From the NCBI GenBank assembly GCA_964572065.1, contig CAZNER010000036.1, positions 7,289 through 20,067 of the forward strand: DNA of 12,779 bases, read 5' to 3'. The notes beneath the pieces were generated by a model. That model searched no databases. It had not been told where the DNA came from and saw nothing but the letters and a program-made list of their open reading frames with translations. Positions 1-12,779 of this stretch are shown piece after piece. Numbering within the stretch: the stretch's first letter is position 1; the number at the start of each line of letters is the position of its first letter. A program made the position numbers and the translations under genes. Origin of the DNA: an uncultured Candidatus Saccharibacteria bacterium (lineage in GTDB: Bacteria; Patescibacteriota; Dojkabacteria; JAHIVN01).

Positions 1-28
1 TGGTCCCCAATATTTTTTAATATCCTCT

Positions 29-439
29 TTAGTAGTCTGAATCTTTGACATTTCCTATCTTCCTTACCTTTATCTTGGGTTCGTCTTCATATAAGTCTAC
101 TGACCATATCTCTCTTTTCCCATCTTTACTTTCATTTACAATATACTCATAGTTTTCACTAAAATGAACATCATCTTCATCTAACAATAATGTATCGTGA
201 TATCTCTTTTCTAATTCCTCACAAATCATTTTATATCTTTGTTGTATTTCTTTATACTCTTCAAAATTCTTTGGATTATTTAAATCATGATCCAACTGAT
301 AATCCCATAAGTCTCTCTCATATTTAGTCTTTAAGAATCTAAGCCCTGACATATCAGTATCACTTAGAAATACATCATATGCTGGTTGACTTTTCCAGGA
401 TTTGGAGCGGATGTTTTCTCTTGTAGTTTCACTCGACAT
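29..439 (-). CDS. hypothetical protein (136 aa, acidic)
   Basis: Complete ORF ATG..TAA. AGAGGA lies 9 nt upstream of the ATG at 439. No recognisable motifs. Confidence 0.55.
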   Translation of the reverse strand: MSSETTRENIRSKSWKSQPAYDVFLSDTDMSGLRFLKTKYERDLWDYQLDHDLNNPKNFEEYKEIQQRYKMICEELEKRYHDTLLLDEDDVHFSENYEYIVNESKDGKREIWSVDLYEDEPKIKVRKIGNVKDSDY

Positions 440-525
440 TTATAGAATCCTCTTCTCTCCATTTACTATTACATATTACCGAAAGGTTTATATAGTTTGT
501 GGTTGATATACATAAAAATATATCT
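440..525 (-). promoter_or_regulatory. 86-bp AT-rich intergenic gap, a possible promoter/RBS region for the 29..439 gene
   Basis: One of very few non-coding gaps in the window. On the minus strand it contains TTGAAG and several TATA-like hexamers, but no clean -35/17 nt/-10 arrangement could be fixed by eye. Confidence 0.2.
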
Positions 526-852
526 TCAATATAAGAAATCTCCAAGTCGAGTGTCATCCTTATCTGAATCCCAATTTAATCTTTTTCTATCTAGTGCCAT
601 TTTTGTAGCAGGAGATACTTTTATGGGTTTCACAGTATAGTTTGTTTTAGCATCTACATCAGTTACATATTCAATATACAATATTGATTCATGAGGTATA
701 AAATAATTATAATGACTTTCTTCATCTTCATCATTTACTATTATACCATTGTCTTCTGATGATACAATTACTCCTTCTATACTATCATCATTAGTTAGAA
801 ATATCTCTACGTATTTATTCATAAATTCCTTTGATTTATTAATTTTCATCAT
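526..852 (-). CDS. hypothetical protein (108 aa)
   Basis: Complete ORF starting with an ATGATG double start (MMKINK). The run of alternating hydrophobic residues and G/D (VEIFLTNDDSIEGVIVSSEDNGIIVND) is vaguely Sm-like. No firm call. Confidence 0.55.
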   Translation of the reverse strand: MMKINKSKEFMNKYVEIFLTNDDSIEGVIVSSEDNGIIVNDEDEESHYNYFIPHESILYIEYVTDVDAKTNYTVKPIKVSPATKMALDRKRLNWDSDKDDTRLGDFLY

Positions 853-991
853 CTACACCATATCCTTTTAATTCACATACAATAGAGTTAAGTTTCTTTT
901 TACTACTCCATCCAAGAGCATCTACAAATATATTCATTTGTTCTTCTGGATATATCTGTATGTGATTCTCATTTATTCTTATAACTTTCAT
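839..991 (-). CDS. small hypothetical protein (50 aa), found by hand
   Basis: ATG at 991-989 is preceded by AAGGTG 7 nt upstream. Translation is MKVIRINENHIQIYPEEQMNIFVDALGWSSKKKLNSIVCELKGYGVDDEN*. The stop overlaps the start of the 526..852 gene. The ORF is below the ORF-track size cutoff. Confidence 0.35.
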   Translation of the reverse strand: MKVIRINENHIQIYPEEQMNIFVDALGWSSKKKLNSIVCELKGYGVDDEN

Positions 992-1002
992 ATTAACACC
1001 TT

Positions 1003-1033
1003 AAAGAGAAAGGGTTTATAGCCCTTTTCTCTT
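1003..1033. other. imperfect inverted repeat (stem-loop) spanning the stop codon of the flotillin-like gene
   Basis: aagagaaaggg-tttata-gcccttttctctt forms a stem of about 11 bp with one bulge. On the plus strand it is followed by a T-rich run. On the minus strand, where the genes actually lie, it is followed by UAAGGUG, which is not U-rich. Terminator function is therefore doubtful. Confidence 0.3.
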
Positions 1034-2560
1034 ATTTTTATTTACTTTTCTCTGCATCTGTTCTATCTTATCTTTAGTTGTCTCTAGCTCTTTCATTTTT
1101 TCTATTTGAGTTTTCTCTTTCTTGGGTTGTTCCTTTGGTTTAGATTTGCTCTTTGGTTTTCTAGTTGGTTTGGGTTGCTCTTCTTGCATCTCCTTACCAA
1201 TTGATAACCCCTCAACAAATCCTAAATCGTTAGGCTTTGCTTTATTATGTAAGATAGCTTGTGCTGTATCAGGTGAACTCACATTAATACCCTCTATAAG
1301 TTTTCCCATATCAAAACCATCTCTAGCTCCATTACCTGCAAACACTCTCATGTCAGCATATTGTAGAGCCTCTGCTAAAGCTTTACCAACTTCAAGATCT
1401 TTGTTGACTAACAATTCAGCTATTAATGCTCTAATTGCATTATCATCAAATTTATTAAGAGCTTCTTGTAAGTCTTCTTTACCCTCTGCTTCTGCTTGGA
1501 GCTTCTTCAAGATAATCTCAGCTTCTGCTGTACCTGTTTCTCTTATGGGTGCAGCTTTTCCTATAGCTTTTTCTTGCTCTCTGATTTTATCTCCTTCTCC
1601 TTCTAGACGTTTTTGTTCTTTATTAATTGCTTCAACATCCTTTCTCTGTTCAGCATTTATTTTAGCTACAACTTTTTGTTGCTCCGCTAAAACTCTAGCT
1701 TTTTCTTTCTCAATCTCTTGGTTTTTAACTTTATCTACTTTAGTTACCTCAAGTTGTTCTGCTAGAGCAGCTTTTTCTTTCTCTGCTATGAGCTTATCTT
1801 TCTGTTGTTGTCTCTTAGCTACTTCTTCATCTCTTTCTATCTCTCGTTTTTGAGCAGATTCATCAGCTATTGCTTCCTTTAATCGAGCCATTTTCTTTTG
1901 CTCTGCATTTTTCTGTCTAGCTTCAGAGTTAATCTGTTCTTCTATAATTGAAGAAATATCAGATATAACATGAGATTCTTCTGTGTCCTTAAATTCAACC
2001 AATTCAATATCCTTGAGAACTAATCCCCAGTTGGTTATTGCTGACTGTAGAGGTTCTATGATTTCTTTAATGATTCCTTCTCGATCATTAATAATCTCTC
2101 TTACAGTTTTCTTGGTTGTTGAATCCCTAGTTGTTGCCTGAACAACTTTAGATACTTGCTCTGATAGTTCTTTCATGTCACCATTAAATCTTCGTGCAGC
2201 AACTACAGGATCTGTAATAGCTACATAAGCCATGATGTCACATAAGAACCTAGCTCTGTCTATATCAAATGCTTTGAAATCTGTAACATCTATTGGTAAG
2301 ATTTCCAGAGGCATTGGATGTACATGCATACCTATTCCAGGTATAAATCCAGGAATTTTAAAGTATGCGGCTTTTCCACCTGAAGAGTATTCTCCTTCAC
2401 CACTATGTTTTTTGTCTGAGCAAAATACTCTTGTCTTTCTACTTTGTACCACTACGTCAGCATAATTTGCTGGTGCAATCTTATACATACTAAATAAGAT
2501 TAATAAAAAACCAGCTATTATGGCAACAATTAATAGTGGCCATATTAGTATTTCTATCAT
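1016..2560 (-). CDS. flotillin-like SPFH/band-7 domain membrane protein (YqiK/FloT-like), 514 aa
   Basis: An N-terminal TM helix (IWPLLIVAIIAGFLLILFSMY) is followed by an SPFH-like core. After that comes a long region of E/A/K/Q heptad coiled coil (AEQKK..AKRQQQKDKLIAEKEKAALAEQ..) typical of flotillins. Next is a glycine-rich MRVFAGNGARDGFDMGKL segment, and the protein ends in a lysine-rich basic tail. Confidence 0.85.
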   Translation of the reverse strand: MIEILIWPLLIVAIIAGFLLILFSMYKIAPANYADVVVQSRKTRVFCSDKKHSGEGEYSSGGKAAYFKIPGFIPGIGMHVHPMPLEILPIDVTDFKAFDIDRARFLCDIMAYVAITDPVVAARRFNGDMKELSEQVSKVVQATTRDSTTKKTVREIINDREGIIKEIIEPLQSAITNWGLVLKDIELVEFKDTEESHVISDISSIIEEQINSEARQKNAEQKKMARLKEAIADESAQKREIERDEEVAKRQQQKDKLIAEKEKAALAEQLEVTKVDKVKNQEIEKEKARVLAEQQKVVAKINAEQRKDVEAINKEQKRLEGEGDKIREQEKAIGKAAPIRETGTAEAEIILKKLQAEAEGKEDLQEALNKFDDNAIRALIAELLVNKDLEVGKALAEALQYADMRVFAGNGARDGFDMGKLIEGINVSSPDTAQAILHNKAKPNDLGFVEGLSIGKEMQEEQPKPTRKPKSKSKPKEQPKKEKTQIEKMKELETTKDKIEQMQRKVNKNKRKGL

Positions 2561-2585
2561 TTTTTCTTTCTCCTATATTTTTTTT

Positions 2586-2813
2586 TTATTCTTTTTCTCT
2601 TGCACTTAATCTTATAGAACCATCATATATTTTGTTGGTTACCATTTGATTAAGTATTTTGGTTATAAGTCCATCTTCAGTTTTGACATATATATTCTTA
2701 CCATTGTCGATGTCCTTATATGCTTGCTCCATGTCTTCAATCGACTTGAAGACTATTTTATCTCCAGCTGTCTTCTCACCGAGAGACAACTCTTCTACAC
2801 TATATACTTCCAT
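2586..2813 (-). CDS. hypothetical protein (75 aa)
   Basis: Complete ORF immediately 5' of the flotillin-like gene. AGGAGAAA lies upstream of the flotillin start. No motifs. Confidence 0.5.
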   Translation of the reverse strand: MEVYSVEELSLGEKTAGDKIVFKSIEDMEQAYKDIDNGKNIYVKTEDGLITKILNQMVTNKIYDGSIRLSAREKE

Positions 2814-2815
2814 AA

Positions 2816-3022
2816 TTAATTTCTCCTTTTACCTGTTATTACATTTATTACTTCTATTGGTTTTTCCTTCATATATACATTACAATCATTCTTTAAACGT
2901 ATATTTGTTTTATTTCCAGATTTATTATTATATGTATAATTCTCTATAGACACTATATAGTTTATATTAATTATATCACTGTCTTCATTCTCTGTTATTA
3001 AAAAGTTCTTTACTTTCTTCAT
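2816..3022 (-). CDS. hypothetical protein (68 aa)
   Basis: Complete ORF. Its stop lies 2 nt upstream of the next start. Confidence 0.45.
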   Translation of the reverse strand: MKKVKNFLITENEDSDIININYIVSIENYTYNNKSGNKTNIRLKNDCNVYMKEKPIEVINVITGKRRN

Positions 3023-3035
3023 AAGATTTTCACTC

Positions 3036-3431
3036 CTATAAATCCCTTATCATTTTTGATTCTAATACGAAATCGTAATCCTTAGTAATATTTAATTCAA
3101 ATATGAACCTATCATCTTCATAAGATTGAACATTCTTTAATCTTTCTAGAATGATATTACAATCAAAGTCTTTTAAGTTCCCATAGTAAGATGCTCGGTA
3201 TCTAGTTCCATATTGATCAACTACATATTTGAATTTCATACCATCACACATTTGTAATACTTGTTGGACAAATGGATAGTATACATCTATTGAGCCTTTA
3301 TATATATTAAAGTGTATACCACCTAGAGTTTTACCATCATCTGTTTTAAATACACTACCCCATATAGTTACTTGATATTCTTCATTCTCTTGTTTATCAG
3401 TTAATCTTATCTCTCCAACTTTCTTTCTCAT
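3036..3431 (-). CDS. hypothetical protein (131 aa)
   Basis: Complete ORF, tightly packed against its neighbours. Confidence 0.6.
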   Translation of the reverse strand: MRKKVGEIRLTDKQENEEYQVTIWGSVFKTDDGKTLGGIHFNIYKGSIDVYYPFVQQVLQMCDGMKFKYVVDQYGTRYRASYYGNLKDFDCNIILERLKNVQSYEDDRFIFELNITKDYDFVLESKMIRDL

Positions 3432-3432
3432 A

Positions 3433-3765
3433 TTATAATCCTTCTATAAAGAAATCCTCATTATAATTCTCGATTATTCCCTTCATTATTTTAAAATGAT
3501 TTAGATAACAAGATTTATGTATAGCAAATACTTGAGGTAAAGTTATTATTTCTCCTTCATTATTTTTATCAGGCATTACTACTCTTAATATAAATGATAA
3601 ATTAGTTTCATCTGACATAACATCTTCAATTGTCATTAATTCTCCACAGATACCACAATATCTTTCATATCCTTCATCAGTTTTAATTTTATTTGCTCGT
3701 ATTATTTCAGGAAAATTCTGTCGTATACATGTATTTTTATTATATCCCTTTTTATTTATTTTCAT
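3433..3765 (-). CDS. hypothetical protein (110 aa), possible distant member of the small-paralog array
   Basis: Its N-terminus MKINKKGY and first 25 nt or so (ATGAAAATAAATAAAAAGGGATAT) resemble the MKFKKGDY starts of the array genes. The start overlaps the upstream stop as ATGA. An internal CGICGE motif is present. Confidence 0.6.
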   Translation of the reverse strand: MKINKKGYNKNTCIRQNFPEIIRANKIKTDEGYERYCGICGELMTIEDVMSDETNLSFILRVVMPDKNNEGEIITLPQVFAIHKSCYLNHFKIMKGIIENYNEDFFIEGL

Positions 3766-4058
3766 AGCATATCCAACATAAGCTCTTCTAGTTCCTCTTC
3801 AGGAACTTTTTCATCTAACATAAAAGCTTCAGGTCTAAACTCTTCTCCAAATACCATAAAATCTATATCCTTTTCTCCAGGAAATTTTTTACTCAAACCA
3901 ACATTTAAATATTTAACGGTTGCTGTTCTATATACACCATCTTCATATATAGTTGGTCTATTATAATTGTAATTTAATATGATATAATATAAAGCCTCAT
4001 GTTTATGATTTCTATCATATCTTCTTCTAATCTCACCAACTTTAGGCCAGTCTCTCAT
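3762..4058 (-). CDS. hypothetical protein (98 aa), array-related C-terminus
   Basis: Ends in EEELEELMLDML, which is related to the EEAMVELL ends of the array genes. ATGA overlaps are present at both ends. Confidence 0.6.
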   Translation of the reverse strand: MRDWPKVGEIRRRYDRNHKHEALYYIILNYNYNRPTIYEDGVYRTATVKYLNVGLSKKFPGEKDIDFMVFGEEFRPEAFMLDEKVPEEELEELMLDML

Positions 4059-4273
4059 AATAACTCTACCATAGCTTCTTCCTTTGTTATTTTCTCAAGA
4101 TTCCAATGTGTTTGTTTAAGAGCAGAATAATGTGAACCTTCATAACCATTTTCAGAAAATAATATTTCTATTTCATAATCTTCTCCTTTCTGTTCCACTA
4201 CTTTAACAATTTCAACTACATTTTTATACTCTTTACTAGTAGCTTTTATATAATCTCCAACTTGAAACTTCAT
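4055..4273 (-). CDS. small paralog-family protein A (72 aa)
   Basis: Starts MKFQVGDY and ends KEEAMVELL. ATGA overlaps are present at both ends. Confidence 0.65.
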   Translation of the reverse strand: MKFQVGDYIKATSKEYKNVVEIVKVVEQKGEDYEIEILFSENGYEGSHYSALKQTHWNLEKITKEEAMVELL

Positions 4274-4524
4274 AATAATTCCACCATAGCTTCATCTAAT
4301 GATATTATTTCTGATTCCTTTTCCATTGGACTATTAACCTGAAAATTATCTTCAATACATTCTTTATTATGAGTATAATTTAATTTCCTATATAAATAAA
4401 AGGGTTTCTTAGAAAGTTGCTTTAATTGGAAAGGACTTCTATATATGTCTTTTGGGCTAACTACATCAAATATATATCCAACTAGTTCGTGACATCTAAA
4501 GTAATCTCCCTTTTTAAATTTCAT
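4270..4524 (-). CDS. small paralog-family protein B (84 aa)
   Basis: Starts MKFKKGDY and ends DEAMVELL. Its SD (GGTGGA) lies inside the upstream C-terminal codons. Confidence 0.65.
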   Translation of the reverse strand: MKFKKGDYFRCHELVGYIFDVVSPKDIYRSPFQLKQLSKKPFYLYRKLNYTHNKECIEDNFQVNSPMEKESEIISLDEAMVELL

Positions 4525-4664
4525 AACTCCTCAACCATTACTTCATCATCATCCATTTCCTCTAAATACATACCCTTATTCTCATAATATTTAATTCTAT
4601 AATATTTACTGTTAACAATTACTATATCATTTTCTCTACCAATAATAGTCCCATTTCTATACAT
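4521..4664 (-). CDS. truncated paralog-family member C' (47 aa), found by hand
   Basis: Translation is MYRNGTIIGRENDIVIVNSKYYRIKYYENKGMYLEEMDDDEVMVEEL*. The start overlaps the upstream stop as TAATG, and the stop overlaps the downstream start as ATGA. It keeps the C-terminal motif but lacks the N-terminal GDY module. Confidence 0.4.
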   Translation of the reverse strand: MYRNGTIIGRENDIVIVNSKYYRIKYYENKGMYLEEMDDDEVMVEEL

Positions 4665-4885
4665 TATAATAATTCCACCATTAATTCATCCTTAGTTAAT
4701 TTTTCAACTTGTTCTTCCCAACAATGTATTTGGATATATTTATTATATATTGGAGCTAATATTAATTGATCAGGTAATACATCTTTACATATAATTTCAC
4801 ATATAGTTCCCTTTTTAACTGTTACATTATCTCTTATATTAGCTACTGAATATTTTAATCTTCTATATTTATTTATATCCTTCAT
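4664..4885 (-). CDS. small paralog-family protein D (73 aa)
   Basis: Ends KDELMVELL. The N-terminus is divergent (MKDINKYRR). Confidence 0.6.
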   Translation of the reverse strand: MKDINKYRRLKYSVANIRDNVTVKKGTICEIICKDVLPDQLILAPIYNKYIQIHCWEEQVEKLTKDELMVELL

Positions 4886-5124
4886 AGTAATCCTATCATA
4901 ACTTCATCCTTAGTAACTAATTTAACTTTCTCCTTGCTTGGTTCATAGAAACAAAAATCTTGTCTATAAACATTAGATATATTAAGGTGCTTACATATAT
5001 ACATCTTATAACCATATCTTTTATAAATAATATTTTCAACTATAACAAATAACCTTTTACCTATTTCACTTTGAAATCCATCCATATCTATAATCTCTAA
5101 ATAATCTCCAACTTTATACTTCAA
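4882..5124 (-). CDS. small paralog-family protein E (80 aa), apparent TTG start
   Basis: Starts with TTG-AAG-TAT (read as MKYKVGDY) and ends KDEVMIGLL. The TTG overlaps the upstream TGA as TTGA, a degenerate form of the ATGA junction. Confidence 0.55.
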   Translation of the reverse strand: MKYKVGDYLEIIDMDGFQSEIGKRLFVIVENIIYKRYGYKMYICKHLNISNVYRQDFCFYEPSKEKVKLVTKDEVMIGLL

Positions 5125-5348
5125 AGTAACTCCACCATAGCCTCCTCTTTACTTAGTTTCTTTAAACCTCTATTATCATATATCTCTACAGATCCTGATG
5201 CTTCACCAGTTATATATAATACAGTATAAGGATATTCATGGTTATGAACTATCTCCTTTATTATACCTATATTACCTATTTGATTTTTTAGATATACATA
5301 ATCGTAATGTTTAACTATTTTTACGTAATCTCCCTTTTTAAATTTCAT
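5121..5348 (-). CDS. small paralog-family protein F (75 aa)
   Basis: Starts MKFKKGDYVKIVK and ends KEEAMVELL. Confidence 0.65.
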   Translation of the reverse strand: MKFKKGDYVKIVKHYDYVYLKNQIGNIGIIKEIVHNHEYPYTVLYITGEASGSVEIYDNRGLKKLSKEEAMVELL

Positions 5349-5506
5349 AATAAATATACCATCAATTCATCTTCGTTTAATGGACCTATTATATCTAGTT
5401 CTAATACAGCATCAGGACTAACTACTATTTTGTAACCATGTATTTTATCATCGTATTTCTTAACATACATACCTATAGCATCCATATAAGGTAAATCTTG
5501 ATACAT
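5345..5506 (-). CDS. truncated paralog-family member G' (53 aa), found by hand
   Basis: Translation is MYQDLPYMDAIGMYVKKYDDKIHGYKIVVSPDAVLELDIIGPLNEDELMVYLL*. Its stop overlaps the ATG of the 5121..5348 gene as ATGA. It is the first gene of the array, after a 79-bp gap. Confidence 0.4.
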   Translation of the reverse strand: MYQDLPYMDAIGMYVKKYDDKIHGYKIVVSPDAVLELDIIGPLNEDELMVYLL

Positions 5507-5585
5507 AGTTAATTTAAATACCCCTATACCATCAGAATAATACCATTCATCTTAATCTAAATTTGATAATATATTTAGAGATTTA

Positions 5586-6179
5586 TTAATGTATTTTAAA
5601 TTTGATGTCTCCTTTTCCTTCATAACACCACATACAATCATTACATTTTATAGAATTACCCTTACCCTTAGTACATTCTCTAATCTTTGAGACATCATCT
5701 TTATGATTACCTATCTTATTTTTACCATCATCTATTACATAAGCTTTTAATCCCGTTTCAGGTACACCCTTACTATCTGGCCATATTGTCCAATACCTTA
5801 CTGTATTATCAGGTAAATTGCTCCAGTCTAAATCATACATCTGAGTATATATTAAGAACTTCTTTTCAGGAAATTTATTACATATCTTTATCCACTTATT
5901 AAGATACTCTTGACTATAGAAATCTCCTGATTCATGTATCCTTATATATTCAGATTTAATTTTGCTTATCTTCTCTGTAGCTTTTTTAACAAATGATTTC
6001 TTTTTAGTATCTTCATAGTTTCTTCTTCTACTAGGTAATACTTGCTTATAACACATCTCAGCTTTTTTAGCGTAACAATATTTCTCACAGTTATCAGTTC
6101 TACCAGGACAAGTTTGAACTGCTGGTAAACTGAATGTTGGGATATTCATTCTTATATTGCCAGGACTTATATATACCAT
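5586..6179 (-). CDS. Cys-rich hypothetical protein (197 aa), possible metal/Fe-S binding
   Basis: The N-terminus carries a C-x6-C-x3-C-Y-A cluster (TCPGRTDNCEKYCYAKK), and the C-terminus carries a second cluster (C..CNDCMWC). An RIHESGDF segment is also present. There is a weak resemblance to the three-Cys N-terminal motif of phage Gp37/Gp68 (DUF5131)-type proteins. This is not confirmable without a search. Confidence 0.6.
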   Translation of the reverse strand: MVYISPGNIRMNIPTFSLPAVQTCPGRTDNCEKYCYAKKAEMCYKQVLPSRRRNYEDTKKKSFVKKATEKISKIKSEYIRIHESGDFYSQEYLNKWIKICNKFPEKKFLIYTQMYDLDWSNLPDNTVRYWTIWPDSKGVPETGLKAYVIDDGKNKIGNHKDDVSKIRECTKGKGNSIKCNDCMWCYEGKGDIKFKIH

Positions 6180-6185
6180 ATAATA

Positions 6186-6317
6186 TTACTCCTCATATTC
6201 ATTCATTTCCTTTACTAACTTTTTACATTTCTCACTAACTACCTGAGATAATGCAAGGAATTCAATTGGTTTTAATTCTTCTATTATCTCATTCCAATAG
6301 TGTTTATTCCTTTTCAT
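6186..6317 (-). CDS. possible small ORF (43 aa), found by hand
   Basis: Translation is MKRNKHYWNEIIEELKPIEFLALSQVVSEKCKKLVKEMNEYEE*. It fills the gap between the 6304..6633 and 5586..6179 genes, and its start is nested in the last codons of the upstream gene. Confidence 0.2.
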   Translation of the reverse strand: MKRNKHYWNEIIEELKPIEFLALSQVVSEKCKKLVKEMNEYEE

Positions 6318-6633
6318 TATGTATTCCCTCCATCATATCTAATTCTGCTTTACCTTGCATTACTATAAGGAAAACTTTAAGATACAAATCTAATTTAACT
6401 TTATATTTCTTATGAACCTTTTCTATTATCTTAATATAATCTGGTTCTATCCCTCTATGTATTAAACTATCAGCTCTCTTCTTTACTTCTTCTATTAAAA
6501 GTTTATCATAATTCATTACATCATTCTGTAATTTCTCTATAGCTGAAGGCATATCATCGTAGTTAAGTAATTGTTTAACTTTCTTATTAGTATCTCTAAT
6601 TATATTATTTTTATCCTTCATACTAACTACCAT
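6304..6633 (-). CDS. hypothetical protein (109 aa)
   Basis: Complete ORF. A second in-frame ATG at 6621 lies just after the upstream stop. Confidence 0.55.
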   Translation of the reverse strand: MVVSMKDKNNIIRDTNKKVKQLLNYDDMPSAIEKLQNDVMNYDKLLIEEVKKRADSLIHRGIEPDYIKIIEKVHKKYKVKLDLYLKVFLIVMQGKAELDMMEGIHNEKE

Positions 6634-6814
6634 CTCTTATTATACCTGATATCAATTCTAATTCTACATTCTTCTTTTTAGCATAACAAATCCAGCAAAG
6701 AAAGTAATTATATGGATATGGACAACCATTAACTATCTTTTCTCCATCACATTTTATATTAAACCATTCATCTGATATTCTCCCACATTCTTTGCATTTG
6801 GTTAAATTAATCAT
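6623..6814 (-). CDS. small zinc-ribbon-like protein (63 aa)
   Basis: Contains CKEC ... CDGEKIVNGC ... CWIC cysteine pairs. Confidence 0.5.
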   Translation of the reverse strand: MINLTKCKECGRISDEWFNIKCDGEKIVNGCPYPYNYFLCWICYAKKKNVELELISGIIRDGS

Positions 6815-6825
6815 TCCATCACTTT

Positions 6826-7008
6826 TTATATATCCTTATACTCACTACCATGTTCTATTATTTCTATCTTTGTTTCTCTATAAACTTTCTCTAACCATAC
6901 ACAACCACAATCATTACAATAAAAGTCTGTATCTACAGAGTCATCACAATAATTGTCTTCTGTATCATTGTAGTCAGTATCCATACTACCGCATTCAGGA
7001 CATTCCAT
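6826..7008 (-). CDS. small zinc-ribbon-like protein (60 aa)
   Basis: Contains CPEC ... CNDCGC. It is preceded by TGGGTGATTTAAATG, which serves as both SD and start. Confidence 0.5.
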   Translation of the reverse strand: MECPECGSMDTDYNDTEDNYCDDSVDTDFYCNDCGCVWLEKVYRETKIEIIEHGSEYKDI

Positions 7009-7146
7009 TTAAATCACCCACAATTCAATTGCTACCCAAATTAATATAGTTGCTAATACAACACCTGCTAACACAAATGCTCCTTTCATGTTTGTTTCTC
7101 TTAATTCTTCAAGTTCTTCTATGGACATATCCCATTTGGATTTCAT
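7009..7146 (-). CDS. small single-TM membrane peptide (45 aa), found by hand
   Basis: Translation is MKSKWDMSIEELEELRETNMKGAFVLAGVVLATILIWVAIELWVI*. AGGGTGATTTAAAAATG provides the SD and start. Its stop TAA abuts the next ATG as TAAATG. Confidence 0.4.
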   Translation of the reverse strand: MKSKWDMSIEELEELRETNMKGAFVLAGVVLATILIWVAIELWVI

Positions 7147-7153
7147 TTTTAAA

Positions 7154-7534
7154 TCACCCTAATATTTTCTCTATTAAATTTAGTCTTTTAATTGGTTTTA
7201 AATCTCTAGCAAACGCTACTTTACTTGATTCCTTTATTAAACAGTCATATTTCTTCATGGGGATAACCTTTATATTAACTGATCTATCTACAAAACATAT
7301 TTTTCCATTACTTATATTAGATTGCATTTTATATTTACCATTCTCTTGTTTAACTTTATTGAAATATAATACCTCTCTCTTATGTTTATTTGTTAATCCA
7401 TCATGAACTTCCTTATGACATTTATCACATAGGGGTATTAATTTATTCTTCAAAGGTTTCAAATGTTTAGGTATTGCATGATGTTTCTGTACCTTATTTT
7501 CACTACCACATCTCCAACATTTAGCTTTAACCAT
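7154..7534 (-). CDS. HNH endonuclease (126 aa)
   Basis: The N-terminal CWRCGS ... HHAIPKH ... N ... LCDKCHKEVH forms a canonical HNH/zinc motif. Confidence 0.8.
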   Translation of the reverse strand: MVKAKCWRCGSENKVQKHHAIPKHLKPLKNKLIPLCDKCHKEVHDGLTNKHKREVLYFNKVKQENGKYKMQSNISNGKICFVDRSVNIKVIPMKKYDCLIKESSKVAFARDLKPIKRLNLIEKILG

Positions 7535-7535
7535 T

Positions 7536-8081
7536 TTAAATCACTTTATATTCTCCATATTTATTTAATCTACAATACTTACCCTTAATAGCTCTATATT
7601 GTTTCAATACTGAATTAGTAGATACAGGTGTAAATTGATTAACATCTACTCCAACGTTAATGATAGGAATGCTTGGATTACTCTTTAGAATCTTAAACTT
7701 CCATTTCTCATGAATATGACCACAGATTACAAAGTCACAGATAGGTAACACTTCTGGTGGATGATGTTGTACAAATACATCCTTACCACCAAAGAACATC
7801 ATAGCTTTATCAATATAGGTTTTAATACCATTATTCATATCATGGTTTCCTCTAATATGAACAATGTCTCCATTTAACATATTCTCAAATCTTTTACCAT
7901 TAAGTTGTCCTTTAAAAGCAAAGTCACCTACATGATATACTAAATCATCTGGAGATACTACACTATTCCATCTCTTAACAAGTTCCCTATTCATATGGTT
8001 ATTGTCTTTGAATGGTCTACTAGTATACTTAATAATATTATCATGATCAAAGTGACAATCAGCTGTAAAAAATATTTTCAT
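7536..8081 (-). CDS. calcineurin-like metallophosphoesterase (181 aa)
   Basis: Carries the metallophosphoesterase signature motifs in order: DCHFDHD, GDFAFKG, GNHD, HHPP and CGHIHE. Confidence 0.85.
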   Translation of the reverse strand: MKIFFTADCHFDHDNIIKYTSRPFKDNNHMNRELVKRWNSVVSPDDLVYHVGDFAFKGQLNGKRFENMLNGDIVHIRGNHDMNNGIKTYIDKAMMFFGGKDVFVQHHPPEVLPICDFVICGHIHEKWKFKILKSNPSIPIINVGVDVNQFTPVSTNSVLKQYRAIKGKYCRLNKYGEYKVI

Positions 8082-8276
8082 TTAATCACCATACTTTTCT
8101 TTATTCTTTATTATATCTATAGCAAAATCTAAACCATCAGCTATACCTTGTGAATAAGATGCTGAACCTATAAAGTTACCATTCCTAATAGATTCTTCTT
8201 CATAATGTTTTTTTAATCTCTTTAATTCTTTAAGACATCCTTTCATACATATTTTCCTTTGTTTATCTTTAACCAA
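8082..8276 (-). CDS. hypothetical protein (64 aa as tracked, likely 54 aa from the ATG at 8246)
   Basis: The tracked start at 8276 is TTG. An in-frame ATG at 8246-8244 overlaps the upstream TGA as ATGA, the junction style used throughout this window, and gives MKGCLKELKRLKKHY... Confidence 0.5.
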   Translation of the reverse strand: MVKDKQRKICMKGCLKELKRLKKHYEEESIRNGNFIGSASYSQGIADGLDFAIDIIKNKEKYGD

Positions 8277-8509
8277 ATAGCTTGAAAATCTTTATTGTCT
8301 TTAGCTTCACCAAATCTAAGTAAGCCTTTATCATATACTTCCTTTATCTCTTGGTATCTTTCTTTACTACTACCTGGATTGGGATTAGCTCCACACTCTG
8401 GACACTTAGTAGTTGGTACTCCATCATGAGCATCCATTGAACCCATAGGAGCTATATGATGCCATGACCAGAATCCGTATCCTAAACAAGCTTTACATTT
8501 CTTTTTCAT
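8243..8509 (-). CDS. zinc-ribbon-like protein (88 aa)
   Basis: Contains CKAC ... CPEC cysteine pairs. Confidence 0.55.
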   Translation of the reverse strand: MKKKCKACLGYGFWSWHHIAPMGSMDAHDGVPTTKCPECGANPNPGSSKERYQEIKEVYDKGLLRFGEAKDNKDFQAIWLKINKGKYV

Positions 8510-8523
8510 TTATATCATATCCA

Positions 8524-8709
8524 TTAATCAAAGAATAATAATTTCCCAGTATTTAATTTATGTATAAAATTCTCAACATCACACTTAAAGTAATTAGTTT
8601 TACCATCCTTACCTACTTCTACTGTTTGTCCTGTCATAAACTCACAAAATAATTCCCAGTTTTCTTCTCCTATTTTATCTAGAACTTGTTGTTTATTCAT
8701 TTCTATCAC
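8524..8709 (-). CDS. hypothetical protein (61 aa, or 58 aa from the ATG at 8700)
   Basis: The tracked start is GTG at 8709. The internal ATG gives MNKQQVL... Confidence 0.5.
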   Translation of the reverse strand: MIEMNKQQVLDKIGEENWELFCEFMTGQTVEVGKDGKTNYFKCDVENFIHKLNTGKLLFFD

Positions 8710-8793
8710 TTATTATTCTCTTACTACCAATAAAACTTCTTCTAGATTTTATTAATTGTCTATTTATACCGTAAGTTGATTTAATTCTTTTTT

Positions 8794-9276
8794 TCATTTT
8801 AAATTATCCCCTAAATCATCTTCCATATATAATTCATCTTTATCTTTCCTATCTTTAAATACTTTCTCTATAGATTTATCCCAACATTTCTTACATACTT
8901 GTCCTTCATCATCTGCAAGAACAGCATCACAATTTCTACAGTGTCTTGGTCTATTAATTAAATCCTCTGACCATCTATGAACATCAAACTCGTGTTCTCC
9001 ATTTGGAGATATTATTCTAAATACTGTTCCTCTATTATGTTCTACCCATACTAAACTAGTACAGTTACTTATACAATCAACTTCAAATACATTTAAGAAT
9101 CTCTTAATAAAATCTATATCTATTACATAACACATACCCTGACAAGTTCCAAAATAATCAAAGTTACCCTTCATAACTAATTGACCGTGATATTCAAATC
9201 CTATATCAGGATTCTCAAATCTAGCTAACTCCATCTCTGTATTCTCTTTCTTATATTTACGCTTTGGTGCTTTCAC
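8794..9276 (-). CDS. Cys-containing hypothetical protein (160 aa)
   Basis: A GTG start overlaps the upstream TGA as GTGA, with AGGAGA 11 nt upstream. The C-terminus carries HCRNC ... CKKC. Confidence 0.6.
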   Translation of the reverse strand: MKAPKRKYKKENTEMELARFENPDIGFEYHGQLVMKGNFDYFGTCQGMCYVIDIDFIKRFLNVFEVDCISNCTSLVWVEHNRGTVFRIISPNGEHEFDVHRWSEDLINRPRHCRNCDAVLADDEGQVCKKCWDKSIEKVFKDRKDKDELYMEDDLGDNLK

Positions 9277-9491
9277 TCTAATCTATCTCCTGAATATTTC
9301 TTGAATATATTTACCATAGCAATATATATTTCAAGTAAATCTCCTTCATCAAAGTTACCCCAATTATCATGTTGTCTCCACAAATCAAATAAAGCATCTC
9401 TTATATCTTTTTGTATTTTGTCATCTATTATAGATATCCCTTTTTCAAATTCTTGATTCGTCATTCTATAAATTCTCCTATTGAGTTGCAA
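9273..9491 (-). CDS. hypothetical protein (72 aa as tracked, probable start at 9464 giving 63 aa)
   Basis: The second ATG (MTNQEF) has TAGGAGA 7 nt upstream, and it overlaps the stop of the hand-found 9461..9607 ORF as ATGA. Confidence 0.55.
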   Translation of the reverse strand: MQLNRRIYRMTNQEFEKGISIIDDKIQKDIRDALFDLWRQHDNWGNFDEGDLLEIYIAMVNIFKKYSGDRLE

Positions 9492-9607
9492 GGTTTATGA
9501 TATTTGCTATCACATTTACAAGGTTCTCCTATTAGGTGCATAGGTGTTACAGATATAAACCCCCACATAGCTCCACATTTCTTACACTTAGTCCAATATA
9601 AACCCAT
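9461..9607 (-). CDS. small zinc-ribbon-like protein (48 aa), found by hand
   Basis: Translation is MGLYWTKCKKCGAMWGFISVTPMHLIGEPCKCDSKYHKPCNSIGEFIE*. TAATG overlaps the upstream stop, and ATGA overlaps the downstream start. Confidence 0.4.
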   Translation of the reverse strand: MGLYWTKCKKCGAMWGFISVTPMHLIGEPCKCDSKYHKPCNSIGEFIE

Positions 9608-9849
9608 TATATCACATCTCCAAAGCAATACTCAAAGAAACTAACTTTATGATTTATTTTCATACCTTCATAGAAATCACTATAATGTTTTGGTTGCTCT
9701 TCCATTAACTTTGCTGGATTATCTTTATATTTATTATAAAATTCAACAGCTGATTTGACATCGTTTTTAGTAAAATAAATGTGATTATCAATTGGGTCAT
9801 CTTCATCTACTCTTTCATCTATAATTTTCTCTCTTAAAGGTTCACACAT
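9607..9849 (-). CDS. hypothetical protein (80 aa)
   Basis: Complete ORF that overlaps the 3' end of the methyltransferase gene by 16 nt. Confidence 0.55.
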   Translation of the reverse strand: MCEPLREKIIDERVDEDDPIDNHIYFTKNDVKSAVEFYNKYKDNPAKLMEEQPKHYSDFYEGMKINHKVSFFEYCFGDVI

Positions 9850-11339
9850 AATTTCTCTCCTATAGCTTTTATTACATTCACCGTAACAGCATTACCTAAT
9901 TGTCGATATCTTTGTGTATCAGATATTAATATATCAGGTAGATTTCCTATTACAGTTTTCTTTATACCATAATCTTTCATAATTTTCTTACAATGTTCAC
10001 AACAATAATAATGTCCAATAAGATGCAGGGTTCCACCTTTAGCATTCTTACCAGCTTTCTTACAAGCTGAGACTTCTGCATGTTCTACTTGTCCACATAT
10101 CTCTTTACAGAGTTCGTAGCCTGTACCCGTCTTAAAACCAATCCTCGGGCATTTCTGTTGTGGTGTTAGACATTCATTGTAACCAAACCAATACTTACCA
10201 TTATTCTCTATGATAGCAACAACTGTTTGTTTAACACATCTTCCCTTAAAATTCATAATTGGGGTTCCATACTTAGTCCAATCATCTGGGAATCCTTGAA
10301 GTCTTTCACATTCAACGGGAGTTAATCTTCTTAGTTTATCATATTGATTACAGATATCCCAAGAGTGTCTATCTACGCTACTTCTTCCACCACTCCTTAC
10401 TGTCTTGGATATTATAACTCCATCTCTATCTTGGTTATTTAAAGTAAAGGTTGCTTCATCAGGCTCTTTAACCCATCTACCTTCTTGTCTTGGTTTTCTA
10501 TCGGGTGTCTTTACTGATCTAGCTACACCTTGATTCATACCAACATCAAGACAATAAGCTTCGTCTTCCTTACCTATAGTTCCATAACCACCAGGATAGG
10601 ATTTACCCTCTTCTCTAGCTTTAACCATACAAGGTCTATCTAATCCTCTCTTTTGTGTATTCATAACTATAGGTACATTGTGTCCACCTGTTCCCATATT
10701 TTGGGTTAAGGTTGGACTACCTTCATGTTCTCTTATTTCATTTGCTCTATGGGCTTTGTATGTTTTTCCTTTAGATACTTCTTGAATCTTTCTTGCATCT
10801 TCTCTGAAAGGTAATACTTGCTGTCTACTTCCTCCTCTAAGATATCCGATAATGAAGACACGTTCTCGGTTCTGGGGTACTCCGAAAAATTTGCTGTTAA
10901 GTACCATCCATTCAACTCTATACCCCAATTCATCCAACGTTTGAAGGATGACTTTGAAAGTTTCCCCTTGTTTGTGATTGAGTAACCCCTTGACGTTTTC
11001 AAGGAATACAATCTTAGGTTTTTTAGCTTTAATAATTCTTGCAATTTCAAAAAAGAGAGTTCCTCGGGTATCTTTAAAACCTCTCCGGTGTCCAGCAATT
11101 GAGAATGCTTGACAAGGAAATCCTCCACAGAGCATATCAAAGTCTGGTATTTCTTCTGGTTTGATTTTTGTGATATCTGTTGGTTCATAACATTCACCAT
11201 AATTTTTATTATATACTGATACTGCATACTTATCTATGTCACAGTACCATACAAATTTATATTTATCCGATGCTTCTTGTAGTCCCTTACGGAATCCACC
11301 TATACCACCAAATAAATCTGCTACTCTTATCTCATCCAT
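9834..11339 (-). CDS. DNA (cytosine-5)-methyltransferase with an inserted dCMP/cytidine-deaminase-like zinc domain (501 aa)
   Basis: The C5-MTase motifs are all present: I FGGIGG (residues 10-15), IV GFPCQAFS (catalytic C76), VI ENV (113-115), VIII QNRERVF (156-162), IX RRLTPVECERLQGFPDDW (337-354) and X QLGNAVTVNVIKAIG (480-494). Between motifs IX and X, at residues 366-465 (nt 9945-10244), sits VVAIIENNGKYWFGYNEC..C..C..CGQVEHAEVSAC..GGTLHLIGHYYCCEHCKKIMKDYGIKKTVIG. This matches the ComEB/dCMP-deaminase pattern GYNG ... HAE ... PCxxC ... GIKKVVY. Confidence 0.9.
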   Translation of the reverse strand: MDEIRVADLFGGIGGFRKGLQEASDKYKFVWYCDIDKYAVSVYNKNYGECYEPTDITKIKPEEIPDFDMLCGGFPCQAFSIAGHRRGFKDTRGTLFFEIARIIKAKKPKIVFLENVKGLLNHKQGETFKVILQTLDELGYRVEWMVLNSKFFGVPQNRERVFIIGYLRGGSRQQVLPFREDARKIQEVSKGKTYKAHRANEIREHEGSPTLTQNMGTGGHNVPIVMNTQKRGLDRPCMVKAREEGKSYPGGYGTIGKEDEAYCLDVGMNQGVARSVKTPDRKPRQEGRWVKEPDEATFTLNNQDRDGVIISKTVRSGGRSSVDRHSWDICNQYDKLRRLTPVECERLQGFPDDWTKYGTPIMNFKGRCVKQTVVAIIENNGKYWFGYNECLTPQQKCPRIGFKTGTGYELCKEICGQVEHAEVSACKKAGKNAKGGTLHLIGHYYCCEHCKKIMKDYGIKKTVIGNLPDILISDTQRYRQLGNAVTVNVIKAIGEKLCVNL

Positions 11340-11346
11340 CTAATCA

Positions 11347-11448
11347 CTAACATCTCATTTTTAACATTATAATATCAGCAACTCTCCATATCATTACTGT
11401 TGATATTACTGCTATCAATAATCTTTGTCCTATTTCAAATTCTATCAT
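11347..11448 (-). CDS. possible small single-TM peptide (33 aa), found by hand
   Basis: Translation is MIEFEIGQRLLIAVISTVMIWRVADIIMLKMRC*. GGGTGATAATATG provides the SD and start. Confidence 0.3.
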   Translation of the reverse strand: MIEFEIGQRLLIAVISTVMIWRVADIIMLKMRC

Positions 11449-11452
11449 ATTA

Positions 11453-11602
11453 TCACCCTAAACATTTGGTTATATTTCCAATAAGCCAACCAGTTGCAAG
11501 TGCCATTAAGAACATAACAACATAAAATCTATGTAACTTTTTATATTCTTGTAATGTCATTGTTGCAAATTCTATTCCACTTTCTCCTTTAACTACTTTC
11601 AT
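11453..11602 (-). CDS. possible small membrane peptide (49 aa), found by hand
   Basis: Translation is MKVVKGESGIEFATMTLQEYKKLHRFYVVMFLMALATGWLIGNITKCLG*. AGGAGT lies 7 nt upstream. The start is 1 nt after the NTase stop. Confidence 0.35.
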   Translation of the reverse strand: MKVVKGESGIEFATMTLQEYKKLHRFYVVMFLMALATGWLIGNITKCLG

Positions 11603-11603
11603 C

Positions 11604-12374
11604 TTATACTCCTAATACTTTATAAACATACTCTTGTAGTTTATGAGTCTTATTAAATTTCTTATTCATTATCTCTATATGTTCATCTAAGAAATCTTCT
11701 ATGTAACTCTCAAATTCATGTATGTGGGATATTATATCCTTTTCTCCACCTTGTTCCTTTATCTCTATAACTTCCCAGAGTTTATCCTTAACATCTTTAG
11801 GTAAGGATACTTTCTCTACGGTTTCTTTAAATCTTATAGGTGGTACTTCAAGATATTGTTCTACGTATTTAGCATTAACTAATCCTCTCATGGCATAAAG
11901 ATACTTCTTATGTGTCATTAGCTTTTCTGATTTGAGGTAATTAAGATAGTTATTCTTACACATACTCTTATAATGATAATATAATGATATTGGATTAAAG
12001 TGTTTATTCATTATCTTTTTTAAATGCTCCTTACTCCACCCATCTTCAGTATATATTATGTCACAGTTAAGCCACTCTATTACTGAAGGATTACTACTGT
12101 TCAGGAGTCTTATGAATTTGTATAAATCAAATCCAACAAAATCATATATTCCATCTGTCTTATCAATAACATCTCTTGGAGGATGAATTTTCAGATAATC
12201 TTTTTTATCTCTTACATACACAAACCTAATGTCATAGTCGGAGTCCTTACTCTCAATCCTCCAAGCTCTGCTACCTGATTCTACAGCAAATAATATTCTT
12301 ATATTATACTTTTGCTCCAAATCACCTAACGTATTTATAATATCATAGTCTATATCTATACTCCTTTCTGACAT
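11604..12374 (-). CDS. Pol-beta-superfamily nucleotidyltransferase (COG3541-like), 256 aa
   Basis: The N-terminal AVESGSRAWRIESKDSDYDIRFVY is the hG[GS]x9-13 D-x-D nucleotidyltransferase signature. It is characteristic of the predicted-NTase family that is often linked to RNA-repair and tRNA-related loci. Confidence 0.75.
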   Translation of the reverse strand: MSERSIDIDYDIINTLGDLEQKYNIRILFAVESGSRAWRIESKDSDYDIRFVYVRDKKDYLKIHPPRDVIDKTDGIYDFVGFDLYKFIRLLNSSNPSVIEWLNCDIIYTEDGWSKEHLKKIMNKHFNPISLYYHYKSMCKNNYLNYLKSEKLMTHKKYLYAMRGLVNAKYVEQYLEVPPIRFKETVEKVSLPKDVKDKLWEVIEIKEQGGEKDIISHIHEFESYIEDFLDEHIEIMNKKFNKTHKLQEYVYKVLGV

Positions 12375-12548
12375 CTATAGCTCCTCTATCATTCTTCTAT
12401 CCTTATAACATTTGTAACATTCAAACCAAACTTTTCTAGGGTTATTTAAACTCCTCCATGTATATCCTAATGTCTTATATTTTTTACATGTACTACATTT
12501 TTCTGGTGGATATACTATTGTTTTCTCTCTATTATTATTCATAATCAT
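12375..12548 (-). CDS. small zinc-ribbon-like protein (57 aa), found by hand
   Basis: Translation is MIMNNNREKTIVYPPEKCSTCKKYKTLGYTWRSLNNPRKVWFECYKCYKDRRMIEEL*. Its stop TAG abuts the NTase ATG as TAGATG. The start lies only 6 nt from the tRNA 3' end, so the true start may be the second ATG at 12542. Confidence 0.4.
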   Translation of the reverse strand: MIMNNNREKTIVYPPEKCSTCKKYKTLGYTWRSLNNPRKVWFECYKCYKDRRMIEEL

Positions 12549-12553
12549 ACTAA

Positions 12554-12627
12554 TGGCGAGGGTTGGATTTGAACCAACGTACCACGGGTTATGAACCCAT
12601 TGCCTGTTTCCTCTAGACTACCTCGCT
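12554..12627 (-). tRNA. tRNA-Met (anticodon CAU), with some initiator-like features
   Basis: The cloverleaf was read from the reverse complement. The acceptor stem is AGCGAGG/CCTCGCC, with A1 and C72 unpaired. The D stem is GTCT/AGGC. The anticodon stem is ATGGG/CCCGT, with three consecutive G-C pairs, and the anticodon loop is TTCATAA. The variable loop is GGTAC. The T arm is GTTGG-TTCAAAT-CCAAC. The discriminator is A, and CCA is not encoded. Confidence 0.8.
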
Positions 12628-12779
12628 ATCTCTTAAATTTTTTTCAAAGGTTTTAATTTCATCATTAATTAATATTGCCATAAATATTTTTTCTTTTTCA
12701 TAATCTATAACATGATAGATATATTTTATATTAATTGTTACCATCTAATAATCCCTTACTATATTACAAATAACTAAGC

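Follow-up and report, generated by a model that had tools for sequence, protein, structure and literature searches.

A flotillin-type SPFH protein and a conserved small partner encoded together in a virus-like, probably archaeal, element

Positions 1016-2813 of the window (the whole 12,779-nt stretch of DNA that was analysed) hold two genes, both of them real, that encode a flotillin-like SPFH membrane protein and a 75-residue soluble partner (Table 1). We consider it somewhat probable that they form a two-gene operon of a virus-like element, and that the pair builds membrane microdomains by means of an SPFH dome and a cofactor. Viral SPFH genes have already been catalogued; what is new here is the undescribed partner and the long tail of the virus-like copies.

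Table 1. Features of the two-gene module and its downstream neighbour (positions are those of the window; residues are those of the SPFH protein).
Feature	Position	Strand	Basis or remark
75-aa soluble partner protein, new unannotated family	2586..2813	(-)	directly upstream of SPFH gene
AGGAG Shine-Dalgarno-like motif	2570..2574	(-)	read from sequence; 9 nt 5' of SPFH start
514-aa flotillin-like SPFH/Band-7 membrane protein, stop codon included	1016..2560	(-)	ORF, Pfam, homologs, family profile, AF2, Foldseek
Predicted N-terminal TM helix, residues 2-25	2486..2557	(-)	Kyte-Doolittle and AF2
SPFH (Band 7) alpha/beta core, residues 26-192	1985..2485	(-)	Pfam, AF2, family profile
Predicted single 172-residue "wall" helix, E/K/A-rich, residues 198-369	1454..1969	(-)	AF2 and composition
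Putative cage-closing C-terminal region, residues 373-446	1223..1444	(-)	AF2 and conserved columns
Tail of virus-like copies, residues 447-514	1019..1222	(-)	composition, AF2, homolog comparison
108-aa LSM/Sm-like (DUF6897-like) small protein	526..852	(-)	weak Pfam DUF6897 and LSM; phrog_17251

The SPFH reading frame opens with ATG, and the spacer of 25 nt between the stop codon of the partner and this start contains the AGGAG motif. Motifs of this kind precede 17 of the 31 genes of the window, against a background of 21%. An identical SPFH protein was found on at least nine metagenome contigs and the search returned 157 homologs, indicating that the gene is real and not a chance reading frame. 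Antisense reading frames within it (e.g. 1122-1853 on the plus strand) were rejected as genes, because the coding sequence is repetitive and E/K/A-rich and such frames are its by-products.

The sequence-only reading had described an N-terminal membrane anchor, an SPFH core and a coiled coil of about 200 residues, and had named a Band_7/SPFH profile match as the check to make. All of these were borne out. The 19-residue Kyte-Doolittle maximum (3.03, residues 4-22) lies within the AF2 helix 2-25. This helix is followed by K/R and has no basic n-region before it, so that by the positive-inside rule the protein would be N-out with a cytoplasmic body. Pfam Band_7 (PF01145) matched residues 65-222 with 44.8 bits (gathering score 23.6; E = 1.9e-11), in support of a flotillin-like architecture, and the AF2 pLDDT exceeded 95 across the core. 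The family profile matched the SPFH domains of stomatin (E = 1.7e-8); it also matched QmcA (E = 6e-5) and, over profile positions 115-409, flotillin-2, covering SPFH domain and helices (E = 3e-4). With the SPFH domain confidently placed by Pfam and AF2, a tape-measure or scaffold protein made of a TM segment and coiled coil without SPFH was ruled out. The predicted coiled coil consists of the wall helix and a second helix at 373-401, is E/K/A-rich, and holds 15 EA/AE dipeptides. In SPFH cages the wall helix is 44-189 residues long, flotillin being the longest class (PMC11260169). The region after the wall helix comprises the cap helix (373-401), a conserved RVFAG segment, helices at 412-441 and a nearly invariant P-N-D-L-G motif; nearly invariant columns of the family are F407, G409, P443, D445, L446 and G447. 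By analogy with the narrow end of flotillin, these may be the cage-closing parts.

The fold of the AF2 model, a monomer with a pTM of 0.49, was compared with the PDB by Foldseek. The best-scoring chains came from flotillin cages (9bq2 and 9l3g; E about 7e-12, some 440 aligned columns) and ranked above stomatin, HflK/C, prohibitin, erlin and MVP; the match to the SPFH domains of stomatin, flotillin, HflK/C, prohibitin and erlin had a probability of 1.00. A direct PDB sequence search with the single SPFH protein gave no match; it took the family profile or the fold search to obtain any. At the sequence level the protein falls outside the FloT equivalog (NF058507, 41.1 bits against a cutoff of 700), whose match is partial and covers only residues 258-395 in the helical region. 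Pfam Flot (PF15975) was absent at E <= 0.1, and among the matches listed (120 homologs) it is carried only by P0106. As modelled, the protein has the complete flotillin-type plan of TM anchor, SPFH core, 172-residue wall helix and cap region.

The eukaryotic flotillin-1/flotillin-2 cage, the best structural match, shares with the model the order of anchor, SPFH domain, very long wall helix, cap helix, short beta segment, C-terminal helices and unstructured C-terminus, and its wall helix reaches 189 residues compared with 172 here. The identity, however, amounts to no more than 18-21%. The window protein is anchored by a true N-terminal TM helix, flotillin-1/2 by a hairpin with acylation, and the window holds one SPFH gene where flotillin-1/2 form a heteromeric pair. 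Unlike flotillin-1/2, the window protein also has an obligate small partner gene and a much longer charged tail. The solved prokaryotic SPFH cages with an operon partner or client, E. coli QmcA-YbbJ (8z5g) and HflK/C-FtsH (7vhq, 7wi3), matched in fold. Their wall helices, however, are short, they work with a membrane NfeD or a protease, and HflK/C faces the periplasm.

The partner gene was found upstream in 27 of 27 loci in which a gene of the close SPFH family had upstream DNA, cellular and virus-like loci alike, and in at least 5 of these 27 the two genes overlap by 4 nt at the stop and start codons (ATGA-type junction). The partner of a virus-like copy and that of a Thermoplasmatota-type chromosome are 48% identical. 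Its predicted topology is beta-beta-alpha-beta-beta-alpha-beta. The arrangement resembles that of FloT/YuaG and YqiK (SPFH2) with their NfeD2 partners YuaF and YqiJ, where a small gene likewise lies directly upstream of a TM-anchored flotillin-like gene (PMC2636767). In NfeD, three TM stretches are combined with an all-beta OB domain (PMC2636767), whereas the partner here is soluble, alpha/beta and unrelated to the NfeD of those operons. An NfeD identity was therefore rejected on three grounds: there was no profile match, no TM segment and a non-OB fold. The earlier remark that the 75-residue frame occupies the position of an NfeD-like partner and shows no NfeD features stands in its second half; as to the first, the frame is no mere place-holder but a partner conserved in every one of the 27 loci. 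No NfeD was seen in the neighbourhoods of the SPFH homologs examined, and no protease domain was found in the partner. A CARF-like match was weak and confined to 10 of 37 members, an exhaustive search for fusions of the partner to other domains gave no hint of its function, and long matches to Ig, ankyrin and PG-binding repeat proteins were spurious multi-stretch matches. Judged from these loci, the 75-residue protein appears to be a conserved partner that is obligate for this SPFH clade, in viruses as well as in cells, and to replace NfeD. Its family was previously undescribed, and its fold is without a solved relative.

The closest cellular homologs of the SPFH protein belong to Thermoplasmatota, and the two-gene module also occurs in cellular genomes of Thermoplasmatota and Planctomycetota. 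The Thermoplasmatota SPFH/"flotillin" proteins of metagenome-assembled genomes (e.g. UCE80448.1 on CP070736.1) are true homologs that share 50-58% of their residues with it across more than 80% of the length and have the same upstream partner; they differ in being cellular, with 53-65% GC, in a roughly neutral tail of 26-42 residues ending in ...KKERGK, and in having no LSM-like gene downstream. The virus-like SPFH proteins are only about 55% identical to any cellular copy. A copy of 77% identity lies on an IMG/VR viral contig, and IMG/VR holds three more distant relatives. Virus-encoded Band-7/SPFH proteins are also known from Rhizobium phage Pasto, Streptomyces phage StarPlatinum, Vibrio phages AG74 and pVa5, Tupanvirus, Pandoravirus and mimivirus. 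These phage and giant-virus proteins are mostly shorter and stomatin-, prohibitin- or HflK-like, and lack the basic tail; those of Vibrio, Xanthomonas and Erwinia phages are about 27% identical over about 82% of the query, and the Vibrio and Xanthomonas homologs have no partner gene. The Perkons phage paper was set aside as a precedent for viral flotillins, since it concerns integration into the host floA gene.

The 108-residue LSM-like protein is 41% identical (E = 8e-12) to the product of the reading frame directly after the SPFH gene in locus L011, and an LSM-like gene follows the SPFH gene in L031, which has two tandem Band_7 genes, and in L007. The cellular loci lack it. Apart from this one, no gene recurs immediately behind the module in divergent virus-like loci, for which reason it may be an accessory of the module. 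When a third conserved gene was sought in the cellular loci, only HypB and HypF recurred, which reflects no more than synteny among related genomes. No protease gene adjoins the module in the loci examined.

The C-terminal tail separates the virus-like copies from the cellular ones. In the window protein it contains 21 K/R, 11 D/E and 5 P, and divides into a K/P-rich linker (447-484, net +5) and a basic terminal helix (485-514, net +5). It is not uniformly disordered: AF2 gave pLDDT < 50 for 447-483 and a helix at 485-513 with pLDDT of about 80. Seven virus-like loci (30-35% GC, no cellular markers) were compared with eight cellular loci (41-65% GC), which carry EF-G, MTHFR, HypB/F and similar genes. 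The virus-like copies have 62-99 residues past PNDLG, compared with 18-42 residues of net charge about 0 in the cellular copies. The long-tailed proteins group together in the tree, and the recurrent endings ...KRKKRM or ...RKKLP of the virus-like tails are absent from cellular copies. The homolog comparison indicates that only the virus-like copies have a tail that is long and for the most part positively charged, in agreement with the earlier statement that the basic tail is not typical of cellular relatives. Its presence in homologs held in part: the virus-like copies have long tails, but in P0013, P0056 and P0060 (virus-like sister clades) these are net-acidic, with only the extreme C-terminus basic. 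The term "histone-H1-like" fits the composition and nothing beyond it, for the sequence evolves fast, is poorly conserved even between SPFH proteins of 70-77% identity, and turns acidic in the sister clades. This poor conservation makes a specific binding site in the tail less credible.

The element that carries the module is a 135-kb contig of low GC (30%, compared with 53-66% in named cellular homologs) and phage-type gene organisation, with all genes on one strand and dozens of tiny match-less reading frames packed with 4-nt overlaps. In the block around the module are GP88, HNH, and PHROG phosphoesterase, methyltransferase and nucleotidyltransferase families (PHROG 547, 116 and 14344 occur in the element), with YopX nearby. 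Together with the IMG/VR copy, these genes uphold the proposal of a phage-like gene block. The phage context is nevertheless to be amended. The element also carries eS17, ERCC4, PolB and a PriS-like primase, and because of eS17, ERCC4, the primase and the Thermoplasmatota affinity of the closest cellular homologs it probably belongs with archaeal viruses or elements and not with bacteriophages; an origin from a eukaryotic virus is unlikely. A word-indexed search with the eS17 of the element as a clue to the host returned only the query itself. Apart from eS17 there are no housekeeping genes. The label "virus" derives from the gene content and from the IMG/VR classification of a relative.

The GC3 of the SPFH gene (0.216) equals that of the other genes in the window (0.196 +/- 0.045), and a recent horizontal acquisition was rejected on this ground. 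The match suggests that the gene is a long-standing resident of the element. The local GC at the gene is higher (35% compared with 27%), with the excess in codon positions 1 and 2, owing to the Ala/Glu-rich composition.

That the element is no virus, but a large plasmid, a Borg-like extrachromosomal element or a mis-binned cellular fragment with the pair as ordinary cellular cargo, we regard as unlikely. No capsid, portal or terminase gene was found within about 20 kb on either side in the 135-kb contig, or in about 39 kb of a related IMG/VR contig, and the hunt for virion genes in these stretches gave only replication, nucleotide-metabolism and RNA-repair genes; this absence from the roughly 60 kb inspected, the single-strand layout, and related contigs of 183-271 kb with IS605 OrfB and giant ORFs would all suit such an element. 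Against it stand the phage-typical genes and PHROG families, the tiny overlapping reading frames, the relatives in IMG/VR, the solitary housekeeping gene and the GC gap to the cellular loci.

Based on the solved assemblies of flotillin, HflK/C, stomatin and QmcA-YbbJ, a course of events can be proposed. The SPFH protein would insert its N-terminal helix in the host membrane, leaving its body in the cytoplasm, and would oligomerise to a closed dome that fences off a patch of membrane. The 75-residue protein would act, in the place of NfeD, as a stoichiometric cofactor or regulator of the cage, a role suggested by gene linkage only. The module sits among early and replication genes, and by co-expressing the pair with these the virus may make membrane microdomains of its own. 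The most speculative step concerns the tail, which would leave the dome at its narrow, membrane-distal end; tens of copies might then present a polycationic brush and a helix, with nucleic acid or a second membrane as the anionic target that they tether. In its boldest form, a virus-made flotillin-type dome in an archaeal cell, its tails docking nucleic acid or a second membrane, would be a tethered organelle of replication or assembly, and with the small protein a new class of cofactor for SPFH cages would have supplanted NfeD in a lineage of archaea, planctomycetes and viruses. We think this quite improbable as a whole. The roles of assembly scaffold or membrane remodelling offered earlier are speculation.

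Other functions were weighed against these microdomains. The pair might simply maintain membranes, supplementing or replacing the host flotillin during a long infection by a large virus, with a tail that has no specific cargo. We hold this to be possible, though less than probable. A host-like function is the most economical one because the same module is found in cellular Thermoplasmatota and Planctomycetota. Band-7 genes are common in large phages and giant viruses, the part of the literature consulted ties SPFH proteins to membrane stress responses (PMC8581546), bacterial FloA/FloT and YdjI-PspA provide an analogy under envelope stress, and the quick drift of the tail fits a non-specific role. 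Maintenance leaves the 62-99-residue tail and the recurrent endings of the virus-like copies unexplained, however, and the identity of about 55% to cellular copies together with the long residence suggests specialisation rather than simple dosage. The pair might instead regulate a membrane protease in the style of HflK/C-FtsH or stomatin-STOPP/NfeD and so control the degradation of viral or host membrane proteins; no biochemical role of prokaryotic SPFH cages is better established (PMC2636767; PDB 7wi3, 9cz2). The module has no adjoining protease gene in the loci examined, the partner has neither a protease domain nor an NfeD fold, and the architecture is of flotillin type, not of HflK/C or stomatin type; we consider this the least probable of the explanations.

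Superinfection exclusion, proposed in the sequence-only reading together with a link to anti-phage defence islands, would have the cage block or sequester a receptor, channel or entry portal in competition between viruses. Expression alongside early genes and the membrane location of the SPFH protein would suit it, and SPFH cages can enclose membrane proteins, as in HflK/C-FtsH (7vhq, 7wi3, 9cz2) and stomatin-aquaporin (9zd2). In the search of PADLOC-DB 2.0, however, the SPFH protein had no match, leaving the defence-island idea without support, and the CARF-like match of the partner was weak and not family-wide. No exclusion system using SPFH proteins was found in the literature searched, and the presence of the same module in ordinary cellular housekeeping neighbourhoods argues against a dedicated role in conflict. 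Exclusion appears very unlikely.

The cages of flotillin, stomatin, HflK/C, prohibitin and erlin have been solved only recently. In the literature searched, no study of the function of a flotillin encoded by a virus was found. The locus presents a compact, strictly two-component SPFH system with a partner that is neither NfeD nor a protease, in natural cellular and viral variants that differ mainly in a C-terminal tail expected at the narrow end of the cage. Through it, the effect of a non-NfeD cofactor on an SPFH cage and the purpose of decorating the narrow end could be tested. Its practical value will stay modest as long as neither a host nor an expression system is available. The module is one more piece of evidence that membrane-organising genes belong to the repertoire of large viruses of uncultivated archaea.

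The window (12.8 kb, ~30% GC) carries all its credible genes on the minus strand. Two of these, the SPFH gene and the partner ORF, form a conserved module with a flotillin-type domain plan and, on virus-like copies, a tail extension. A Pfam search matched Band_7/SPFH (PF01145) to residues 65-222 of the SPFH protein (44.8 bits, E = 1.9e-11; gathering score 23.6). Residues 4-22 were strongly hydrophobic (KD value 3.03), and the structure predicted with AlphaFold2 on 101 homologs (mean pLDDT 79) contained an N-terminal helix and a long unbroken helix. The final 68 residues held 21 K/R, 11 D/E and 5 P. The TM anchor, SPFH core, coiled coil and lysine-rich tail described in the sequence-only reading were thus all recovered in place by Pfam, KD, AlphaFold2 and composition. 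An identical protein occurred on at least nine metagenome contigs, ruling out a chance ORF. The start codon has an AGGAG motif 9 nt upstream and lies 25 nt from the partner stop codon. The GC excess of the gene sits in codon positions 1 and 2, and its GC3 equals that of its neighbours (0.216 vs 0.196 +/- 0.045), so the gene is a long-term resident of the element and not a recent capture. Antisense ORFs within 1016-2560, e.g. 1122-1853 (+), are long and look 'conserved' between loci; they were rejected as artefacts, because the coding strand is repetitive and E/K/A-rich.

In a Foldseek search of the PDB, subunits of the flotillin-1/2 cage (9bq2 and 9l3g; E ~7e-12, ~440 aligned columns, 18-21% identity) ranked first, followed by stomatin, HflK/C, prohibitin, erlin and major vault protein. 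The family profile matched stomatin SPFH domains (E = 1.7e-8) and, over SPFH plus helices (profile positions 115-409), flotillin-2 (E = 3e-4). Wall helices of SPFH cages span 44 to 189 residues (PMC11260169), and the 172-residue helix found here is within the flotillin size class. By sequence, the protein falls outside the curated FloT family (NCBIfam), which it matched partially, in the helical part, with 41 bits vs a cutoff of 700. The Pfam Flot domain was absent in the Pfam search, and PHROGs and PADLOC gave no match. The protein is flotillin-like in architecture, and the module and its family assignment are close to certain.

Features of the module, its element and related loci (L numbers, fetched loci with SPFH homologs or element DNA)
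Feature	Location	Strand	Size	Remark
SPFH gene	window 1016..2560	-	514 aa	ORF
Partner	window 2586..2813	-	75 aa	ORF upstream of SPFH gene
TM helix	SPFH protein 2-25			AlphaFold2
SPFH core	SPFH protein 26-192			AlphaFold2, pLDDT > 95
One unbroken helix	SPFH protein 198-369			AlphaFold2
Helix	SPFH protein 373-401			AlphaFold2
Short low-confidence segment	SPFH protein 402-411			AlphaFold2; around conserved RVFAG
Helices	SPFH protein 412-441			AlphaFold2
Disordered stretch	SPFH protein 447-483			AlphaFold2
Terminal helix	SPFH protein 485-513			AlphaFold2
Six tandem paralogous small ORFs	window 4055-5506	-	53-84 aa	no Pfam match
C5 cytosine DNA methyltransferase	window 9834-11339	-	501 aa	PF00145, 293 bits
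RNA-repair/tRNA-maintenance loci	window 11604-12374, 7536-8081; L009 4185-4901; L037 13256-15427; L036 4820-6172; L031 10859-11644			
eS17 homolog, full-length	L001 9880-10101 = L053 10001-10222	+	73 aa	PF00833, E = 2.1e-10
DUF2201/DUF2201_N protein	L054 2174-3493	+	439 aa	VWA-like putative metallopeptidase family
Second, more divergent Band_7 gene	L031 4357-6375	+	672 aa	LAGLIDADG intein inside
SPFH gene split in two frames	L021 5989-7193	+		86-kb contig, 35% GC
Giant ORF and IS605 OrfB/TnpB-like gene of related module-bearing elements	L009 13760-21578; L011 18057-19280	+	elements of 183-271 kb	

NfeD genes sit in stomatin (SPFH1) and bacterial flotillin (SPFH2) operons (PMC2636767), and the partner occupies the place that NfeD has there. 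It had been noted from sequence as an ORF in that position without NfeD features; it is indeed not NfeD, but it is more than a matter of position. A Pfam search found no domain in it. Its 37 homologs share 18 invariant positions, and the ORF directly next to the SPFH gene in an archaeal MAG chromosome of 1.42 Mb was 48% identical to it (E = 2e-25). Linkage was measured by running the family profile on six-frame ORFs from every fetched locus, counting close-family SPFH genes (>=40% identity) with upstream DNA present; one locus, L006, was too short to judge and was left outside the count. The partner lay directly upstream on the same strand in 27/27 loci, which belong to MAGs of Thermoplasmatota, Thermoplasmata and Euryarchaeota, three Planctomycetota MAGs and low-GC virus-like contigs. 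A 4-nt overlap of its stop codon with the SPFH start codon is frequent and indicates translational coupling. More distant IMG/VR relatives (35-38% identity) have a 67-88-aa ORF at this position, with weak but collinear matches to the partner profile (hhalign E = 7e-4, 2e-3, 0.13), and the SPFH homologs of cultured Vibrio and Xanthomonas phages (~27% identity) have no partner gene beside them. When 1.84 billion cluster representatives were searched exhaustively with the profile, 43 matches came up in all; the genuine ones were all standalone (60-133 aa), and the long ones were repeat proteins, discarded as spurious. The 75-aa ORF is a real, dedicated partner of the SPFH gene. The close-family SPFH clade therefore owns a dedicated, previously undescribed partner, probably a cofactor.

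A nearly invariant P-N-D-L-G motif closes the core of the family alignment, and beyond it the split between cellular and virus-like copies was complete among the inspected loci. Cellular copies (8 loci) have 18-42 further residues with net charge about 0 (-3 to +2), vs 62-99 residues in virus-like copies (7 loci) and +4 to +10 in the query clade. Cellular copies of this family thus lack the long basic tail. Locus GC was 41-65% for the cellular and 30-35% for the virus-like group; cellular marker genes (HypB/HypF, EF-G, MTHFR) occurred in cellular loci and in none of the 7 virus-like loci. A neighbour-joining tree built on the core groups the long-tailed proteins. Virus-like tails recurrently end in ...K/R-rich-R-M or ...K/R-rich-L-P. 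Proteins with 67-77% core identity show fast drift of the tail, which keeps only composition and basic end, and a DLETTK helix is common to the three closest proteins only. Sister clades have a net-acidic extension that is basic solely at its C-terminus. Among homologs, a net basic tail therefore holds for the virus-like query clade but not for its sister clades, and 'histone-H1-like' describes the composition in the query clade and is no evidence of homology.

SPFH proteins assemble as the flotillin 44-mer, HflK/C 24-mer and stomatin 16-mer, and also as QmcA-YbbJ (PDB; PMC11260169). From such structures, the protein would be held in the membrane by its N-terminal helix, its body in the cytoplasm, since no basic n-region precedes the helix and K/R follow it (positive-inside rule). 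It would build a closed dome fencing off a membrane patch, the narrow end being shut by the cap helix, RVFAG segment and C-terminal helices. The unstructured C-termini of flotillin stick out of the narrow end and appear to touch a second membrane (PMC11260169); by analogy, viral tails there would form a dense polycationic brush that could bind anionic lipids or nucleic acid. The partner would most likely bind to the cage stoichiometrically, since its linkage is obligate and its translation coupled. Plain membrane maintenance, superinfection exclusion and protease regulation are rival, less likely roles of the module. By analogy, a cytoplasmic cage is probable; we lean towards the partner as its direct cofactor, and a tethering role for the tail is a tentative and rather unlikely suggestion.

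The contig that holds the window (ENA ERZ27256770 k141_1720618) is 135,213 bp long and has the SPFH gene near 45 kb. Gene content was read ~20 kb to each side, where dozens of 50-130-aa ORFs that match nothing in the databases are accompanied by GP88, YopX, HNH, PHROG-547 phosphoesterase and RlaP nucleotidyltransferase genes. The replication set comprises PolB, a PolB-exo/RNase H-like protein, a PriS/PriL-like primase, a RadA-like ATPase and an ERCC4/XPF nuclease. The ~91% coding share of the window, frequent ATGA-type overlaps and SD-like motifs upstream of 17/31 window genes (vs 21% background) make the organisation prokaryotic in type. Past the window's left edge, ~8 kb downstream of the SPFH gene, lies an eS17 homolog (41 bits vs cutoff 22.8) with a K/R-rich C-terminus. 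This family is found only in archaea and eukaryotes, so the ORF encodes a ribosomal protein carried by a virus or MGE and hints at the domain of the host. Together with ERCC4, the PriS-like primase, inteins in relatives, the nearest cellular module homologs in Thermoplasmatota and the best deposited PolB match (a haloarchaeal tailed virus, 25% identity only), it favours an archaeal host. No capsid, portal or terminase genes were found in the ~60 kb read, so that virus identity, although well supported, is not proven. A large non-viral extrachromosomal element is the less likely alternative; against this, SPFH copies lie on IMG/VR contigs, one 77% identical (116 kb) and three more distant (57-183 kb).

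Other genes were also recorded. The C5 methyltransferase contains a cytidine/dCMP deaminase zinc-binding domain (residues 370-465, PF00383, 25.8 bits), an unusual combination. The six tandem ORFs, without Pfam match, often start with MKFK.GDY and always end in ...E(A/L/V)M(V/I).LL; their conserved 3' end (...ATGGTGGAGTTATT) overlaps the following gene's start and also serves as its SD-like site. Many similar 70-100-aa ORFs lie upstream, in L054, and the DUF2201/DUF2201_N gene is set among small ORFs ~8 kb upstream of the window's right edge. RNA-repair and tRNA-maintenance genes (RlaP nucleotidyltransferase, metallophosphoesterases, RNA ligase, CCA-adding enzyme, Thg1 and a 723-aa Pnkp-like kinase-phosphatase-ligase) recur near the module in different elements, which suggests counter-defence against tRNA-cleaving nucleases. 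An LSM-like small gene directly downstream of the module recurs in virus-like loci only and may be its accessory. On L031, a 46.6-kb virus-like contig, the second Band_7 gene is directly upstream of the partner-SPFH pair, and its product may join a heteromeric cage of the flotillin-1/2 or HflK/C kind. The split gene of L021 reflects a frameshift or assembly error, and the 'Gammaproteobacteria' bin of this contig is doubtful because its GC and content resemble virus-like loci. The 183-271-kb elements encode a giant ORF (>3000 aa, no Pfam match) and an IS605 OrfB/TnpB-like gene. In a single case, the cellular 'Armatimonadota' contig L015, an LmeA-like phospholipid-binding protein (PF11209, 6157-6867, +) follows the SPFH gene by ~550 nt.

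A virus-borne SPFH gene as such is not new, as Band-7/SPFH proteins of many phages and giant viruses are already annotated and get brief mention in papers on phage genomes (PMC13239085). A literature search found no functional study of a virus-encoded SPFH protein. What is new is a dedicated partner family, distinct from NfeD, whose fold lacks a solved relative, the tail extension of virus-like copies, and a partner-plus-flotillin-like module common to Thermoplasmatota, Planctomycetota and large low-GC virus-like elements.

Follow-up and report, generated by a model that had tools for sequence, protein, structure and literature searches.

Organization of the gene array

The window, i.e., the whole analyzed stretch of DNA with a length of 12,779 nt, contains a run of small genes that are duplicated in tandem and diverge fast. 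Judging from its pattern of variation, the C-terminal peptide common to these genes (hereafter, the tail) appears to be conserved mainly as a selected peptide, with a nucleotide layer superimposed on it. The explanation that we consider rather probable combines a duplicated array, a peptide-selected tail with an overlaid Shine–Dalgarno (SD) site, translational coupling, recombination at the junctions and a shared docking helix.

Nine consecutive ORFs are located on the minus strand (5506–3433). Eight of them (5506–3762) form the array, and stop/start overlaps join the neighbours. The source contig is 135 kb long, and the locus belongs to the accessory region of an AT-rich uncultivated phage. 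The genes of the array and the other genes considered are listed below.

5345–5506, minus strand: array member 1, 53 aa in the window; tail NEDELMVYLL; without the MKFKKGDY N-terminus
5121–5348, minus strand: array member 2, 75 aa; MKFKKGDYV...LSKEEAMVELL; member used for the structure model
4882–5124, minus strand: array member 3, 80 aa; starts at the TTG of a TTGA overlap; (L/M)KYKVGDYL...VTKDEVMIGLL
4664–4885, minus strand: array member 4, 73 aa; MKDINKYRRLKY...LTKDELMVELL
4521–4664, minus strand: array member 5, 47 aa; tail DDDEVMVEEL; entered via the TAATG junction
4270–4524, minus strand: array member 6, 84 aa; MKFKKGDYF...ISLDEAMVELL
4055–4273, minus strand: array member 7, 72 aa; MKFQVGDYI...ITKEEAMVELL
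3762–4058, minus strand: array member 8, 98 aa; begins with MRDWPKVGEIRR and has the degenerate tail EELMLDML
3433–3765, minus strand: zinc-finger-like ORF, 110 aa; CxxC...HxSC; ends in EDFFIEGL; ATGA overlap with the array
3036–3431, minus strand: 131-aa gene; tail SKMIRDL; flanks the arrays in this phage and in the relatives L007, L015 and L021
12375–12548, minus strand: gene outside the array, 57-aa C4 zinc-finger-like protein; tail RRMIEEL; GAGGAG serves the abutting next gene

A preliminary description of this DNA had reported at least eight small paralogs in tandem. Eight consecutive overlapping ORFs were found, but the 110-aa ORF was rejected as a member of the family, being zinc-finger-like with the CxxC...HxSC pattern and the ending EDFFIEGL. 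A zinc-finger protein resembling it is encoded in a relative (L012, 3562–3819; tail IMVDNL). The 98-aa member 8 is probably a distant member of the family. Two members had also been described as consisting of the C-terminal module only, which turned out to be incorrect: member 1 is shortened in the window by a TAA at 5552–5554, where three other assemblies of the same phage (L001, L002 and L009) have AAA and an open frame of 98 codons, and the 47-aa member 5 has its own beta-rich N-terminal half. The ortholog of member 4 in L007 (1508–1729) occupies another genomic place. The likely counterpart of the 131-aa gene in L010 is 116 aa long and sits amid tail-like genes. The 57-aa C4 zinc-finger-like protein has no detectable similarity to the array family, yet it carries the same type of tail.

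Pairwise identity among the members was 79% in the N-terminal 8 residues, 62–65% in the C-terminal 11 and 16–17% in the core, which agrees with the reported high divergence of the middles. The N-terminus MK[FY]K[KV]GDY, previously attributed to the array in general, is present in only four of the nine ORFs (75, 80, 84 and 72 aa). The common C-terminus was confirmed for seven ORFs, which end in [DE]E-h-M-[VI]-x-[LE]-L, but not for the 98-aa and 110-aa ORFs with their degenerate or different endings. In divergent homologs, the family tail LTKDE[AV]MVELL is retained and the barrel core varies.

Predicted fold and similarity searches

According to the AF2 model (pLDDT 80.4, pTM 0.67), the 75-aa member is predicted to be an SH3/KOW/Tudor-like five-stranded barrel, in agreement with the earlier suggestion of an SH3/KOW-like fold; the model was built on a 5-sequence alignment and this is the sole member modelled with confidence. 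Single-sequence AF2 modelling of the 98-aa member gave a pLDDT of 50. In the 75-aa model, strand 1 corresponds to the conserved MK[FY]K.GDY[VI], and the barrel is capped by the C-terminal amphipathic helix [ST]-K-[DE]-E-h-M-V-E-L-L-COOH; this helix (residues 67–74, pLDDT 81–88) adjoins the barrel.

A Pfam scan of the nine array ORFs and the 131-aa gene revealed no match to KOW (PF00467) at E ≤ 1. DUF3601 (PF12208) was matched only by the 80-aa member, with 20.0 bits (E = 7.9e-4), below the gathering threshold of 22.3 bits. The best E-values were 7e-4 in PHROGs (families of unknown function, partial regions), 0.058 in the PDB profile search with the array family, including a weak L24 match (E = 0.69), and 0.05 in the tblastn search against 50,697 phage records; NCBIfam contained no match for the array family. 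Known small SH3-like, KOW or Tudor barrels include the Spt5/NusG KOW, the C-terminal Tudor domain of PcrA/UvrD and YorP of the B. subtilis SPbeta phage (PDB 2HEQ). Compared with these, the array protein adds a helix at residues 17–24 and the conserved C-terminal helix; it does not belong to them at the sequence level, and a function is not transferable from the fold.

Junctions and ribosome-binding elements

As had been described, the stop codon overlaps the next start within the array, forming ATGA six times, TTGA once and TAATG once. The junction between the 110-aa ORF and the 131-aa gene is TAATATG. The element GGTGGA, reported 7 nt ahead of the next start, was found at three junctions (10 nt at the TAATG one), while the others contain weaker SD variants, namely GGTATA, ATAGGA, GTTGAGGAG, GGTAGAG and GTTGGAT. 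The junctions thus have the layout of a coupled operon, i.e., an overlap and an SD-like element 5–10 nt upstream, inside the upstream ORF. Other genes of this phage have GGAG, GGTG or GGGTGA at positions −6 to −12; therefore, the host uses SD sites. The junction elements are as follows.

5130–5136, minus strand: SD-like element GGTGGAG preceding the TTG start at 5124; lies within codons −5 to −3 of the 75-aa gene
4674–4679, minus strand: GGTGGA within tail codons (73-aa gene); precedes the ATG at 4664 by 10 nt (TAATG junction)
4280–4285, minus strand: GGTGGA within tail codons (84-aa gene); precedes the ATG at 4273 by 7 nt
4247–4297, minus strand: reference 51-nt junction repeat (tail codons, ATGA and first codons)
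4498–4548, 4641–4691, 4859–4909, 5098–5148 and 5322–5372: other copies found in the direct repeat search
4055–4096: 42-nt version of the repeat from the same search

The repeat search revealed a direct repeat at the junctions in 6 copies of 42–51 nt, which are 63–84% identical and spaced by 143–251 nt. A 43-mer previously quoted as recurring at seven junctions had no matches at ≤3 mismatches and is a composite sequence; four of the actual junctions differ from it by 5–9 bases and the rest by 15–26. In the region 2500–6500, 24 sigma-70-like promoter sites were found versus 32.5 ± 5.6 in shuffled sequences, and none were recurrent at the junctions. Folding of the eight junctions did not reveal a conserved hairpin (z-scores from −1.9 to +1.3, differing structures). 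The single strong hairpin, at 3790–3807, is unique.

Synonymous sites and the SD overlay

The conservation had been said to extend to synonymous positions. This was not confirmed, as nucleotide identity in the last 11 codons was 0.658 versus 0.641 ± 0.018 expected from the amino acids and codon usage (P = 0.19). The identity of codons for the same amino acid within the tail was 0.60 versus 0.48 expected (P = 0.06). A bias was found at particular positions. The rare Val codon GTG was used at tail position −4 in 22 of 70 cases versus a 6.5% background (P = 3e-10, 323 ORFs); in smaller sets, it accounted for 8 of the 14 Val codons at this position in the first three loci and for 11/35 in 160 ORFs (6% background). 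GTG was found in 13/41 coupled cases versus 1/7 cases with a gap to the next gene. GAG was used at −3 in 12/26 cases (25% background), and the last codon was NNA in 36/39; the remaining tail positions match the genome background. To judge by these codons, the synonymous choices (GTG at −4, GAG at −3, NNA last) write a putative GGTG(G)A(G) SD site and the ATGA overlap. The overlay is lineage-dependent: in the L012/L015 array, Val is mostly encoded by GTA or GTT, and the resulting GGTAGA is a poor SD site.

Variation within the tail keeps the type of residue and not the bases (A/L/V/I at −6, D/E at −8, Leu as TTA, CTA or CTT). Positions outside the search pattern for the tail are also conserved, namely D/E at −8 (42/44), E at −7 (30/44) and a hydrophobic residue at −6 (35/44). 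The DNA word ATGGTNGA occurs 66 times, of which 49 are in the frame and position of the tail and 3 are in intergenic DNA. Met has a single codon, which makes peptide and DNA constraints inseparable at the best-conserved position, −5. The proposal of a nucleotide junction cassette behind the peptide motif was not supported by the synonymous sites; it holds only in part, with a GTG-written SD overlay.

The tail in related phages

Tails were found in 19 of 120 ORFs versus 0.06 expected (P ~ 5e-42). In a set of 160 ORFs, the tail was carried by 44, including 36/71 of those of 60–100 aa and 0/36 of those of at least 150 aa. In the largest pool, 83 of the 323 ORFs of related contigs, about a quarter, carried it. 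When the tail was trimmed from the 44 ORFs, they fell into 26 BLAST clusters. At least 20 groups carrying the tail had no detectable similarity outside it. It was found on zinc-finger, SWIM, all-alpha, 131-aa, 142-aa and other proteins. Inside proteins, the motif occurred at 0.0005 per position, as against about a quarter of ORFs at the C-terminus. The tail was found in none of the 154 ORFs of the comparably AT-rich Staphylococcus phage Twort, which infects a staphylococcal host with SD usage. A search of 596 Gb of cellular genomes did not reveal the canonical family pattern KDE[AV]MVELL-stop.

ATGA overlaps follow 39/56 genes with the tail and 33/170 without it (P = 2e-11). This association may reflect a function in coupling or mere descent by tandem duplication. 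Eleven tail-bearing genes precede gaps of 1–101 nt before the next gene.

We tentatively suggest, giving it a rather low probability, that the tail, [K]-[DE]-E-h-M-V-E-x-L-COOH, could serve the whole clade as an address or docking peptide. It would mark dozens of small accessory proteins (SH3-like barrels, zinc fingers and all-alpha proteins, with no similarity detected among them) for a common fate, and the restart signal of the following gene would be dual-coded in it. Candidate fates are virion loading, recruitment to a phage or host hub and timed proteolysis. A sliding-clamp (PCNA) PIP-like peptide, with the C-terminal consensus Qxx[LIM]xx[FYW][FYW], was considered, but the tail does not fit it: there is no conserved Gln (D/E at −8 in 42/44) and no aromatic residues (L/x-L at −2/−1), and only the hydrophobic spacing (−5, −2, −1) agrees.

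Copy number and recombination at the junctions

Copy number differs widely among the relatives, whose arrays range from 2 members up to at least 8 and lie in different genomic places. The relatives L012 and L015 are 98% identical and differ by exactly one cassette (236 nt, 79 aa), which is extra in L015. A 49-nt segment of L012 (7503–7551) aligns to both junctions flanking this cassette, i.e., the indel endpoints lie inside the repeat. In the 80-aa gene beside the indel, the differences between L012 and L015 are limited to three codons (3, 4 and 10) located at the crossover. The L012 arrangement was found in three independent assemblies. The earlier idea that junctions could serve as recombination linkers is thus supported by one indel between metagenome-assembled contigs. 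For the L012 and L015 orthologs, dN/dS was ~0.22 (7 synonymous and 7 non-synonymous differences), in support of these being real genes.

Proposed explanation and alternatives

In the combined explanation, the polycistron would be translated in a coupled fashion by termination and re-initiation, and unequal homologous recombination, with the junctions as substrates, would add and remove cassettes. The barrel proteins may be diversified binders on a constant base formed by the N-terminal strand and the C-terminal helix. The tail would act as a common docking or address helix recognised by one putative phage or host partner.

One alternative, the reading of the preliminary description, takes the tail as essentially a nucleotide junction cassette that combines an RBS, a spacer, the overlap and a recombination linker and has the peptide as its by-product. 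GGTGGA 7 nt upstream of the next start, the enrichment of GTG and GAG, the strong association with ATGA overlaps and the location of the indel endpoints in the junction are consistent with this, and the ATG at −5 could itself be the constrained entity since Met has one codon. Nevertheless, we regard it as improbable. Synonymous identity does not exceed expectation, by which the cassette idea is largely refuted on its own terms; codons at the other tail positions match the background, and what substitutions keep is the class of residue, not the bases. Tail positions −8 to −6 are located 15–24 nt upstream of the start, beyond any SD site, and the tail stays at the exact C-terminus despite a gap of 1–101 nt or the shifted TAATG junction. 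Moreover, 33 ATGA-coupled genes have no tail, ATGGTNGA is not used in intergenic leaders, neither a conserved RNA fold nor an excess of promoters was found, and AT-rich Twort lacks such tails. A further proposal is a cis-acting role: as a nascent peptide, the tail would slow release or recycling at termination and so promote re-initiation at the overlapping ATG. Its exact C-terminal position independent of the fold, its selection as a peptide, the association with ATGA and an initiator-type tRNA-Met gene in the same region would fit, but the 11 tails with a non-overlapping next gene, some 44–101 nt away, and the 33 overlaps without a tail make this very unlikely; to our knowledge, a terminating nascent peptide of this type has no precedent in bacteria.

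It is also possible, though we do not consider it likely, that the tail is a generic amphipathic helix that caps and stabilises small domains, in which case common descent and SD dual coding would suffice without a common partner. The helix beside the barrel in the AF2 model (67–74, pLDDT 81–88), the S/T-x-x-E capping-box pattern with hydrophobic a/d-like spacing in alignments and the drift of the tail in non-barrel orthologs (e.g., MVLKL, MMYEI and VAMAL) point in this direction, and joint protein and SD constraint would slow tail evolution. What speaks against capping alone is that dissimilar proteins (C4 and SWIM zinc fingers, all-alpha, 131-aa and 142-aa) converge on [DE]E-h-M-V-E-x-L, that Met is favoured over the equally hydrophobic Leu and Ile, that the position is exactly C-terminal (0.0005 per position internally), and that the tail is absent from 36/36 proteins of at least 150 aa and from Twort.

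Coupled tandem arrays of small genes are common in phages, and alone the locus would be ordinary. It is a clean natural case of dual coding, in which a peptide motif carries the RBS of the next gene through synonymous choice. Junction recombination can take place within these coding ends, which provides a mechanism for the expansion, contraction and reshuffling of accessory arrays. If the tail is an address label, the sequence alone would reveal a whole set of co-targeted effector proteins, and the peptide would be a handle for finding their common partner.

Comparison with known systems

Translational coupling via ATGA or TAATG overlaps, with the downstream SD site within the upstream ORF, is well known. 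The array resembles ordinary coupling in its 4-nt and 1-nt overlaps, in the SD-like element 5–10 nt upstream and in the synonymous choice serving it. In ordinary coupling, however, about 2 codons are constrained, whereas here a tail of 9–11 residues is found on dissimilar proteins and is kept without coupling. Re-initiation at overlaps has been studied (PMC2268962).

The hyperplastic regions of T4-type phages undergo modular shuffling through PeSL cassettes (promoter-early stem-loops; PMC2839356, PMC4122927), which are intergenic regulatory units composed of a sigma-70 promoter and a terminator stem-loop. Both systems have variable regions in which short repeats lie on either side of small, non-essential genes whose function is unknown, and repeat recombination leads to insertions, deletions and replacements of genes between close phages, here to a one-cassette indel. 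Unlike PeSLs, the array repeat lies in coding sequence, from the last ~13 codons through the overlap to the first ~8 codons. It has neither a promoter excess nor a conserved hairpin, and peptide conservation accounts for its similarity. Conserved coding gene ends can thus fill the recombination role of the intergenic cassettes. Gene accordions, or segmental amplification, are described in viruses, e.g., for T4 tifA (PMC9391042). As in the accordions, the copy number of small accessory genes shifts via recombination between short homologies, but the array copies are old and highly diverged (16–17% core identity), unlike amplifications that are recent and identical.

Like the T-even internal proteins, the tail-bearing proteins are diverse and small and have only a short terminal peptide in common, although the parallel is no more than an analogy. 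In T4, the prohead protease cuts off the capsid targeting sequence, which serves as an address label, and several of its carriers are anti-restriction factors. According to PMC3012670 (citing Repoila et al. 1994), the conserved capsid targeting sequence is common to the T-even internal proteins. In contrast to this N-terminal sequence, the array tail is C-terminal and occurs on ~25% of ORFs. If it is an address label, it could, by analogy, correspond to the T4 capsid targeting sequence, but at the C-terminus and on a far larger scale.

Organization of the Small-Gene Array

The GC content is 27–31% over most of the window, the GC skew is strongly negative, and every credible gene is carried by the minus strand. 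The array and its surroundings contain the following features.

Features of the array and neighbouring genes in the window
1016–2560, minus strand: Band_7/SPFH, flotillin-like protein (514 aa) with a long charged coiled-coil-like tail
3036–3431, minus strand: 131-aa gene, product ending in SKMIRDL
5506 down to 3433, minus strand: nine consecutive ORFs of 53, 75, 80, 73, 47, 84, 72, 98 and 110 aa
3790–3807: strong local hairpin GUUCCUGAAGAGGAAC within the coding sequence of the 98-aa ORF (z = −3.4 for its 80-nt context)
9834–11339, minus strand: C5 DNA methyltransferase (501 aa), plus a weak dCMP/cytidine-deaminase-like match
12375–12548, minus strand: 57-aa zinc-finger-like gene, product ending in RRMIEEL, with no detectable similarity to the array family
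12553–12628, minus strand: tRNA-Met (CAT) gene of the phage, initiator-type judging by features of its sequence
Other flanking genes: GP88 family (PF17338), RlaP nucleotidyltransferase, metallophosphoesterase, exonuclease, Rad51/RecA-like ATPase

Each stop codon in the array overlaps or abuts the next start codon, namely as ATGA (six cases), TTGA (one case, with a TTG start) or TAATG (one case), and the 110-aa ORF abuts the following gene through TAATATG. Seven ORFs of the run end in [DE]-E-h-M-[VI]-x-[LE]-L (hereafter the tail, with positions counted back from the C-terminus); the ending of the 98-aa ORF is degenerate (EELMLDML) and that of the 110-aa ORF is EDFFIEGL. An independent repeat search revealed a direct repeat at the junctions, with six copies of 42–51 nt that are 63–84% identical and spaced 143–251 nt apart. 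Identity among the alignable members is 79% over the first 8 residues, 62–65% over the last 11 and 16–17% in the core, which is saturated. The hairpin at 3790–3807 has a terminator-like score on the plus strand and no copy at the other junctions.

The preliminary description of a tandem array of small paralogs thus holds in its core (ORFs, overlaps and a six-copy junction repeat), and several of its specifics do not. The N-terminus MK(F/Y)K(K/V)GDY attributed to the members was found in four ORFs only (75, 80, 84 and 72 aa, as MK[FY][KQ][KV]GDY). A 43-mer said to recur at seven junctions had no match even with three mismatches; it is a composite that is 5–9 bases off the best four junctions and 15–26 off the others. 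The 110-aa ORF, counted as a paralog, encodes a CxxC...HxSC zinc-finger-like protein instead. The ORF at 5345–5506, described as truncated, is 53 aa long solely because of a TAA at 5552–5554 (minus strand), where three contigs of the same phage (L001, L002 and L009) have AAA and an open frame of 98 codons. Position 5554 is the sole difference in the array region between the window and the other assemblies. The 98-codon frame would overlap the GP88 gene by 38–56 nt.

Source Phage and Its Relatives

The window is 99.97% identical to L001, a 135,213-bp ENA metagenome contig, and its overlaps with L001, L002, L003, L004, L008 and L009 are identical outside 2921–2928 and 5554. The array is kept in five further assemblies, unchanged except at position 5554. 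Three clustered substitutions (2921, 2926 and 2928), located in a 68-aa gene (2816–3022), distinguish the window from L001 and L008.

The flanking gene set is typical of the replication/accessory region of a large tailed phage. A conserved 75-aa gene (2586–2813) always precedes the 514-aa Band_7 gene, whose counterpart in the related contig L007 is 77% identical at the protein level. The pairing of a C5 methyltransferase with a deaminase-like match in the 501-aa protein is unusual, and the GC content of its gene reaches 37–39% (10–11 kb), above most of the window. In the tRNA-Met, the anticodon stem is closed by three G:C pairs in a row (G29-31:C39-41), and positions 1 and 72 are mismatched (A1.C72); in the region of this tRNA, many genes restart at an overlapping ATGA.

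The window had no match by megablast among 50,697 GenBank phage records, and tblastn searches of these records with the 374-aa neighbour and with the 75-aa member gave nothing useful. Relatives were found via the Band_7 and 374-aa neighbours (L007 and L010), an exhaustive HMMER search and degenerate DNA patterns. All are AT-rich contigs from the metagenomes of a few samples, with lengths of up to 145 kb. The GP88-based relatives L005 and L006 are so distant that they added no information, and the MVELL found in them lies inside a ribbon-helix-helix protein and is a coincidence. Contig L019 was rejected as a chance pattern match (40% GC, non-coding frame).

Array Proteins

Scans of all array ORFs with Pfam, PHROGs and NCBIfam, together with a PDB sequence search, revealed no family or relative, and the array profile, searched against a word-indexed protein set, matched the phage's own proteins only. 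Exhaustive HMMER against 1.84 billion representatives found 15 further proteins of 72–86 aa, at least some of which come from this phage or its clade, and a single tail-less protein of 145 aa with tandem domains (P0019). The alignment of 14 tail-bearing matches (A6) reads MK[FY]K[KV]GDY...L[TS]KDE[AV]MVELL, and its core, G-x-I-G-x-I-I followed by Y-P-Y-x-V, is barrel-like. The earlier guess of an SH3/KOW-like fold was supported for the one modelled (75-aa) member and agrees with this core pattern; being so widespread, this fold does not point to a function. AlphaFold 2 modeling of the 98-aa member from a single sequence gave a pLDDT of 50, and a BFVD fold search returned uncharacterised small phage proteins only. 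Between orthologs in two 98%-identical relatives there are 7 synonymous and 7 non-synonymous differences (dN/dS ~0.22), which fits real genes under purifying selection. Judging from its residues, the tail may consist of a capping box (S/T-x-x-E) and a two-turn amphipathic helix, on which A/M/L/L would face one side and D/E/E the other.

The Tail as Peptide and as DNA

The preliminary description regarded the conserved C-terminal peptide as really a nucleotide-level junction cassette, conserved at synonymous positions. In order to evaluate synonymous sites, codons were drawn anew according to the codon usage of the phage, with the amino acids of each member fixed. Nucleotide identity over the last 11 codons was 0.658 against 0.641 ± 0.018 expected (P = 0.19), so the claimed synonymous conservation was not found. 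The identity of codons for the same amino acid was 0.60 in the tail against 0.48 expected (P = 0.06), and the N-terminal codons gave 0.764 against 0.714 (P = 0.06). Gene conversion or concerted evolution as the cause of the likeness of the junctions was rejected, since synonymous identity is not in excess. The 5′ ends of 5121–5348 and 4270–4524 share a 24-nt identity, which is not significant, since its chance was estimated by hand from codon frequencies at ~2% per pair and there are 6 pairs.

The pattern M-[VIML]-x-x-[LI]-COOH was found in 44 of 160 distinct ORFs pooled from six related loci. Outside the search pattern, these 44 tails have D/E at −8 (42/44), E at −7 (30/44), a hydrophobic residue at −6 (35/44) and K at −9 (19/44), and codon use at −9 to −6 is background-like. 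The substitutions (A/L/V/I at −6, D/E at −8, TTA/CTA/CTT for Leu) are those that would be expected for a selected peptide. For the word ATGGTNGA, 107.5 kb of sequence gave 66 occurrences against 10.8 expected; 49 of the 66 are in the exact frame and position of the tail and 3 are intergenic. At the TAATG junction, the tail is fixed at the protein end and not at a set distance from the restart codon. After eleven tail genes there is a gap of 1–101 nt, which in several cases holds the next gene's own Shine-Dalgarno (SD) site, and 33 genes have ATGA overlaps without the tail. No conserved RNA fold was found at the junctions, including a hairpin hiding the restart site. Junction promoters, including an extended −10 reading of TGgTAGAAT, were rejected, as promoter-like sites are not in excess and lie too close to the ATG. 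Taken together, these results show that the tail is selected mainly as a peptide. An internal ribosome-binding site in K-D-E-x-M (AAGGATGAAnnnATG, giving an MVELL mini-ORF) was also discarded: AAG is not enriched at −9, with 8 of 19 cases against a background of 35%. A PIP-box or clamp-binding motif was likewise rejected, since the tail has neither the Gln nor the aromatic residues.

The part of the cassette claim that stands is an SD overlay written by codon choice. In a pool of 323 ORFs, GTG accounts for 22 of the 70 Val codons at −4, compared with ~6.5% of Val codons elsewhere (P = 3e-10). In the pool of 160, 12 of 26 Glu codons at −3 are GAG, against a background of 25%. Where the last residue is Leu, its codon has A in the third position in 36 of 39 cases, which an ATGA overlap demands. 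With the G of ATG added, the result is GGTG(G)A(G), located 5–8 nt 5′ of the restart codon; the free-standing genes of the phage show the same spacing. This sequence is complementary to CACC(UCC) of the 16S 3′ end. Other phage genes are preceded by GGAG, GGTG or GGGTGA at −6 to −12, which indicates that the host uses SD sites. GTG is present in 13 of 41 coupled tails versus 1 of 7 gap-followed tails, and the overlay varies by lineage, the codon in the arrays of the relatives L012 and L015 being mostly GTA or GTT. GGTG would be the sole SD variant coding for hydrophobic residues in the tail frame (x-G GTG, Met/Leu-Val), which could explain how a hydrophobic helix and an SD site come to share the same bases.

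Distribution of the Tail in the Phage Clade

In the first three related loci, the strict tail was found in 19 of 120 ORFs, against 0.06 expected from how often the pattern occurs at internal positions of proteins (P ~ 5e-42). The counts in larger pools were 44/160 and 83/323 ORFs. The tail is present in 36 of 71 ORFs of 60–100 aa and in none of 36 ORFs of at least 150 aa. After trimming of the tail, the 44 tail proteins fall into 26 BLAST clusters; C4 and SWIM zinc fingers are represented, as are all-alpha proteins and the families of 131 and 142 aa. A second cluster of tail genes is located a few kb upstream of the window in the same phage (L016, 2–2546) and ends at the 374-aa gene. It contains three more members of the barrel family and a SWIM zinc-finger protein, so there are at least two arrays of the family per genome.

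A DNA pattern for KDE[AV]MVELL-stop had zero matches in 596 Gb of bacterial and archaeal genomes. The Staphylococcus phage Twort (29–32% GC, many small overlapping genes), whose staphylococcal host uses SD sites, served as a control, and none of its 154 ORFs carries the tail. Embedding SD sites in the coding sequence of an AT-rich genome therefore does not generally give rise to the tail. ATGA overlaps were found in 39 of 56 genes with the tail versus 33 of 170 without it (P = 2e-11), an association that fits either a link to coupling or inheritance of whole junctions in tandem duplication.

Other repeated elements were observed in the relatives. A second junction type, GA(G/A)TGATTGAAATG, is located at at least five consecutive small genes (L021, 740–2360; L027, 4902–5800, reverse complement). 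In it, the upstream gene ends in Glu and a TGA stop, and GTGAT acts as the SD site for an ATG 5 nt further on; judged by its sequence, this junction, unlike the tail, looks genuinely nucleotide-level. A paralog family with the N-terminus M(I/M)(D)LNPNCSE... is present in 2–3 copies (L012, 175–994; L020, 8543–9447; L024, 6645–8189), interleaved with tail genes and directly upstream of a radical SAM enzyme (PF04055). In L010 (4746–5712), variant tails I-V-A-M-L-L and I-V-A-M-A-L have Met shifted by two positions, and two genes without evident similarity share an identical ATAGTGGCGATG, which includes the very rare GCG and GTG codons.

Recombination at the Junctions

The related contigs L012 and L015 are ~98% identical across the array, and L015 contains one extra member of 79 aa between the 63-aa and 80-aa genes. 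A BLASTN search showed that L012 7503–7551 matches both L015 junctions (last 13 codons, ATGA and ~10 nt more), which puts both ends of the 236-nt indel within the junction repeat. In mosaic fashion, the L012 junction combines the two L015 junctions, and the adjoining 80-aa gene differs at codons 3, 4 and 10 only. The six-gene arrangement is present in three independent assemblies. The proposal that junctions act as recombination linkers is therefore supported as an outcome by this one-cassette indel; peptide conservation alone suffices to explain why the junctions are similar enough to recombine.

Arrays in more distant relatives vary in content, position and length, from 2 to at least 8 tail genes in a run, so the array is not the local curiosity that the preliminary description had allowed for. 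In L007 and L010, the GP88 gene is not followed by an array; in L007, the ortholog of the 73-aa member of the window adjoins a 382-aa gene. The 131-aa gene is downstream of the array here and upstream of one in L007, L015 and L021.

Interpretation

We consider the following composite description of the locus to be probably correct. The small genes start on the stop codons of their neighbours, and they would be translated by termination and re-initiation. Cassettes are gained and lost at the junctions, and the array genes may have been born of repeated unequal crossing-over, followed by quick divergence on the surface of the barrel that was obtained for the modelled member, with the N-strand and C-helix kept. 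The tail is a peptide-level feature with an SD overlay, carried across the clade by proteins without detectable similarity, and could be a helix for docking or addressing these proteins to a shared partner.

The role of the tail as such an address label is a tentative proposal. Its main rival, to be held just as tentatively, is that the tail is merely a structural helix whose evolution was slowed by dual coding. A pure DNA cassette is an unlikely reading, with synonymous sites no more alike than the peptide dictates. A role of the nascent peptide in re-initiation would suit the association of the tail with ATGA overlaps; with tails ahead of gaps and overlaps lacking tails, it is a long shot.

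Comparison with Known Systems

The junctions resemble the promoter-early stem-loop (PeSL) cassettes of T4-type phages in recombination behaviour (PMC2839356, PMC4122927), but they lack the defining promoter and stem-loop and therefore are not members of this class. The coupling layout of the array is textbook, and the fold is a common small barrel. The element that deserves follow-up is the clade-wide C-terminal tail. By analogy only, its logic resembles that of the capsid targeting sequence common to otherwise diverse internal proteins of T-even phages (PMC3012670), which is located at the opposite terminus.

Follow-up and report, generated by a model that had tools for sequence, protein, structure and literature searches.

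Organisation of the locus

The window (the whole stretch of DNA that was analysed; 12,779 nucleotides) carries on its minus strand an open reading frame in which a C5 DNA methyltransferase is interrupted by a nested deaminase-type domain. The features of this gene are listed below, and each methyltransferase motif was checked against its nucleotide coordinates.

9834..11339 (-): whole ORF, C5 DNA methyltransferase with nested deaminase domain; ATG start, 501 aa plus stop
10269..11339 (-): methyltransferase part 1, aa 1-357, with catalytic domain, target-recognition region (TRD) and motif IX; PF00145, residues 4-360
11292..11318 (-): motif I, DLFGGIGGF, AdoMet binding, aa 8-16; alignment and coordinates
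11100..11123 (-): motif IV, GFPCQAFS, aa 73-80, with catalytic Cys76; invariant in the homologue alignment
10992..11000 (-): motif VI, ENV, aa 114-116; alignment and coordinates
10860..10874 (-): motif VIII, QNRER, aa 156-160; alignment and coordinates
10350..10814 (-): variable/target-recognition region, aa 176-330; variable alignment block, low-confidence model
10275..10334 (-): motif IX, LRRLTPVECERLQGFPDDWT, aa 336-355; alignment and coordinates
9930..10268 (-): mini dCMP-deaminase-type insert with linkers, aa 358-470; PF00383, missing from the nearest methyltransferases
10095..10238 (-): Cys cluster C368, C390, C397 (followed by P-R), C411 and C415; conserved in the family, predicted second, structural zinc site
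10074..10082 (-): H420-A-E422, predicted catalytic zinc ligand and proton-shuttle Glu; (near-)invariant in the family
9990..10001 (-): C447-E-H-C450, CxxC, predicted zinc ligands; invariant in the family
9870..9923 (-): motif X, SDTQRYRQLGNAVTVNVI, aa 473-490, C-terminal methyltransferase helix that restarts beyond the insert; alignment and coordinates

The ORF encodes a Dcm-type C5 methyltransferase just as the first-pass annotation of the window had described it, with PF00145, TIGR00675 and the motifs all in agreement. Specifically, PF00145 (Pfam) was matched with 293.5 bits (cut-off 22; E=3.1e-87) across residues 4-360 and in one further stretch; the match to TIGR00675 ('dcm') scored 327.3 bits (cut-off 100.65; E=1.4e-97). 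Motifs I (FxGxG), IV (PCQ), VI, VIII (QxRxR), IX and X (GNAV) were all present and invariant when compared with homologues. The catalytic domain, 46% identical to M.HhaI over ~180 aligned columns, was modelled with a pLDDT of ~90, and the TRD was poorly modelled. The nearest relatives of the methyltransferase are ordinary phage methyltransferases of 330-430 aa. Taken together, these profile matches and alignments show the outer part of the window protein to be a predicted DNA cytosine-5 methyltransferase whose catalytic motifs are intact. Palindrome counts, made for a guess at the target, returned GATC depletion alone, which is uninformative for a C5 enzyme.

Five contigs encode an identical 501-aa product, with three of them traced to three separate samples. 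An assembly chimera or frameshift was ruled out by these 5 contigs and by relatives, 63% and 41% identical, that are likewise in-frame.

The inserted mini deaminase domain

Alignment with the nearest insert-less methyltransferases (61-66% identical), which have 8-12 linker residues at the IX/X site, revealed a clean insertion of ~110 residues between motifs IX and X. The first-pass annotation had proposed a dCMP-deaminase-type zinc domain at this point, and the proposal is borne out by profile, alignment and fold; the location stood, and the bounds originally given (aa 366-465; nt 9945-10244) were widened to aa 358-470 (nt 9930-10268). The insert matched PF00383 above its cut-off of 25 bits, scoring 25.8 bits when the protein was searched whole and 29.7 bits (E=5.9e-7) when the insert was searched by itself, and the rest of the protein matched PF00145, as had been anticipated. 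The PF00383 margin is narrow and is backed by profile matches in PDB and by fold matches. A profile of the insert family recovered T4 Cd (1vq2; E=2e-6) and the S. mutans dCMP deaminase (2hvv; E=3e-6) from PDB, and the AlphaFold model of the insert (pLDDT 86.8; 85-98 across models) was matched by Foldseek to dCMP deaminases, the fold that had been expected. The best structural and sequence relatives of the insert are thus the dCMP deaminases of T4, S. mutans, human and phages.

The predicted model has four core strands, in the element order E-E-(h)-H-E-H-E. H420 and E422 (nt 10074-10082) lie at the N-terminus of one helix (421-433), and C447 and C450 (C447-E-H-C450; nt 9990-10001) at the N-terminus of another (448-456), confirming both sites as they had been read from the DNA; the Cys cluster falls in a predicted cap between strand 2 and the HAE helix. 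The HAE is followed by SA in the window protein (HAEVSA) and by EA in a second fused protein, P0019 (HAEVEA), and most family members have HAEVNA. The Pfam match begins at PF00383 profile position 22-23, and helix 1, helix 4, strand 5 and the Tyr after strand 4 were missing from the insert according to the profile, the standalone proteins and the models. On account of these missing elements, we file the insert as a divergent offshoot and not as a canonical member of the dCMP deaminase/ComEB group. The domain had earlier been called a complete deaminase, which holds when it is measured against its free-standing mini relatives, but not against canonical dCMP deaminases, whose helix 1 and helix 4/strand 5 it lacks. 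Our comparisons show that the nested domain corresponds in full to a free-standing 'mini' protein of the dCMP-deaminase/ComEB clade, and that its HAE...CxxC site and Cys-rich cap are intact.

With regard to the origin of the insert, an intein or a mobile-element insertion was ruled out, given that intein junction residues are absent and that the domain is homologous end to end to free-standing deaminases. In GC3, the insert (0.23) and the methyltransferase parts (0.15-0.27) match the neighbouring genes, which rules out recently acquired foreign DNA; for the same reason, the earlier suggestion that the AT-richness of the region is compatible with a C-to-T pressure found no support.

A family of free-standing mini deaminases

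The standalone homologues are proteins of 101-125 aa that begin, like the insert, at M..GKCAKQ and are up to 65% identical to it. They start just before strand 1 and stop after strand 4, and the family comprises 428 clusters at E<1e-10. Standalone members are annotated by JGI as deoxycytidylate deaminase, and no PHROGs family corresponds to the insert. We found no tested member of the mini deaminase family, for which the databases give either deoxycytidylate deaminase or no name. Distant standalone homologues are carried by cultured Xanthomonas and Stenotrophomonas phages, where the neighbourhoods were uninformative.

A tree built by neighbour joining from 202 domains split the nested copies into 10 groups, interleaved with standalone proteins; in it, the window insert was nearer to standalone proteins than to the insert found in the closest fused relative. 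A single ancient insertion is unsupported by this tree, which is indicative only given the short domain and the lack of bootstrap values.

Linkage to C5 methyltransferases and other partners

The mini deaminase family is tightly linked to C5 methyltransferases, a combination that turns up in many uncultured phages. The deaminase lay inside or beside a C5 methyltransferase gene at 25 of 51 independent loci of the family, and the two genes abut or overlap at 20/51. Among 45 distinct loci from IMG/VR (a set that excludes the window's own contig), the deaminase was nested in 2, abutting in 15 and one gene away from a C5 methyltransferase in 2, and only 2 further methyltransferase genes occurred elsewhere within ~6 kb on either side. 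In an independent genome collection, the deaminase was nested in or abutted a C5 methyltransferase at all six loci (6/6). About half of the family loci have no methyltransferase nearby.

At least 23 protein clusters, which belong to two methyltransferase subfamilies, share the nested architecture at the IX/X hinge, and their linkers are short. Every nested copy that we examined keeps HAE and CxxC, and PCQ is kept wherever the catalytic domain is present, across ~40% sequence divergence. Plain N- or C-terminal deaminase-methyltransferase fusions were not seen among the fusions of the family. Four short proteins (P0183, P0253, P0255 and P0275) consist of motif IX, deaminase and motif X, and look like beta-type subunits. 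Adenine (N6) and N4 methyltransferases were adjacent at only 1-2 loci, which suggests that the link of the deaminase is to cytosine and not to AdoMet. These N6/N4 methylases are otherwise very common in phages.

Other partners of the family include DNA enzymes and nucleotide enzymes. Vsr is fused to a mini deaminase in P0192 and stands in the middle of a deaminase-Vsr-methyltransferase gene triad at locus L038, and endonuclease VII is also a fusion partner. MazG/MazZ-like pyrophosphohydrolases occur as neighbours and in one fusion, ThyX is a neighbour at one locus, and in P0019 a DNPH1-like gene (Nuc_deoxyri_tr2) overlaps the fused gene. No ThyA neighbour was seen at the family loci, where the linkage is to PF00145 DNA methyltransferases. 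At one jumbo-phage locus, the standalone gene lies between a glycosyltransferase and small-molecule AdoMet methyltransferases. Outward from the window, only small early genes were present, with no thymidylate synthase or other nucleotide-metabolism gene. Overall, the family contexts are phage replication/modification modules, and an immunity-like partner gene was not seen in them. The insert does not qualify as a polymorphic-toxin DNA deaminase of the DddA/SsdA/MafB19 type, with Pput2613/MafB19 hits that were sub-threshold (12-25 bits). Gene neighbourhood, nested fusion and the triad with Vsr repeatedly pair the family with C5 methyltransferases, and we therefore take it to be coupled functionally to C5 DNA methylation.

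Individually, the two enzyme families are well known. The literature searchable here gave no description of a methyltransferase with a nested deaminase, nor of the conserved two-gene module; the first-pass annotation was right in this sense to call the architecture undescribed, but the protein is not a one-off, considering the 23 or more clusters with the same insertion. Here one natural polypeptide joins a 5mC writer to a cytosine-type deaminase. The number of nested clusters, the occurrence of the linkage at about half of the family loci and the involvement of two methyltransferase subfamilies argue that phages have dedicated handling of their own 5mC.

Possible roles of the nested deaminase

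The substrate of the nested deaminase, which we infer from homology and context, leans toward a nucleotide-level, 5mC-linked one. We tentatively propose, with somewhat less than even confidence, that the window protein is a bifunctional phage enzyme whose deaminase turns 5-methyl-dCMP or dCMP into dTMP or dUMP, thereby clearing or salvaging 5mC nucleotides. The methyltransferase part would write 5-methylcytosine into phage or host DNA, from which DNA turnover or host-DNA breakdown would release 5mC nucleotides. The nested deaminase would then act on cytosine-type mononucleotides, most likely converting 5-methyl-dCMP to dTMP and also dCMP to dUMP. In this way the released 5mC nucleotides would not be re-phosphorylated and re-incorporated at random positions, and would be salvaged as thymidylate for the AT-rich genome.

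The same logic has been described for human cells, in which 5-methyl-dCMP deamination is said to prevent random 5mC re-incorporation (PMC9594043). The proposed salvage is also close to the role suggested for mSCD, phage dCMP-deaminase-family enzymes that prefer 5mC and are proposed to convert 5m-dCMP to dTMP (Yang et al., bioRxiv 10.1101/2024.12.05.627091), and both precedents support the nucleotide-level reading. According to Iyer et al. 2011 (PMC3239186), a Zn-binding insert characterises the dCMP deaminase/ComE clade, and the Zn-supported cap limits entry to a soluble base. Retention of this cap favours action on nucleotides, as does the fact that the other partners of the family are nucleotide-pool enzymes (MazG/MazZ-like, ThyX, DNPH1-like). 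Nonetheless, the cap argument is not decisive, because mSCD enzymes deaminate ssDNA in vitro too, despite their mononucleotide-type fold (bioRxiv 10.1101/2024.12.05.627091), and the substrate pocket of the mini domain may be more open than the canonical one given its missing helix 1, helix 4, strand 5 and Tyr. Against the nucleotide-level reading, the fusions to Vsr and endonuclease VII point toward DNA, about half of the loci stand apart from any methyltransferase, and the window copy has SA for NA. Nor does pool sanitation readily explain why the nesting is confined to one position in the hinge, a constancy which hints that geometry relative to the methyltransferase or to DNA may matter.

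It is possible, although somewhat unlikely, that the domain is instead a methyltransferase-guided DNA deaminase that acts at the bound site or next to it, on 5mC (giving T) or on unmethylated C (giving U), and serves as a site-directed C-to-T editor or mismatch generator. It might in this way harm the DNA of hosts or competitors, remove 5mC in concert with Vsr, or erase restriction sites permanently. This would be consistent with nesting always at the same hinge in two subfamilies, by short linkers and with no simple terminal fusions, with the Vsr and endonuclease VII fusions and the deaminase-Vsr-methyltransferase triad, with the loss of peripheral elements of the canonical nucleotide enzymes from the mini fold, and with the 5mC deamination in ssDNA known for phage enzymes of the dCMP-deaminase fold (bioRxiv 10.1101/2024.12.05.627091). 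However, the cap typical of mononucleotide deaminases is kept, deamination of its own methylated sites would mutate the phage genome, two active sites would compete for one flipped base, and the family pairs with MazG/MazZ, ThyX and DNPH1-like nucleotide enzymes and with no immunity-type partner that we saw. In its most specific form, which we think unlikely, the TRD would position the mini deaminase as a sequence-directed DNA base editor that changes 5mC or C (into T or U, respectively) at the recognition site or next to it, and standalone deaminase and methyltransferase (with or without Vsr) modules would do the same editing in trans. Such an editor could underlie a kind of 'restriction-modification' with deamination as the weapon, or delete restriction sites from phage genomes, or form a 5mC-erasing pathway that runs from deaminase to Vsr nick to resynthesis.

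We are more doubtful still that the domain is an ordinary dCMP deaminase unconnected with 5mC in particular, whose dUMP would feed the dTTP supply of an AT-rich phage and whose fusion or adjacency would reflect mere co-expression in an early nucleotide/DNA-modification module. Its nearest sequence and structural relatives are dCMP deaminases, the JGI annotation says likewise, and MazG/MazZ and ThyX neighbours fit a route from dCTP via dCMP and dUMP to dTMP; but co-location in a module leaves unexplained the 20/51 abutting or overlapping pairs, the 6/6 loci of the second collection and the repeated nesting in one loop. DNA methylase is outside the top five neighbours of canonical phage dCMP deaminases, whose genes occur together with those for thymidylate synthase, PRA-PH and DNA polymerase (bioRxiv 10.1101/2024.12.05.627091). 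The position of the insert directly before motif X, at the cofactor pocket, would also suit an adenine deaminase of S-adenosylhomocysteine (or AdoMet) that relieves product inhibition of the methyltransferase, and the jumbo-phage locus with its small-molecule AdoMet methyltransferases is in line with this. We find such a role very improbable, as the family associates specifically with C5 methyltransferases (N6/N4 adenine methylases adjoin it at just 1-2 loci), the sequence falls in the dCMP-deaminase clade and not in the TadA/adenosine clade, and the Vsr, MazZ and ThyX partners are unrelated to SAH. A non-catalytic role, in which the zinc module would brace the methyltransferase hinge structurally or regulate it by sensing nucleotides, could be argued from the regulatory function that hinge insertions can have and from the allosteric binding of nucleotides by canonical dCMP deaminases. 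Yet the dCTP/dTTP allosteric site of canonical dCMP deaminases lies within the helix 4/strand 5 region, so that the mini domain, from which exactly these elements are missing, is without it. The catalytic His, the Glu and both Cys are moreover kept in every nested copy examined at ~40% divergence, and a non-catalytic role is hardly to be expected.

Under the nucleotide-level reading that we tentatively favour, the window protein would give viruses their first equivalent of the 5-methyl-dCMP clearance of animal cells, and would extend the recently discovered 5mC-selective deaminases of phages to phages with post-replicative DNA methylation. Should the deaminase work on DNA instead, phages would possess a natural sequence-targeted C-to-T editor of only ~100 residues, plainly of interest for methylome sequencing and base editing.

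Comparison with known systems

The insert shares its HAE and CxxC zinc site with the dCMP deaminase/ComEB clade (T4 Cd, 1VQ2; S. mutans, 2HVV/5C2O; human DCTD, 2W4L). It also shares the Cys before strand 1 (C368) and the Cys-rich insert between strand 2 and the HAE helix (C390, C397, C411, C415) by which the clade is recognised, although the predicted structural zinc ligands are all Cys in the window insert and 2 Cys plus His in the clade. Canonical dCMP deaminases have PCxxC where the mini family has CCxxC, and NA after HAE where the window copy has SA. At ~100 residues, the mini domain further differs from them by its lack of helix 1, helix 4 and strand 5, which belong to the helix-4 division, and of the Tyr that stands between strand 4 and helix 4.

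Among the mSCD enzymes, mSCD-B5 and its relatives are, like the window family, genetically linked to an enzyme that makes 5-methylcytosine and associated with MazG-type pyrophosphohydrolases. mSCD-B5 is a full-size, single-domain protein of 154 aa, whereas the mini family is shorter and forms a distinct lineage. The linkage of mSCD-B5 is to ThyA-like dCMP methylases, in phages whose C is completely replaced, unlike that of the mini family, which is linked to or nested in post-replicative DNA C5 methyltransferases. A link to DNA methyltransferases is absent from the mSCD preprint (bioRxiv 10.1101/2024.12.05.627091).

The window protein has all of the ten-motif hallmarks of type II C5 DNA methyltransferases (M.HhaI, M.HaeIII; PF00145, TIGR00675), which in turn are without its ~110-residue folded domain at the IX/X hinge. 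Split or circularly permuted C5 methyltransferases, such as M.AquI with its alpha and beta subunits, indicate that the chain can be broken C-terminally of the TRD, and the alpha/beta subunits of phage MM1 provide a further split example; these enzymes have a chain break without an extra catalytic domain, unlike the window protein. Dcm-Vsr pairs resemble the present case in that an accessory gene for the consequences of 5mC lies tightly beside a C5 methyltransferase. There the accessory is a T:G mismatch endonuclease, i.e., a repair nuclease, whereas here it is a deaminase, placed in the window within the methyltransferase polypeptide itself.

Nested deaminase domain in the window protein

The 501-aa protein encoded on the minus strand at 9834-11339 was shown to be a C5 DNA methyltransferase, itself intact, within which is nested a mini deaminase from the dCMP-deaminase lineage; the sequence predicts this deaminase to be catalytically intact. 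It matched PF00145 (C5 DNA methylase; E=3.1e-87) and TIGR00675 ("dcm"; E=1.4e-97), and its best solved-structure match was M.HhaI (46% identity over ~180 aligned columns of the catalytic domain). Because the identical 501-aa protein is encoded on five contigs, the three displayed coming from three different samples, assembly error does not account for the reading frame. The features of the protein are as follows, the motif positions having been checked against the nucleotide coordinates:

Motif I: DLFGGIGGF
Motif IV: GFPCQAFS
Motif VI: ENV
Motif VIII: QNRER
Motif IX: LRRLTPVECERLQGFPDDWT
Motif X: SDTQRYRQLGNAVTVNVI
9930-10268, minus strand: insert (aa 358-470)
10074-10082, minus strand: H420-A-E422
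9990-10001, minus strand: C447-x-x-C450

Five further cysteines of the insert are conserved (C368, C390, C397, C411, and C415). In the closest methyltransferases (P0003-P0006; 61-66% identical), motif IX leads to motif X through just 8-12 linker residues; the window protein and two relatives, P0002 (63% identical) and P0019 (41%), carry ~110 additional residues there. PF00383 (cytidine/deoxycytidylate deaminase zinc-binding region; Pfam cut-off 25 bits) scored 25.8 bits when the whole protein was searched, rising to 29.7 bits (E=5.9e-7) with the insert alone. Profile searches of the PDB matched T4 Cd (1vq2; E=2.4e-6), the dCMP deaminase of S. mutans (2hvv; E=3.1e-6), with an alignment that runs through the cysteine cluster, and human DCTD. 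AlphaFold modelled the insert as a confident domain (pLDDT 85-98 in the full-length model, 86.8 alone) in the order strand-strand-(short helix)-helix(HAE)-strand-helix(CxxC)-strand, and Foldseek matched it in the PDB to dCMP deaminases and RibD (TM up to 0.57) and in BFVD to dCMP deaminases of phages (TM up to 0.65). The first-pass annotation, which had proposed a C5 methyltransferase with a deaminase between motifs IX and X, is thus borne out by the Pfam and TIGR profiles, motifs, PDB profile search, and Foldseek; its core (aa 366-465) agrees with our boundaries, and HAE and CxxC lie where it had placed them.

The same annotation called the deaminase domain complete, which holds only in part. 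Compared with the diagnostic features of the dCMP deaminase/ComE clade set out by Iyer et al. 2011 (PMC3239186), the insert family keeps the zinc site, a Cys ahead of strand 1, and the zinc-binding segment that separates strand 2 from the HAE-bearing helix; most members also have NA following HxE. What it lacks is strand 5, helices 1 and 4, and the Tyr that follows strand 4, which makes it a truncated offshoot of this clade and not a canonical member.

Free-standing family and recurrence of the nested form

A profile of three inserts matched 56 proteins in a word-indexed search, nearly all of 101-125 aa; their identity with the insert of the window protein reaches 65%. These standalone homologues start exactly at M..GKCAKQ and stop just past the last strand, so that by alignment the insert corresponds to a whole free-standing protein. 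The exhaustive representative search returned 786 clusters at E<=1e-3 (428 at E<=1e-10), with the signature C-x-K ... G-x-N-x-C ... C-P-R ... G-Y-x-x-C-x-x-x-C-x-Q-x-x-H-A-E ... G-H-x-x-C-C-x-x-C. No PHROG representing the family was found.

Homologues with the same insertion were indeed recovered beyond P0002 and P0019. Among the best 150 family representatives, ten long proteins were C5 methyltransferases in which the deaminase occupied this same position, and five short proteins (P0183, P0206, P0253, P0255, and P0275; 180-271 aa) consisted of motif IX, deaminase, and motif X. The short forms could represent beta-type subunits of split methyltransferases, or else remnants of methyltransferases that decayed but kept the deaminase; P0206 additionally retains a motif-I-like start, "MRYLSL". 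Of the 120 best relatives retrieved with a GC-rich fused protein as seed, ten were further nested clusters, including P0403 (611 aa), seen on 58 contigs; many of the ten lack the precomputed PF00383 label, and source names, where given, were only DNA cytosine methyltransferase. HAE, CxxC, PCQ, and ENV are kept in all 13 full-length nested proteins, as are HAE and CxxC in all five short forms. Two subfamilies of methyltransferase can be told apart at the junctions, one AT-rich ("SDTQRYRQLGNAVT" type) and the other GC-rich ("DGPRYKALGNSMAVPV" type); in either one, the domain begins a few residues past RLQGFPDxW/YT and finishes a few residues ahead of motif X. The nested architecture occurs widely among uncultured phages and prophage-like contigs.

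When 202 domains were placed in a neighbour-joining tree (short domain, no bootstrap), nested copies formed 10 groups interleaved with standalone proteins, and the window's insert was nearer to standalone proteins than to P0002's insert. This interleaving suggests that the domain has passed repeatedly between the free and the nested state. Among the family representatives inspected, no methyltransferase-deaminase fusion of the plain terminal kind was seen. The N-terminal extension of P0019 (residues 1-110; …TERRTLEAKKIRSKMMKQGKDWSPRRGKELVPRED…) is closely similar to a stretch within the variable/TRD region of both P0002 and P0009, which hints at a possible duplication or permutation of a TRD element.

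Gene neighbourhoods

The window (G+C ~30%) is crowded with short ORFs on the minus strand, which holds all of its long ORFs; many genes are 50-130 aa with overlapping stop and start codons, and the overall layout resembles a large phage's early region. Other recognizable genes were:

11604-12374, minus strand: RlaP-type nucleotidyltransferase (phrog_14344, E=3e-66), just upstream of the methyltransferase
7536-8081, minus strand: Metallophos_2 phosphoesterase
7154-7534, minus strand: weak HNH match
5586-6179, minus strand: GP88-family protein
1016-2560, minus strand: 514-aa SPFH/Band-7 protein

Neither the window nor its extensions showed a nucleotide-synthesis gene. Every 1-kb bin has a negative GC skew (-0.21 to -0.52). 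Under a second-order Markov model (both strands, 1-12779), GATC is strongly depleted (10 observed vs 44.8 expected), perhaps because a GATC-specific restriction system is being avoided; GTAC (17 vs 31) and CATG (32 vs 49) are mildly depleted. The earlier idea that AT-richness records a C-to-T pressure found nothing in support, the codon-third-position G+C of the gene equalling that of its neighbours.

Across IMG/VR, 49 loci (45 after near-duplicates were collapsed) were annotated by ORF calling, HMM searches, and Pfam checks. The deaminase was nested in a C5 methyltransferase in 2/45, abutted or overlapped one in 15/45 (on either side, once convergent), and lay one gene away in 2/45; only two other C5 methyltransferase genes occurred within about 6 kb either side. 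In a separate GTDB genome collection (MAG contigs of Alphaproteobacteria, Paraburkholderia, Parvibaculum, and Planctomycetota), all six loci were nested (1) or abutting (5), giving 25/51 overall. Adenine and N4 methylases adjoin the deaminase in only 1-2 loci, and the link is therefore to cytosine-5 methylation and not to AdoMet enzymes in general. These data show that the evolution of the mini-deaminase family is coupled to C5 DNA methylation. At five loci (L041, L053, L037, L050, and L029), several abutting methyltransferase ORFs match the profile through the catalytic half only, and two downstream deaminase ORFs have C-terminal extensions of 85-100 aa; these could be split or frameshifted forms of the nested architecture.

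Other partners recurred as well. MazG and MazZ-like (dGTP_diPhyd_N) pyrophosphohydrolases accounted for five neighbours and one fusion (P0286, with a MazZ-like dATP/dGTP diphosphohydrolase domain), Mom for two loci, and ThyX for one. Single fusions joined the deaminase to a Vsr T:G mismatch endonuclease (P0192) and to endonuclease VII (P0266); the linker and deaminase domain of P0266 are nearly the same as those of P0286, so that the pair resembles a domain swap on a shared C-terminal half. A deaminase, a Vsr-like endonuclease, and a C5 methyltransferase form a consecutive same-strand triad at L038:3120-5009. The fused gene of P0019 (L006:4394-7549 and L008) lies among gp32, RecA/UvsX-like, and SbcC-like genes, and is overlapped (stop/start) by a downstream Nuc_deoxyri_tr2 (DNPH1/Rcl-like) gene, followed by a Fic gene.

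Several further arrangements were observed. A TSCPD-domain gene precedes the fused gene of P0019, a Vsr-methyltransferase pair lies 4 kb from the deaminase at L047, and in P0190 the mini deaminase is fused to a Cys-rich "zf-like" domain. On a 253-kb jumbo-phage contig (L009:4072-10051, = L016), a standalone copy is flanked by a glycosyltransferase and a small-molecule-type AdoMet methyltransferase, with an epimerase and a TylF-type methyltransferase nearby and no C5 DNA methylase in that interval. At L020:2505-5990, a 1162-aa helicase with an intein (Hom_end_hint + LAGLIDADG) is directly upstream of a standalone copy.

Possible function and comparison with known systems

The nested deaminase may act on nucleotides or on DNA. 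We tentatively favour action on mononucleotides: methylated DNA would release 5mC nucleotides, and the deaminase, acting on 5m-dCMP and dCMP, would clear and salvage them. This reading draws on the retained cap typical of nucleotide deaminases, on the MazG/MazZ, ThyX, and DNPH1-like partners, and on the phage (mSCD) and human precedents. The main rival, deamination in DNA guided by the methyltransferase, appears less likely; arguments for it are that the position in the hinge is fixed, that terminal fusions were not seen, that fusions to Vsr and endonuclease VII occur, and that mSCD enzymes act on ssDNA. It is less probable still that the domain is a plain dCMP deaminase, and we would give very little credence to an SAH deaminase or, equally, to a non-catalytic module.

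The first-pass annotation regarded the architecture as undescribed, and our targeted text searches of the literature likewise found no description of methyltransferase-deaminase fusions, nor is such nesting mentioned by Iyer et al. 2011 (PMC3239186). Databases name the nested enzymes only as methyltransferase, or not at all, no cluster has a descriptive name, and the searches turned up no experimentally characterised member. The MetaGPA paper (PMC8670742) draws no link between deaminases and DNA methyltransferases. The nearest precedent is the work of Yang et al. (bioRxiv 10.1101/2024.12.05.627091) on phage proteins annotated as dCMP deaminases and genetically linked to ThyA-like dCMP methylases. 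These mSCD enzymes (mSCD-B5 has 154 aa) prefer 5mC over C in mononucleotides and ssDNA alike, and their proposed role is conversion of 5m-dCMP to dTMP; fusions are not mentioned, and the co-localised domains are thymidylate synthase, PRA-PH, and DNA polymerase, with DNA methylase not listed. In human cells, 5-methyl-dCMP is deaminated to dTMP, preventing random re-incorporation of 5mC, and 5m-dCTP is readily used by DNA polymerases (summarised in PMC9594043). The nested architecture combines two known kinds of enzyme.

Follow-up and report, generated by a model that had tools for sequence, protein, structure and literature searches.

The window analyzed here, 12,779 nt of DNA, carries on its minus strand (9834..11339) an uninterrupted ORF that translates to 501 amino acids, P0001. 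It is an intact C5-cytosine DNA methyltransferase into which a mini-deaminase is inserted, and this zinc-deaminase domain is placed exactly between motifs IX and X. All features described below lie on the same strand. The gene is a marine phage gene, surrounded by small phage ORFs and by genes for an RlaP nucleotidyltransferase, a phosphoesterase, an HNH protein and a GP88 protein, and the setting is that of a phage early or replication gene block. A megablast search of the whole window against the phage collection matched nothing. The identical protein was called on five contigs, three of which are shown from three separate samples, and the region of the insert is spanned by contigs from two sequencing runs. 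A phage contig of about 135 kb carries P0001. Logan contigs from four runs, none of them listed as RNA, in which rare variants are invisible, differ at four places only (T>G, T>C and A>T).

The methyltransferase part is of an ordinary kind. PF00145 matches P0001 at 293.5 bits (cut-off 22) and TIGR00675 at 327.3 bits (cut-off 100.65), and these scores, together with the residues that were checked, bear out the first-pass annotation of a Dcm-type C5 methyltransferase with motifs I, IV, VI, VIII, IX and X. The catalytic domain, residues 1-180 (10800..11339), was located by the PF00145/TIGR00675 matches. It contains motif I (DLFGGIGGF), motif IV (P75-C76-Q77, nt 11109-11117), motif VI (E114-N115-V116, the ENV triplet, nt 10992-11000) and motif VIII (Q156/R158/R160); it is modeled with pLDDT >90, and M.HhaI and M.HaeIII lead its fold matches. 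Between motifs VIII and IX lies a variable, poorly aligned target-recognition region, residues 181-335 (10335..10799), in which pLDDT falls below 50 at residues 192-232 and 249-317. Motif IX, residues 336-358 (RRLTPVECERLQGFPDDWTKYG; 10266..10334), with RRLTPVECERLQGFP as its motif letters, is nearly invariant in alignments A1 and A9. Motif X (GNAV, G482-N483-A484-V485) and the C-terminal helix form residues 472-501 (ISDTQRYRQLGNAVTVNV...; 9837..9926), again with pLDDT >90, and this C-terminus is 70% identical to that of P0272, a close relative that has no insert.

The inserted mini-deaminase

In P0272 the junction reads GFPDGWTEG/ISDTQRY, and comparison with this protein sets the boundaries of the insert in P0001 at residues 359-471 (9927..10265), a length of 113 residues. 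The insert of about 100 residues that had been placed at nt 9945-10244 is real, and its boundaries are now sharpened. Its elements follow the order strand 1, strand 2, zinc-binding insert, helix 2 (HAE), strand 3, helix 3 (CxxC) and strand 4. The profile PF00383 (dCMP_cyt_deam_1) passes narrowly against the whole of P0001 (25.8 bits, cut-off 25) and reaches 29.9 bits (E 5.5e-7) against residues 355-480 alone, so that PF00383 and PF00145, the pair of profiles suggested for checking the assignment, both score above cut-off. A PHROGs search with the insert gave no match, and a profile of the mini-deaminase family run against the PDB found the dCMP deaminase 2hvv at E 5.6e-8.

The residues of the predicted catalytic zinc site are where the first-pass annotation had put them. 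H420-A421-E422 (10074..10082) provides a zinc ligand and the catalytic glutamate, and C447-x-x-C450 (9990..10001), within the stretch HYYCCEHC, provides the remaining two catalytic-zinc ligands; both elements are invariant wherever the domain is present (A3, n=67; A4, n=70). A second, structural zinc site is predicted at C368, C397, C411 and C415 (10095..10238). All four cysteines are invariant, and C368, C397 and C415 align with cysteines of the S. mutans dCMP deaminase. The family-specific residues N388 and Q417 likewise vary little or not at all among 67-70 diverse sequences, the inserted copies among them. Since neither HAE nor CxxC varies in 67-70 relatives, catalysis is under selection. 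This bears on an alternative in which the insert would be a catalytically dead structural or DNA-binding zinc module that adds only bulk or DNA affinity to the methyltransferase. Such a module would agree with the absence of parts of the canonical fold and with the basic character of the inserted copies, but not with a catalytic glutamate, three zinc ligands, N388 and Q417 that are kept almost without exception. Decaying enzymes usually lose the catalytic glutamate first, and we consider a dead module very improbable.

Modeled alone with AlphaFold2, the insert reaches pLDDT 93.1, and Foldseek assigns the model to the deaminase fold with probability 1.00. There are 23 fold matches with Z ≥5, nearly all of them to deaminase-fold proteins and one to an AICAR transformylase/IMP cyclohydrolase. 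The best (Z 7.0-7.7) are the dCMP deaminases of S. mutans, T4, S-TIM5, PBCV-1 and human, RibD, and guanine deaminase, with adenine and guanine deaminases found at Z 6-7.5. DNA deaminases match more weakly, DddB at Z 4.8, DddA at 3.5 and AID/APOBEC at 2.8-3.1. Profile, sequence and fold matches together uphold the original assignment, by which the domain between motifs IX and X is a zinc-dependent deaminase akin to dCMP deaminases and ComEB.

The structure prediction that supports the deaminase fold also corrects the description of the domain as complete, because by the canonical standard most of helix 1, all of helix 4 and strand 5 are missing. The model is four-stranded, lacking strand 5 of the canonical five-stranded sheet, and strand 4 leads directly into motif X. 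The hallmark of the dCMP-deaminase/ComE clade is a second zinc site before helix 2 (PMC3239186). Further features of the ComE clade are NxxP after strand 2, NA two residues past HxE, TxxxT in strand 3, a tyrosine between strand 4 and helix 4, and helix 4 followed by a parallel strand 5 (PMC3239186). In P0001 the residues at strand 2, HxE and strand 3 are N388-x4-P393, HAEVSA and TLHLI, of which only A425 is conserved. The core of the insert carries a net charge of +7.

The family and its linkage to C5 methyltransferases

A profile of the insert matched 902 cluster representatives, mostly viral. In view of these matches, of the identical protein on five contigs and of the two runs that span the insert, its presence in the methyltransferase is neither chance nor chimera. 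Free-standing members are approximately 100-135 amino acids long and end right after strand 4. The family as a whole is without helix 4, strand 5 or a tyrosine after strand 4, and HAE, CxxC and the four further cysteines are invariant across it. Measured against its own family the insert is complete; measured against canonical dCMP deaminases it is not. By sequence and fold it belongs to a phage-specific "mini" branch of the dCMP-deaminase clade and is probably a zinc-dependent pyrimidine deaminase. Two larger forms accompany the short ones. The N-terminal domain of about 110 residues in a 220-aa subfamily gave Atlas scores ≤0.84 and no Pfam match, and the "MKTIDT" proteins of about 600 amino acids are further fusions of the mini-deaminase with flanking regions.

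A search for homologs with the same insertion found that the architecture is no one-off: the domain lies inside a C5 methyltransferase in at least 15 further protein clusters. In P0128 it occupies a second insertion position, before motif IV, and the fusion of mini-deaminase and methyltransferase arose in at least two independent events. Related loci were searched with alignments A2, A6 and A7 on viral contigs and with A7 on genome contigs. Free-standing copies have a C5-methyltransferase gene as nearest neighbor in 16 of 75 viral contigs, against three contigs for the next commonest family, and the abutting genes lie on the same strand and usually overlap or are a few bases apart. The closest matches in prokaryotic genomes are methyltransferase-linked in nine cases out of nine, and the genome of an isolate, Sphingomonas sp. 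TREG-RG-20F-R18-01, has an abutting deaminase-methyltransferase pair. The insert-free methyltransferase P0272 is itself the neighbor of a free-standing deaminase, P0271; a prediction of the P0271-P0272 complex, for which controls were not run, scored 0.00 and bears neither for nor against binding. The pairing recurs in three forms: the insertion, a split gene and a pair of abutting genes. Selection therefore holds the two activities together, and their association is not accidental. In the open-access literature we found no published description of a methyltransferase and a cytosine-type deaminase in one natural protein, in agreement with the earlier statement that no described architecture was known to place a deaminase inside a 5mC methyltransferase. 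A relative of the insert, P0137, is joined to a T:G mismatch endonuclease of the Vsr type; this is a lone example, on a contig of 1.3 kb. The suggestion that Vsr fusions are common among the proteins of about 220 amino acids was rejected, P0137 being the sole instance.

Where no methyltransferase abuts the deaminase gene, its neighbors include genes for dNMP kinase (three cases), MazG (three) and dATP/dGTP diphosphohydrolase (two), as well as DNA polymerase A, helicases and RNase H. Two complete jumbo-phage genomes possess the mini-deaminase and no C5 methyltransferase, so the family does not strictly depend on such an enzyme from the phage. The mini-deaminase is the only PF00383-like gene in four of five large phage records; ThyA occurs in one of the five large relatives and ThyX is represented by one weak match. 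Mean core net charge is +3.0 for inserted copies and +0.4 for free-standing unlinked ones (Mann-Whitney p 0.002, uncorrected for relatedness). An alignment comparison of methyltransferase-linked and unlinked members found no column above the permutation threshold that told them apart.

Substrate and role of the fused deaminase

The explanation that we favor, with a probability of roughly 0.45, is that the insert, joined to the methyltransferase, deaminates nucleotides of dC or 5-methyl-dC. P0001 would then be one polypeptide with two active enzymes. The first would be an ordinary SAM-dependent DNA cytosine-5 methyltransferase, as its intact motifs suggest. The second would probably take free nucleotides of the deoxycytidine type as substrates, dCMP or dCTP, with their 5-methyl forms as the most plausible choice, giving dUMP or dTMP or the corresponding triphosphates. 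The fusion would couple DNA methylation to the removal or recycling of (5-methyl-)dC nucleotides. One outcome could be a supply to the thymidine pool; another could be that 5-methyl-dC nucleotides freed from methylated DNA are not re-incorporated at wrong places.

Several lines of evidence point to this reading. The closest kin of the insert, by sequence and by predicted fold, act on free nucleotides. The catalytic residues are conserved. Family members that are not linked to a methyltransferase adjoin nucleotide-pool and replication genes, and the two jumbo phages have the domain independently of any C5 methyltransferase. The predicted second zinc site is retained, and the methyltransferase-linked members, so far as their alignment indicates, form no specialized subset. 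In dCMP deaminases the second-zinc element is a cap that restricts the pocket to a soluble base (PMC3239186). The repeated genetic linkage of the mini-deaminase to C5 methyltransferases also speaks for a nucleotide deaminase tied to methylation, and a precedent has been shown experimentally in phage dCMP-family deaminases that prefer 5-methyl-dCTP and 5mC (bioRxiv 10.1101/2024.12.05.627091). DNA polymerase A and a MazG-like pyrophosphohydrolase also rank among the top co-localized domains of those phage deaminases of the dCMP family that are tied to cytosine modification (bioRxiv 10.1101/2024.12.05.627091). Other points count against a nucleotide deaminase. A nucleotide-pool enzyme has no obvious need of the hinge of a DNA-bound enzyme, and the positive charge of the inserted copies fits a location beside DNA; the truncated fold and the action of related enzymes on single-stranded DNA, described below, belong here too. 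Fusion into the hinge has nevertheless arisen at least twice and persists.

The main rival explanation is editing at the level of DNA, in which the deaminase held at the hinge converts 5mC to T or C to U at or near the target sites of the methyltransferase. During infection it would aim C-to-T conversion, or T:G and U:G mismatches, at the DNA of the host or of a competitor. That the domain entered a DNA-bound enzyme at least twice independently, with the second position seen in P0128, is in keeping with this, as are the tight coupling of free-standing copies to methyltransferase genes, the more basic character of inserted than of free-standing copies and the fusion of P0137 to a Vsr-type endonuclease, although that fusion is a single case. 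The family is without the C-terminal elements of canonical nucleotide deaminases; because helix 4, strand 5 and the tyrosine after strand 4 are absent, the pocket may be more open than in canonical dCMP deaminases. Phage enzymes of the dCMP-deaminase family do deaminate 5mC in single-stranded DNA (bioRxiv 10.1101/2024.12.05.627091), so that kinship of fold leaves DNA possible as a substrate. However, in sequence and fold the domain is far closer to nucleotide deaminases than to DddA, DddB or APOBEC, the capping zinc insert is kept, and members occur in complete phage genomes without a C5 methyltransferase, beside nucleotide-pool genes. The linked subset has no residue signature, and a phage equipped in this way would mutate itself at its own methylation sites.

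Nor do the loci bear the mark of such an activity. The first-pass annotation had read the AT-rich context as compatible with a C-to-T pressure, a reading that finds no support: the contig has 30.4% GC and the MAG binned with it 31.3%. CpG observed/expected is 0.30 on the contig against 0.54 ± 0.14 for the other contigs, the contig has no excess of TpG/CpA (1.01), and methyltransferase-linked loci are no different from unlinked ones in their CpG depletion (0.90 vs 0.84). The CpG/TpG footprint of methylation-dependent decay was looked for and not found. On balance, we regard DNA-level editing as possible but doubtful, and we think it unlikely that the tethered mini-deaminase is a natural sequence-directed editor of the methylated site used against host or rival DNA.

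It is also conceivable that the domain acts on another small molecule, such as the adenine of S-adenosylhomocysteine, or that nucleotide binding by it tunes the methyltransferase. The insertion point lies immediately before motif X, which in C5 methyltransferases such as M.HhaI contributes to the cofactor pocket. Adenine and guanine deaminases are among the fold matches, and the methyltransferase linkage calls for some explanation. Against this, nothing positive supports a small-molecule or regulatory role, the insert resembles dCMP deaminases both in its best matches and in its second zinc site, and members exist that have no methyltransferase at all; we rate it as improbable. Of the three roles offered by the first-pass annotation, nucleotide metabolism has the strongest support, and DNA editing is possible. 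The third, a toxin, receives no support from context, as neither a secretion domain nor an adjacent immunity gene was found among the neighbors of P0001.

Comparison with known systems

Measured against the C5 methyltransferases M.HhaI, M.HaeIII and Dcm, P0001 has all the ten-motif landmarks that were checked and matches the catalytic fold, and it differs in its long target-recognition region and in the 113-residue deaminase in the IX/X hinge. The dCMP deaminases (T4 Cd, the S. mutans ComEB-like 2HVV, S-TIM5 4P9C, PBCV-1 bi-DCD 7FH4 and human DCTD) are the best matches of the insert and share with it the HAE/CxxC catalytic zinc site and the second zinc site before helix 2. They are 140-190 residues long, against approximately 100 in the mini family, where helix 4, strand 5 and the tyrosine that follows strand 4 are missing, the signatures NxxP, NA and TxxxT are lost or changed, and the second zinc site is a variant built of four cysteines rather than of Cys and His.

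The phage 5mC-selective deaminases (mSCD) resemble the mini family in being PF00383 enzymes of uncultured phages that are tied to cytosine methylation and have DNA polymerase A and MazG-like neighbors. They prefer 5-methyl-dCTP and 5mC in single-stranded DNA, and the paper that describes them, in which 284 deaminases were assayed, does not use the words "fusion" and "fused" (bioRxiv 10.1101/2024.12.05.627091). Their partners are thymidylate-synthase-like dCMP methylases, which act before replication, in contrast to the post-replicative DNA C5 methyltransferases that accompany the mini family, and four of the five large mini-deaminase relatives are without ThyA. A connection of cytosine-5 methylation to C-to-T deamination is also known from Dcm-Vsr of E. 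coli and from Neurospora RID (repeat-induced point mutation), but these systems have no dedicated deaminase domain, while the P0001 locus shows no mutational footprint. DddA, DddB and APOBEC/AID have a common superfold and zinc chemistry with the insert; they differ in that the structural match is much weaker (Z 2.8-4.8).

The methyltransferase and deaminase chemistries are each well known, but no paper found in the open-access literature describes a natural protein that joins both. If P0001 clears or recycles 5-methyl-dC nucleotides, it would be a viral counterpart of mammalian "epigenetic nucleotide sanitation", and recycling would provide a folate-independent path from cytosine to thymidylate. 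If DNA is its substrate, it would be a natural methylation-coupled base editor, and no known DNA cytosine deaminase would be smaller than the free-standing members of 100 residues. From related phage enzymes, 5mC-selective reagents for methylome sequencing have already been obtained. The Sphingomonas isolate with its abutting pair is a cultured host at hand for experiments.

Deaminase domain within a C5 methyltransferase

The open frame at 9834-11339 on the minus strand encodes P0001, a 501-residue C5 DNA methyltransferase (PF00145, 293.5 bits; TIGR00675, 327 bits in a profile scan) in which all of the family landmarks checked are present: DLFGGIGGF, P75-C76-Q77, E114-N115-V116, Q156/R158/R160, RRLTPVECERLQGFP and G482-N483-A484-V485. 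The first-pass annotation had placed a deaminase domain between motifs IX and X, and the profiles bear this out. The match to PF00383 (dCMP_cyt_deam_1; cut-off 25 bits) covers residues 370-465 with 25.8 bits in the whole protein, rising to 29.9 bits (E 5.5e-7) with residues 355-480 alone. On residue check, H420-A-E422 (nt 10074-10082, minus strand) and C447/C450 (nt 9990-10001, minus strand) lie where they had been assigned. Comparison with P0272, a close but insert-free methyltransferase relative encoded by viral contig L026, refined the limits of the domain. In P0272, GFPDGWTEG is followed directly by ISDTQRYKCLGNAV; in P0001, GFPDDWTKYG is followed by 113 extra residues and then ISDTQRYRQLGNAV, and the insert therefore comprises residues 359-471 (nt 9927-10265). 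The gene directly upstream of that for P0272, overlapping it by 13 nt, encodes P0271, a free-standing deaminase of 103 residues with 64% identity to the P0001 insert. The same two modules are therefore neighboring genes in one phage and a single polypeptide in another. P0001 is not an assembly chimera, because five contigs encode the identical protein (three of them shown, each from a separate sample) and the insert region is spanned by contigs of two sequencing runs.

AlphaFold2 models the insert as a deaminase fold, with a pLDDT of 93.1 for the domain alone and above 90 within full-length P0001. From its N terminus the model has two strands and a cysteine-rich insert, then the HAE helix and strand 3, and last the CxxC helix and strand 4, from which the chain runs directly into motif X. 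The best solved relative is the S. mutans dCMP deaminase. In an exhaustive structural comparison, with Z scores taken as a ranking, dCMP deaminases occupy the top places (2HVV, 7.7; 4P9C, 7.4; 1VQ2, 7.4; 7FH4, 7.2; 2W4L, 7.0), guanine deaminase and RibD are close behind, and DddB (4.8), DddA (3.5) and AID/APOBEC (2.8-3.1) score far lower. Both catalytic centers look intact, and so, judging from the sequence, we take P0001 to be bifunctional; that the inserted domain is a non-catalytic module is very improbable.

The mini-deaminase family and its fusions

A family profile built from the P0001 insert and four relatives, searched among 1.84 billion proteins, retrieved 902 cluster representatives at E <=0.001 and 471 at <=1e-10; most of the 902 are free-standing proteins of 100-145 residues. 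Against the PDB the same profile finds dCMP deaminases first (2hvv, E 5.6e-8). In alignments of 67-70 members, C368, N388, C397, C411, C415, H420, A421, E422, C447 and C450 are invariant, and K370, G386, P398, R399, G405, Y408, Q417, G442 and H443 are nearly so. The free-standing members stop directly after strand 4 and many start at the first cysteine. Because these ends are shared, the mini-deaminase is a distinct minimal branch and not a truncated copy. Of the dCMP-deaminase hallmarks in PMC3239186, the second zinc site before helix 2 and the cysteine before strand 1 are retained in the family; helix 4, strand 5 and the tyrosine that follows strand 4 are missing, and the NxxP, NA and TxxxT signatures are not kept. 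The nearest cellular relatives found are deaminases of 150-212 residues (loci L119-L135) from Patescibacteria (Saccharibacteria, Nomurabacteria and Paceibacteria) and from one Woesearchaeota MAG, an archaeon. Three of these, 163-170 residues long, match PF00383 over almost its whole length when scanned against Pfam, and no adjacent C5 methyltransferase was found at L119-L135.

The insertion between motifs IX and X recurs in other methyltransferases. The best 150 of the 902 representatives include ten full-length PF00145 methyltransferases with the deaminase ~35 residues from the C terminus, at the same position as in P0001, and the insert is also common to P0002-P0005. Three C-terminal pieces (P0149, P0193 and P0185) have motif IX and then the deaminase, followed in P0185 by motif X; unlike these, P0128 has the deaminase before motifs IV and VI. 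P0004 and P0185 belong to another lineage of methyltransferases, whose motif X is of the GNAVVPQ type. In the deaminase-domain tree, which is poorly resolved over ~119 columns, well-supported branches require at least two origins of the fused forms, and parsimony up to nine; the forms abutting a methyltransferase gene are scattered over it. The methyltransferase-deaminase architecture is real, recurrent and under selection, and the first-pass annotation's interpretation is partly supported. It is apparently undescribed so far: a full-text search of the open-access literature found no description, it is not among the architectures in PMC3239186, which serves as the reference for classifying this fold, and the words "fusion" and "fused" are absent from a study of PF00383-family deaminases of uncultured phages (bioRxiv 10.1101/2024.12.05.627091).

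Other arrangements were also seen. P0137 (232 aa, L009:396-1094), a single case on a 1.3-kb contig, joins a mini-deaminase to a T:G mismatch endonuclease of the Vsr type (PF03852, 53 bits). A ~220-aa subfamily (P0153, P0168, P0187, P0189, P0194, P0196, P0224, P0250) carries an uncharacterized N-terminal domain of ~110 residues before the mini-deaminase, with no Pfam match and Atlas scores <=0.84. A 418-607-aa group (P0147, P0154, P0162, P0188) shares an "MKTIDT..." N terminus, its long region having no match in Pfam or the PDB. In five C5 methyltransferases (P0008, P0009, P0012, P0013, P0014) the IX-X region holds a second motif IX, not a deaminase, so that RRLTPxECERLQGF is read twice; three of the five have an N-terminal RadC/JAB domain (PF04002).

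Gene neighbors and the deaminase substrate

Neighborhoods were surveyed on 75 distinct contigs of IMG/VR that carry an ORF for a mini-deaminase, two genes per side being clustered. The C5 methyltransferase is the one dominant neighbor family, present on 18 of the 75 contigs and the nearest gene on 16, always on the strand of the deaminase and at gaps of -17 to +108 nt, mostly an overlap or a few bases; the next largest family reaches 3/75, and the fused form is seen on one additional contig. Among species-representative prokaryotic genomes, linkage to a methyltransferase holds for each of the nine closest matches: seven abut a methyltransferase (one pair from a cultured Sphingomonas isolate), L116 has a split methyltransferase and L113 (611 aa) is fused. 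The linkage is not a strict one. Where no methyltransferase abuts the deaminase, the genes closest to it include those for dNMP kinase (3), MazG (3), dATP/dGTP diphosphohydrolase (2) and an AAA_33 kinase-like protein (2), as well as DNA polymerase A, DnaB, D5-type primase-helicase, RNase H and RuvC. In five large phage records searched, the mini-deaminase is the sole PF00383-like gene in four; a C5 methyltransferase occurs in two and is absent from two complete genomes, ThyA occurs in one, and ThyX gave one weak match only. Linked and unlinked deaminases are not told apart by any column of the alignment.

The main rival reading, which we consider rather unlikely, is that the deaminase acts on DNA itself. 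It is difficult to account in another way for an insertion at the hinge of a DNA-bound enzyme. The inserted copies are also the more basic ones, with a mean core charge of +3.0 vs +0.4 for unlinked free-standing members (p 0.002, uncorrected for relatedness), and the P0001 insert reaches +7. The mini family also lacks the C-terminal elements of nucleotide deaminases, and related enzymes act on single-stranded DNA. Nevertheless, the balance of evidence favors a free nucleotide as the substrate, because of the kinship with dCMP deaminases and the retained capping zinc insert, because free-standing members lie among nucleotide-pool genes and some members occur without any methyltransferase, and because no residue signature marks the linked subset. 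The PF00383-family deaminases of uncultured phages are reported to be associated with cytosine-modified genomes and to co-localize with enzymes resembling thymidylate synthase, with DNA polymerase A and with a pyrophosphohydrolase of the MazG kind; several of them, mSCD-B5 included, favor 5-methyl-dCTP, and 5mC/5hmC in single-stranded DNA, over unmodified cytosine, and their proposed role is the conversion of 5-methyl-dCTP into dTTP (bioRxiv 10.1101/2024.12.05.627091). Given this published 5mC preference and the repeated coupling to C5 methyltransferases, 5-methyl-dC nucleotides are the most economical guess for the methyltransferase-coupled forms, with a probability of roughly 45%. A cofactor-cycle or regulatory role of the inserted domain seems improbable.

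Two annotated phage loci deserve mention. In Xanthomonas phage Pfeifenkraut (ON189044.1, 37950-38255) a mini-deaminase frame runs antisense to two annotated hypothetical CDSs; the annotation is probably wrong, since the sister phages Langgrundblatt1 and Langgrundblatt2 have the homologous frame annotated as cytidine or dCMP deaminase. In Stenotrophomonas phage Silvanus (MZ326867.1) the deaminase homolog CPT_Silvanus_054 is directly followed by a 207-aa gene that carries a methyltransferase annotation but has no Pfam match at E 0.001; from this pair, the link may reach beyond the C5 class.

Genome composition and phage setting

A C-to-T pressure behind the AT-richness had been offered as speculation, and this part is not supported. 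The contig has 30.4% GC and the MAG binned with it 31.3%; TpG/CpA is 1.01. CpG observed/expected is 0.30 on this contig vs 0.54 +/- 0.14 for other contigs >=10 kb, and over related loci CpG depletion tracks GC content, with no difference between methyltransferase-linked (0.90) and unlinked (0.84) loci. The AT-richness is thus uninformative about the deaminase.

The window lies on a 20-kb contig that binning assigned to a 2.29-Mb MAG. Its genes are small, on one strand only and phage-like (RlaP nucleotidyltransferase, phosphoesterase, HNH, GP88, Band 7 protein). The P0001 protein is also on a ~135 kb contig, and the sequence is present in seawater and sediment metagenomes of three studies. A T4-like block that also encodes gp32, a RecA/UvsX homolog and an SbcCD-type nuclease (SMC_N/AAA_23/Metallophos domains) contains the relative P0003. 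The P0003 gene has a TSCPD-domain gene and a gene resembling nucleoside 2-deoxyribosyltransferase (PF15891) on its flanks, with Fic next, and this neighborhood may serve nucleotide salvage as a cluster.

At 11604-12374 on the minus strand, a short way upstream of the methyltransferase, lies an RNA-repair-type nucleotidyltransferase of the RlaP family (256 aa; PF10127, 204 bits), an arrangement repeated on the other P0001-carrying contigs. GATC occurs at 15 sites on the 20-kb contig (G000:C36) vs 49.5 expected from base composition (Markov z ~ -10), and CATG and GTAC are likewise low; the strong GATC avoidance suggests that a host restriction system cutting at GATC exerts pressure. At 9605-9638 and 11144-11171 metagenome contigs of several runs break or diverge, and in runs X3 and X4 the methyltransferase gene has ~2x the summed contig depth of its flanks, so the methyltransferase-deaminase cassette seems to be common to more than one phage population (mosaicism).

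Follow-up and report, generated by a model that had tools for sequence, protein, structure and literature searches.

An initiator-like tRNA gene directly precedes an orphan Cys4 ORF and an RlaP-family nucleotidyltransferase gene in an AT-rich uncultured phage

The locus described here lies in a window of 12,779 nucleotides (the whole stretch of DNA that was analysed), which derives from an uncultured tailed phage of about 135 kb and 29% GC and represents an accessory, probably early, gene region of its genome. A tRNA gene with anticodon CAU (12554-12627), an ORF of 57 aa (12375-12548) and the gene for a 256-aa nucleotidyltransferase (NTase) of the RlaP family (11604-12374) follow each other on the minus strand, the first two separated by 5 nt and the last two by none; the ATG of the 57-aa ORF lies 6 nt past the 3' end of the tRNA and its TAG abuts the ATG of RlaP. 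Terminator-like sites are absent between positions 11000 and 12779, and this layout suggests that the three genes are probably transcribed together. A further ORF of 49 aa with a hydrophobic C-terminal segment (11453-11602, minus strand) begins 1 nt past the RlaP stop codon, is preceded by AGGAG as a strong ribosome-binding site and is probably also co-transcribed with RlaP; it was predicted as a gene on four independent contigs. At 7536-8081 on the same strand, 3.5 kb downstream of RlaP, lies the gene for a calcineurin-type metallophosphoesterase of 181 aa (Metallophos_2, PF12850, E 1.2e-08; phrog_547, E 4.6e-37). The phage sequence covered amounts to 22.7 kb, including 10 kb upstream of the window; it holds no second tRNA, and profile searches detected neither an RNA ligase nor RtcB nor a polynucleotide kinase in it. 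The whole window gave no megablast match among 50,697 phage records. Bacterial phages encode distant homologues of window proteins.

The tRNA at 12554-12627 (minus strand) is real and initiator-like, with a methionine anticodon. ARAGORN reports it as the single tRNA-Met(cat) of the window (12553-12628, minus strand), with one extra base at each end compared with the Rfam RF00005 match (50.3 bits, E 1.7e-08), in which position 1:72 is marked as non-canonical. Folding to minimum free energy yields a cloverleaf that leaves bases 1 and 72 unpaired, and the acceptor end reads A1xC72, G2:C71, C3:G70, G4:C69 and A73; TTAG follows A73, so that CCA is not encoded. According to both the Rfam alignment and the fold, the anticodon stem contains the three G:C pairs G29:C41, G30:C40 and G31:C39 (GGG/CCC); the anticodon loop has U32, and position 11:24 is U11.G24, a pyrimidine-purine combination of elongator type. 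An earlier reading of this DNA from the sequence alone (hereafter the sequence-only reading) had described the unpaired A1 and C72, the GGG/CCC stem, the elongator-like 11:24 pair and the missing CCA in the same register, and all of these are borne out.

Bacterial initiator tRNAs have a purine11:pyrimidine24 pair (A11:U24) in the D stem and an A73 that is relevant for the formylase, while archaeal initiator tRNAs have an A1:U72 base pair together with three G:C pairs. The phage tRNA shares with the bacterial type the CAU cloverleaf, the three G:C pairs and the 1:72 mismatch combined with G2:C71, C3:G70 and A73, and differs from it by having U11.G24; of the archaeal features, it has A1 and the three G:C pairs, whereas C72 leaves position 1:72 unpaired. 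The three G:C pairs of the anticodon stem are an initiator mark in all domains of life, and the 1:72 mismatch with 2:71 and 3:70 constitutes the main determinants for the formylase (PMC5389676). In IMG/VR, initiator-like tRNAs that share the U32 anticodon loop of the window tRNA were found on 34 contigs, one of which (L084) encodes a second phage tRNA with A1xC72 in which the other initiator features are canonical; locus L006 carries a tRNA of the A1:U72 type. An exact search of IMG/VR with the anticodon and T arm gave zero matches, and the 17-nt anticodon arm matched 27 times in 185,579 species-representative genomes; none of these matches was a tRNA, and hence they provide neither a clue to the host nor a cellular homologue.

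The 57-aa ORF encodes a protein with a CxxC-x22-CxxC arrangement of its four cysteines (C18xxC21 and C44xxC47), and this Cys4 protein presumably binds metal. While the CxxC...CxxC pattern noted in the sequence-only reading is thus present, the zinc-ribbon fold proposed there remains putative: neither Pfam nor PHROG profiles gave a zinc-ribbon match, and a single-sequence AlphaFold model is helical (pLDDT 70). The protein is an orphan: a search among 5.8 billion proteins returned self-matches only, and an exhaustive HMMER search against 1.8 billion representatives returned self-matches and three spurious TPR-repeat proteins, whose alignments miss the cysteines and which we rejected as repeat-boosted noise. 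At the local base composition, the chance of 57 open codons is about 0.3%. No Shine-Dalgarno motif precedes the ORF, a motif that about two thirds of the ORFs in the window have. Small Cys-rich ORFs are frequent throughout the window.

For the 256-aa NTase, profile searches gave a match to PF10127 (RlaP) that extends over residues 11-238 (E 3.4e-60, 204 bits with a cut-off of 23) and a match to phrog_14344, 'nucleotidyltransferase' (E 2.6e-66). At E values up to 0.1, PF10127 was the only family found besides a sub-threshold match to W02B3_4_N, and the CCA-enzyme families (PF01743/PF12627 for class II; class I) were unmatched. Homologues numbered 1245 and, among the matches listed, all belong to PF10127. 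The catalytic residues G34-S35, D46-x-D48 and D83 are invariant in a 41-sequence alignment, D83 included. In the AlphaFold model (pLDDT 93), an NTase domain is followed by a helical C-terminal domain. The crystal structure of PfRlaP has been described as an N-terminal NTase domain and a C-terminal helical domain with a terminal helix (bioRxiv 10.64898/2025.12.29.696909), and our model shows the order of elements given in that description. A sequence search of the PDB had zero matches, and the best Foldseek neighbours of the model were HalB and ANT(4') with TM values of about 0.43. These are generic NTases, and an antibiotic-NTase reading is unsupported by them. Judged by profiles and alignment, the enzyme is an RlaP of PF10127 and neither a CCA-adding nor an antibiotic NTase, in agreement with the family assignment in the sequence-only reading. 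Its closest homologues are found in DPANN archaeal MAGs and on uncultured virus-like contigs, including contigs with Alba and RadA-like genes, and its identity to any RlaP of deposited phage genomes is 36% or less.

The chemistry of RlaP is taken here from the literature. A single preprint, whose Pseudomonas enzymes are far removed from the clade of the window RlaP, reports that RlaP adds one or two NMPs to RNA 3'-OH ends with little choice of NTP, that its substrates include full-length tRNA-sized RNAs in total RNA, that it favours the 5' fragment of a nicked tRNA, the end at the broken anticodon loop being preferred to the acceptor end, that its activity on the acceptor-end fragment falls once the tRNA is assembled, and that it restores the aminoacylation of a tRNA from which a nucleotide is missing (bioRxiv 10.64898/2025.12.29.696909). 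RlaP has been described as the commonest repair NTase of jumbo phages, where it tracks RNA ligases and tRNA provisioning, and it has been predicted to put back nucleotides that are cut out by RloC-type nucleases (Iyer et al. 2021, PMC7824862). The family owes its name to a gene neighbourhood with RNA ligase. Its link to RNA repair, which the sequence-only reading had invoked, is seen again among the homologues retrieved here: an RNA ligase (PF09414) is encoded beside RlaP in L156, where as in L157 the gene order is RlaP-Metallophos-RNA_ligase-Metallophos_2, RtcB follows downstream of RlaP in L016, L020 and L021, and an RNA ligase lies in the RlaP neighbourhood of CcrColossus. The phosphoesterase of the window is 49.5% identical to the Metallophos_2 protein whose gene follows RlaP at a distance of about 2.5 kb in the cassette of L005, L156 and L157, and weaker homologues of it lie near RlaP in L012 and L043. 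It is a candidate partner of RlaP in the healing of RNA 3' ends.

We consider the chances about even that this phage region provides two parallel translation aids under host attack, an initiator-type tRNA and an RlaP repair NTase, with RlaP not being a maturation enzyme dedicated to the adjoining tRNA. According to this model, the tRNA is predicted to be processed by host RNase P and 3' processing enzymes, to receive its CCA from the host and to be aminoacylated with methionine. If the host is bacterial, formylation is predicted to follow, as the 1x72 mismatch, G2:C71, C3:G70 and A73 are formylase determinants, and the three G:C pairs would allow its entry into the P site; it would thereby supplement or replace the host initiator tRNA. 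RlaP would act on damaged RNA, for which the metallophosphoesterase might plausibly produce the 3'-OH end, and the ligase for the repair would have to be supplied by the host or by another part of the phage genome. What the analysis shows are the sequence features, the family membership and the synteny statistics, whereas co-transcription, the counter-defence role, the role of the phosphoesterase and any role of the Cys4 protein are inferred. Several observations speak against this reading: the mismatch is A1xC72 and not the usual C1xA72, U11.G24 departs from the bacterial purine11:pyrimidine24, a ligase, RtcB or kinase is absent from the 22.7 kb, and the closest RlaP homologues are DPANN archaeal.

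It is possible, if somewhat unlikely, that the tRNA and RlaP are genuine, functional genes and yet independent cargo in a plastic accessory region, with neither regulation nor pathway in common. The synteny data bear on this in both directions. A tRNA lies within about 6 kb of RlaP in 19 of 78 IMG/VR loci, and within 300 nt in 5 of these; the corresponding number for C5-methylase loci is 7 of 80 (Fisher p 0.01), a control that is unmatched for genome size, and a genome-size effect can explain part of the enrichment. In five unrelated contigs of 27-170 kb (L012, L016, L020, L021 and L050), RlaP lies 60-281 nt from tRNAs, and in a sixth (L006) it is located inside a tRNA array, between two tRNA blocks and with PTH2 adjoining it; such closeness is far above the level set by the roughly 1-5% of such genomes that lie that near a tRNA. 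The tRNA-proximal RlaP loci often also carry RtcB, an RNA ligase or PTH2. Within the window itself, the layout is the tightest possible, on one strand and with no terminator, which also argues against independent cargo. On the other hand, the closest RlaP relatives (L117, L118 and L152-L157; 56-72% identity) have no adjoining tRNA, RlaP is absent from all 34 phage loci centred on initiator-like tRNAs and from the 8 loci, with ordinary tRNAs of initiator type or 3' tRNA fragments, that were obtained in the second of two metagenome scans (the first matched nothing, the source contig included), and the cultured viruses HGTV-1 and CcrColossus have no tRNA within 5 kb of RlaP. Since the nearest RlaP relatives lack the tRNA and the 34 initiator-like loci lack RlaP, the adjacency seen here may be incidental. 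The proposal of the sequence-only reading that tRNA and NTase together counter host defences is partly borne out: a counter-defence function fits the published predictions (PMC7824862) and biochemistry (bioRxiv 10.64898/2025.12.29.696909) and the recurrence of RlaP inside phage tRNA arrays, while a specific partnership of this tRNA with this NTase does not find support in the related loci.

We regard it as improbable that the tRNA is a tRNA-Ile2, in which C34 would be modified to lysidine (or to agmatidine, if the host is archaeal) and which would read AUA, the top Ile codon of the phage. The codon usage would suit this idea, as AUA makes up 216 of the 324 Ile codons in 30 window ORFs, or 56.8 per 1000 codons, which is nearly twice the rate of AUG. 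However, the host may be as AT-rich, and there would then be no AUA shortage. ARAGORN does not distinguish between Ile2 and Met, the 11:24 pair is of elongator type, and the overall identities to the E. coli fMet, Met and Ile2 sequences (0.69, 0.64 and 0.65, respectively) do not discriminate between the three. What speaks against it is the structure: a tRNA-Ile2 would be expected to pair normally at 1:72 and to have an anticodon stem of elongator type, whereas position 1:72 is unpaired here and the stem is GGG/CCC. At 29:41 the phage tRNA has G:C, unlike E. coli tRNA-Ile2 with its C:G. The unpaired 1:72 together with three G:C stem pairs are initiator hallmarks (PMC5389676) and are unusual in elongators.

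It is very doubtful that RlaP serves as a 3'-end enzyme dedicated to the phage tRNA, whose CCA it would build or mend, possibly under the guidance of the Cys4 protein, for example after host defences have cleaved or blocked the tail of the tRNA. Host systems that cut tRNA tails are known (PMC12851939), the tRNA gene lacks CCA, the three genes are contiguous, and the published enzyme works on RNA 3'-OH ends including those of tRNA-sized RNAs (bioRxiv 10.64898/2025.12.29.696909); in addition, an N-terminal zinc-ribbon is fused to RlaP in the homologue P0072, and a Cys-rich ORF is located just upstream of RlaP in L117. However, the addition of only 1-2 nt with low NTP specificity, the preference for the broken anticodon-loop end and the drop in acceptor-end activity in the assembled tRNA (bioRxiv 10.64898/2025.12.29.696909) do not suit such a role, CCA-adding families are unmatched, and, in addition to RlaP, the related virus-like contig L121 encodes a CCA-adding enzyme of class II. 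For these reasons we rejected CCA addition, which the sequence-only reading had considered, as the main role of RlaP. CCA-less tRNA genes are moreover ordinary for many hosts and are served by the CCA enzyme of the host, and the Cys4 ORF is an orphan in a window in which small Cys-rich ORFs are widespread. Lastly, it seems most unlikely that tRNA, Cys4 protein and RlaP work together as a single functional unit, in which excision of the tRNA would leave a near-leaderless mRNA (first AUG 5 nt from the 5' end) and thus tie the expression of Cys4 and of a translationally coupled RlaP to tRNA processing and initiator-tRNA supply, and in which Cys4 would direct RlaP to the unusual initiator tRNA (A1xC72, U11.G24) and thereby maintain it in a usable state under host attack on tRNA ends.

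Taking the two parallel translation aids as our preferred reading, the window provides another instance of the kits for protecting translation that big phages are known to carry, and a compact case, from an AT-rich phage, of the theme that large phages bring along spare tRNAs and RNA-mending enzymes. It neither opens nor settles a long-standing question. RlaP is repeatedly nested in phage tRNA arrays together with RtcB, an RNA ligase or a peptidyl-tRNA hydrolase, and this recurrence makes the link between RlaP and tRNA repair stronger, though it is still mostly predicted. The locus also offers simple test cases, namely an initiator-type tRNA that stands alone and has a rare A/C mismatch, and an RlaP that is ligase-less over 22.7 kb.

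The RlaP members with which the window protein can be compared are P. fluorescens and P. aeruginosa RlaP, T4 NrdC.11, phiKZ gp237, CcrColossus gp172 and HGTV-1 gp126. It resembles them in its full-length Pfam match, the GS/DxD/D residues, the order of NTase and helical domains as modelled and the occurrence in a large phage, and homologues of its clade adjoin RNA ligase, RtcB and phosphoesterases; it differs from them in having no RNA ligase in 22.7 kb, in having a tRNA and the orphan Cys4 ORF directly in front of it, and in its low identity to the deposited-phage proteins, with its closest relatives among DPANN MAGs and virus-like contigs. Class I and II CCA-adding enzymes belong to the same Pol-beta superfamily and also act on tRNA 3' ends, but the window protein has no PF01743 match, and RlaP has no CCA specificity. 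Compared with bacterial tRNA(fMet), the phage tRNA has in common the CAU anticodon, the unpaired 1:72, G2:C71, C3:G70, A73, the three G:C pairs and the GGUUCAAAUCC T arm, whereas its mismatch is A1xC72 where C1xA72 is usual and its D arm is GUCU/AGGC with U11.G24 in place of GAGC/GCUC with A11:U24. With the tRNA provisioning and RNA repair sets of jumbo phages (PMC7824862), and with T4 Pnkp/Rnl1 acting against PrrC, the locus shares the logic of combining spare tRNAs with tRNA-mending enzymes; the set is minimal here, with a tRNA, an NTase and a phosphoesterase as its members, and the 22.7 kb contain neither kinase nor ligase. The nesting of RlaP in tRNA arrays, as found in L006, L012, L016, L020, L021 and L050, is tighter than the co-occurrence reported at the level of whole genomes (PMC7824862).

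The gene at 11604..12374(-) encodes a 256-aa protein that matches PF10127 (RlaP) over residues 11-238 (3.4e-60) and PHROG 14344 (2.6e-66), and the family assigned to this nucleotidyltransferase (NTase) in the sequence-only reading therefore holds. An alignment of 41 sequences shows conserved G34-S35, D46-x-D48 and D83, and in a confident AlphaFold model built from it (pLDDT 93) an NTase domain precedes a helical one. In a profile search the sequence matched neither CCA-adding enzymes nor antibiotic NTases. The nearest structures in the PDB are those of Hailong HalB and kanamycin NTase (TM about 0.43, 11% identity), a result that only reflects a common Pol-beta scaffold and the lack of a deposited RlaP structure. 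It has been reported in a preprint of December 2025 that two Pseudomonas RlaPs put one or two NMPs on RNA 3'-OH ends, with little NTP preference and favouring Mn2+, that in a mimic of nicked tRNA they prefer the 5' half, at its 3' end, and that aminoacylation of a tRNA minus one anticodon-loop nucleotide is partly restored; T4 NrdC.11 is placed there in the same family (10.64898/2025.12.29.696909). Among 224 jumbo phages compared, RlaP is the most prevalent NTase of its kind, and its distribution parallels that of RNA ligases, together with tRNA provisioning (PMC7824862).

The reading that we put forward, and to which we give an even chance, is that an initiator-type tRNA and RlaP serve as two parallel translation aids under host attack. 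The tRNA would be matured and CCA-tailed by host enzymes, while RlaP would restore one or two nucleotides to RNAs trimmed at the 3' end, ahead of ligation. Sequence from contig L158, which extends 10 kb beyond the tRNA on its upstream side, widens the view to 22.7 kb, which holds no other tRNA or Rfam match, no RNA ligase, RtcB or kinase, and one other candidate repair gene, for a calcineurin-type phosphoesterase (7536-8081). This would be a plausible end-healing partner of RlaP, and the ligase would come from elsewhere.

Using the RlaP alignment, 78 loci with flanks of roughly 6 kb were found in IMG/VR, and 14 from other contig look-ups bring the set to 92. A tRNA lies inside the flanks at 19 of the 78 and within 3 kb of RlaP at 15 of the 92. 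Control C5-methylase loci have a tRNA in 7/80 cases (Fisher p 0.01 against the RlaP loci), an enrichment that is partly a genome-size effect because the control contigs are smaller. Same-strand tRNAs within 300 nt of RlaP occur at five loci (L012, L016, L020, L021 and L050; contigs of 27-170 kb), an RtcB gene follows RlaP after 0.7-2 kb in L016, L020 and L021, and in the viral contig L006 two tRNA blocks flank RlaP and a PTH2 peptidyl-tRNA hydrolase. HGTV-1 and CcrColossus have no tRNA within 5 kb of RlaP, which there adjoins a TROVE protein or an RNA ligase. These gene orders indicate that RlaP is part of a 'translation-support island' in many large phages, often interleaved with tRNAs. A specific pairing with initiator tRNAs does not appear to exist: RlaP is present at none of 34 phage and none of eight metagenome loci with initiator-type tRNAs, and the closest RlaP relatives all lack a neighbouring tRNA. 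That the adjacency in the window is purely incidental we consider possible, if rather unlikely.

Several of these loci have further features. L016 (4537-9733) encodes peptide deformylase, five tRNAs, RlaP and then a 769-aa RtcB, the first ~400 residues of which lie outside the RtcB domain, and L020 (6846-10045) has 19 tRNAs, RlaP, a HATPase_c protein, a TIR-domain protein and then RtcB. L006 (2046-10268; the same as L001, IMGVR_UViG_3300017963_000032), 79 kb long and from a sample of the same kind, has 20 tRNAs when ARAGORN allows introns. Five of them carry 36-61-nt inserts just after the anticodon, and there is also an A1:U72 tRNA(CAU) with three G:C pairs. With the PTH2-type hydrolase beside RlaP, these features suggest that L006 is an archaeal virus whose tRNAs contain introns. 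Three unrelated loci encode an SPFH/Band_7 (flotillin-like) protein in the orientation of RlaP: the window, where it lies 9 kb downstream (1016-2560(-)), and L121 (5890-6726) and L021 (4026-4823), where it lies 1.2-1.3 kb upstream.

ARAGORN finds one tRNA in the whole window, Met(cat) at 12553..12628(-), and the Rfam tRNA model matches 12554..12627(-) with 50.3 bits (E 1.7e-08), marking 1:72 as non-canonical. The ViennaRNA fold is a cloverleaf with 1 and 72 unpaired. In the Rfam register, also used by the sequence-only reading, the acceptor stem is A1xC72, G2:C71, C3:G70, G4:C69, A5:U68, G6:C67 and G7:C66, followed by A73; the D stem is G10:C25, U11.G24, C12:G23 and U13:A22; the anticodon stem is A27:U43, U28.G42, G29:C41, G30:C40 and G31:C39, with loop UUCAUAA; and the T arm is GUUGG-UUCAAAU-CCAAC. 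Since A73 is directly followed by TTAGT, CCA is not encoded. Initiator tRNAs of all domains are marked by three consecutive G:C pairs (29-31/39-41), and a 1:72 mismatch with 2:71 and 3:70 forms the main formylase determinants (PMC5389676). All of these marks, including G2:C71 and C3:G70, are found in the window tRNA; however, its mismatch is A/C where bacterial initiators have C/A, and its 11:24 pair is U.G where theirs is purine:pyrimidine. Archaeal initiators also begin with A1, but paired to U72, so that the window tRNA shares the base without the pair. When IMG/VR was scanned for the anticodon loop and T loop of the window tRNA, initiator-type tRNAs were found on 34 phage contigs. Their 1:72 varies (C/A, G/A, A:U); one of them, L084, has exactly A1xC72 in an otherwise canonical body and therefore provides a natural precedent for the A/C variant. 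The anticodon arm of the window tRNA occurs in no tRNA of 185,579 species-representative genomes or of IMG/VR, and the tRNA is no recent copy of a known host gene.

A tRNA-Ile2 for AUA codons, which would fit either reading of RlaP, is not separable from Met by ARAGORN, and AUA makes up 216/324 Ile codons in 30 window ORFs (56.8 per thousand, almost twice AUG). However, elongators rarely have an unpaired 1:72 or GGG/CCC, so that on these sequence features the initiator reading is clearly favoured and Ile2 is improbable. AGA and UUA are also heavily used besides the dominant AUA, which is relevant to the phage's possible tRNA needs. A 43-codon ORF (12613-12744(-)) with an SD-like AAGG enters the tRNA gene and stops 15 nt inside it; it is a gene call in contig L002 and not in L158. 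In metagenome contigs L159 (~2057-2091), L162 (~1071-1105), L163 and L165, only the 3' part of an initiator-type tRNA, from ~position 28 to CCA, is joined to unrelated sequence, and these fragments look like attachment-site remnants of elements integrating into initiator tRNA genes.

For the CCA-less tRNA, the sequence-only reading had also raised an RlaP that adds or repairs 3' ends. Such a dedicated 3'-end or CCA role is very unlikely, as the published activity is non-specific and covers 1-2 nt, and L121 has RlaP alongside a true CCA enzyme.

The gap between the tRNA and RlaP is almost exactly filled by a 57-codon ORF (12375..12548(-)), which starts at the next ATG after the tRNA (12548), contains C18xxC21 and C44xxC47, and has a stop (TAG, 12377-12375) directly abutting the RlaP ATG (12374). 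At window composition it would stay open by chance in about 0.3% of cases. No homologue besides itself was found among 5.8 billion clustered proteins, nor among 1.8 billion representatives searched exhaustively with HMMER; three TPR-repeat proteins were rejected as homologues, their HMMER alignments falling outside the cysteines. A single-sequence structure model is helical (pLDDT 70). The particulars of the sequence-only reading (tRNA features, no CCA, CxxC...CxxC ORF, NTase) all stand, with 'zinc ribbon' as a putative label for the fold of this protein. A PF13240 zinc ribbon fused to the N-terminus of P0072, a RlaP homologue, and, in L117, an unrelated Cys-rich ORF immediately before RlaP give only a hint of a partnership between the two proteins, because small Cys-rich ORFs are frequent throughout the window. 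About two thirds of window ORFs are preceded by an SD-like motif, among them RlaP (GAGG) and the 49-aa ORF after it (AGGAG); the 57-aa ORF has none, since the tRNA itself is its upstream sequence. There are no terminator-like sites from 11000 to 12779. It is highly doubtful that the Cys4 protein and RlaP are made from an mRNA rendered leaderless by tRNA excision and that all three act as one unit.

The window has about 29% GC, its credible genes are all on the minus strand, and four other metagenome contigs hold identical copies of the tRNA-Cys4-RlaP block. A 501-aa C5 DNA cytosine methyltransferase (9834-11339(-); PF00145, 3e-87) carries a cytidine/dCMP-deaminase zinc-binding domain of ~110 aa (PF00383, 1e-05) between motifs IX and X, with the HAE ... 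CxxC motif retained. This insert is present in two of the 120 best homologues, the window protein and P0126 (63% identical), and absent from the nearest others; the fusion could convert C to 5mC and then T, or produce a modified base. A 164-codon open frame (10733-11227(-)) overlaps the methylase gene in an alternative frame, and its C-terminal part (…LSDILEEEVDSKYYLSEKMQERF…) resembles the segment usually found after motif VIII in C5 methylases. The main frame, not this alternative, is conserved in homologues, and the 164-codon frame may be an old double-frameshift relic or chance. Five tandem paralogous ORFs of 72-84 aa (4055-5348(-)) share the C-terminal end …(E/D)E(A/V)M(V/I)(E/G)LL, and the one tested has no family match.

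RlaP has 1245 homologues at E < 1e-10, the closest from uncultured sources. They include virus-like contigs (L117 and L118, with YopX and many small ORFs; L121, with Alba, Band_7, a RadA-like gene and a class II CCA-adding enzyme) and cellular contigs of DPANN archaea (L119, Woesearchaeota; L123, with archaeal-type genes; L154/L155, a Nanoarchaeota MAG). In the last pair an upstream gene for an NFACT-R_1 domain protein of the ribosome quality-control family (L154 6605-8142; L155 4976-6513) overlaps the RlaP start by 4 nt, and in L123 an NFACT protein lies 5 kb from RlaP, arrangements that may connect RlaP in DPANN archaea with the handling of stalled ribosomes or peptidyl-tRNA. Loci L156, L157 and L005 (56% identity) have the order RlaP, Metallophos, RNA_ligase (PF09414), three small ORFs and Metallophos_2. 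The window phosphoesterase is 49.5% identical to this last protein, and the window therefore looks like such a classical cassette whose ligase pair is absent or has moved.

Previous publications cover the RlaP family, its chemistry and its occurrence in phages, as well as the counter-defence rationale. Modest extensions of these known systems are a divergent RlaP clade that uncultured viruses have in common with DPANN archaea, tRNA arrays in which RlaP is repeatedly nested, an initiator-like tRNA with A1xC72 and U11.G24, and an orphan Cys4 gene.
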